DNA of 58,864 nucleotides from contig NMRA01000039.1 of NCBI GenBank assembly GCA_002633005.1, positions 1,308,140 to 1,367,003 on the forward strand, in the 5' to 3' direction. This document shows, one piece after another, positions 1 through 58,864 of the stretch; the first letter of the stretch is position 1, and every line of letters begins with the position of its first letter. This stretch comes from Phoronis australis (lineage: Eukaryota; Animalia; Phoronida). The notes under the pieces are model-generated. The model saw only the letters and a list, made by a program, of their open reading frames with translations. It did no database searches and had not been told where the DNA came from. The position numbers and the translations under genes were made by a program.

Positions 1-279
1 TCCATGGGAGCAGCCATATTGAAGTAACTAAGCACAACAATACAATCTGGCTCTCTGATTGGTCAATTCAATAGAAAAGCGCCATCAAGTGGCAGGAATG
101 TGCATCATATTTTGTGCAACAAAAACACCTTTTTTTAAAAAAATGTGCAAGTATAGACGTGGGAACTTTTTGGAATTTGATTTATGGGTATATTATCTAG
201 CCACATAGAAAAAACTAGGTTGCCCCCCCAAAGTACTCACAAGGGTGAACGCTATGAGATCTGGCCCACCGACTATTAT

Positions 280-890
280 TTGCTTATGGTTTTGCAGTTG
301 TTTGGATACAACAAGGTGTGGGCGATGCTGTCTCATTTATAAGTGAATTTAAACAACGATGCTTTGATATTGACATCCAGGATTGGAAAAACAATATTTT
401 TTCTCAATTTTTAGATGTTTATAAAACAGTTAAATGTAACTTTGTAGTAGAAAAATACGCAACATCTTTAGAAAATAGACTTCATAGAATAGCCCTTGCA
501 AGGTTTAGATGCTCCGCACATTCATTAATGATTATTCAGGGAAGGTTCAGTGGATTTGACAAAGACAGAATATGTCCCTGCTGTGACAGTGGGAAAGTGG
601 AAACGGAATTCCACTTCCTTCTCGAATACAATTTATATTCGGATTTACGAGTGCGGTTTTTACCAAGGTACGATAAGGTGGAAGATATAGTCTTCAGAAA
701 TTTTCTACAGACTCGTGACTTAAATGTTCTGAGAAAAGTTGCTAGATTTTTAATTAATGCGGAGAAACGCCGAAATGAATTCCTTGATATGAATTAATTT
801 AGATTTGAAAAATTATTGTACTCTCTTTGTGTTATATATTGTAATGTGGGCCGGAGGCCTGTTACATGAAATAAACCTACTTAATAATAA
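280..890 (+). mobile_element. 5'-truncated non-LTR retrotransposon 3' end (RTE-X-like ORF2 C-terminus) in a YME1L1 intron
   Basis: ORF 318-797 reads FKQRCFDIDIQDW...LARFRCSAHSLMIIQGR...RICPCC..GKVETEFHFLL, the Cys/His C-terminal motif of LINE ORF2. It is followed by AATAAA (~870) and an (AAT)n-like tail. Clade assignment is from recall. Confidence 0.75.
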
Positions 891-1344
891 AATAGAGGGA
901 TAGTTGAATTTGGTTATTAAGTAGAATAGATCTAGAACATCGACAAAATCTTGGAACGAGATTTGCAGCTGTATTGATTGTTAGTTTTATGTTTCGTAGT
1001 TTCATAATTTCCGTCATGTGTTCATTTTGCCAATTAACTGTGTGTAACAATTCTTTTATTTTACTGTTTGCCTCAGAGGAGAAGTTATGACTCTTGTCTT
1101 GAGAATGACCACTTGGGTTTTTAGTTATTCCTGAATGTTGTTCTGTTAAATCTTTTATAAAGAAAGAGGACAGTTAAACTTTGCCTATTTGCAATTTAAT
1201 GTACACTCCAAAATTGGACAAAATTCAAATTTTGTGTGAAATTTTTGCCAAAATGTAGTCAAATTTCAATTCTGATCGGGGGCAACAGTTGCCTATTTTA
1301 AATTCCTTGTTGTGTTTAACGTACGTTCCCCTGTGTCCTTCCAG

Positions 1345-1471
1345 ACATCTTTTGTCCCCGAGAAAGAAATTTATAACAAGAGCAAGTCTCAACTATTGGC
1401 TGACATGGATGTAGCCATGGGCGGACGTGTTGCCGAGGAGTTGATGTATGGCTCTGACAAAATTACCACAG
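1345..1471 (+). CDS. YME1L1: YME1L1 coding exon (peptidase M41 domain)
   Basis: ccag|ACA...ACA G|gtaaag. Translates TSFVPEKEIYNKSKSQLLADMDVAMGGRVAEELMYGSDKITT, containing the FtsH/YME1 MGGRVAEE motif. Confidence 0.95.
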
Positions 1472-1991
1472 GTAAAGTGACTGAGCTCCATCTTTTGTCT
1501 GTCTCTGAAAGAAACAACTGAAGGCTTGAATCAAAAGTTTTTGTCTTTCACTCCTGCTATGCTATACTAAATGGTGTTTTTGACTCAAGTCACTTTTCAC
1601 AAAATACCACCCAGGACCCGTGACTACCAAACTTCACCCGAGACTAGACCTGAAAATAGACGAATCACTTGTCACATTTCATGTAATTTTCAGGCGCGTG
1701 AATTTGTTTTGGTCAATTCTTGAGTCAAGTTTCGACTAAACATTGACTGTCACAGGCCAAGGAACCGAGATTTGACTGGAAAACTCCTCAATTTGAAGCT
1801 TTACTTGAAGGTAGCCTGGTGTCAATGTTCGAGTCAAAGTGAATGTCGGATTAAAGTTGACGTCACATTAGAGAGGTTCCCTGTGTCTATGAGGCGAGCC
1901 TATATTTTTTGCGAGTCCCTTGAGCTATAACTTTCTAAATTCAGCATTGCAGGTATCCATTAATTGCTGCTAACGTTCTGGGTTGTTTCAG

Positions 1992-2065
1992 GAGCGGGTG
2001 GTGACTTCCAGCAGGCGACGGCTATTGCTACTGCTATGGTGAAGAATTATGGGATGTCTGAGAAG
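1992..2065 (+). CDS. YME1L1: YME1L1 coding exon
   Basis: ttcag|GA...AAG|gtgagt, phase-compatible with the previous exon. Translates (G)AGGDFQQATAIATAMVKNYGMSEK, matching the GASSD...GMSEK region of YME1L. Confidence 0.95.
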
Positions 2066-2151
2066 GTGAGTGCTGGGCAGATGGAGAACAAAATTAATGC
2101 AGGTTGTACTGGGAACTAAATCTTACTGATGTGGTTCTTATTTGTGTGCTT

Positions 2152-2300
2152 TTGGATGAGTTGTGTTAAGCCAAACAAGCAAAATTGGTTCTGGTCTTTG
2201 ATGTGTCGTGTTAGGCCAAAAAAGTGAAATTGGTTCTGGTCTGTATCCATTTGGATGAGTTGTGTTAAGCCAAAAAAAACAAAATTGGTTCTGGTCTGTA
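2152..2300. repeat. short imperfect tandem repeat, ~3 copies of ~45-50 bp
   Basis: Recurring ttggatgagttgtgttaagccaaa...aaattggttctggtct within the intron. Confidence 0.75.
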
Positions 2301-2753
2301 CCTCGACTCATTTCCAGACCTGCGCTCATTGAATAAAATATTTCCGTCTGCATCAAATTCTGCATAGGCTGCTCAATTTTACGTAAGTTATGGCAGGCGA
2401 GGTTTGAAACGCTATGATTAGCCAAGTGATGATTAAAAAACAGATTCCGCATCAGTTTTGCTCAGAACCCTAACCAACTATGCTTTATTGACTTCAGGAG
2501 GTATTTCGTTTTTTTAAATTTTGATTGCCTACTGCTCTCATCATCAAAGACTAAGCGGTGGTGTTTGAAGAAATTCAAGATGTTGGTCTGATTAAATTTT
2601 CAGTGGTCATTTAGATTGCTTATTGTTTTCTGGAATTTCCTTTAATCTTGCCTCTTGTCTTTGAGACAGTGTGAATCATTGATACGTTCTATCTTCTTAT
2701 TGAGTCGTTTTCTCAGCATGATGATTTGACTGACCCTTATGTCTTTTGCATAG

Positions 2754-2873
2754 GTCGGTGTCCGCGTGTTCAATGGTGACCCTGTCGACAGTGGGCTGTC
2801 CATGGTCAAGGTCAATGAGGTTGGACCGTCAACTACTGAGCTGTTGGACAATGAAATCAAACGGTTGCTACAA
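2754..2873 (+). CDS. YME1L1: YME1L1 coding exon
   Basis: gcatag|GTC...CAA|gtgagt, 120 bp, phase 0. Translates VGVRVFNGDPVDSGLSMVKVNEVGPSTTELLDNEIKRLLQ. Confidence 0.92.
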
Positions 2874-3419
2874 GTGAGTTCCAGTAGAGCCCGAGACTTG
2901 TGACTGACATCAAAAACTTGCTCTTTGTCCTATTATGCATTGTTTCCCATATCTCAGTATTGTGTTTGGGCAAAGTGTTGGTAAGACAAATGGATGGTGT
3001 AAAAAGATGACTTCAATTTGTAAATACCATGCTGAACCATCGTCGGAAACCGTCTTGGTTCATGTTTTGGACTGTGGGAGGCGCTTTGTTTCCTTTCTTT
3101 AATATGGTGAGTTAGTTCTCCAAATAAGCTTAACACTCGACAGAATGAAGTTCATTCACGTTGATGGCTTCAACGTGAAGATTTACTATAACAGCAGTTA
3201 ATAGTTGCGGAAATCATAGGAAGAGCTGAAATTTAAGCAGCCAAATGAAGGTGGTATTTAGCCTCAATTTTTTACATCTAAACACTGTCAATATTTGGTG
3301 TTGTCCAGTTTTACCACAGTAGAAGTCATCACTCAGACACATTTTAACAAAATGTGCCCCAATAGTGAAATGACATCCTGTGAAATTTGACTTAAGACTT
3401 CTAACTTTGCTTACTACAG

Positions 3420-3566
3420 GAGTCGTATGATAGAGCTAAGGCTATCTTGAAGAATCATTCTGTGGAACACAAGGCCCTGGCCCAGGCGCTGATGCGCCAT
3501 GAAACTTTGGATGCACAGGAAATTAAAGCTGTTATTGAAGGAAAGATTACTGTCGAGAGTGTGTAG
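3420..3566 (+). CDS. YME1L1: YME1L1 last coding exon
   Basis: tacag|GAG. Translates ESYDRAKAILKNHSVEHKALAQALMRHETLDAQEIKAVIEGKITVESV*, the YME1L C-terminus. Candidate AATAAA signals at ~4134 and ~5622. Confidence 0.95.
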   Translation, partial: ESYDRAKAILKNHSVEHKALAQALMRHETLDAQEIKAVIEGKITVESV

Positions 3567-4231
3567 GAAACGAAAAAAAAGAATACGTCAATCAGGCTAT
3601 TGTGTCAACTGGCACATATTTTTCAATCTTTTTACAACATGGCCACTTATACTTGGTATATGCTATTAGGGACTTCATGGCACTGAATATGACATGTAAG
3701 TAGAAGTGATCTGATGTTTCTAATCTTGCCAATATAAGATGTGTCCGTTGATCGCTAAATACGCTGTGATTGGCTGTTATCCGACGTCTACCTACATGTC
3801 GTGTATCGTGGAACAAATGACTATGGCAGTTGCTTTCGTACAAAAATTTATCGTACAAGAGGTATGTTTTACAAAAAAGGAGTTTTTGTAATCAGGTCTA
3901 GACGTGTTTCTTGTGCAACTCATAATAGACAATTTCTGCCATTGTTGAACATGTTTAGAGAGACATTTTTCTAATCCAGCTTAGTCAAAAAGCTATGACT
4001 TGGTGTTTGTTGTACAATTTGTTTGTAAACTTGGGCTGTTTTGAGCACAATAGATGCTGTTTCAAGGTAAACATTTACAAAGATTTTTCAGGACTCTGTA
4101 CTGAGAATGATGAGTTGCTGCAAACAGATAAATAATAAACAGACACATGGCATCGTATCAGAACCTCCATTTTACTTTCCCGATAAGAGTACATCCTCCT
4201 TTTTGGTGCTTCAAAGTTTAATGGAAGCCAC

Positions 4232-4389
4232 CAGTGGCGGATTTAGAGGGGGGTCAAAGGGGTCATGCCCCCCCCCTAAAATTCTCCCAGTTCCATTTGG
4301 CAGTTCAGGGATGCAAAAGTCTGACAAGCAAAATCTTGGCTAATACTCTGCCCTGCCCCCCCTAGCTCAAAATCCTGGATCCGACCCTG
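4232..4389 (+). mobile_element. MITE family A (CAGTGGCGGAT...ATCCGCCCCTG ends, hAT-like, 5-bp TSD)
   Basis: Terminal inverted repeats with TSD gccac/gccac. Homologous copies at 11003, 32518 and 49360. Confidence 0.85.
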
Positions 4390-5230
4390 GCCACTGTTCT
4401 CTTGACTTGACAACTAGATCAGTAGAAGCTTGCCTACAAATTGGCATTTATTGTGCAGCTTGATTTAAAAGTCAACAGTTGTGAAGTTAACATGGTGGTA
4501 TTCAGAATACCATTCACATCTCCGTATTCTTGAAATATACATTCTGTTGCGTAAACGAGAAATGATGGTATTTATTTTTGATTTTTTAGCATTGTTCAAT
4601 GCATTCAGATTCAATGTCTAAATGTCTACTATTGACCAGTACCGAGACTTTGTGAGTTAAGAAATGGTTGGTTGTAATGCATTTAATTTTTTTAGTCCAT
4701 TGTGAGATTCGATATTCACTTTGTGGTGTTAATGAAGCGTTGATCCTCTTTTTGTTTGTTGAATAGCAACAGCATTGACAACATGGTGCATGCATTTATA
4801 CATGTCACCAGATGGTGATACTGTCTGGTCCGTGAGTCAGCTCGCCCAGAACTGCCAAACAACATATTGCGAAAATCATCATTTAGGGAATCTGCTCAAA
4901 AACAGTTTACAAGAATGGGAAGCTAAAGAGATGAAGCCTATTTATCAAAAGCAGAAATGGATTATGTTGAAAATTCTGAATATTGAGAGAATTTGATTAG
5001 ATCTAAGCCAGATAATTCAAAGTATTAGTCTGTTTGCAGCTGATACATTTGCTTCTTTAGCGCCACCTAGTGAATTTCAAGCTCACAATGGTGTCTGAAA
5101 TTTTACAGCTACAGTAGTGAAACAAGGAGACATGGAACACAATGTGGACCATTTTAGACAGTGAATCAGAATGTGTGATCAATACTCTTTAAACAAAACT
5201 GTTGTAAATGTCATGTAGTTACAATATCTT

Positions 5231-5504
5231 GGGGTCTGTTTCATGAAAAGTGACTCAAGACTAGATTCCTAAGTTTGACGTTACGCAACTCTTTCTGAAA
5301 AATTATTAAATCTCACTCGTGCAAAAGTCCAGTTTCTGAGAATATCCACATAGCTGTTAGTTAAAGAGATAATTTCTATTAATTATTTCTAGACTGTGAT
5401 GCGCTCGTAATTAATTGGATAAATCTTTTTGAGCAATTGTGAAGTGGGAGTGCAAGACCCAATATCTGTCTTAAGCGTTACGCCACTTTCACGATGCTGA
5501 CCAC
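5231..5504. mobile_element. degenerate Harbinger-like MITE
   Basis: Imperfect TIRs ggggtctgtttcatgaaa / tttcacgatgctgaccac. Confidence 0.4.
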
Positions 5505-5791
5505 AGATTTCCTTTCTAGAACATTCTGTTCGATGATAGTTATTGCAAAGTTATGTGTAATAAATTGTAAACTTGATCATTGTCTAATGGGTAGTTGATT
5601 TGTTGAAAGATGTTGTTTCACAATAAAATATTGTACTGAGGCAAATGTTTGTTGGTGAAAATTTTGTATTGAAATCTGTCAAGTGCAAAGAATCAGAAAA
5701 ACGTTTGATGGGATTTGACACGTGTTCACTTTTGTCTCGCAGAAATGTTAGAATCTAAATTGTCTATTCAGCTCACTATTGCCGATCTTGT

Positions 5792-5991
5792 TATAATTCT
5801 GAGTGTGTCTGGTTTTCACATTCTATAATTCTGAGTGTGTGTCTGGCTTTCACATTCTATAATTCTGAGTGTGTGTCTGGTTTTCACATTCTATAATTCT
5901 GAGTGTGTGTCTGGTTTTCACATTCTATAATTCTGAGTGTGTGTCTGGTTTTCACATTCTATAATTCTGAGTGTGTCTGGTTTTCACATTC
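5792..5991. repeat. minisatellite, 6 copies of a 32-34 bp unit
   Basis: Unit tataattctgagtgt(gt)gtctggttttcacattc; copies start at 5792, 5824, 5858, 5892, 5926 and 5960. Confidence 0.97.
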
Positions 5992-7426
5992 AACAAATTC
6001 CGTTGCATTTCATCATTTATTGTTTGCCTCTTCTATGTGGACAAATGATTGACAGTGAAGCAGACGTTTGGCAGATGCAAGGGGAGATAAAGACAAGAAA
6101 GAGTAGAAGACAAAAGTAATCGATAAAATGCCATTTTTCCGTCACGACAGCTAATCATGTTAGCAGCAACAATTTCTGGTAGTGGCAAATTTATAATTTA
6201 CCGAAAGGCTTAGACACCTTACTAACTTTCCAGTTTATTTCTCTTCATTCTGAGTCGTGAGGGAAAACCGCGCTGATGAATTTGGCTTCTACCCAACCTG
6301 AGCCACCATGACGATGATTTCCAAGTCATTTTGGTGTGTGCTTTTTCATTTGATCATGGATGACACAGGAGGGTAAACTACTGTAAATACTTCATTTTGG
6401 AATGCAATATTTTATATAACAGATGAGAAAATTTACATTTTGTCCTTTTCCTAAAAAAATGCATTTTATTTCATGGATATTCTGCTAAGCATGGTTTGTA
6501 TGAAGTAGCTGTCACCAACTAACATTTGGTCAAGTTTCGAGCATTACTAGCTATGGGCAAGACCAAGGAAAATAGAAAAATGTCAGTTTTGGGATTGAAG
6601 AATTTTTAATGCAATGATTTATGGACAAACCTCAAAGAAACAAAAAAATTCTGGATAAAAGTACACACTTAAGAGTCAGAGTGGGAGACTTAACCGTATC
6701 TAACACCTGAGGGACATAAGCTCCAAACAGTATTGCGTGTGTACGTCTAGAAAATCTAAACTAAAAACAATGAAGAAACTCCTCGCTTGGTGCGTTTTCC
6801 TCAGGCGGTACACTAGGACAATAAAACGGACCAAATGCGCTCAGCTCAGCTGTGGCGTGTTGTATATTAAGTAGTTAACAAAAATATTTTGTTTGGAGCG
6901 CTTGCAGGCAGAGCAGTTCACACAGGAAATGCCAACATTTCTAAAACGTGGGACGAAGAAATTGAATATTTGATAAGAGTCGTCACATTTACATTACGCG
7001 AGACCAGAAGGTTAATGAGAACCCAGGAAGCTAATAATTTATGGTAAAATACTTGCATTATGGTTCATCGTCAAAAAGGTAGTTGAAATGAGTAAACATC
7101 AACATACGGAGAATGTAATTTAGTCTTAAAGTGCATTTGACTGTTTCTTTTTCCTTATTGTTTCCATGACAACTGCCTTGTAACCTCTCAAAATTACATG
7201 AAAAACATAAACTGCATTTTGGAGTTCAAAATTTCGTTATAACTGGGATGAGCCCATTTTGTTTCGTGGTCGACCGTAGGTAACCATACAGCTGCAACAG
7301 ACATGTCATTGGAAAAGGCACCTTTCATGTCTTCGTGTGTTTGAATCTTTCACTTTTCTCCTTACATGAGGTTAGAAAATCACGACTTCCTAAAATCGCA
7401 TAGAGGTGGTGATGTACTAACATTAT

Positions 7427-7614
7427 GGCTAAAATTAATTGGTCGGTTTACACCAACCATTTGCCTAGTACTTTAATTGGCATGGCGTTTCAGCCGGTCA
7501 CGTCTTCTAAGCATGCTATAACACCTGAAGATGGTCGCAGAAACGACCGACTGAAACATCGTGCCAATGTAAGTAGGCTAGAAATTGGTGTAAACAGACC
7601 AAGAAATTTTAATC
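7427..7614 (+). mobile_element. Penelope-like pLTR relic: long inverted repeat with a decayed minimal hammerhead motif (7522-7563)
   Basis: Arms ~7427-7508 and ~7541-7614 are imperfect reverse complements. Core reads CAC-CTGAAGA-T-GGTCG...CGACT-GAAAC-ATC-GTG. Confidence 0.55.
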
Positions 7615-8745
7615 GTGGTATTACATAATCATATCAATCAAGAACAAAATCAATAACTAAAAGAGCGCATAATGCGTACCAAATTGAACAGTTTTTGCCA
7701 TTAGTATAAAGCCTTTCTTCTGAAAGGAAAAGTTAATGTCACTCAGTGAAAAAGGACAGGTATTTATACCAGATGTTTTTGGTTTTCGTTTCACTGGGAT
7801 CGAGTTTTAATGGTAAAAAGCTTGTCTATGTTGCGGCTTGAAGTGGCCTTAAAAATGTCACTGAACCTGGAACAAATATTGAAACATGAATAATTAAGTA
7901 CGGCAGGTTGGGTCAAAAATGTTGCCCTTGTTATTTAAAAATTTGATATGGTAACAGAATTACAATTTCACACAGAATTGAATAATCACTATTTCCTGAA
8001 AGCAAGGGTGTATATAATATAATATAATATAATAATTATTGATTTCTATAGAACTGCGTCTTTATTTTTCATTCCTAGCCATAACTATTCTTTAAACGCA
8101 TCACTTGCCTGCAAAATATGCAAGTTATTTGAGACAACTTCAAACTTTTGTTACCCATTTTCAAGCATTTTGGTTTTTGATACGTTCAGCAATTTTAAAC
8201 ACCGATTACAGATTCATTGGTATATCAAGCACGCTTCTGGTCTAAGGCTGAGGGAACCGTTTCTCAGATTTTTTTTATTTTTCTTCCAATAGAAGATATG
8301 AAGACTTAGGTTATTTTAAAAATGATGGATAATATTTCTGTTGTTTAAAAGTAATGAAAACCCCTAAGACTTGCGTATTGGCAGTAAGAATAATATGTTC
8401 AAATGCGACCTCACTCGTATGTTCACAGCAAAAATGCAGTTTTCACAAAAGTGGTGGTCACATGAATTTATAAACAACTTGCAACTTTTTAAGGCTTGAG
8501 TTAAGACTGTCCAGTCATTGAGAATTCAAAAAATGTAATATATTTTTATGGGTTTACAACGGATAGCAAAACAGTTTCATGAAACTTGAAAGAACTTCAT
8601 GAAGGTTAAGAATTATCTCACCATGCTCTTTCCCCGGACGCTATTACTTGTTATTTCCACACATTCAGTTGCACCAAATTTTACAACCCCAACCCCCTAT
8701 GCCAACCTCGCGCTAAGGACCTGAATAAGTAAACTAAACTGATAG

Positions 8746-9290
8746 TTGTTTTCAAACCTCTTTGGAAACTTTCCAAATTCCAATATGCTGAGTAAACTGA
8801 AGTCACCCATCCCTTTATTGAACAATAGCAATGTGGTTTATAAGGTTGATTGTGAAACCTGTAAGGAATTCTATATCGGCCTCACACAGAGACGCCTCTG
8901 TGACAGGCTGAGGGAACATCACACCTCAGAGAAAAGCAGCATATATAGGCATTGTGTTACCAACAGTCACCAAGCCAATTCAGTTAGTACTATGCTAATA
9001 AAGAATTACTGTACATTAAAAAGTCATTGGCCATTCAGAACCAGCATGCTACTGATTCTCTGAATAAAATGCAGAGCTCAGTGACCCTGCAACTATAATG
9101 ATCACCAGCTACTGACTTTTTTCCCTATAATTCTCACTTCCCTTTATGGATGTTACCTGAGCTGTATGTTGGCACTTGCTGTCCTTTGTAAATAATTATC
9201 CTGATAATGTCTAATGAATAGATGAAACGTTGATTGAACATGAACTTTTTTATATGTGTGGCGATCGTCCGGTTTTTAAATTGACCAAAC
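8746..9290 (+). mobile_element. Penelope-like element 3' fragment: frameshifted GIY-YIG endonuclease plus pLTR with decayed hammerhead (9198-9234)
   Basis: NSNVVYKVDCETCKEFYIGLTQRRLCDRLREH, then after a frameshift LLYIKKSLAI...SLNKMQSSVTLQL* (stop 9098). Downstream is ATC-CTGATAA-T-GTCTA-atgaa-TAGAT-GAAAC-GTT-GAT. Confidence 0.85.
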
Positions 9291-9301
9291 AACTTATATA
9301 C

Positions 9302-10500
9302 CTTTCTTTAAAAATAGCTGTCCATTTTCAAAGGCTTTGTTCTTTGTCTCCGATAAAGAAAGTAGGCTTTGACAACAGATCTGCACTGGGCAGGAAGATT
9401 TTACTGGTTGGCTGCAGTCAACTGCTCAAAATCAATTTTTGTTCATTCAGAGACGGTTGCAGAAGCGATGCAATTCTCCTCTGCACGGCACTAGCCCTCA
9501 AACCTAAAAACCAAAGGTCAGGTGAAAACATATTTCTAAGTCAACGTGTAATACATTTCCGGACGACATAGGATATGGAGTAAACAAATAGTCTAATGGA
9601 TATTTGTCACGTACCCTTTGGGCTTGGATTGTAGTCTTACCTCACTAACCAATATCCAGTTGACAACATAACCATTCAGCATTGATTGATGTAATTGTCA
9701 CTAATAAACCTGTTAGAAATCATTCCAAACATTAATAATCCTGCTTTGATGTATGAAAAGATCCCGAGTGCTACGTCAAGTATCGTAACACACATCACAA
9801 CAATGACTAACCCTACTGGCGACTGCCGCAAAGACGACATCGGCCAGTACCTCAGTTAACAGGCATCAGTATTGTAAACATGGAATAATCGTTAAAATAA
9901 TCACAAAGCTTATCTTTCTATAAAGTTATTCTCACTTCCTCTCGTAGAAGCTCCCTTTTCACGCAATCTCAGATTTAGTTGTCACGGCTGAAAGCCATTT
10001 CACCACGTATTAAAGGGCTCGCGAAATCGAGGCTGCTTAATCTATCACCGCTAGTACACGCGCGCCCTCTAGTAATGTAAAGATTGTCACACTGTCAGCA
10101 ACACGAATTACTGGATTGGATTCTTTTTCAAGGTGAACTTTTCATTTTTTAAAGTTTTATTTTACGAGTAAATACTGCAGATAAGATTTGGCCTATATCT
10201 CAGAAAACTGCATCTGGGCAACAGGTGAATATTGCACGAATACTTTATTATAGATTAATAATACACACGCATGCACGCGCACACACGCATGCACACACAC
10301 AAACTTACATGGGCAGCACATCATAGGGGGCTGGGGGCTATAACCCCTCTCTTATTTCAGTGCTGCGCCACCCATGGTCACATAGGTGGCGCACTGTAGG
10401 GGGCTGGGGACTATAGCCCCCCACTTTTTTCAGTACTGCGCCACCCATGACTTACTTACCTAAAAAATTACGCGAAAGTTACGTTAACACACTTGTTTTA
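9302..10500 (-). ncRNA. putative spliced non-coding (or 5'UTR) transcript; exons ~10500-10460, 9709-9641, 9503-9302
   Basis: Minus-strand splice signals AG|gtaagt (10460), tttctaacag|G (9709), GAG|gtaaga (9641), ggtttttag|G (9503) and AAAG|gtatat (9302). Stops occur in all frames of exons 2 and 3. Confidence 0.35.
10308..10449. mobile_element. MITE family B (CATGGGC...CCCATG), a dimer of ~69-bp units with 5-bp TSD
   Basis: TSD actta/actta. Internal cccatg-gtca-catagg junction. Second copy at 30996-31122 and a partial copy at ~29584-29623. Confidence 0.75.
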
Positions 10501-10800
10501 GACCCTAGGCCTCAGGAAGTTGGCGTGCGCTTGCTTACATCCGGTATACCGAGGTCGGAACTTAACCTGGTTGCCGGGCCTCACAAGCTGACGTCACGGA
10601 GTGCTTGTGAAGGCCTAGGTACAGGGCACTAGAACGATGGTTTTCATTGGCTGTCAGCTGGCAATTTTTAACCAGGAAGTTTGCTCTGCGCATGCTCACA
10701 TCCGGTATTACGTTATCAGGTCGCTAGGTGTCGCGAGAGTAAAAGTTAATTTGCGACTGGGTCGCGTTTGCGGTCGGGGGGAACTCTGGTGAGATAGCTG
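10500..10800. promoter_or_regulatory. CpG-rich housekeeping-type, possibly bidirectional promoter
   Basis: ETS-like CAGGAAGT x2 and ACATCCGG x2, CRE TGACGTCA (~10590), ATTGG (CCAAT), NRF1-like TGCGCATG and TCGCGAGA. Outward-facing splice donors at 10459 (-) and 10789 (+). Confidence 0.6.
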
Positions 10801-11002
10801 TTTATATATTGTGATATTACCAATAAACTGTTACAGTAGTATAATCATGTAATTATCGATTCCTTACTAGGAAAATAAACCTGAATTAACAATGGCTTCA
10901 CTCTTTTCACTTGGCATTTTTTCAGTTTCATTGTTTGAACGCTTTTTATGAATTGAAAACGTCCCGAAATCCTGGATCCTCCCCTGCTGTAAGATCTTAC
11001 AG

Positions 11003-11170
11003 CAGGGGATGATCCAGGATTTTGAGTTAGGGGGTAGGGGCAAGAGCAGAGTATTTTTCCCGTCAAACATTTGCACCCCCAAGCTACCAAATGGAATCTG
11101 GGAGAATTTTAGGCAGTGCCATGGCCCCCTTGCCACACCACACCCCCCCCCTTCCCCCTATCCGTCTCTG
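11003..11170 (-). mobile_element. MITE family A copy
   Basis: Reverse-complement homolog of 4232-4389 with TSD tacag/tacag. A second family-A-like end faces it at 10967-10986. Confidence 0.8.
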
Positions 11171-11742
11171 TACAGTGTTACAGTAGATACTGCAGGCACC
11201 CAATTTCCACCACTTAGCAGCCCACTCAATATTCATCCCCTAGAACACCACATTTTTCGACCCTTCAGGTAGCTACAATTCTCAAGCTACACCCCTCACT
11301 TTGTTTACATACTAATTTTTTCTTCCCCATTTCCCTTTTTGAGGTGGGACCCCACACAACTTGAAGGTCCTAAGCCATTCAGATCACCTTGGGTATATTC
11401 GGGGCCTCAAATTTCTCATTGGAGGTGAATTTAACCTGCGTGATTATCAAATTTAGTGGAGAATGATTGGCCATAAAGTTCGAGCATGCACTGAAAACAT
11501 TAACTTCCAAGGGCATCCAGAACACCTCGGGTGTTTTTGTAACCTCAAATTTCACCTAATAGGTGACTTCAGTTTGCCTATTGTTGCCAAGATTGAAAAT
11601 CACGTGACTTGCCATATTTTGGATAACGTTCATCTCCGAGAGGAGATTTGAGGCTACGAAAATACCTGAAGTGTCTAAGAAAAATTTGTAAATGTAAATA
11701 GGGAAATAGCAGAGGGGCTCCAGATGTTCCGGGGGTAAATTT

Positions 11743-13152
11743 TTTTTTTCTTTTTTTTGTCAAAAAGTTTTATTGTTATCGTAATGCAAATACAATAAAG
11801 CCAAACAGTATAAACATTCACGCACACAGTCACGCTCACATTCATACACAGGGGGGCCATTGGTTGTATGTAGTGTAAATTAAAATAAAGGTGCTAGAGG
11901 GGCCCATCGTTCCTCGAAGTCGAGATACCTGCACTGGTTATAGTACATAACCTTTTCTACTTTGTAGTAATCAAAAACAGAATGTTTAAAAAGTGCAAAA
12001 CATGGTTCTACATTCTGAAGTCTTTGCTTGTGTATGTGGTACTTGCCTAAACATAAAAGTAGATTTATGATTTTTGGTCCATTAAAGGAGCCAAAAATTA
12101 CGTAAAAATGATCAAGTTTCATATCAATTCCGCANNNNNNNNNNNNNNNNNNNNNNNNNNNNNNNNNNNNNNNNNNNNNNNNNNNNNNNNNNNNNNNNNN
12201 NNNNNNNNNNNNNNNNNNNNNNNNNNNNNNNNNNNNNNNNNNNNNNNNNNNNNNNNNNNNNNNNNNNNNNNNNNNNNNNNNNNNNNNNNNNNNNNNNNNN
12301 NNNNNNNNNNNNNNNNNNNNNNNNNNNNNNNNNNNNNNNNNNNNNNNNNNNNNNNNNNNNNNNNNNNNNNNNNNNNNNNNNNNNNNNNNNNNNNNNNNNN
12401 NNNNNNNNNNNNNNNNNNNNNNNNNNNNNNNNNNNNNNNNNNNNNNNNNNNNNNNNNNNNNNNNNNNNNNNNNNNNNNNNNNNNNNNNNNNNNNNNNNNN
12501 NNNNNNNNNNNNNNNNNNNNNNNNNNNNNNNNNNNNNNNNNNNNNNNNNNNNNNNNNNNNNNNNNNNNNNNNNNNNNNNNNNNNNNNNNNNNNNNNNNNN
12601 NNNNNNNNNNNNNNNNNNNNNNNNNNNNNNNNNNNNNNNNNNNNNNNNNNNNNNNNNNNNNNNNNNNNNNNNNNNNNNNNNNNNNNNNNNNNNNNNNNNN
12701 NNNNNNNNNNNNNNNNNNNNNNNNNNNNNNNNNNNNNNNNNNNNNNNNNNNNNNNNNNNNNNNNNNNNNNNNNNNNNNNNNNNNNNNNNNNNNNNNNNNN
12801 NNNNNNNNNNNNNNNNNNNNNNNNNNNNNNNNNNNNNNNNNNNNNNNNNNNNNNNNNNNNNNNNNNTGAGACTGTCAATTTCCTGTTGTGCATTGTCCAC
12901 TTTAGTGTTCAACCCAGTCATTTGCGTTTGAATGGTGTCAATCTTCTCTAGGACACCGTCAATTTTCGCACTCAAACTAGCCTCAACTCGCAAGATTATT
13001 TCCTTAATTTCTTCAGACATCTCGTCAGTAGTACTCACAGAGTCCTTTCTAAGCGTGTACGGATATGGTTTTGGCGGCATAACATTCAAAACGGCTCTGC
13101 TTTTGCGGAGAGATTTTTAGCCGTCCATGCCGGTTTGACCGTGACCTTGACC
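11743..13152 (-). mobile_element. L1/Tx1-clade LINE, apparently full length, interior lost in the assembly gap
   Basis: 15-bp TSD tccgggggtaaattt (11728-11742 and 13153-13167) and a poly(A) tail at ~11743-11758. ORF1 starts MPPKPYPYTLRK...coiled coil (13080-12867). ORF2 ends VIFG...INLLLCLGKYHIHKQR...KVEK...FEERWAPL (12134-11880). Confidence 0.88.
12135..12866. other. assembly gap (732 N)
   Basis: Run of N; ORF-track entries spanning it are artefacts. Confidence 1.
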
Positions 13153-16100
13153 TCCGGGGGTAAATTTGTAGCTACGAAAATACCCGAGAGGTGTTCCAAA
13201 TGGGTCCTAACCTTTAGTTTTGTTCATAATCGAGTACTAGAAGAATCTCCACCCATTTAGACAGTGGCTAAAAAACATTATGTTTGTGGTCCAAGGTTTA
13301 GACTTCAATAAAAGTGTAGCCTAATGTTTCAAATGCACAATCTTTTTATAAGAGCTAATGCTAACAAATGAATCCTTTCGTAGTAATTATTGGACAGCTG
13401 TCTTTTTCACTCATGAAGCTTGAAGAAGGCGGCTTAGAGCTTCCTGTTGTGAAAAATGAGTTTGGTGTCCAAGGTTTTAAAAATACAGGTATCGTATTAA
13501 AACCCCTTTTTCAGTAGGAAAAAGGTACCATTTGCAATGTTTTTAAGTTCCAGAGTGAAATCCGTTGTATTCATGGGCAAAAAGTTTGCTTTGATAGGGA
13601 TTTTTTCAAGCACCATTTTGAAGAGATTGTTTGAGAAAAATCACCCAGTTGAGTGTCATGACTTGTATAAACCTGTGGGAGTACCCCCTTGGAATGGTTT
13701 TAGGAGGGTACTTTGAAAGCCGAAGGATGATGGAATGAACTCTATCCCTATACCTAACAATGTGTGTTGAACATCTTGGAAAGTACAAGCACAATTGTTG
13801 ATTTCAGAATGCGCTTATCAGATGGTGTCTTCTTGCTTCCAGATTTCCTTCGAATTAAATCCCTTAAAGTTGCTATAAATGCGTCTATGTGAAAAAGAAT
13901 AAATTTTGATCTGAACAACTTATCACTATACAGGAATTGAAATGACAATAAGAGGAAAAATTTTTAGGTGATTTATCATTTCACAAATAGGCTTGTGTGA
14001 TAAAAATATTTTTGTGTTGTAAAATTAAACTGAAATAAATGTTTTTGCATGAGTCAAGCCAAAAAATGATGATATTAAAGAAGCTGGAAATCAAATAAAA
14101 GGAAATAAAAACAAACAAGGAAAATTCCAAGCCCTGTATATATCCCTGTCTCAATTGTTCCTTAGTGGACTTGGAAGAATTCAAACTTTGTTATTGCTCA
14201 AAGCCATGGTTATTGCACCAGGTCTTAAGCAATAACAAACTATCCGTTCAACCGAAGCCAATATACCACGTGTAATCAGGTGACAAGGGTTGCACAATGC
14301 ATTCGAAAAGTGACAACAACGCACTGATGAAATCCTCTCATTAGGGCAGCTGTATGTCGTGGTACATATTATTATTACCTTACCTTAGCAGGCTACCTGA
14401 ACAATAGGGCTACCACACTCACATAGGTAATTTTAGTAACGCTCCCCGCATAATTGGTGTAAAATAATTTCATTGACACACAGTGATTGGTTAATTCGTG
14501 TCAACAGGCCGGCTAAAATTGGAAGCGAAAAAGGACAAAAAGCTAACATGGCCCATAGGTCCTCCAAATTGATCCAAAGACTTGAAGCGCAGTGTTGGGC
14601 AATTCACCTGTACCCACATTTATTCTAAAACGATCAATGCGTTCACATAAATGTACTTCCATCACTTATAAACATGGTTCACTGGCTCGATAAACTGACA
14701 GTTCACTGGCTCACTAGCCCGAAAAACTAGCGGCTTACGCAACCAAAAACGTGTTTGGAATCACTAACTGACACCATAGATTATAGACAACAGATTCGCA
14801 ACTCCCGACATTTTCTTCCGTGCTAGCCAAGAGGTGCCGCCACTATCCTAAATTTTCTGGTGCAGTTTCCGGTTAGTGTATTTTGACGAGAAATATTTGC
14901 ATCTACTTTACTGTCCATTACAACAAAAAATTTAGGCATTGAAACGCTGTTCAAAGTCTTGTAATAGTAGAAATGTTGGTATTGTGAGTACTTATGGCAA
15001 TGCTACTGGTAATTAATTACAAAATTCAAACTTCTGTGCCGACTGATTATGTCGTCTGCTTGTCTGCATAGTTATCGGACAGTTTGTGATTTATGGTTCA
15101 CATAGGCCTACTGAGAAAACTACGAAAGCATGTTTGTGCACAAATTCCAACTTAGAAGTACCTGTGAATGCAAAAGCTACTTATGTAACATTTTTGGTTT
15201 AGAAAAATATTAATTTTGTTAGAATTAAAAATGCGCCTCTGCAACGATTTGACTAGTTTAACCTTTGCATGTTTAAATAATTCAATATTCTCAAGTGAGC
15301 AGTTCTTCTGGGAAGTGTTGAGTGGCCCTTAAAAAGGCCGTTAGTTGTACTGTGAATGAGCCTTAGGTATAGCGTGAAATGGTTCTTAAAAGAACCGATG
15401 AATAATTCAACATAAATCACACAGTATACTGTGCTCACTCAAGTAATGAAGGTCCTCTTCATTCAAGTTTTCATCAGGAAGGTTGGATGAAAACGGAGAA
15501 GATGACAGTTGTAACACCTTATATAAATATCACCGTTCTCCAACGTTATCACGAAACCTGCCTCTTTCAGTTCTTGTTCCTGGATTCAGAAGTAACCCTG
15601 AACCATAGGGAAAAAAGACATACAACAAAAACGAATCACATTTTGAAAATCATCGCATTCGTAGGATTCCAAGTTGCTGTCGCCAGACTGATGTTCCTCC
15701 CCAACATCAATGTAGAAAATCGATGTTACAAGTGATGGAAACTTGTGTCCTTTGTTTCTAACTTTTAACCCATTTTTTAAAAAAGGGGTGTACTGAATTT
15801 GTCTAATGTTGATAGAGCATAACTTTTGGTTTTAACAATGCATTAATTGTGTTGAATGCATTCATATTAAGTGGTTTCATTGAGTTGAACAGAAAATAAA
15901 TATAACACAATAAAGTTTTGAAAATAAATAGAGCAGTAAACAGGACTCCCTAAGAATAGAGCTGTTTTCAAAAACTTTGCGCCATTGGTGATCCGATTGG
16001 TTCATGCATTTATGGCCGGAAAATAATAGACCAAGTATCACGTGTGCACTGTAGCAACACTTTGTATCTTATTCTTATTTGGCCAATCTGTTGATACAGC

Positions 16101-16559
16101 AAATTTCCTTCTTTATGCCTATCCTGATTTGACTGCAACTTGAGCTTGTTGGGTTCTATCATATATTGGGCTGGCATTGGGACCCACATGATGCTTACTC
16201 GAATGGGCTTCATTTTACCAAGTATTTCAAATTGAGGTGAAGTAAATAAACAAAGTGGGTGATTATCATCACCAGAATTTCATCATTAGTAGGCTATCTT
16301 TTGCCGGGTGCTCAAATTTTCTGACTAGGGATTGTCAGATTTGTAAGGTAGAAGTGTTTCGCTGGATTTCCAGGTCTGTGGCGTTATTTATACCGGACCG
16401 AAATTAAAAAACGAGACCTTTGTTTAAATCAGGAGCTGCATGATACACGTTTTACCAGACCTGCGCAGGCAGCGCATGTGGACCCATTGCACTGATCACT
16501 TGGAACCATTTTTATGGTTTATTAATTTTAAACCAAGCTGAGGAGCTTGAAACCTGATT

Positions 16560-16818
16560 CACGGCAATTTTTGGCAGTGGGATTTCCTGAAAAACGCTCG
16601 TAAAATAACAACAAAGTTTGGTAGCAATGCACTGCAGTTTTGTAGCAACTCTGTCATAGGTGACAGATGCGTCACAGAGCGTAAATTTGACGAATTCTAG
16701 CTTACAATTTCACCTGTTTTGGAGACCGGGTTTCAACCACTTTTGGGCTATAATAAGCGCCCCTTCCTGAAGCGGATTTTTTTAAGCGCCCTGGCCGCTT
16801 ATTAGGGCGAATATGGTA
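16560..16818 (+). mobile_element. terminal fragment of a Tc1/mariner-superfamily (pogo/Tc2-like) non-autonomous element
   Basis: Ends ...gcttattagggcgaatatgg-TA. Homologous to ~46980-47216. Confidence 0.65.
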
Positions 16819-17519
16819 ATATTTCAGAAGGGCAATACTTAGTATCCTTTATGTAGGAGAACACTTATGTTACATTAGGAGTGGGGTTGGTTCATTATGT
16901 ACCCTACAGGTGGCATAGGACTTTACAAAACTGGTTGAAGAATTTTGTTTTCGTCATAAACGTTCGTTTGAAAGGCTTAAGTTTGAAAATGTTAGGACTT
17001 AAGGCGGAAATTTAAAAACCATTTTCTGCTTACAAAAATTTAACATTGAAGAATAAAAACAACCTTCACACACCTCTGGTGTTCCTGTTCCATGTTTTCA
17101 AAGAAGTTGGTTGCACTTTCATAGACTGCAGTCGAGAGATTTTGTGCGGCATTTATTCAACATGAAATCAGTGTCTAACCTGCTGTTGAATTGCGAGATG
17201 GATTTTGACTGGTCCAGGTGGTTATTTCTGAAGTATTGATGTAATCTTTATTTATGTTAAAGGTTTTACCAGCGTTCTATTTATTTGTACACGAATGTGA
17301 ATTAGTTGAAATCGCTGATCCAAATCCTGGCCAAATGTGCGCATTCTGATGAGACCAACCGTCTGATCAGGGCCAGCGAAGAGTAATTTGGTTAATTCGC
17401 TCACTAGACTATGGGTGAAGTTCCTCGTAAGGACAAGAGTTAACGAGTCACTACCAAAAAGTTTAGCAGATAGTTTTCATCAAAACAGAGAAAACAAAAA
17501 TGGATTTGTGAAGACAGGA

Positions 17520-17744
17520 TTAAGTAGTAGGCCTACCAGAGCCTCTTAAAAAATGTTCATCTTCAAAGTGTCTTAAACAAGTGTATAAAGTCATATTGCT
17601 GAAACAACTGCCATTCACGTTGACACAAGAAATAAGCTTTTGTTTTGGCCACAGCCGATTATTGGGTCTTCGGATGGTATGAAAGATAACGCCTTTGCAT
17701 TTCGCGTGTGTAGCCGAACAACCGGCCACACAGCAGCCGACCAT
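17520..17744 (-). pseudogene. THAP zinc-finger relic of a decayed DNA transposon
   Basis: MVGCCVAGCS...VIFH...W...TCLRHFEDEHF, a C2CH THAP signature. Motif ccggaaattgcaccagaaaatttag (17766-17790) is inverted at 14848-14872. Confidence 0.75.
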
Positions 17745-17794
17745 GATTAGCAGACAACGTACTTGCCGGAAATTGCACCAGAAAATTTAGCCAG

Positions 17795-17945
17795 CCTCCC
17801 GTTCAGTAACGCTAGGACCTAGCTTAAAAGCAAGACTTTGCGAGATTACGCGAGATATTGCCGTGTATTTTAAATAAGAACACGTGACCTTGACTAGCTT
17901 TTGGCTAGATCCTAGCGTAGGTCCTAGCGTCTACTGAACGCACGC
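17795..17945. mobile_element. MITE family C (151 bp, 3-bp CWG TSD, PIF/Harbinger-like)
   Basis: TIR core gttcagta/tactgaac with TSD cag/cag. Inverted homolog at 56515-56665. Confidence 0.85.
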
Positions 17946-18645
17946 CAGGTGTCGCCAGTGAATAATGACGCAAGGGCTTGTGCGTAAGATCACAGATTTC
18001 GTCCACTGAACGTATACGGAGTTGGCGGTCCATGTACTTTAGTCTGTGCTTAAAGTAATACAATTGAAGCAGTGTAAATACCACTCAGCATGCAACCAGG
18101 ACTCAGTCGTAGGCCCTAACACCTGGAACAGGACAGTTCTGTCTCAGTTTTCAATTGCTAAGATACATGTATATCGTCTGCAACACAGGCACCGATTCCT
18201 CGCCAATATCAAACATTGTTGTCACTTGCCATCCATGCTACAGAATCCGCCAGCCAGCCAGCTAGCTGTATCAACAGACTGTCGTATATTTAGTATACAG
18301 CTTTATACCAAGGCTACAGAATCCGTAGAAATGCGACAACGTACCTGCAACAACGCTACCACAGACATACATGTATTCGCCTGAGCTGTCATCAACAGTG
18401 GCACTTATAACATCTTCGTAAAAGCAGACAACGTGTAGGCTACGCGCACCGGTCAATGACCTAGTTTCATGAAATGTGTGCAGCTACCCAATGAGGATTT
18501 TACAGTGTTATAAATTTTCTTGTTATTTATTTATTTTCGAAATATGATACAAGTTCAATGCACGATAACTGTCGTTTTCACACTGTTGTAGATGTGCTTC
18601 CGGTGAATTATATGAGCCTCTGTTAGCTACTCGCTAACGGGCAAT

Positions 18646-18718
18646 TGCCTATTAGCTGAATGGTTAGCACGCTTGCCGGGTTTTATGGGGGTCGCGGGTT
18701 CGATCCCCGGGTCGGGTA
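18646..18718 (+). promoter_or_regulatory. tRNA-like type-2 Pol III internal promoter in the 5' LTR
   Basis: A box TAGCTGAATGG (18653-18663) and B box GGTTCGATCCC (18697-18707), 44 nt apart as in tRNA. T-arm cggg/cccg. No proper anticodon arm. Confidence 0.85.
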
Positions 18719-19032
18719 ATCTCGACTATTACTACAAATGGCGTAGTCGGCAGACGGATGATCTACCGATGAAGCACTGCCAACTAGTACCCACGGACCT
18801 CGGGACAGCGCGCCTGGAAGGTTCCAGGAGTCAAGGACATGTATGAGAGACGACCTTGTGTTCACCTGTGTTGTGGTGGTAAAGGTACCAAGGCACGTTG
18901 ATGACCTGTATGCAAGACATCCTGGTGTTCAACTTCCTGTCGCGTGCCCGTTCCGTAGGAAAGGGGGGAATGTTGTAGATGTGCTTCCGGTGAATTATAT
19001 GAGCCTCTGTTAGCTACTCGCTAACGGGCAAT

Positions 19033-19105
19033 TGCCTATTAGCTGAATGGTTAGCACGCTTGCCGGGTTTTATGGGGGTCGCGGGTTCGATCCCCGGGTC
19101 GGGTA
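19033..19105 (+). promoter_or_regulatory. tRNA-like type-2 Pol III internal promoter in the 3' LTR
   Basis: Identical to 18646-18718. Confidence 0.85.
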
Positions 19106-19639
19106 ATCTCGGCTATTACTACAACACTTTTTGTCAATTTCATGTAATAAACCGTGTAACATTTAAAACTGTTTTCTTTTACTACGTAGAGTAAGTTAGC
19201 AACAGAACGCGCACGTACATACACAACAGGTCAGGGTAAAGGATTTATAAAATGCCGAAAGAAAACAAAAGAAACTCACGAATTCGACGCGGAATAATGT
19301 CTCGTGGGATACACCACGCTCGGTACGTTTTGTGTCAGTATATCTACGCCACACTCGGTACGTTTTGTGGGTTTATGAACTACTATGTAGGGCTAGTAAC
19401 TGATTTTCAATCCACCAAATTTATGTCGGAATCAATCGGAAGTCACTTCGAGTTTCTCATTGCTCTAGAGAGCGCCAAAATGAAAAGTCTACAATTTGTT
19501 TTTAATGGCCCCGGCTGTAGATACAGCTAGGCTGGGCCAATAAATGGCAAATGCCTGTCAACGTATCTAAGTGTCATGTTCTACATACAAAGTTTAAGAC
19601 GCAAGTATCGCAAGCAAGTATATAATATTTAAGGAACTT

Positions 19640-20200
19640 CATTGAAACGTGTCTCCCAACAAAAATATTTTGGTATAAACCTATCAAATGGGCTCATATT
19701 CGTGCTGTAACATAAAAGCTAATGGGAGTCTGGGCTGCTTACCCGCAGGAACTTGATGAAACTCACACAGAAATCAGTCAGAGAAACAGCATGCAAAACA
19801 ATAGTTAGACCCTGTCTCGAGTATGATTTTGCCTCTTGGGACCCCCACCGTCACCCAACAAAACATCAATACTCTCGAAAGCATCCAACGACGAGCAGTG
19901 CCACCCAAACGCTTCGTTCCCTAAGCTGGGAAACCTTGACCAACAGGCGCAGAGTTTGTCGTCTCACTACCTTCTATAGAATTCAATACACCAACACTGC
20001 AATTTGTCATCATCAGACATTAAGATTACTAATAGGACAACTCGCTGGAGGAACCAAAATTCCAATCAGCACATTCATGCCAGAACAGACGTCTACGAAT
20101 ATTCCTTATTTCCACGAACAATACGAGACTTGACACATCTTTCCTAGTCTACAACCAACGCCAGAACAACTGATTCATTTCAATCTTAAGCTGCAGTCTT
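19640..20200 (+). mobile_element. CR1/L2-group LINE 3' fragment (decayed ORF2 C-terminus)
   Basis: Frameshifted VRETACKTIVRPCLEY..SWDPH, LRSLSWETLTNRRRVCRLTTFYRI and ARTDVYEYSLFPRTIRD motifs. Confidence 0.8.
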
Positions 20201-20240
20201 CGTATATGTTGGAAACACCTACTTAGCACTTCCCCCTTGC

Positions 20241-20420
20241 CAATTGACCTATCGCCAGGACTTTGAGTGACGGCTTAACTTGACATTTAGAACGCAGCAT
20301 TATTGGCACACCTTCGTTTCCAAGCCGCCATTTTACCCGACAAACAACACGTAGCCGGGTAAAACTTATTTTTTGTTAGTCGTCATTACTCAAGAGGGCG
20401 GAGCTTCCTATTGGTCAATT
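20241..20420. mobile_element. MITE family D (CAATTGACCTATCGC...GCGATAGGTCAATTG)
   Basis: TIRs present. Internal cacaccttcgtttccaagccgccattttacccgac is shared with 26645-26833, and a partial copy ends at 22916. Confidence 0.75.
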
Positions 20421-23400
20421 ATAAGACAAGACAAGATGTACAAGAGAAGGCATATAATCAAGGCTGGACACTGGTCTGGGCGTCCTTCCATATCAGTTCA
20501 CCATGAAAAATATACATGTACTGTATTTCGTCCAACTCGAGGTCACGGTATTGTCAAGGCCACCCGAAGGAGGGATCAGACCACACAAAACGTCATTACA
20601 GCGTTCTGTCGTTCAGTAACTTTTCCAGACGTGCGATAACATCTGGCTCTTTTGTTAACTGCCCAGCTCAGTCTTTTGTCCTGTATGATAACAAGCAGGC
20701 CAATTATCTCCCAGACTTCAAAGGAAACGTATGGTGGTTGCACCCTATTACCGAACGCGCATGAACACAGTTAAACTCAATGCGTCCGTTTGGACAAAAC
20801 AGATTGTCTTAACTTCTGTTGTAGTTGGGCGATTTTGGTGATTCAAAAACGGAACATGATGAGCAATTGACGAAGATTTCAGAAATGCTATTGGTTTAAG
20901 CTCAAATATGCTATGACTTAACTTTTACTTTTATCAGCCCAGCCCAGTCAGTCTACGATCTGATCGGAGATTAAAGCAATTATCGAACAAAAGAGCGCAG
21001 GCCCTCCAACCCCAAATGCCAGAATGGAGTTAATCCGTCGTGTAAGATATTGGCTACGGGGGTAAACTTCCCAACTTGTTGTTGGGCTTTAGAATCGAAC
21101 AAGTTGGGAGCAACAGGATGTCCACGTCATGTGTAGACAAATGACTCGATCGCGCACAGGGGAGCAGAAGCTAATACTGAATTATGAAGGTCGTTAAAAG
21201 CAAATGGATGTCATGTTTAATAAAACTTTTGTAAGTATTGTTTTTCAAAACTACACTTTGTTCATTGTGTATACACTATTTTTCACACTATGGTTTGACA
21301 ATGATGTCTAAGACCTCCTTCATGTTAGGTGTTACAACTGCAATGGATTATTAAGTCACGTGCATTCGTGTTACCGAAATATTATGTAATCGTGTTGAAA
21401 ATAAACACACAAAACGTACCGAGAGTGGTGTACATGAAGTAATATCCCAAGAGACATTATTCCGCGTATCAACCGAGACCGAAGCCGAAAAGTGACGTCG
21501 AAGTGTGTAAGCTATGAATCAAACTCTGTTAACGCCCACACGAGCAGCTGAACTTGGCAATGTTGCTTGATTACTCGAAGGTTAAACACAATACAGCTCT
21601 TCCAAGATACGCGCTTTTCAGTTTTGTGGCTATAGTGTAGGCCTATCTGATTTTGACGCCGGAGTTTCACTCGTGTGGCCGCCGTTGTCTCGGCACCTGC
21701 TGAATCTCCGCACTGGTCTATCAGTAGTTCCCGGAAATTGTTGTCTTTAAGATTTTTAATTATTTTTCATTTATTTCGACCTAATGGACAGCGTTTTGTT
21801 TCGTAGCAGTGAAACATTTTTGTTATTCATATACCCATAGGCTGGCGTTCAACTGAACTTCTCTATAAAACTGAGAGATTCGATCGGCACAGGAAAGGGC
21901 TCTGGATTACTGAAGTCAAAGCCTTGTTCCAACTGTTGTCACGAAAAAAATAAACAGTTGAATTACTTTTTGATGAGAACCTCTAGTATACACTTCGCCT
22001 GTAAAGTTAGAAAGAGCTCGTTTTGAATTTGTTGTAACGTGATATTTAGATTTATGAAGCTTTAAAACAGAATTTGAGATATTTTTGTAAATAGCCATTT
22101 TTTGCCACTAAGCCTACACCAGACTTACCATCTTTTGTAACCATACCACTGCTTAGTGTGATCATGCTACCTTTAACATTAACTGAAAACTACCTTTATG
22201 CAATGAAACTACAAAAATTCGAAGTTCACCAGAAGGTAGGCCTAACTTAAATGCCTTAAGGTGAAATTACTGCCAATTCCATGCATTAATTTGACTGGGA
22301 CATGGCCTAGACCTACCGGAGCTAACTGGTTGCCTAGGACGCGATGAGTGTGTACCAGAGTTATTAACCTGAGTTTTTTAATCAAAGTCTTTCGTTACAA
22401 GATTATAAAAGCGTAAACAGTGCTATCGACTCGACCTACTTACTCGGGGGGGTACCACCAGTTGTGACCTAATTTTCATTCGGCGGAATTTATCAGACGA
22501 CAGAATAAAAATATAGGTGAATCTTCCCTGATTTTGTTCGAAAAATCCTGAAATCTATGGCATCGTACAGAAAATTCGACTTTAAGGTACCTGAACATAT
22601 CGCATCAGTAGCCTTGTCATTTGTGAAGGTGAACCCCATATGGGGTTCTTCGGATATTCGCTGGCTCCGAAATATTCTTTATCGAATATTTATTTTTTCT
22701 TCGTCGCCTTTACAAATTCCCACACCATGAACGTATTTTTTGCTGAAAAGCATCGCCTGTTGCTTTTGTGGAAGCGTTTTCATACAGTGCAAAAACACTC
22801 ACCGATTCCACCAGGAACGCCATTTAGCGACAATGTGTTTGCTTTTGGCATGTTGTTAGTTTGTCGGGTGTCACGTGACTTTTCGCAAAGGGGCGGAGCT
22901 CGCGATAGGTCAATTGATCAAACGAATATCCACATTCAATATTCACAGAAATTGAACATAAATATTGGAATCGTGAGATACATGATTTGCTAGTGCAGAC
23001 GCACATTCAATCAAGAACAACATTGACACACATTTCTGGAATAAGATGACCCTTAAAGACTAACTTCAACGGAATTTTGTTGTTTTAGATGTATTGGGCT
23101 AACCAGATTGTCCTATTAAGGCTTTAGTAAAATAAGAAAACGAGGAATTCAATCACGCAAATGTAAGCTCGTCGAACGAGATGTGAAGCTGCTTTTTAGT
23201 GTCATGATGCGTCACCGCAAGTTCCCAGCACAAACAACAAAAGATTGTATTGAATAGGTGTCCGAATAGAACACCATTGCGCGCGGGTGTTATTCGCAGC
23301 TGATGAAATTAAAAGGTGATTCTCGCGGTGACGTAGACAAAAGCAAACCAATTAATAGGCCTAACGGATCGTTAAAACTGACAATTTATGGGACTAGTGG

Positions 23401-23622
23401 GCTCAGAAGGATGCTCTTAACATATTGTAGGATCCAAATTTAGAGGTGTTACCGTTGAAAATAGGCTTTAACCATTAGCAATAGCTCTTTAACGATTTGT
23501 ACTGTAAAGTTTAGACATTAATTTTCGTTATGCGTCACGGCTATCTACGCCAGTGAACATGGTTACCACTGCCCAACATGACAAAAAACAAAACAAAACG
23601 AGGCATTACTGTCTAAATTTCA

Positions 23623-23798
23623 AGGCCGCCACCGGGGAAGACAAGTTACACGGTGGTGCTCATAGTGTTTGGAGGGTTACTAACCGATTGATTACCATAA
23701 GCAAAGGCTTCATGATTCCGGCCACTGTATTTTTTCGCCCTCTTGCTATGAGCCTCAGTCCTACCGTAGAAGTTGTGACTTATGTCTCCCGGCGGTCT
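23623..23798. repeat. imperfect palindrome, probably a decayed MITE
   Basis: aggccgcc..gggaagacaagttacacggt..gctcatag versus ctatgagc..accgtagaagttgtgacttatgtctcccggcggtct. Confidence 0.55.
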
Positions 23799-24339
23799 AC
23801 CAGGCCTACGCCTGTTGCTTGATGAATATCTCTCGCTGATCAATGAGAGGACTAAATTTGCGTTTATGTTTTTTCTTTAAAACCGATGAAAAGAAATCTT
23901 GATCTTACTGTTAAACCCATTATTATACATGCTTGTCGTTTTGCAAAGTCTTGTCTTACGCAGAAGTTCGCGTTGATTACGGTGAAAACAGATTCGGATA
24001 ATTTGCTCATGTAGCCTTATAATTATCGTGCAAAACGGCACGAGTTACACTAATTTGTAAGAAATGAAGTTAAAACTTGGTGCCAAGGCATAAAGAAAAT
24101 GTTTGGATTTGCACCAAAACCCTAAGCTACTTTATCCTTAAGTTGTCAGACTGACCACCACCTGCAGGGCTAATCTCCGTCCGTGAGTCGTGACTGGCGG
24201 ACCGCACGTTCTGTATCTACTTAGTTGCATTGCCACCGCGCGGAGTAGTTTCCTAAGCTACTCCATTCGCGTTGCAAACTTTTTAACCTCCCTGTACACT
24301 GGCAAGGGTATAACAGGCTCGAACACACACTGTACTTCG

Positions 24340-24347
24340 TATAAAAG
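24340..24347 (+). promoter_or_regulatory. TATA box of the putative secreted-protein gene
   Basis: TATAAAAG, 62 bp upstream of the ATG at 24402. Confidence 0.55.
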
Positions 24348-24401
24348 ACTTATTTAGCATAAAACGTACGACTGGAGAGATTCGCCGTCGGTCATCGTGG
24401 T

Positions 24402-24508
24402 ATGATGTGGTCTTCTGTCTTCTTCTGCTTCATTGTGATGTTCGCGCTAGCACCGCACGTGAGAGGTGTAAAGCAGCGTGAGCCCGGATTTTTAGAGCAA
24501 TTAAAGAG
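24402..24508 (+). CDS. exon 1 of a putative 119-aa secreted protein (signal peptide)
   Basis: MMWSSVFFCFIVMFALAPHVRG-VKQREPGFLEQLK, with donor AG|gtaaga (phase 2). Confidence 0.62.
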
Positions 24509-24642
24509 GTAAGATAGGTAATCAGGACACGCCTGTTGCTCAGTCAAATAAGGTTCCCTAGTAGGCAAGACTCAGCATCGGTAATCGCACGGTAAAAGAA
24601 ATGTTGTATTGCACACTCAAAGATGCTGATAACCCGTTTCAG

Positions 24643-24895
24643 TGGTTCAAATTTTATTTGCCGTCCCCTGTCTAGTATTGCTGATGGGAAGAAAGATACA
24701 GGAAAGGATAACAGAACGCAGAGCATTGTGGTCCAGAATGAAGATATGGAGGAACTCCACTCGCCGAAGATTTGTTTTCTTGATAAGACGAAGAAGCAGA
24801 GCAAGTTCACCGGCTGTATCTCATCGCAAAGTAAGAGGATGCACTGTGTTCCAATTCCTAGTGCTCTTAAAAAAACATTCATGGTGCGCATGTAA
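24643..24895 (+). CDS. exon 2 of a putative 119-aa secreted 4-Cys protein
   Basis: Acceptor cccgtttcag|T is in phase with exon 1 and continues in ORF 24623-24895 (SGSNFICRP...KICFL...TGCIS...MHCVP...MVRM*). Confidence 0.62.
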
Positions 24896-26644
24896 TCGGA
24901 GCACCATAATCAGGACAACTTCTACTCAAATATTTCGCATGTAACACACATCCCGAATATTTATCCGCCCAGTCCGAAAACAAGAGAAACACTGGGTGTG
25001 TTGAAGACCGCAGGTGTTTTCAAGCAGGAACTTTTCAAAGTGTAACTTGCAATCTTACACATACATGTAGTTATCGCATTTGATAACCACTTCATCACTT
25101 ATTCGCATCTGTCCGTTGAAAATTATTCCATCTCCTATCATAAGTAAACATGCTGGTGATAGAAAAAAGTTTATTTTGGGACCGAACAACATCAACAACA
25201 GGTTGATCACTAGCGCAGATTTTAACATTTACGATGCATAAAATCGGCAAGCGCAAAGCTAGAATCGGTTTTCAGCGTCAACCGTGATCCATCCTTCTTC
25301 AGTGCTTGTCTTTCGGACTTCGTAAAAAGTTCTTTGTTTTTGAAGTTACAGCCTTCTAAGCGCTTCTGATTAGAAACACAATATTCCGTGTTTAGGGTGT
25401 TTACACCCATTGGTGCAACACTCTGCAAATAAAATCTTCGAAGTGACGGCCCCCTTGCAATGCTTTCTTTGCCATAGGGCCCACCACTGCACTAGCCCGG
25501 GGACACCACGACTCCAGGGGCCCCACGCTGATTCATGTCATGGTAAGAAGTCAAATAATACAAATTTTACGAGTTGGTGCCAGTCCCTGTAGCATGTCCT
25601 TCTTGTATAAATGGACGATCCAGGAAATTTATTGAATAACGAGCACGTAAAGCATTCAAATACATACATGTATAGGTAGGACCTGTTCTATACGGACACA
25701 TTCTCACCTACCACCACGGATTTACTAATGCGCAACAAGTAAGCTAAAGGAAGAGAGGTGCCAGCACAAAACGAGGACCTGCGCCCTGTACTCACAACAT
25801 TGTCGCACATTTAAAGACGCATGACGTTATTTTTAATTTAAAACTTTTGTCGATCAAACTTGTTCCAAGGCTCATATCTCATACGGAAAATTGAGCGTTG
25901 TAAGGCACTGGCACTGTGAATGCATGGGAGCACCCACCTAAGATTAATGGGGTGAGTACAGAGTCGCCGAATTTTGGTGGTTCCTGCCTTTTAAGTGCAC
26001 TTTTGTCTCGTTTTTAACTTTGTTTTTTCTGAGTTGTTTGTTTCTCTGAGATGGACTTTTTACCAACTTCGTCAAATGGCTCGTTCGATCCCCCGAGCCA
26101 CCCCTGCTTGGACGCATGGAATGTGACATTCTTTTTCGACACTAAATGCCTTTCCCGGCTTAGATTTGTTTGAAGCGGCAGTGTGGAAAGAGAGGCGAGG
26201 GACCCAGGTCCTCTCTATTTAGGTGTTTTAGGAGGGAGGTGTGCAAACGCACGTTTAAGGCGCCATGCACCGTTTTGGGGGGGGGGACAAATTAAAACGC
26301 AGTATGCTGCAGTTTTAAGGGTAGGGGTCGCATTCGTCCACTTGGTCATCTAGCTAATGGATGCCACACAGTCACTGTTTGCTTGTTCCTGTTTGAGACG
26401 CTAATGACTAGACATTTCACAATGTCGTTTACAACATTTTGTTTAAATTTGGTTTCGTGGAAGGTTAAAACAGTCGAAGTTGACGTGGTACGCTTTCAGT
26501 CATCAAATTGGACGACGTGGACATTCCAAAGTTTCAAAACATTGGATTTATGTTACGAATGTTTTTTGAGTCAGATTGTAAAGATCAGATTTTTAAAAAT
26601 TCGAATCATTGCAATTTGAGGGCAACAATGGCCAAGATATAACT

Positions 26645-26833
26645 TAATTGACATATCGCCATTTTGAGTGACGGCTGAACTGACCAATCTGAATGTAGAA
26701 TTCTTGACACACCTTCGTTTCCAAGCCGCCATTTTACCCGACGAACAAGACGTTTGCGGGTTAGGTGAAACTTAATGTTTGTTTGTCGACATTTCGCAAG
26801 GGGGCGGAGATTGCGATACATGTAGGTCAATTG
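26645..26833. mobile_element. MITE family D copy
   Basis: Homologous to 20241-20420; the right TIR carries a CATGTA insertion. Confidence 0.75.
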
Positions 26834-28273
26834 CGCACGCGCTACACGTAAAGCTTCCAAATGCCGACTATTAGAAGAAAAGCTTTGCGACATGTTCACA
26901 AAGAGGACCTGTTACATGGGACACGTTATGTTACCATCTATGTAAGCAATCCAGCAAGCGCACAAACCGTTGTCAAGCTGAAGCCCGTGCTTTATTATGC
27001 ACCTCAACTTGACACCTAAAAGTGACTAGTGAACGGTTCACATGCTGGCTAAAACGCTAGCAGCAAAAACGGGCCAATAATGTGAGCGGTCGCAAGGGTC
27101 TCTCTTGCTGGCGCTTTGCTAAAGGTTTGAATTACTCCAAAAGTGTTGGCTTTTTCGGTCCGTAGCACTTTTGTATCCAGACCACTTACTTCAAGGGGCA
27201 AACGTGTACTAGAGTTAAAGGCCTTTGTTGTATTATCACACGAATCAATTGATGTCAGATAGTGAACTCGTTTCGACACCACTCTTTATAAAAAAGCGAC
27301 TAGGGGATACTCAAACAAACTACTGCTGAAGAAAACCTATGCGCCAAGACAGCTTGTCTATCTGGCTATCTATGCAATCGTTTTCACACCTATGGACTGT
27401 ATTTTGATAACAGTATCAACTAGGGAACCAGAATGCGTCACAAAAGACGGCCTGTCAGTTATTTTCAGACTAAAGGACGCGCATCATGGGCCTTGTGTGC
27501 ATTCCGTAGACGGGAGAATTTTGCGAGAAGAGACATTACGTCGAGCGTTTTGTTTTATTAGAGTTGTGCACGTACGGTCGAGATATTCGCGCGGCTCAGA
27601 TTGGAATCGATTTTATGTGACATAAAGCATTTCGGCGAAATTTAATTCTAAGCATGGTTTTAAGTCAAGAAACGAGTCGATTGATAAAATATGAAAATAA
27701 ATATTTTTAAAGAACTCGTTACCCGCCAATCAACATAATGCTTGCGTTATTTATCCCTATGAACATGGCACGGGCCTTGACTGGCAAATCCCTAGGAAAT
27801 TTCTTTATAAATTGGATATTGGTGAAGGACTTCTACTATACTTAAAGGAATTCGCTGAAAACTAACTGAAAGCCCAAATTTTCCTTTGATAAAGTAGCAT
27901 TCAAATCAATTCTCGTATAGCTGAAGCATTTTATCATGGAGATAAAAAATACACACACATTATTTTTCTGTAATCTTTAATCACAACAGAAACTACTTCC
28001 GGTCGAAAGTTAAACCAAACTTGTGCACTAATTAAAACATAATCTTTATTTTGCATGTATTATGTGTAGGTCAATACAACAGAGAACACAAAACTTCTGG
28101 CATTTTAAAAATTCATAATAAATATGAATACAGCAAGCCACTGTGGATTGTTACGTCATACAGTTAGAGAAAACTTGTTGCGCTGCATCTTTCGAACGTT
28201 TGTTGTGACAAGTCTAAAACAGTCTCACATTGAAATTTTCAAAAACTGTTATCAAGATATTCCGTTTCTAATT

Positions 28274-28394
28274 ATGACTGAAATACAACAAGGCACTAGT
28301 CAAAATGACTAAAATACAACAAGGCAATAGTCAAAATGACTGAAATACAACAAGGCAATAGCCAAAATGACTGAAATACAACAAGGCAATAGTC
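28274..28394. repeat. minisatellite, ~4 copies of 31 bp
   Basis: Unit atgactgaaatacaacaaggcaatagtcaaa. Confidence 0.95.
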
Positions 28395-30995
28395 AGATGG
28401 TAACAAGAAAAACATGTAACGGAAAAATCAATCTTTATGGAATTTGACAACACGTTTCAGCTCATGGCTTGCAATTTTCACGCTCAGGTTTAACTTGACG
28501 TTTATCGTCCCTCTACCAACTTCTCTTCATATTAACAAATTTAAAACCAGTTTTTGTTTTTTTTCTTTCATTCGGCTGCAAAAATAATAAAATATGGTAA
28601 TGTTTTAGTTACCAGAAACTGCTTTACAAATGTAATTTGCGAATTGATGAAACAAAAGCGGTTTGTACAAAGGACCAGCATTTATGAGGGCATAACAATG
28701 TTTATGTGTGCGCGTTGCCTAGGTAACCAACATATATCACTGCAATATGTAGTTTCCAGGTTTAATTAATGAGTGAACACTGTTCACTTTTACCACTCAA
28801 AAGGCAAAATAAATGTGATAAATCAGTTGTTCATAACTAGTGTTATTTTATTTGCTAGCATAGTATTTATTGGTCAATTTATATCCTTCAAAAACTAATC
28901 CCCGCCTAAGCAGTTGAAGTCAACCGTGAGTCTTCTATTGTTTTCTCACTACGTGGGGGTGACCCAAATCCTGTACCCGAAAAGGAATGATTTCATGAAG
29001 CTCACCGGCGCATGACCCCGGGTCAGTGTCTGGTTATTGTCTCTACCACCGATAAATTTTCACGAACTTAATATTCATGAAGTCGCACAAATCTTGATGA
29101 ATGGTCCATAAATTATGGGTCTGCAGTCAAAAACTAACTTCGGATTCACACTGCCGATAAAATCTAGTCTCATTGTGTCTTACATTGGAAGAGAGTTCTG
29201 AGCTTGGAAAAGAGCTGACCGGTCCAGGGCAAGTCAAAATGTCGGGGCTGATGTCCAGCAATTGTCAATTCTTCTAAGACTCGGAAATCTCTATTACCTG
29301 AGAAAGGAATATTTTTATTGCGATAAGTGACCTAAATAAAATGTAGTTGCGTATAGCAGCTTTTGAACAATGATCGGAAATGTAATAAGGTTAATTTTAA
29401 GTCAAATTTTAAAGCCAACGTACATTGTGCTTTTCTTTTAAGGCCCACTGTGTAAATTGTCTCCCATGGTGGCGGCATTAAAATTTGGACAATATTTTAC
29501 TTTGTTTACTCTCGACATGTTGAAAAGTATTAACTATAATGTATTTACATGTACTAGGGTAGAAAACCGGGTGAAAATAAGCGAGCTATAGCCCCTTCTT
29601 TTTTCAATGCTACGCTGCCCATGCTTATACCAGAAATATGCGTCACGGTTGTTCTTGGTAGACATCAAGTCTGCACTAACTAATCACGTACACGCGATTC
29701 CAACGAATATGTTCAATATGTGGGAACATTGTACATGAATATTTTTCATGAAGCGTAGCGCAACAAATAACTAATTTGTCACTTGCATAGAAACCGTAAT
29801 TGCAAAATGAAATGCATTTGATTAAGACTTCCTCCTAATCTGTGTTTGCAAATTGTAGAACAAATAAAATGTTTTATAAGAAAAACTGTCCCACCAGGAT
29901 CTGTAGAAAACCAGATTGATATTTTCGTTATATTCAGGTGACATGAGAACAATATGCATTTAGTCATACTATTACAGTGTAGATAAGCCTGAAATATCTC
30001 CCAAATAAATCGAGTCAGGAAAATAATTTCAGTCAAACCTCTTTAATGATACCAACACGAAGATGTAAACCAATACACCGCAGCAAGGCATTGAGCAGTG
30101 TGTGTCATTCGCTACTAATTTACAGACTGCTACTTTCCAAAAGAACCCGATTCTGAGAAAAAAAATGATTTCTCTACCGCTGCAAAATCCAATTTCTAAT
30201 TATTGTAAACTAAGAAAATATCTATATGTTTCAAAAATGAAAATTAAGTGTTCTGTTTAATTTAATGAATCCAACCAGTTACTCGTGTATATTTTTCTAG
30301 TAATAGTTCTGAATAATTATACAGGTGAGCGTACATGGTGACGGACAGTAAATCACCGTTCAAAATAAAAACAGTAACATCGTGAATAAAATCCCCAATA
30401 GCGCCTACACCAAAACTGTTGGAAGGGAAAGTTAGCAGCATACGACAACTTAACAATTCATGACCCATACTTTTGTACAATTCATACAGAAATTTCAAAA
30501 ACTATGCGCGAGGTCTTAGCAGACGACGAATAATGCTGGCCGGTAGGCTACAACTTTCCGGCAGGGGCATCAATCTTACTGTTTTTCTACCCAGTTCACA
30601 TGAATTCATAGCACAATTAAATAGTGGATGAACTGCTAACGTGCCGCATTGCCAAGGGAACTATTTTTCACCTGTATTCGAACAATTCTGAACAGAATCG
30701 AGTTAACGCCGTCTTCCTACTGTCCACGGCCGCAGACGTGAACTCCCACCTGCACCTAAATTGGTAGCACTGCGCTTACAGGTGTATGTGAGAAGAATCA
30801 CCACGTATATCTCGTTAAACGGATGGTGGCCGAAGCAGTGCACTCGTGTATTGCCAAATGATACATGTTAGATTTTGTTTGCACTGTATGCAGAAAACGA
30901 TATAGCAAACTCTCATGCATGGAGCCAATGAATGCACAAAGGCTCATCTCTGCACTTCTGCCTGTACGTGGGAACTAGAAATTCACTAGCTTAAT

Positions 30996-31122
30996 CATGG
31001 GCGGCACATCATAGGGGGCTGGGAGGGGGGCTATAGCTACACCGCACATGGTCCATAGGTGGTGCACCACATGGGGCTAAGGGGGCTTTGGACCCAACTT
31101 TTTCAGTGCTGCGCCGCCCATG
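30996..31122. mobile_element. MITE family B copy
   Basis: catgggcggcac...gctgcgccgcccatg, homologous to 10308-10449. Confidence 0.7.
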
Positions 31123-32025
31123 CTTATACAGCGGGACCCTACTAGTAAAAGTTACATGGTCCGGGTTGCCTTCCATAAAGGCAAGACACTCGCAAATAAG
31201 GTTAATGATATCACGTGCTCCGTTAACATTGAGATATAACGCGAAAACTGACGTGATATTGCGTTATGGCGAGTGTCGTGCGGCTATCAACTGCAGCTCT
31301 GTACTGCGCTTGGGATCACAGGCACGCCCTCGTGTTGATAAACTACTTTCCGCTCTCGATCTTTTCAAAAGTTAAAAACAGGGACTTTGCGTCGTTATCA
31401 CCACCGGGACAATAATGAGTAGCCCATCGGAGTACCTCCGAAGTGTTTTGTAGTGTGAAGAGTGTAATATAGACTCTATTCATGCCGGCCCACAGGAGGC
31501 GCGTTCCAAAACGAGGCTCGCTACAATAGCTCTGGTGGCTTATCCGCGTAGTTGTACTCCGCGTTGCTCGAACAGCTAGAAAAAATACGGACACTCAACT
31601 GTCTGTTTTACAATACTTAAGGACGTTTGGGATTCGGAAGCGTTGGGTCTTTGCGACGAAGGAAAATATGTCCCTGTAAAATTTATGACTGTTTTCGAAT
31701 CACTGATAATTTGTCGCATCTTGGATGCCATCATAGCAACGAGGACCCGTGACCGGAGAATCTTCGGCTAGCTAGGCTGTGTTTTCATGACTATGGGTTG
31801 AAGCGCGATGCATTTTTCTTTGCAAAAAGGACAGGGCCCTCAATCCCTCAATTTTGGGGCCAAATATCGGCCCCTATTCCCCTCTCAAAAATATTGAAAA
31901 GTCACGCGAAATTCCCGGCCCCACGAGGCCTAAAAATTCCCCTTAGTGATTGACTTGAAATTTCTCTCCAACGGTTCAAATCACCTGTGACCACAGAGGC
32001 GACAATTTGAAAAAGTACAAACTCG

Positions 32026-32320
32026 TAGGCGGATTTAGGGGGGGGGGGGGGCNCCCCCCCCCCCTTGACTGCCGCAAGCAAAATAAACCAGCAAACGTGA
32101 AGCGGGACGAAATACTGAGTTCGAGCTAGGACCACGGTAGCGGACGAGGGAGAGAACACGTTCCGTTTTTTTTGTCCAACGACAGATTTCCTGAGCAGAA
32201 GGTATACATCCTCGACGCCCGCAACTTCTGGACCGCCTGCCTTGCGTGCATACAATCGCGCTTTGCCCGGCGTTTTCGAGGATGTCGGGCCCCCCTCATG
32301 GTATCCTAGATCAGCCACTG
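32026..32320. mobile_element. family-A-related GC-rich MITE
   Basis: Ends ggcggatttaggggg... and ...tcctagatcagccactg. Confidence 0.5.
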
Positions 32321-32517
32321 AAAATACTACTTGAGACAGAGTTATGAGAGCTTGCAACAGGGCGGGATGCTATTGGTGGTGATCGGGAGGTCAGTAGATT
32401 TTTCACTGACCTGTCACTCGGCGAAACGTTTCCCTCTCAGAAGGCCGCACACTGGCAGGCACCTTTCCCTAGGATATGAACGAGGGCTCTGAAGAAACAT
32501 GATAACTATGCTTGTTC

Positions 32518-32672
32518 CAGAGGGGATCCAGGACTTTGAGTTTGGGGGGCAAGGCAGAGTATTATCCAGGATTTTGCCCGTCAGACATACGCGCTCCTGA
32601 ACTGCCAAATGGAATCTGGGAGAATTTTAGGGGGGGCATGGCCCCTTTGGCTCCCCTCTAAATCCGCCCCTG
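32518..32672 (-). mobile_element. MITE family A copy
   Basis: Reverse-complement homolog of 4232-4389; TSD tgttc/tgttt. Confidence 0.8.
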
Positions 32673-34804
32673 TGTTTTGTCCAGTTAACTGAAATTGAAC
32701 TCTAAAACGAGGTTATGCTGTGGACGAAAGAATTAGGTGTTTTAACTTTAAAATTCAACTTGGTAGAGATTGATATTTGAAAAATATAACACATGAAATA
32801 GACGTAATTATTAAAACCAAGAAAGCAGAATTGATGGTCATATAATTTTTATTTTCAATTGCGAGCCTGTTTTTTATCGCAATCAAAATATATATTTAAT
32901 AACATCAAGTAATATTTCAGATCAATGACAAATCAACTGTTAGTCCCGGTAGTGCTTACCTCACCAGGACCTAGGCTATGCTTGAAACTAATAGGCCTAC
33001 TCTTGATCAACAAATTAAACCAGATGTGACTAATTGCACATGATAGCAAAATGCTATGAGCCACCACTGTCGAATATATCTTCAACTCGTCAATGAATAC
33101 GACCAGATGGCCTGGTTCGTGTAGAAAACTTTTTATCAAGAATTTATTAGAAGAAGCGTAACCCTGCATTCAGAATGATACCTAATCCGCAATTTGGTCA
33201 TGTTTACTTTTCATGTTTCGAACCTAGTTTTCCGGAAAAAACTTATATCCTTTCGTCAGACAACACTTTGGTGCATTGACTTGTTCTTTAACTGTATTTT
33301 TCTACGTCTCTGTGGTTAATTATTGACACATTTTTTAAGATTTAATATTTAGGTTGGACTCCAAAGACCAGCCATTTAACTCATGCAATGTGAATTTCCG
33401 CTTTGTTTATCGCAGTGAGCCTCGATTTGGATTTTAATGTCTACCGCGTGAATTGGGTCTATAAGAAAACTTCTTTTCACCTTTGAGCCAGGTCTTCATA
33501 TGACACTAGCAACTACTTCTTGATAAATTTCTTCTAGGTGCCTAAATGTTCCTGATGATTTGCTGGTGTGGTTTCAAGGATGCAAAATTAAGAAGTCTTC
33601 ACTCTTAGGTTGTGTGACTGCCATTAAAAAGTGCCCCAAAAGTAAGTACATATTACAACAATTTTCTGGATTTAGGGTGTTTATCATGAAATTTACAATT
33701 TTCTTGATCGACTTTTATCAGTGCACACATTTAATTGACAGCGTTACTTATTGGAGTTTTTCAAAAGTAATCATACATGTACCTCAGTCAAAATAAATTT
33801 AAATTGTACGATCAGAAATGAAACAGTACAGACACGTTCTTTATTTTCATTAAATCAATTAATTTGGTTGAAACCATATAATTTTTGCGTACAAAAATTC
33901 CCGCGACAAAATTCCATCAGCATCAGTTTTGAAATTCGTTCTCAAAGACTGGCTCTAGGTGGAGTAGCTCAGCCTGTTCTATGACCTTTATTCATGGTTC
34001 GGTTTTCCACACGTGAAGATGTAGCGTATATTTCTTTATTAAGTCAAACCTGGAAAATGTTCCGTAGAAGCACCCACAAATCTTCGCGTCAGTATAAAAC
34101 GGATACGGTGAATTTTATCCCATAATGCAATAATCCAGGCTCACCGAACATTCACTTCAGTGACCGCTTTTTTGATAGAGTAACATTTTGAGCATACTCG
34201 TGAAACTCGCGATGTTGCTTGTTCATAAGTGTCTTGTGTCTAGGGAACGTAACCTTATTCAACAATAAATGATTAAATTCACTCCTGAAGGCCTTTGAAA
34301 AAAGGTTATCGGTAAATGAGATTCCTGTTTTAAAGACTGTTCGGGATAAAAAAATTTCAAGAACTGGGATAAATGTAATTATACCACAATATTAGCCTCG
34401 AATGGCCGATACAACCGTGTAATTACCCATTTAGTCATCTTTGGCGCGAACCGAGGCACATTTCGAACCCGGGCGGCAGGAGTTTTGAGTCGTCGACTTA
34501 TTACACCACTCAGCGGCTGACGTCATCATACAGAATACTTAAATGAGCACGCGCAACAATTGCATGTTCTGCCAAGGGCATTGTACTGACATTTATACGC
34601 TATGAAAAATCAGACGCACAATTTCCAATTAAAACGATATTTTAATTCAGCAAAATTTTTTTCTCATGTCCTCTCACTTGTAAATCCCCGATCTCCAATT
34701 TGAATGCGGGTATCGTGTGGTTGGGATCCTAGTTACAAAGCCGAGGCGAGTCGAGAAAGGTAGATCGATCATTGCAATGTTTCTCGTTTAGTATGCGGTA
34801 TAAA

Positions 34805-34965
34805 TAGATTATTACATGTTCTCAGTCGTTATCCCCCTTTTTAGAGCCCTCGTGGATTTAGGAGTATTATCGCCCTCGGGGCTAACGCACCTCGGGCGAT
34901 AATTCTCCAAAATCCACTCGTGCTCTAGAATACGGGGGATAAAGACTTTGTCTTGTAATAATCTA
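34805..34965. mobile_element. palindromic hairpin MITE
   Basis: Almost end-to-end inverted repeat (tagattattaca...attatcgccc / gggcgataat...tgtaataatcta), TA-bounded. Confidence 0.75.
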
Positions 34966-35939
34966 TATGTACAGTGTGTTTTTTGTTTTATCTACGGATT
35001 GAGTGAGCATTTTTTTCTACGATAAAATGCAGTTGTTGTTCGCTAAATAATGTTTGCGTTTTCACAAAAATGACCATGAGTAAAAATGAGCAATTTCTCT
35101 TCCATATCCAATTCCAATTTTAAATTAGTCAAAGTCGAAGTATTTTCCACAGGCAAGTACGTCTCCGATACAGTTGAACAAGAAGCACACACAGTGAGAA
35201 TATTTAGCAATAGATTCACGCCTACCAGTTTTATTTGTTTCTATTTCGAATCACTACAGAACTGTGTCAGTAGCATCATCTTCAAAAACTAGACCAATCA
35301 TAAAATGCGTTTTACCGCACGAAAGGAGGATTTTGGCTACTAGTTTGGAAGCGTTTTTACTTTTGAGTATTAATTTTTATTGGTCTACGACGGAACCCAA
35401 CATTTGACTATGATATCTGGCATAAGAGACTTGAACAGAAATAGGACAATTAACAGTTATTGTCGGTGTTAGTTTTTACATAATGCTATACTTTCGCCGT
35501 ATATTTCGAAGTCAATTCACCGTTTCTTTTCTACAATAGAATGTAACGATAGCAATGGTCACATTCACGAGCGGAACGAGGAGTGGGTGGAGACAGTGGG
35601 CGGGGTTACGTTTGACTGCGAGTGTACACTCCCAATCACGTGGTTGAGTCCTTCTCCGAACGAATTGCCACCAAAGTTGTACAAGAAACTCCCACCGCGG
35701 GGAATCTGCAAACGACAAGGTATACGCTTTATAGTCGCTTAGTATATCGGTGTGGGGACCTGTATTACTTGTTTGGACTGGTTATGAGGAGTAGGCATCG
35801 TCATGAGCAAAATCGGCAAAAATTCCCCGACAAGGCGTATGGTACTTTAGGAGGTCTTTTACCTCGTTACACATGACTTTTTGCAATGAAACTTTTGACA
35901 TGCACTCAGTGGAAGAGTAGTCGTTGAATGTGACCTTAA

Positions 35940-38900
35940 GTACTAGTCCACGAGAGCACCAACCATGAGCGGCAAGGTGGGGGTCAGCCGATTTTCACCA
36001 AATTTGGCACATATGTAGTCCTATGGGATCTATAAACAGCGGTAAAATATTTCCTCAAAATATTGCGTTTTTTTAAAGTTATAGGTTCAAACACATTTTA
36101 CGGCTTCGCAGCCATGTTTTCACGGTATAAAAACTGTCCAGTTTTAACTGTCCATATTTTTCCTTGAATGAAAGCTATTGATTTATTGTTCACTTGGCAT
36201 TGTTTAGTGGAGCCTATAGATTGTTACACAGATGTCTTTTGAAACACGATTCCGATTTACCACCCTCATTTAGTAGTTTTACTACACTGCCCCCCGTTAT
36301 GCCATTTTGAGGTTGTGTTCAGTACACTGCTGTACCAAATCTGCCCCCACTGTTATGAGAATGAAACTTAGCCAAAATGTTGACAAAACATGTTACTTTC
36401 ATTGCATAAAATAAAAACTTTGTCAGCCAGTTTATTAGTTATACATTTTGGCACCTCAAATGTACTAAAATGAGAAATTTTCATATATCTGAGATCGATG
36501 CGTGAGCACCGTAAAATCCGATTGTCCTTCATGTTTTTCGATATTTTGCAACAAGTTAGTTCCTCCTGAATGTTTTGAACGTTTTACTACTGATCACTTA
36601 GGGCTATAGTACCCCTAAATACCATACATGGCTCCATTTTGTAAAAAGCCGATTATGTCCTCCACAGTGAACAGGGTTAGACATGAACTCGACAAATGTA
36701 GGTTATTTTGATTTACAGTTGTTTTACTTTGCAATTTCCTCATGGGTATTTCTTCACACATATTCAAGTCAGATTTTCTGTTGATCAAATGTTCATGCAA
36801 TGCATTGTAATATCAAATGAATGATAAGTTTGGTGGCATGACCGCAATTTTTCCCACGACTTAAAACAAAAGACCGCAGAAATTTTCCTGACGAAATACC
36901 GGGTTTGCAGTTCTCTAAAAACATTCGAATGACAAGACAAACTCCACCACTGTCTGTGGCAACTCGTCGCATGTTTTTCGCCCATCGGTCCTATCATTGT
37001 TTTCCATTGTTGTGTCACTGTTGGATATAACAACACAGGTCGCATGGATATAGAACCTTGCGTACATCAGACCGTTGCCGATAAGTGCTCGTCATTATAT
37101 CTTTATTATAACAATGAAGATGCTAATCTATTGTTCTCTATGCGACCAGGTTTCCCGTGGATGACCACAGAAGAGGAATCCCAAAGTATCCACAAACAAT
37201 GACCACGCACCTTAGTAACTATTACCGCGCACACGAATCCTTTCCGTGGAACCTAAACACCAAATTTTTATATCCGTGTATTGTGTTGTATTGCTCATGG
37301 TACGGGTTCAGAGACTCTGTTGTATTAAGATTCCAATCCCCAACCCAATCTGTAGTTTGAGTAAAATTTCAAGACAATGCAGGTTTATGGATTTATTCTC
37401 CTTAAAATGAAGAGTAAAAATCAAATTCTGCACAGGTTTTTTAAAAGTAATCACTTATTGGAAGATCACACATCTAAAAAATAAAACAATGTTTGACAAT
37501 TTTATTCATTATCTTATTTGAAAATTGCCTACCTCACAGACAACTCATCTAAGCTGAAAATATTCCTTGTGAAAAAATATAAAATACCAACCAGAGACTT
37601 GTGTACTACAGAATATGTTTTCGTAATACAATGCAAAGATAATTGTACAGTCAAAAGTGCAAATATTATGAGTCTAATAAAAAATTGCCTTCTAGATCTT
37701 TTCAACACTCTAATTGCTACAGGACAGAGTCAACCACACAAAGCCCATAAAGTCAGGGAATTACATTTAAGGTGATGTAGTCTCACTGCGAAAAAGTGAT
37801 TTCACAATATCGCTGACAACACTGGAAGTCTCTTCTTCACAAACTTGAGGTAGCTGTATTTACCACATCAATGTTCTTATCAAAACTAACCACCACAAAA
37901 TGAAAAATTGGCATGTCGGTTCCAATTAGGCAGCATTTTACAATGAAATGGTCATGAAAAAATACTTTTGCAACATGGTTTGCATTACAATTGCCCTACG
38001 ATTACAGTTGTACATACATACTAGACCACTAACAAAATTACCCATGGGAACCATAAAATGGTCAATTCGCCAAAAAAACAAGGAGCCACCAGAGCTAATG
38101 TGCCAATACTTTTCAGTACTGCAACAAAAATCATTTGAAGTGGACATAAACTCGCCTAGAATCACATAAAACAACTTTTGATTTAGACATTTTACCATCA
38201 CGAAATAGGTATTACTTCCAGGTCACTTTTGAGCAATTTCAGAACTTTGAAAGATCTGGCAATATGCAATTGCTAGAGACCAGACTAATAGTGTGTGATT
38301 TTATACACACAGCATGGTCTCAAGGAATAGCAAACTGTCAATTCGCTATAATTCCAGAAATCACTTCCCATCTGGATAAGGAACAAACTGAGCAAATTTT
38401 ATACAGGTAAGTGGTCTAAATCAAAACTTATTACCTCCTGGACAGAATATGGGTTTACAACCCAGGTAGAAAGATAAGTTAACAAAACCAGCCTAACTGC
38501 AACAGGGTCTCAAATTTCAGTAATATATACCCATTTACAAACAAAAATCTATAATGGTAAATAAAATGCGGAAACATAAATTCAGATCAATTATGCATCT
38601 TCAAGGAAAAGGAACAGTACAGTGGTCAGAAATCATCTAAATGTGATGGCCACACTGAGAAATCCTGTCAGACCAAAAAATCCAGTGGCTAAACAAAATG
38701 AACAATGTACCATTACCATGTGGCCCAGGATCATGATCCGTGCCCGGAGAAAAATTCAGTCTTAGACTAGGTAAATTTTAGATTTGTGCTGTTCACACAA
38801 GCAGTTCTGGTGCAAACAAAGCTTGCGACAACACACAAGCCTACTTCCCTACACAGCTGTGCTGATACAATAATGCCCCCACTGGATTTAGCAGATCAGC

Positions 38901-40967
38901 CAGAGTATTTACAGGTCCAGCCACTGTACTGTTTCCTCCCTTTGAATTTTTACAATGCTACATCCTTGACAATCGCAGATTGCCTCTTTCTATGCATACT
39001 CCACTTCCTCTGTCCCAGTTTCCCCACATTTGCTGAGAGTGGCCTATCTCAACAAATTACTTTGGACCTGTTGTGGTATAAGCCAGTAATCTTTGGCAAA
39101 TGCTTTTTCCCCAACTCGTTCCTCAAGCTACAAATTCTCTTTTACATATCTTCTGGGAGTAGACTTTTCGGCCTCTCTCTAGCCCCCTCACTTAGTTGTC
39201 CAGAAGGGTACCTTCTTGCTGGTTGTGAACTTTTCCATACCCAACCTTTACTAATAATCGGCAAGTCTCCAACTTCAGCAGAAGCCACTTCTTCAGCATA
39301 AGCCTTTCCTGATTCCTAAAATTGTATTAATGAAAAATTAAACATATTAAATTTAATGTGGCCATTTCGGCTCACAAAATATGAATACCAAGCTAAAGTG
39401 AAGGCACCAATATTTTTGACGGCTTTAGCATGTTTAATTAACTTCATAATCGCAGAAAATCATTGGTAGACAAAACATACTCCCTAGTCTCTAAAAGTAG
39501 TTCATGGGCAGAAGTCATGTTACACATTTGGTGGTTGTTATGAAAAGTTATGATGACTACCTATTTTCTATGCCAATGTATACATGTAGTTGCATAAACA
39601 TCAACACATTTGAATAAGATATGATTAAGCAATAAGGCCCAAGTTATAAGCAATCACGGTGTGTCAATAAAAGTATTTTTGCATGAATGACGTGCTTCTA
39701 AAAATATTCCTCAGGGTCAGACCCTGGAGTTTAGTGATTCCTACCTGAGCTCACACGAAGCAGGACGTTGAACCTTGACTTAACGTCTTTGGTCATTTTT
39801 CAGACCTCTATCAGGCTCTATCAGATTTCTCCTCTAGTGTGCAGTGGATGTTCTCAGTGTCTTTGGCGACAGCAATATATCTCGAGTGTTGTAACGATGA
39901 TTCGGGCAAGTGAATCTAATAAGGTAGATTATGTAGCTCCTGCTCCACACCTGCCTCCGAGGCAGACACTGAGACAGACTACTTCTCAGGAGGACACGTT
40001 CCACCTCCACATCAGCTCCACGTACTCTTATAAGGTGCTCAAATGTCTCGCTCTATACCTTGTGCATTTCCCAAGAGTTTCCAAAGTTGTTTCTCTCCGC
40101 AATTTGTAGAAATACCACATTCGATGCGACTGGCAGTGCCAGATAAATAGATAAATTCGCAAACCCGCACTTTAGGTCAGCCATCATTCAACTAACGCAT
40201 TGTAAGCTTTAGTTTGGTATTCAGACGAGTTGGATGAACAAATTTAGTATAATTTCATATTTTAGTGGGAAATGCTAGTGTCTTTAAAATTAATTAAAAA
40301 CATTTAAGCAAACCAATTCTTTTAATTGTTGTATTATACCACGGCATATTAATGCGTAGAAACGGCGCACAACTAGTGACTGGTTTAACATGACAAATAC
40401 ACATACGCGGTCTGAAAATAGTGAAATTCAGACACCTATTACCAAGCCTGCCTGAAGGGCTGACAAAGTTTTTATTGTATTAATTTCAAGGGCATGGAGT
40501 CTTCTACATGTCCATGTTATTATTTTTAGTTTTCTCGCGGGGGCAGCTTCGCTATAAGGGTACAACTTACTGCTGGTTTTTCACAAGAAGGAAATGTACC
40601 TCCACGGAAACAGTTCCAGTGTTACCATGGTAACAGATATTGCAGTGTCGGTGCCGTTTTTACTGACATTGGTCATGAACCTATCATGTGATATCAAAAT
40701 TGTTCAGAAACGATTCTGTTTGAAGCAGAAACTGGAGTAGAAAATTTGGTCAAAAATGACTTGTTCCACACCAAGAAATTGCCTCATTTTGCCCCCAAGA
40801 ATACTTCCCTTGTATCTCCTAAACCACCAAACTTTGTGGTGTCATACTTCACCCAATTTCTCTCATCCCTAATGTGATTTATCAGGCTAAACATGGATCT
40901 GAATGGCTGACCCCCCACCTTGCCGCTTGTTGGCTGTACAGTGGTCGGTGGATCCGTGGACTGATAC
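35940..40967 (-). mobile_element. ~5-kb decayed DNA transposon flanked by TTAA (Sola3-like, superfamily uncertain)
   Basis: TTAA|gtactagtccacg...agcggcaaggtgggggtcagcc is mirrored by ggctgaccccccaccttgccgct...cgtggactgatac|TTAA. Disrupted minus-strand coding relics lie at ~39745-40160 (TCPNHR, Cys/His-rich) and ~38780-39315 (KGWVWK...WLIPQQVQS, Cys-rich tail). Confidence 0.7.
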
Positions 40968-41994
40968 TTAATTACAATAATAGGGTCCCTACATTAACTA
41001 GGCTCAAGAGATTTCACTGATTGTTTACACAACGATAAACTTCGAGTGTCAATGTCTTTACAATTGTTCTTGTTTAACTTAATTTTGTGTTTGAGTACCA
41101 CCATGTAACCATAGACAACACGCATGAGAAATATCGTTGATATTTGTAATTTGTGGTTTAGGTTACGACACCTACTCTTAAAATGTTTCTACGGAATCGC
41201 CACACTCGAGTGTCGCATGACTTTCCACACACGTCGTGAGCAACTGTACGGTTTCGCATTGAGCCGGTGGTGTTTTCAACTTATTGTTGTCGTCTAAGTA
41301 TGTATACCTGCAGAAAGTAACTCATTCCTATACATAAAAGCCTGTATCTTGATAAAAAAACGTCAAATGACTCTGCAATCGGGATTCACGGCCAAGAACG
41401 TGCTGTCCGTCTTACTGCACAGACTATATCTCCCAGAACAGTAACTGAGATCTGTTGCTTTCTATGACGTAAATCACGTAAATCGCCCAGCACTAAACTT
41501 TAAAGATTAGCCGATTGTTGCGACGACTTCGAACTGGAGGAAATATCTAAAATTCCCATCCAACAAAGCGCAAGGTTTGGCGCGAGAATAACTCAATACA
41601 CCGATTTCCACATTTGGCATGTATAGGAACGCCCATCTTCTTGACTTTCTCCACTACCAGTTCACGTCCCTTCTTATTGGGACTAACTCTTTCAGTCTCA
41701 GTGACAAAATGCCACATATTTTGTATGTACATCCTTTCAACTCCAAGCGCAGATAGGGTGGGTATTTGCTGAAATATTTGCCCCAAATGGACTATAGTTG
41801 TAACAAGTCAGCCTCCCCGAGGTAAAGGTCCATCCCTATCCTATCCGATAGGATAAGATAGGATGTAGATGGACAACAACTAGTACTACTAACCCTAATC
41901 ATAATCAAGTTAAAGATGCTATGTCTCAATAAATTGTAAATATGCAAATGAAGTACTAGTTTACAAACAACCCTGCGTCTTCCGGTGTGCTGGA

Positions 41995-42747
41995 AACCAT
42001 CCGAAGTTCCACTAATCCGAAGGTTCACTACACTGAAGGTTCACTACTCCGAAGGTTCGCCACCTTCGAAAGTTTACTACTTCGAATGCACACAATTCCG
42101 AAACCAGAACTCCGCCACGTCATTACTTTGACTGTCTACTAATGAGTGGAAACTGACGTGATTACATTGTTCACCATCAAACTCATTTCCAATCCCTGCC
42201 AATCGTAATTTTTCAATCTAACCAAAGACTCATTTTCAATTAAGGACAACATCTGGGGCAAGGGTTCGACGACCAACTGCAGTTTAAGTTTAAGAATATT
42301 GGGTGTGACTTTCGTGAAGACTGGCAGGGACAGGGTAGCCAACTAACTACATTTAGCTTCGACCCGGCCGTGCGAGTAGTCGCGTTGTGAGATGATGTGA
42401 TCTTGACAGGGATTTGATGAACGTATCGTGGTTCATAATTCATTAACCTACTTCATGTTCTTTCAGAAATGCAAGTACGTACTCACTTCTACCTACTCGG
42501 AAGACATGCGGGCAATTTTGCAGGCGCATGAAATATAAACAAAATGATTTATTACCCGGGGTTGTTTTTGGTATACTTGCATCTAATAAACAAAGTGCTG
42601 TTGGTTTTTGCATGTAGCAGTACCTGTATAACAATTAGACCTGAATCCGTAAGTTCAGATATTTTCCGAGTAGTGAACTTTCGGAGTAGGAAACACTTGA
42701 AGTAGTCAACCTTCGCAATATGAACCTTCGCAATAGCGGACTGTTCC
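41995..42747. mobile_element. foldback-type element with TIRs built from ~16-bp subrepeats
   Basis: Left (ccgaaggttcactact)n at 42001-42085 is mirrored by (agtagtgaactttcgg)n at 42665-42741. Confidence 0.7.
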
Positions 42748-44559
42748 TGCAATGTAAGCAATGCGTAACATGCAAAAATGCAGACATGAAAGCTTACCTC
42801 AAGTCATTCTCCAACTAAACATTTATTTTTAAGTGCATCACCTGTGGTGTTTTCTTTAAAACCGCATTTTATTTTCAAATTGTTTTCCTGATTATACTAT
42901 CCAAACAGTTTTCTAGGAAGTCGCAACGATGACGCTGGCTACAAATTTAAATATTCACGCTTTTAATGAGACATAGCATATTTATATGCAAAAAGACAGG
43001 GATTAGCCAGCCGAGATCGCGGTCTGACTCGTTGGTCATTCAAGTTAGCGCTTCTTCTATGTTCAGACCTAGTCGAGCTTGTGTAGACTGGGTCGAGGGG
43101 ATTGTGGGCCCGTGGGGGTTTTGGGGTGTGGGATCCAGGGGGTTTAGAACAATTCGGAACCTTGGGCCTGAGAAATATCGCAGAAGGTTCAAGTTCATGG
43201 TCAAGTAAACACCCGGGCCGCTTAGCCTAAACGTACAGAGCCGAGGCGGCATACATGTACTCTCTTAGTTAGGGCTGTCGCTGTTCTCTTTTGATGTGCG
43301 GCTTTGGATTGGTGCATGCGCGCATAAGTTCCCACACTTGAATCTCTGGAGCGCATGTTACATTGGAAGTAACATATGTGAGTGACAGGTGACTCTACAT
43401 ATGTGCGTGCTCAGCCCTTGGAAGAAGGACTTGTTAAATGTGTCTCGTTGGTTCCCTTCGTGTCCCCTGAGGGGGTAGAGTACACGGAGGTATCCTATTC
43501 AACAAAACACGTTTTATCCCTGGTTGATGTAACCTCAGCAGTCATTTTTTACATGTAGATTTACAACGAATAAAGAAAATGGCGGATTGTGAGCGATTTT
43601 AGCCTTGTCAACACATTTGCGAACCAATTTTTTCTCTTCACTGCAATATTTCGTTTCTGAAGTGATGTTTAAGAGCAGCGTGGCCAATTTAACCGGTATG
43701 TTATTCACACTGGGTAAAAACAAAGGCAGCAGCATAAAAAAATCAGTGGCAGTACAACAGTGCACGCAGAAAAGGCCCAACCATGGCTTTCCGATTCACA
43801 AAATATTTTTCCAACACAAATATGCGTACGAACCATTTTTACCTCGGACACCTACTGTCCTAAGTATTAGAGGTATAACGCTATGTTTCAAGAGCCGTGT
43901 ACGAACTAATGGAGTGTACAAAGTGCATGTACGAACTAATAGAGGAAACACCCTGAAAGAAAATGCTTTGGCATTAATTGAAATTACATGTATACGAATA
44001 AATCCAAAAATACCTGGTAATCATTTTGAATTCTGTTTCAGTGGCAGATTATCACTCTCAATATTGCAATACATATTAGTCTGTTGATCGCGTTTCAGCC
44101 CTCTTTAAGTGAACCCATGCAGTATTATAAAAAGATGCTTTCTACCGATTTGGATCGGACAGCACACAACAGTCCGCAATCATTATGTAGGCTAAATTAT
44201 CACTTTATTCATTATCATGCCTTTATCTTAAGGTTGCGCTCGTCCAGGCAGACTTCACATGAATTACGGCGAGACGTATTACGAGGTACGTGATGGCAAA
44301 AGATACAAGTGCACTTGCGTCAAAGGACCAGATCCCGAATTAGCGGATGACACGTCCCATTCGCACATTAAATGCCTGGCTGTTTAGTAGCAAACATTCA
44401 GAGTTTTCGCATTGACTTGTAAAGAATGAAAAGAAACCATAAACAATGATGTGGAGAATGTCTGACTTTTTATGTGCTCTGAAACTCCAAAACTTGATTC
44501 GATTTGCGTAGCTGTGTGCAGCATTCGAAACAAGTGACTGAAAAATACGAACATATAAA

Positions 44560-44794
44560 AAATAATTGCAGGCGGTCTGACACACGTTGTACCAGGCGTG
44601 CGCAGACCTCGCATTTGGGCCCATTACACTGATCAACTGGAAATGTTTTTGTGCTTTATTGATATATGGTGAAAACCGAACTGAGGAGCTAGAAACCTCC
44701 TGGCTGAAGCGTTTAGCAGTGTGACCTGGTAGGACTTGAACCCACGACCTCGAGTAAAAAAAGCGGGCACTTATCAACCAGGCCACACTGCCTC
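44560..44794 (-). mobile_element. tRNA-derived SINE-like element
   Basis: Minus-strand A-box-like TGGCCTGGTTG (44785-44775) and B box GGTTCAAGTCC (44742-44732). The 3' boundary is uncertain. Confidence 0.55.
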
Positions 44795-45704
44795 CTCAAA
44801 TACATGTACGAACATAACATGCGGCTATAAAACTGACTTCCCTCACAAAAAGGATGTACTTAAGCTACTTACAAAATTCATTTATGGACAAGAGGCGTTC
44901 TGGCTATTGGTCTGTGGTCTAGTGGATGAGAGATCAAAATAACTGTGGAAAATACCCGGTATCATCGCCTTCAACTCACGTTAAAATCAAAACTGATATA
45001 CGTGTACGTAAAATGTGTTAAGAGACCGGGGTAAACATGTTTTTGTTGCGTCTATTCACCTATTTCACGAAAGCACCATCTTCCCGCGCCATCTTTAAAT
45101 ACTGATCGAAAACGAGGCACACTGATAAAACCTCGTGAGAGATCATCAGCTGGCCATGGTGTACTGTGCAGTGTCAGAACGTACCAATTCCAGTAATAAC
45201 TCGTCGCTATCCTTCCCAGGTATGTACATGTACTTAGCCACTAGCTCGCCCAGTCGCCAATGCGAGTAAAAATGGTGCTGGGCGAGTAGAAGTTGACTTG
45301 CCTGTCGCCCAGGTGGTAAGCGGATTTCAGAGCGCAAAAGCACTATACACTGTATATCGTTCCCAGATGAATATGAATAATTTTCCTCCTCCTTGTGCTC
45401 TTTTTATCATGAATTTAAGGTTCAGTTTGGTCATCGTGTCGATGCTCCGGCAGTAAAAAAACATCGGCGCAGTGCGACCCTACCGATTCAGTACATGTCA
45501 CACGTTACGCGATTCGTCAAAAAACACGGTGTGTGGTCGTGCACAAAGAATTTGTGGACTAGTCCGTAACGAAGAAAAGGGGAGAAAGGTGGAAGACCGG
45601 TCCATGTGCTCATAGCAAATGAAATACTATATTCCTTGAAACTGATTTCTTATTGTAATGTACAATGTCATTTTAGCCAAAATTATTTTATAACATGATC
45701 GTCC

Positions 45705-47216
45705 TACAGGTGTAATAAGCGCCCATGCCCCTATAAGCGTCCCCACTCGTTTTCAGACTTCGCTAAAACAAGCGCCCAGTCCATGAATGTGTATATATTT
45801 GTGCGAAAAAATGCCTTACCTCACAGTTCTAAAATTCTCCAGTAATGTATTCAATTTATCAATAATATCCGACAGTCCTGAAAAATCATTGTGCACGGAA
45901 TTTCTCGTAGACCACGAGCCTCGCCGCTATGTCGGTATTTAGCCGTGGCTGTACACTTCAAACCGTTCCGCAGTGCTTCAAAAAGAACGCAAAAGATTTG
46001 CTAATCTTGCAAGGAAAGTGTCACACTATATGGTCTCGCCCTTCAGAACAGACGCAGCGTACTGGTAACGGGATTGGCCGTATTGTATCTTTCCCGTACA
46101 GATCTTCTCCCACAACAGGAATCCAGGGCCCCGTCTCTAATCTTTGTACTCGAAACGAACTCGTAAATATGTTTGGCAATTTCTCTGCTCCTTTTGTGCG
46201 AACTTAAGATAATTGGTTATCAGACTGTGCTCGAATACATTATAGTTTATGAATAGGAGTTTCTAGTTCAAGTTTGCCCTTGAAGACCCTTATATTCGTG
46301 TTACAAACTCGAGTAAAAACTCGAACTTTCGAGTTCAAAGTCGAACTTATTGCTTTAATATTGGGTTTACAAACTGTGAACTAAGGGCAATAAATTATCT
46401 ACGTAAGTTGTTGTGTAGTCGAGCATAGAATAATAGACACTTATCTTGTTTTCGCCCAAAAGTAGAGTAGAAAATGCCAAACCTAATTTCGAGTTCCATT
46501 TCGAGTAAAAAGATTGGAGACCGGGCCCAGATTGCTTTGTACACGTCAAATTATAAAAACCGCGAATTGAAACTTGGCCAAGAAGCTCGCTAGGGCCTAC
46601 ATATAATATGTGGGCCTGCTCAATGAGATAAATATAACTACACATACAGCTCATTGTGCCTGTTACTCTGGCAAATGAACACTGATGACACGCACGCGCT
46701 CGCTCACTCGGTGCACACCAGCTGACTCACTTCAATACAAACGTCACGCAAAAACATGTGTTTGTCCAGAGTTTTCTCGTTGCGGGGTGCGATCTAGCGC
46801 ACTTTTTTACTTAATCTGCTTTTAATCCCGACTCCGAGTCCACCGGAACTTAGAATCTTAGGAAAGGCCATTTGGAAAACTTAAGGAGGTTTTCAGGTAA
46901 TTTGAGTCGAACCTATTTTTACTCAAGAATTCAAGTTGTCCTATCGACGATCGCGAAGCAGCGACGCATCACTGAGTCGGCAAGTTTTCGCCCTGGGATT
47001 TCAGCACATTTTTTTAAAAAGATCGTAATTTAACAACAGAGTTTGATAGCAATGCACCACAGTTTTGTAGACAGTCTGTCATAGGTTACATACGTCAAAG
47101 CGCGTAAATTTGATGAATCCTAGCTTCCGAGATTTCACCCGTTTTGGAGACCGGGTTTTAACCGCCGTATGCTACAAAAGGTGTCCCCCTGGGCGCTTAG
47201 TAGGGCGAATACGGTA
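45705..47216 (+). mobile_element. pogo/Tc2-like non-autonomous element with a nested MITE
   Basis: taataagcgccc subterminal motifs at the left and gggcgcttagtagggcgaatacgg-TA at the right. An inverted second copy lies at ~49960-50995. Confidence 0.65.
46127..46527. mobile_element. Harbinger-like MITE with CAG TSD
   Basis: TIRs ggccccgtctctaatcttt / aaagattggagaccgggcc with TSD cag/cag. The empty site is visible in the paralogous host copy at ~50035-50065. Confidence 0.85.
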
Positions 47217-49359
47217 GCCCTAATAGATGGTGACTTCAGTGCACGAAACGATGATTTTTATATAAACTAGCAGCAAGTTTGTGGTGACTGGCTCCAACGG
47301 CCGGGTGACTGAACTTCGGGCTGGGCGAGTAGATTTTCTGGCTCCGGCTCTCGCCCAGCTGGCGAGCAGGCCGGGTTTTTCAAGACTAAAAGCCTGGGTA
47401 TATCCCTGACTTCCACACTTTTCCAAAAGAGGGAAAACTACGAAGGAATGGCTGAGGAGGGTAAAAGTCTAGTTGCCGTGCGTATTGGTATGTTTTTTGG
47501 AGATCGATTCAATATCAGACAACTTGATTTTTGGTAACGTTGATAAGTCTTTTGACCACACCACCTTGCAGAACGATGCCATGTTTGTCAAGGCGTCTCG
47601 TTTTCGATCAACACGACAGCAGCGCCCCGCGTTCGTGAAATTGAGGTGAATTAACGTAAATTACTAAACTTGGTTCAGTATTATACAGGCGTACATGTCA
47701 ATAGATATTGGTTGCTTGAGAACACGAAATTGCTGTTTTGCTCATTTTAAATAGCCTGGCTGCATTTGCGGTAGTCGATTAACATTCTCCAGTTTCATAA
47801 ATTGACGAGACTCCATTTTCTTTCTTGTTTCCACGTGCTCAGACAGGCTTGTTAAAGATACTAGTTCCGTTTCATTTTTGTTATGAAACGGATCTTTACA
47901 CAAAATAAACTGAATTTAAGACAGACTTTTATCTAATTATTTTTTATTCTTTTGTGAGTTGTACCAAGAAAAGATGGATACCTGGGAAGTGTCAATCGGA
48001 ATTCGAATGTTGCGATGGTACAATATGAACTTGGAATCTCGCTTACTCTCAAGATCGTACATTGGCTTATGTAAACCTGGAATAACGGAGAAAACCTGGC
48101 GTCTTCAATCAAAAAATCACGTGAACGTTACTATAATTCGTTAACGCGTAAATGCATGATCGTGGGATCAATAATTACAAAAATTCTCTACATTGAACAA
48201 AAATTTTACCCGATTTCTTTAATGTGTATTTAATTCCAAGGTCACGCATACCTGATCTTCAGATAAGCAAAATTCAAGTTCACGCACATCAAGTAAGTTA
48301 TGGAAGGCGTTCGGTAGAAGATAGCTCCGTCCTTCGTTGAAACAACTGCTAAGCGTCCATGAGTTGACTATTACCGCGGCCGTAAATTTTTAATTGAAGA
48401 TTAGTTTGAACGCCGGCTGTTATGCATTCTCAGTTGGCAAAGATTGAGGTACAGGTAAGTCATCAACAGACTTCGACGTGGCGCCACTTGTGTTAACCTC
48501 AGTTTTCGGACATGACAGCGTTTTCACGTTCAGTGACTTTACCAGACGAAGGGGGTTCTGAGCGTGTGATAACATCTAGCTTCTTTGTTAACTGCCAAGC
48601 ACAGTCTTTTGTCTGTTATGACAACAGGCACGCCAATTATCTACCAGGTTTATTACAGACCACGTGTGAAGACCGTCAAACCCAGAGTGAATTGATACAT
48701 TCGGAAAGAATAGATCAGTTATCGTAACTTCGGTTGCAGTTGGGCGATTTTGGCGATTCAAAAACTAAACATGATCACCATTTGACGAGGATTTCAGAAG
48801 TGCTATTGGTTTATGTTCAAATATGTTATGACTTAATTTTTATTTATAACAGCAAGCCCCGTCAGGCTAGATACGATCTTATTGAAGATTAGAGCAATTA
48901 TGGAACAAAAGAGAGATGGCCCAAAATATTATTATTTACTTTCTACAAAATTGTGGTGCATTGCTATCAAAATTCGTTGTTAAATTACGATCATTTTTCA
49001 GAAAATTGTGCTGAAATGCCAGGGCGAAATATCGCCGACATATGCGTTGCTGCTGGTCTCGTAATCGTCGATAGGGTTTGAATTCTTGAATAACAATACA
49101 GTTTCGACTCAACAAATTACCTGAAATCCTCCTCAAGTTTTCCAAATAGCGTCTCTTAAGATTTTTAAGTTCTTGTGGAGTCTGAATTAACTGCAGATTA
49201 AGTCCAAATCTTCGCTAGATTGTAGCCCGCAACACGAGAAAAATCTCTGGAGGAACACACGATGATGTCACTTGACGTTTGTTTAGAAATGTGTAAGCGT
49301 GAATGTGACAGTAAGCGTGCGTGTGCTTGTCATCAGTGTTCATTTTCCAGAGTGAATGC

Positions 49360-49529
49360 CAGTGGTGGATTTAAAAGGGGGGGGGGGGGAGAGCAAGGGG
49401 GCCATGCCCCCTCCCTTAAAATTCTCCCACATTCCATTTGGCAGCTTGGGAGTGCGAAAGTCTGATGGGCAAAAGCTTGGCTAATACTTTGCCCTAGTCC
49501 CCCTAACTCAAAATCCTGGATCCGCCCTG
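49360..49529 (+). mobile_element. MITE family A copy
   Basis: Homologous to 4232-4389; TSD aatgc/aatgc. Confidence 0.85.
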
Positions 49530-49959
49530 AATGCGATGTAATGATCTAGGTGTGCATTTTAACCAAAGAAATTAACTCAAGCAGTCAATCAGAGCGTTTT
49601 CTAATATTTAGCACTTACTGACCTCAGTATGCTAAAAACGTTCGAGAATCGTTTTGGCAAGACCGATATGTCACTCACTGAGTCGCCGGGTGAGTGGATG
49701 CGTGACCGTAGTGTTACAGCTATTTTCCGGAAGATTCGGGGTGTAAGGGTGCGAATGTGTTCACTATTAGTGGGTCATTTTGACTAGCAAAAACACCAAC
49801 TATGATTAGTTAAAAAAAAATTCTTAAAAATAATGCAACAATTTTCGTTATTCGAAATTTTCGGAAATTAGTGCCAATATTTATTTCTTGCCGATGCTAT
49901 GTTACCCGTTTCATGAATAGATAGATCCCGACTAAATGTCATCGATGACAGCCGGTACA

Positions 49960-50995
49960 TTATGCAGCGCGCGCTTCTTGGCCGCGTGCTAACACTGGTC
50001 GAGTTTTTTTATTAGTCTTCGATTCACGGTTTTCACGTGTACAAAGACGTTTGGATTCCTGTTGAGGCCGGATAAGATCTGTACCGGCAAGATACAATGC
50101 AATCCTGCTGACAAGTACGCTGCGTCTCAATGTTTTCAAAGTCCAGACCATAGCGGGGCACATCCTTCGTGACGGCGACATCCCGTTGCTCCCAACTTGC
50201 TCGATTCTATAGCCAACAACAAGTTGGGAAGTTTACCCCTGTAGCCAATATCTTACGCGACTGATAACTCCGTTCTGGCTTTCATGATTGGAGGGCCTGT
50301 GCTCTTTTGTTCGATAGTTGCTCTAATCTCCGATCAAATCGTATCTAGCCTGACGGCTGGACTGATAAAAATAAAAGTTAAGTTATGATATATTTGAGCT
50401 TAAACCAATAGCATTTCAGAATTCCTGGTCAAATACTGATCATGTTCCGTTTTTGAATCAGCAAAATCTCCCAACTACAACAGAATTTAAGACAATCTAT
50501 TCTGTCCTAACGGATTACAAACGCACTGTATTTGACTGTGTTCTGAATACGCGTTCGGTAATAGCGTGCAACCACCGTATACTGTACGTTTCCTTTGAAG
50601 CTTGGGAGATAATTGGCCTGTTTGTTAGCATACGGGACAAAAGACTGAGCTGGGCAGTTAACAAAAGAGCCAGATATTATCGCAAGTTCAGCACCCCTCA
50701 CGTCTGGAAAAGTTACCGAACGACAGAACGCTGCAATGCTCGCAATAGCAGCAAAACTTTTGCGTTCTTTTTGAATTGCGGCGTAAGTTTGAAGTTATAC
50801 GGACATAACCGTAAGGCTTGTGGTCTACAAATTCAGGACTGTGGGATCTTTCATTTGATAAATTGGCCTGGAACTGTAGGGAGGGCCTAAGGCATTTTTC
50901 GCATGTAGTTCATGGGCTGGGCGCTTACTTTAGAGAAGTCTGAAAACGCGTGGGGGCTCTTCTTGGGCATGGGCGCTTATTAGGGCAAATAGCGG
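49960..50995 (-). mobile_element. inverted partial copy of the pogo/Tc2-like element, interrupted by repeat 50178-50738
   Basis: 50035-50160 and 50905-50990 are reverse-complement homologs of ~46020-46570 (minus the MITE) and ~45712-45790. Confidence 0.6.
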
Positions 50996-51931
50996 CAGAA
51001 TTACATACAGCAACGTAGTTTAATGCACACAAATCGCATGTCGTGCAAACCAATCGGCCATTCAACATACGTTAATCAATCCCAGTAGCCTTTGCTCAAC
51101 CTAATTTCCGGACATGTGCAATCGTTAAATCGACTGGGTTGCAACTCCGCTATAGAGCACTTCGACATTGCAGTAATCGGTACCCACTATTCCTTTATTG
51201 AAACTATCCCATAAGCCGAACGTGAAATGTCTGGTGAGCTACAATTTGTCTGCGGAAAACTTGGGATACTTTACTAAAAATAGACAGTACTCTCGTAGAA
51301 CCAGAATCTATGGAACAAGCGAGAAGTAATTTGCAGATTCAGTTAGACTGGTTGGTCAGATTGGCAAGTTGATCCCCCCAAAAACAACTAGTATTTGCGG
51401 TGGGTGGACATTTACCTCAAAGAGAACAATACCCTTAGGCTTTAACCTCCATTGAAGGTGTTTTAATGAGACATGATAATTATTGTCCGTTTCCAAAGGT
51501 GTTCAATGTGTATTGTACATGTACATGTATGTCAGCTTGAGCAGTCATAAGAACAAATAATTCTTCACTGAACACCCCCTCCCGTTTTCTATTTAGTATT
51601 GCATGTATTTAGTGGACGGGTTTGAATACTGCGCTTTTCACTTTGTGTGCAGCACCCGCCCCCCAGCCGGGCAGAACCCGACAGATTGCCCTTGTTTTGC
51701 ACCGAGTCAGTACACACGCTAAACCTTACTGGAGTTCTTATGGAGACTTTTACACTTAAAGCGTTAATACAAGTTCAGAGTTGGTAGATGGATCATGGAA
51801 TAAATGTGAATGGACGAAGAAAAGGTGAACTCGTTTTGTTATTTGAAGCTGTGAACGGACTAAAATTGGAAATCTACCCGGGCTAGACCTGAATACCGCA
51901 GGCACAGAGGGGTGATAGTTAATCCCCATAA

Positions 51932-52171
51932 CATGTCGTGAACACATCCACTAAAACAAGAAACTGTAGGAACACCGCATTTATCCACCTTCACTCTTAT
52001 CAGGCTTCTATTGTAAGTCAGCATGCGTGAATAATTGGCTGATAAGCCACCTCTGGAACTACTTTGGGCTGAATGGATGACCAGGCCATAAAATGATAAT
52101 TAGCCAAGACCAGTTACTATAATGCAACAAAGGACAAGTAATAATGTCTTGCATCACCTAGCCTTGGTGGA
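51932..52171. repeat. 240-bp segment duplicated at 54004-54243
   Basis: Near-identical (2 substitutions seen); both copies end at or near single-N joints (52172, 54255). Confidence 0.9.
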
Positions 52172-53654
52172 NTATCCGTTTCACAATATACAACAACTAA
52201 AATCAAATGAAACACGCACATGTGCATATAGAGCTAATACATACTATGACTCTGGACACAATTTAGTCAACAAATAACTTGAACATATCCATGAAAACAA
52301 CCTCGCGTTTCGCTCGACTTTCTTTAACCCGGAGCCATTTTGAGGAATTTACGTGAAATCACGCCTGTTGACAAATAAAAAGTCCAAGGGACAGAAATCT
52401 TTCGAATTTCACTCGATATCTTCCCATGCTATTTCCAAGTGTCACGCGCCAGGTCACGTGCTTCGCTCAGTCTCGCGCTAACCTTTGCCTCATACTCACC
52501 TGGCTCAGTTGAAATACTTCGCGGTTATGGCGCGTGGGGTGAAAATGTTAACAATAATCTAAAAGTGGAGTAGGAAATCTCCACCAAAGTCACCTGAATT
52601 GTCTTTACAATGCTTTTTCAAAGATAAATGTTTAGAAGCAGAAATGATCACTTAAAAAGATAGTAAGCGCCTTTTTAATAGTTTTAAGTGTAGAATGCAT
52701 TTTTAACAAGGTGAAAACTTAATGGGTGAGCGGATTTCGCTTACCGCCAGCTTAAAACACGCGGGACGAAATTAGAACAGAACGTGATGGAATGTATTTT
52801 AGTGCGAATCTGACTCATTTGCCATAACATTGAGGGTTATTTGGCATCATACACACTAAAAATTAAAAACTCGTAGTAAACTGAACAGAATACACTCTGC
52901 TACCGTGTCAGGCAAATGGCCAAACGACAGCTATTGTCCTACTTCCGGTGATGTCACAGTTAAGTCTCACATAATGTCGCGTTGTTGTTATTAAGGAGGC
53001 ACAGAACAGTTCTCACTGGGTTTTGGCCAGCAAAACACACATCACTTGATTTGTCACATTTTCTTCACTCTGTCAAAAAGCGGATGCAAAGAATGACATG
53101 TTTTCAATTATTTCACATAAAAAGCCCTGCAGATGAGCGCAGAAACTTTATTCTCTTTTGTATTTTTGACACTTTCAATCCCACTGAAAACCAAGCTAGA
53201 CTAAGAAAAATAGGGACAAAAAAGCAAAATCGGCACATTTCACCCCCAAAACACCACTTCCCTACCGATGCACGACTAAAACCAACAATAGATTCTGAAA
53301 GAAAATTTCCTACAGATTCCGAAAATGTGGTCCAAAAGTACTGCCAACCAACTAATTTTTTGGCAATTCTTGCTTGTTTGAGGGCTACCTAAAATCACAG
53401 CCAATTTCTCAGTCGCTAACCGGCAATGCACAATTGCAGCCGGGGGTCACTATCTTGAAGAACAGTGCAGCTACAGCAAAGAAAGTGGCCTTTTTATCCA
53501 CAGCATGTTCACAAATACAAACAAACCACATTCACTGAGACTACGTGCAATGCACACCTACAAAATGCCACCAAACTTGGCCTACCCCAAAATTTTAATA
53601 TTTTGGGAGAGCAAATTGGCCGCGGCCGCAGCCTAACTATATAGTGCCACCATA

Positions 53655-56600
53655 CGGATCTCCCTATTTTTTCATTAGCCCATTAGTCAAAGGGGACCTG
53701 CCCAATTTTTTCATTAGGCAATCGGTCGCTACTGACCTGCCCCTTTTTTCATTAGGCGATTAGTCAAAACTGACATGCCCAATTTTTCATTAGGCCATCA
53801 TCCGATATGGACCTGTCCATTTTTTCATTAGGCCATCAGTCGATACAGTGCTGCAAATTTTTTCATTAGGCCGTAAGACCATATGGACCTGCCCAATTTT
53901 TCATTAGGCCATCATCCGATATGGACCTGTCCATTTTTTCATTAGGCCATCAGTCGATATGTACCTGTCCATTTTTTCATTAGGCCATCAGTCTATATGA
54001 ACCCATGTCGTGAACACATCCACTAAAACAAGAAACTGTAGGAACACCGCATTTATCCACCTTCACTCTTATCAGGCTTCTATTGTGAGTCAGCATGCGT
54101 GAATAATTGGCTGATAAGCCACCTCTGGAACTACTTTGGGCTGAATGGATGACCAGGCCATAAAATGATAATTAGCCAAGACCAGTTACTATAATGCAAC
54201 AAAGAACAAGTAATAATGTCTTGCATCACCTAGCCTTGGTGGAAAGCTGTATACNTCTAGTTCAATTTTCCATACCCCGCCGTTTACCTTAAACACCGGG
54301 GCTAGAACCAATTTTATTTAGTGGGAATGTTCATAGCATGCTGTCCATTTTTTCATTAGTCCATCAGTCGATACGGACCTGCCCATTTTTTCATTAAGCC
54401 ATCAGTCGATATGGGCCTGTCCTTTTTATTAGGTTATCTGTCAATACGGACCTGTCCATTTTTTCATTAGGCAATCAGTCGATACGGATATGCCTATTTT
54501 TTGTTATCCCATTAGTCAAAGACTATTTGTCCGTTTTTTCATTGGGCCACTGTGCGGACCTGCCATTTTTTTAATTAGGCCATGCCATTAGTCAAAACAG
54601 ATCTACCAATTTTTTGATTATGCCATCAATCGACACGGACCAGTCCATTTTTTCAGTAGGCCATCAGTCAATACAGTGCTGCAAATTTTTTCATTAGGCC
54701 ATAAGACCATATGGACCTGCCCAATTTTTCATTAGGCCATCAGTCGATATGGACCTATCAATTTTTTGATTAGGCCATCAGTCGATATGGACCCGTCCAT
54801 ATTTTCATTAGTCCGTCAGTTGATACGGCCTGCCCATTTTTTTATTAGGTCATCAGTCGATACGGACCAGCCCCTTTTTTCAATGAGCAATCAGTTAAAA
54901 CTGACCTGCCCAATGTTTCATTAGGCCATCAGTCAATATGGACCTGTCCATTCTTTCATTAGGCCATCGGCCGACATGAACCTGTCCATTTTTTAATTAG
55001 TCCATGAGTCGATACGGATGTGCCCAATTTTTCATTAGGCCAGCAGTCGATATGGACCTGTCCTTTTTTATTGGACCATCAGTCAATACGGATCTGCCTA
55101 TTTTTTCATTAGCCCACTAGTAAAAGAGGACCTGTCCATTTTTCATTGGGCTACTGTGCGGACCTTCCCATTTTTAATTAGGCCATTAGTTTAAGCAGAC
55201 ATACACTTTTTATTCATTATGCCATTAGTCGATACGGACCTGTCCATTTTTCAGTAGGCCATCAGTCGATATGGACCTGTCAATTTTTTCATTAGGCCAC
55301 CAGTCAATACCGTCCTGCAAATTTTTTCATAAGGCCATCAGTCGATACGGATCTGTCCATTTTGTCATTTGGCCATCAGTCAATATAGACCTGCCCATTT
55401 TTCATTAGGCTATCAGTCGATATGAACCTGTCCATTTTTTCATTAGTTCATCAGTCGATACGCACCTGCCCATTTCTTCGTTACTCCATCAGTCGATACG
55501 GACCTGGCCTTTTTTTCTTTAGGCCATCCGTCGATATGGACCTGTCTATTTTTCATTAATCCATTAGTCAAAACTGACCTGCCCAATTTTTCATCAGGCC
55601 ATCAGTCGATATGGACCTGTCAATTTTCTCATTAGACCATCAGTCGATATGGCCCTGTTAATATTGTCATTAGTCCATCAGTCGATACGGACCTGCCCGT
55701 TTTTTCATTAGGTCATCAGTCGATACGGACCTGCCCATTTTTTCATTAGGCGATTAGTCAAAACTGGCCTGCCTAATTTTTCATTAGGCCATCAGTCGAT
55801 ATGGACCTGTCCTTTTTTGTTAGACCATTAGTAAAAGAGGACCTGCCCATTTTTTCATTGGGCCTCTGTGCGGACCTGCCCATTTTAAATTAGACCATTA
55901 GTCAAAACAGACCTACCCTTTTTTCATTATGTCATCAGTCGATACGGACCTGTCCATTTTTCAGTAGGCCGTAAGTCGATACGGACCTGTGCATTTTTTC
56001 ATTAGATCATCAGTCAATATAGACCTACCCATTTTTCATTAGGCCATCAGTTGATATGAACCTGTCCATTTTTTCATTAGTCCATTAGTCGATATTGACC
56101 TGCCCCTTTTTTCATTAGGCAACTTGTCAAAACTGAACTGCCCAATTTTTTATTAGGCCATCACCCAATATGGACCTGTCCACTTTTTCATTATGCCATC
56201 AGTCGATATGTACCTGTCCATTTTTTCATTAGTCCATCAGTCGATAAGGACCTGCCCATTTTTTCATTAGGCCACCAGTCAATACAGTCTTGCCAATATT
56301 TTCAGAAGACCATCAGTCGATACGGACCTGTCCATTTTTTCGTTAGGCCATCAGTCGATACGGACCTGTCCATTTTTTCTTTAGACCATCAGTCAATATA
56401 GACCTGCCCATTTTTCATTAGGCCATCAGTCGATATGAACCAGTCCATTTTTCCATTAGTCCATTAGTCAATATTGACCTGCCCCTTTTTTCATTAGGCA
56501 ACTTGTCAAAACTGGCTTGAGTTCAGTAGACGCTAGGACCTACGCTAGGACCTTGCAAAAACCTAGTCAAAGTCACGTGTTCTCATTTAAAATGCACGGC

Positions 56601-57930
56601 AATATCTCACGTAATCTCGCGAAGTCTTGCTTTTTAGCGAGGTCCTAGCGTTACTGAACGGGAGGCTGAACTGCCCAATTTTTCATTAGGCCATCACCGA
56701 ATATGGACCTGTCCATTTTTTCATTATGCCACCAGTCGATATGTACCTGTCCATTTTTTATTAGTCCATCAGTCGATACGGACCTGGCTTTTTTTTCATA
56801 AGGCCATCAGTCGATATGGACCTGTCTATTTTTTCTTTAATCCATTAGTCAAAACTGACCTGCCCAATTTTTCATTAGGCCATCAGTCGATATGGACCTG
56901 TCAATTTTCTCATTAGACCATCAGTCGATATGGCCTTGTTAATATTGTCATTAGTCCATCAGTCGATATGGACCTGCCTGTTTTTTCATTAGGTCATCAG
57001 TCGATATGGACTTGCCCATTTTTTCATTAGGCGATTAGTCAAGACTGACCTGCCTAATTTTTCATTAGGCCATCAGTTGATATGGACCTTTCCATTTTTT
57101 CATTAGTCACTCAGTCGAAACGGACCTGCCAATTTTTTCTTTAGGCCATCAGTCGATACGGATCTGCTCATTTTTTCATTAGGCCATCAGTCGATATGGA
57201 CCTGTCCATTTTTTCATTGGGCCGTCAGTCGATATGGCCTTGTTAATATTGTCATTAGTCCATCAGTCGATATGGACCTGCCTGTTTTTTCATTAGGTCA
57301 TCAGTCGATATGGACTTGCCCATTTTTTCATTAGGCGATTAGTCAAGACTGACCTGCCTAATTTTTCATTAGGCCATCAGTTGATATGGACCTNTCTTTA
57401 GGCCATCCGTCGATATGGACCTGTCTATTTTTCATTAATCCATTAGTCAAAACTGACCTGCCCAATTTTTCATCAGGCCATCAGTCGATATGGACCTGTC
57501 AATTTTCTCATTAGACCATCAGTCGATATGGCCCTGTTAATATTGTCATTAGTCCATCAGTCGATACGGACCTGCCCGTTTTTTCATTAGGTCATCAGTC
57601 GATACGGACCTGCCCAATTTTTCATTAGGCGATTAGTCAAAACTGGCCTGCCTAATTTTTCATTAGGCCATCAGTCGATATGGACCTGTCCATTTTTTCA
57701 TTAGGTTATCAGTCGATATGTACTTGTCCATTTTTTCATTAGTCCATCAGTCGATACGGACCTGCCCATTTTTTCATTAAGCTATCAGTCGATATGGACC
57801 TGTCCTTATTTATTAGGTTATCAGTCAATACGGACCTGTCCATTTTTTGTTAGGCCATCAGTCGATACGGACCTGTCCATTTTTCATAAGGCCATCAATC
57901 GATAGGGACCTTTCCATTTTTCAGTATGCC
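53655..57930. repeat. satellite array, ~37-38 bp unit, roughly 100 copies
   Basis: Consensus ttttttcattaggccatcagtcgatatggacctgtcca. Interrupted at ~54004-54340 and 56515-56665. Confidence 0.97.
56515..56665. mobile_element. MITE family C copy inserted in the satellite
   Basis: Inverted homolog of 17795-17945 with TSD ctg/ctg. An uninterrupted unit (aaaactgaactg) lies at ~56129. Confidence 0.88.
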
Positions 57931-58864
57931 ATTGGAGGCACAGAACAGTTCTCACTGGGTTTTGCCCAGCAAAACCCACATCACTTGATTTGTCACCTTT
58001 TCTTCACTCTGTCAAAAACAGGATACAAAGAATGACACGTTTTCAGTTATTTCACATAAAAAGCCCTGCAGATGAGCGCAGAAACTTTATTCTCGCTTGT
58101 ATTTTTTACCCTTTCAATCCCACTGAAAACCAAGCTAGACTAAGGAAAATACGGGCAAAAAATTGCAAAATCGGCACTTTTCAACACATAAACACCACTT
58201 CCGTGCCGATGCACGACTAAAACCAACATTAGATTCTGAAAGCAAATGTTCTACAGATTCCGAAAATGTGTTCCAAAAGTACTGTTAACGAACTAGTTTT
58301 TGGCAATTCTGGCTTGTTTGAGGACTACCTAAAATCGCAGCCAATTTCTCAGTCGCTGCTCAGCAATGCACAATTTCAACCGGGGGCCACCATGTTGAAG
58401 AAGAGTGCAGCTAGAGCCGAGAAAGTGGCCTTTTTATTCTCAGCATGTTCACAATTGCAAACAATCCACATTCACTGAGCCTACATGTAATGCCCACCTA
58501 CAAAATGCCCCCAATCTTGACTACCCCAACATTTTAATATTTTGGGGAGTGCAAATTGGTCGCCGCCGCAGCCTAACTATTCAGTGCCACCATACGAATC
58601 TGCCTATTTTTTCATTAGACTATTAGTCAAAAAGGACCTGCCCATTTTTTCATTAAGCAATCGGTCGGAACGGACCTGCCCCTTTCATGAGGAACCCTTT
58701 CCAGCTGAAAATTGACCGTCGGACGGCCTTCGTCCGACGGTTGGAGTTTGCTAATTCGAACACAATAGCCCATTGAATTCAGTCCAGTTGCCTGGGCTGC
58801 TTGGTCACGTACGTAATCCTTTAATGACACCTCATTATGCCATAAAACTACGTGCCTGTCGACT

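Follow-up and report, generated by a model that had tools for sequence, protein, structure and literature searches.

A young Helenus-type retrotransposon with tRNA-derived terminal repeats in Phoronis australis

In a 58,864-nt stretch of Phoronis australis DNA (the window, whose numbering is used throughout), we find a non-coding element of 540 nt that we read as a complete Helenus retrotransposon, likely a recent insertion, likely transcribed by RNA polymerase III (Pol III), and likely primed by tRNA-Ser and integrated by the proteins of a Gypsy element. We put the probability of this reading as a whole at about 65%. Our collective results support the view that the element is a genuine young member of animal Helenus (TRIMp3) and that its family is missing from the published list. 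As a Helenus family it brings to the class a young copy, a previously unlisted primer and perhaps a new host group, and should be useful for repeat annotation; the class itself was described in 2024 (PMC10886601), where a palindrome discussed below was apparently not remarked on.

Element Architecture

The element consists of two 153-nt long terminal repeats (LTRs) with TG…CA ends (18584-18736 and 18971-19123, + strand, like all features of the element given below), separated by a 234-nt interior (18737-18970), and is bordered by the target-site duplication (TSD) ACAC (18580-18583 and 19124-19127), the right copy of which is followed by a run of five host Ts (19128-19132). The LTRs, recovered by repeat search, differ at a single base (18725 A vs. 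19112 G). The primer-binding site (PBS) for tRNA-Ser (18739-18759) begins 2 nt past the 5' LTR with 15 contiguous nt (18739-18753), and an extension at 18756-18759 brings the match to the full 18 nt if a 3-nt bulge is allowed after 14 nt. A 14-nt polypurine tract (PPT; 18957-18970) directly adjoins the 3' LTR. The interior has no recognisable coding capacity in six-frame reading, and Pfam returned no family at E ≤ 1 for its two longest open stretches (69 and 64 aa). No second copy of the element is present within the window.

An earlier note on this DNA had claimed the LTR pair with its one difference, the ACAC duplication, PBS and PPT, a non-coding interior and a very recent insertion. Each of these structural features lies where it had been placed, and the age claim stands as well. 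If substitution rates are taken to lie between 2e-9 and 1e-8 per site per year, the single LTR difference corresponds to 0.3-1.6 million years; its Poisson interval spans 0.03-5.6 substitutions, hence "young" is a fair yet loose description.

The interior also contains a weak direct repeat (18836-18867 and 18903-18934; 78% over 32 nt, E 0.32). We weighed the GCGCGC word at 18809-18814 as a possible dimer site but set it aside, since 18814 is changed in most copies.

Copies and Insertion Sites

Four public sequencing runs of the same species were aligned to 18200-19500, among them one DNA run (X1) and two RNA runs (X6 and X7). X1 yielded 1084 aligned contig pieces (209 at ≥99% identity, 356 at 95-99% and 519 at 90-95%), and its summed contig depth was 648-12178 inside the element vs. 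28-208 just outside (18332-18551 and 19124-19343), a measure that shows a repeat and is not a copy number. Moreover, in X1, X6 and X7 the loose ends of alignments fall exactly on 18584, 18971 and 19123 with mixed flanks, and foreign flanks join at 18584 in 23 reads of X6 and 22 reads of X7. The claim of a dispersed multi-copy family is thus borne out by raised depth together with varied flanks at the exact LTR ends.

Element-free versions of the site were also found. Record 11 of another run (X5) joins 18582 to 19161 via 32 letters resembling the right flank, and X1 contains a similar joint as well as three contigs leaving at 18584 into right-flank-like sequence; these versions are without all 540 nt and one copy of the target, so that the target is present once. 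Such versions represent empty alleles or, given that the flanks are repetitive too, further copies of a host repeat. At a second site, seen in both RNA runs, the left flank ends in GAAG, and in the right flank the same four letters follow an altered LTR end, which would be a second 4-bp TSD provided that both ends belong to one locus. Hence, a 4-bp duplication is directly visible for the ACAC insertion, while the further example rests on that proviso.

These data also bear on the idea that the structure is not an LTR element, and consists instead of two tRNA-derived SINE copies or a local duplication flanking unrelated DNA. Half of the repeat is indeed tRNA-derived, as are SINE heads; however, the TG…CA ends, PBS, PPT and TSD occupy their canonical places, the interior is itself multi-copy with flanks that switch precisely where the repeats end, and the complete 540 nt plus one target copy are missing from the element-free site. 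We therefore consider this explanation extremely improbable and treat the structure as an LTR element.

The copy in the window differs from nearly all other copies at six interior positions and at 18725, which indicates that it is a minor variant or is absent from the sequenced individuals. One of these differences is a G at 18753 that makes its PBS one base longer, all other aligned copies having A; we give no weight to the notion that this base was templated by the primer, because at least six interior differences, this one included, set the copy apart. Among the 40 variant rows listed of 174, eight distinct LTR positions vary and none lies within LTR positions 37-101 (hairpins, A box and T4 run), an outcome with a chance of about 1% under uniform variation for a region that was chosen afterwards. 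In the same 40 rows the B box shows one common variant, which keeps the consensus pyrimidine. A one-base deletion just upstream of the T4 run is common among copies, and a TATA-like word at 18609 is altered in 62-80% of X1 depth.

Assignment to Helenus

Animal Helenus elements are TRIMs with tRNA-derived sequence in their LTRs, 4-bp TSDs and a Gypsy-type PBS, and their boxes are described as TRGCY…YGG (A) and GGTTC (B) (PMC10886601, Kojima 2024). The P. australis element has the features of a TRIM (TG…CA LTRs, a length below about 1 kb, PBS, PPT, no coding capacity and dispersed copies) and shares with Helenus the A and B boxes in both LTRs, the 4-bp TSD, the Gypsy-type PBS and a tRNA-derived part that is neither complementary to the PBS nor likely to be a working tRNA. 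The proposed membership in this class is therefore upheld in every defining feature that can be tested. The suggestion that the family may be new also holds as far as the published list goes, given that a motif search of the PMC10886601 supplement gave no match to the element's PBS, LTR start or A box and that no family in that paper combines an LTR of 153 with an interior of 234 nt.

By eye, the LTR layout resembles that of palindrome-bearing families from bivalves (e.g., Helenus-1_MoPh, Helenus-1_CGi and Helenus-3_PiNo), nemerteans (Helenus-1_LiLo) and the coelacanth (LTR2_Lch). The Ser-primed mytilid families Helenus-2_MyGa, Helenus-2_MoPh and Helenus-2_LimFor have interiors of 226-268 nt, close to the 234 nt found here, whereas the Ser-primed Helenus families listed use tRNA-Ser ends other than that of our element.

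The element can further be set beside other small retroelements. Like Cassandra, the plant TRIM with 5S-derived LTRs, it carries a Pol III-type promoter in each LTR and LTRs predicted to be self-complementary; unlike our element, Cassandra has a 5S-type promoter (A, IE and C), a tRNA-Met PBS, plant hosts and validated Pol III use, as described in PMC10886601. According to that paper and the accessible parts of PMC7215508, Cassandra RNA begins within the 5' LTR and terminates within the 3' LTR, which leaves it with a short terminal repeat. Ajax, a nemertean element (PMC10886601), is likewise an animal TRIMp3 and, by eye, has a palindrome before an A-box-like word, but it differs in its 5S-derived boxes, 5-bp TSD and tRNA-Leu primer. 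SINE2 elements and retrozymes are also small non-coding retroelements, the former with the same promoter type; SINEs, however, are without LTRs, PBS and PPT, and retrozymes carry a hammerhead, the core motif of which is absent from both strands of our element, with no Rfam match either.

The tRNA-Derived Region

About half of each LTR had been proposed to be tRNA-like, with A and B boxes 44 nt apart and a T-arm. We confirmed these parts: the decayed tRNA-derived region (18646-18718 and 19033-19105) includes an A box (18653-18663 and 19040-19050) that fits the published description of Helenus box A (PMC10886601) and a B box (18697-18707 and 19084-19094), 44 nt apart from start to start in each LTR. 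Box pairs at 30-95 nt spacing arose in only 3 of 20000 dinucleotide shuffles of the LTR. Apart from the boxes, the likeness to tRNA comprises a 4-bp D-stem and a T-arm of four pairs plus a G·G mismatch; from the sequence, the acceptor stem is degenerate and the anticodon arm is lost, so the tRNA likeness holds for the D-arm, the T-arm and the boxes and falls short of a whole tRNA. The T-arm region is, we assume, most similar to tRNA-Ile(AAT).

A working tRNA gene in the LTR can be rejected, since neither ARAGORN nor Rfam calls a tRNA: ARAGORN found no tRNA gene in the window, and Rfam gave no match at E ≤ 1 over 2.7 kb. A search restricted to 111 nt recovered the T-arm alone, via a tRNA-clan model (tmRNA, 5.6 bits, E 0.98). 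The Rfam searches of the LTR region gave no 5S rRNA match, and among the repeats found there was no inverted match between the tRNA-like part of the LTR and the element's own PBS.

A Palindrome at the Predicted Start

Each LTR contains a 24-nt palindrome (18633-18656 and 19020-19043), which has the predicted Pol III start at its midpoint and runs into the first four bases of the A box. It is predicted to fold as a hairpin (hairpin 2, -10.5 kcal/mol) and competes for its left arm with an upstream hairpin of 8 bp and a 5-nt loop (hairpin 1; 18620-18640 and 19007-19027; -10.4 kcal/mol), which lies wholly upstream of the predicted start and whose right arm is common to both, so that the two predicted energies are nearly equal. 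The fold of 18625-18660 has a z of -2.94 (4 of 200 shuffles), and that of LTR positions 1-101 beats chance only modestly (23 of 1000 shuffles; 54 of 1000 on the minus strand). In a growing RNA, the two small hairpins are predicted to give way to one long hairpin (-22.5 kcal/mol) that ends 6 nt before a T4 run. The only runs of at least four Ts on the + strand of the element are at 18681-18684 and 19068-19071, one per LTR between the A and B boxes, and each is a candidate weak Pol III terminator.

In vertebrates T4 acts as a Pol III terminator, so that the run within the 5' LTR could lower the yield of RNA. For yeast Pol III in vitro, the accessible part of PMC9278858 reports that T4 alone gives no release of the polymerase and that a hairpin 0-7 nt upstream, though not one at 18 nt, turns T4 into a moderate terminator. 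An RNA begun at 18643-18647 would be without the upstream arms and is predicted to fold weakly (about -5 kcal/mol) before the first T4. In the transcript of the 3' LTR, on the other hand, the palindrome is predicted to pair with a probability of ≥0.9 at 9 of 10 positions; a stem directly abutting the T4 has a pairing probability of 0.0 in the fold of the whole predicted RNA.

Published Helenus and Ajax LTRs (PMC10886601 Data S1) were compared by eye, without alignment, and the fungal and some wasp entries stand outside the tally. Judged in this way, a palindrome of 22-24 nt with the same ends and varying self-complementary centres, which runs into the A box, is present in 33 of 51 bivalve, 3 of 3 nemertean, 2 of 2 coelacanth and 13 of 14 ostariophysan fish LTR entries. 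It was seen in none of the three brachiopod, two sturgeon and paddlefish, one ctenophore and one lycophyte LTRs, nor in the wasp LTRs examined. Some palindrome-free LTRs carry other inverted repeats at the same place, and bivalve families without the palindrome mostly retain a tRNA acceptor stem instead. The upstream hairpin is also common among the published palindrome-bearing LTRs. Compared with the common form, the P. australis palindrome is changed on both sides of one pair. The word of its right arm occurs at least 39 times in a motif search of the whole supplement, in which line breaks can hide matches, first in a coelacanth entry and after all fungal ones. By eye, both Ajax LTRs show a related palindrome and, between it and the 5S boxes, an A-box-like word of the tRNA type; this suggests that Ajax derived from a Helenus LTR of the palindrome type.

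The main text of PMC10886601 has no match for "palindrome", "inverted repeat" or "hairpin", and the paper does not discuss termination. The palindrome is not treated in the accessible parts of PMC13570524, PMC6934838, PMC7215508 and PMC12859917, and we found no other paper that treats it in a survey whose coverage ended short of subscription journals, figures and Repbase reports.

What the palindrome does is a matter of hypothesis, with strand transfer or the setting of the start equally possible. A joint reading, which we offer tentatively and hold to be on the whole unlikely, would make it an unreported conserved RNA element of one old animal TRIMp3 lineage and, at the same time, a start/stop switch between identical LTRs. 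Its first part would join bivalves, nemerteans, coelacanth, ostariophysan fish, Ajax and the present host in a single line of descent, as against separate births from SINE insertions; in its second part, the palindrome of this family would arm a T4 which has no effect on the polymerase in the 5' LTR. The idea of a switch between start and stop or strand transfer follows from both arms being present in the transcript of the 3' LTR only. Several published palindrome families (e.g., by eye, Helenus-1_CGi and LTR-11_DR) have no T4 run in the LTR, hence hairpin-aided termination is not the general role of the palindrome. If it is shared by descent among molluscs, ribbon worms and fishes, animal Helenus would be older or more widely transferred than proposed.

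Primer and Proposed Helper

The earlier proposal of a tRNA-Ser primer agrees with the accessible parts of PMC3299991 and PMC7449687, in which the antisense templates for human tRNA-Ser begin with 15 bases identical to the PBS. Elements using the same primer were sought by scanning for an LTR end followed by this PBS, which gave 127 loci (8 viral, at least 118 from metagenomes, in 58 of 64 parts, and 1 further locus). Most of these are chance matches; in 30 of the 127 loci listed, at least 17 nt of tRNA-Ser complement directly follow an LTR-type end. None of the eight viral-contig matches has an LTR pair or a 17-nt PBS. The listed metagenome loci include no relative of our element (the best blastn match covers 28 nt at the PBS), and, outside the PBS, the interior has no counterpart among the 127 loci except for two chance-level hits (E 0.11 and 0.42). 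When tRNA genes that end in the PBS complement were sought separately, the single match lay in coding-like DNA and was dismissed as chance.

Two intact loci examined for domains (L012 and L026) encode gag and a 1400-aa pol with the order PR-RT-RH-INT, and are Gypsy elements by that order. Together with four broken loci that have LTR pairs (L010, L038, L051 and L055) they agree with our element in PBS, LTR end, G-rich PPT and 4-bp TSD; unlike it, all six are autonomous or derived from autonomous elements, belong to other genomes and show no likeness past the PBS. An LTR pair was recognized at five loci, where the TSD is an exact 4 bp in three, carries one mismatch in a fourth and is ambiguous in the fifth. 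Ser-primed Gypsy elements with 4-bp TSDs are thus a real kind of helper, in that such elements exist in other genomes, and the Gypsy helper proposed for the P. australis element holds up only by analogy with them, through the shared PBS and TSD length.

BEL elements usually leave 5-bp duplications. A helper from BEL or from Copia, which also usually leaves 5 bp (PMC10886601), using the same primer in place of Gypsy appears very unlikely to us, as both intact same-PBS elements that were examined are Gypsy by domain order and the readable TSDs of same-PBS elements are 4 bp.

None of the six Ser-primed Gypsy loci has a B box near its LTR end. In L012 and L026 a second, partial PBS word lies inside the LTR, about 45-65 nt upstream of its end, and at two other loci (L060 and L079) a pair of B-box-like words falls within the final 70 nt of a Gypsy LTR.

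Transcription and Mobilization

The boxes suggest, from their sequence and spacing, that the element may be transcribed by Pol III; the literature that we searched held no mapped Helenus transcript. In the RNA runs (library selection not known) both strands of the element are covered and 72-75% of reads continue into other sequence, and in X6 and X7 there is no pile-up of molecule starts or ends over the element. Read-through, coverage of both strands and the lack of piled-up ends indicate that the RNA-seq data show copies inside host transcripts and are silent on Pol III.

The most serious alternative keeps the same element and Gypsy helper but supplies Pol II RNA, from the LTR or from host transcripts, the boxes being a relic or a TFIIIC site. 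We regard it as clearly the less probable course, albeit one to be reckoned with. The predominance of read-through reads on both strands would fit it, as would the T4, which lies 35-40 nt downstream of where Pol III is predicted to start. In many published Helenus LTRs, judged by eye, T4-T6 runs directly follow the B box, whereas the T4 of our element lies between the boxes; a run right after the B box should stop Pol III in the 5' LTR, before the PBS, which also speaks for Pol II. Moreover, PMC10886601 itself states that the Helenus Pol III promoter is not validated. Against Pol II RNA, the boxes seem to have outlasted the tRNA fold, the TATA-like word varies among copies, the element contains no poly(A) signal (neither AATAAA nor ATTAAA), and PMC10886601 describes the related Cassandra as using its own Pol III promoter.

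If Pol III is the polymerase, as we favour, transcription would start at about 18643-18647, in the middle of the palindrome. With a start at this place, the 5' end of the RNA would contain the right arm only and therefore remain open, and the TTTT at 18681, with no hairpin to support it, would not stop the polymerase. The transcript of the 3' LTR would include the upstream arms as well, and there the long hairpin is predicted to form, reaching to 6 nt from the second TTTT (19068). Termination would take place at this TTTT or, if the polymerase reads through, at the following T run in the flank, which for the copy in the window could be the host T5 at 19128-19132. Either end would provide a terminal repeat for strand transfer, of about 40 nt if the RNA ends at the second TTTT. 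Proteins of a Ser-primed Gypsy would then carry out reverse transcription from the tRNA-Ser primer, with the PPT serving to prime plus-strand synthesis, and the 4-bp duplication would arise on integration by the Gypsy integrase. How two identical LTRs can accommodate both a promoter and a terminator for Pol III is a puzzle for all TRIMp3, and the present element offers a compact, testable design, with one promoter and one T4 per LTR and a hairpin able to form in the second LTR only.

Surroundings of the Element

The element is bracketed by a 16-nt inverted repeat (94%; 18262-18277 and 19515-19530), which together with the repetitive flanks may represent a MITE-like host into which the TRIM inserted. 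Nearby, a 33-nt stretch (18284-18316) belongs to another abundant repeat; in DNA as well as RNA runs it is covered to very great depth, with numerous loose ends at either side.

Pfam, applied to 150 of 165 stop-free stretches of the window, returned five rows with one clear host exon (M41 peptidase). This exon (1346-1471, + strand) encodes part of a YME1L-like M41 protease, has AG/GT borders and is flanked by introns; its best match among 37 candidates is an annelid protein (81%), which fits an animal host and points to no narrower group, and no further YME1L-like exon was found among the 150 stretches scanned. Weak matches to GIY-YIG (8746-9060, + strand) and THAP (17523-17786, - strand) are probably transposon relics. 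Several dispersed repeats are common to parts of the window, and long self-inverted stretches at 7430-7611, 34798-34972 and 10967-11022 are probably MITEs. A probable SINE at about 44500-44800 (- strand), recognized by a tRNA-like head whose B box is at 44742, is unrelated to the LTR by blastn. A 38-nt satellite occupies 53652-57932 with about 105 copies in two blocks, accompanied by direct repeats of 755 nt (at 52995 and 57934) and 240 nt (99%; at 51932 and 54004).
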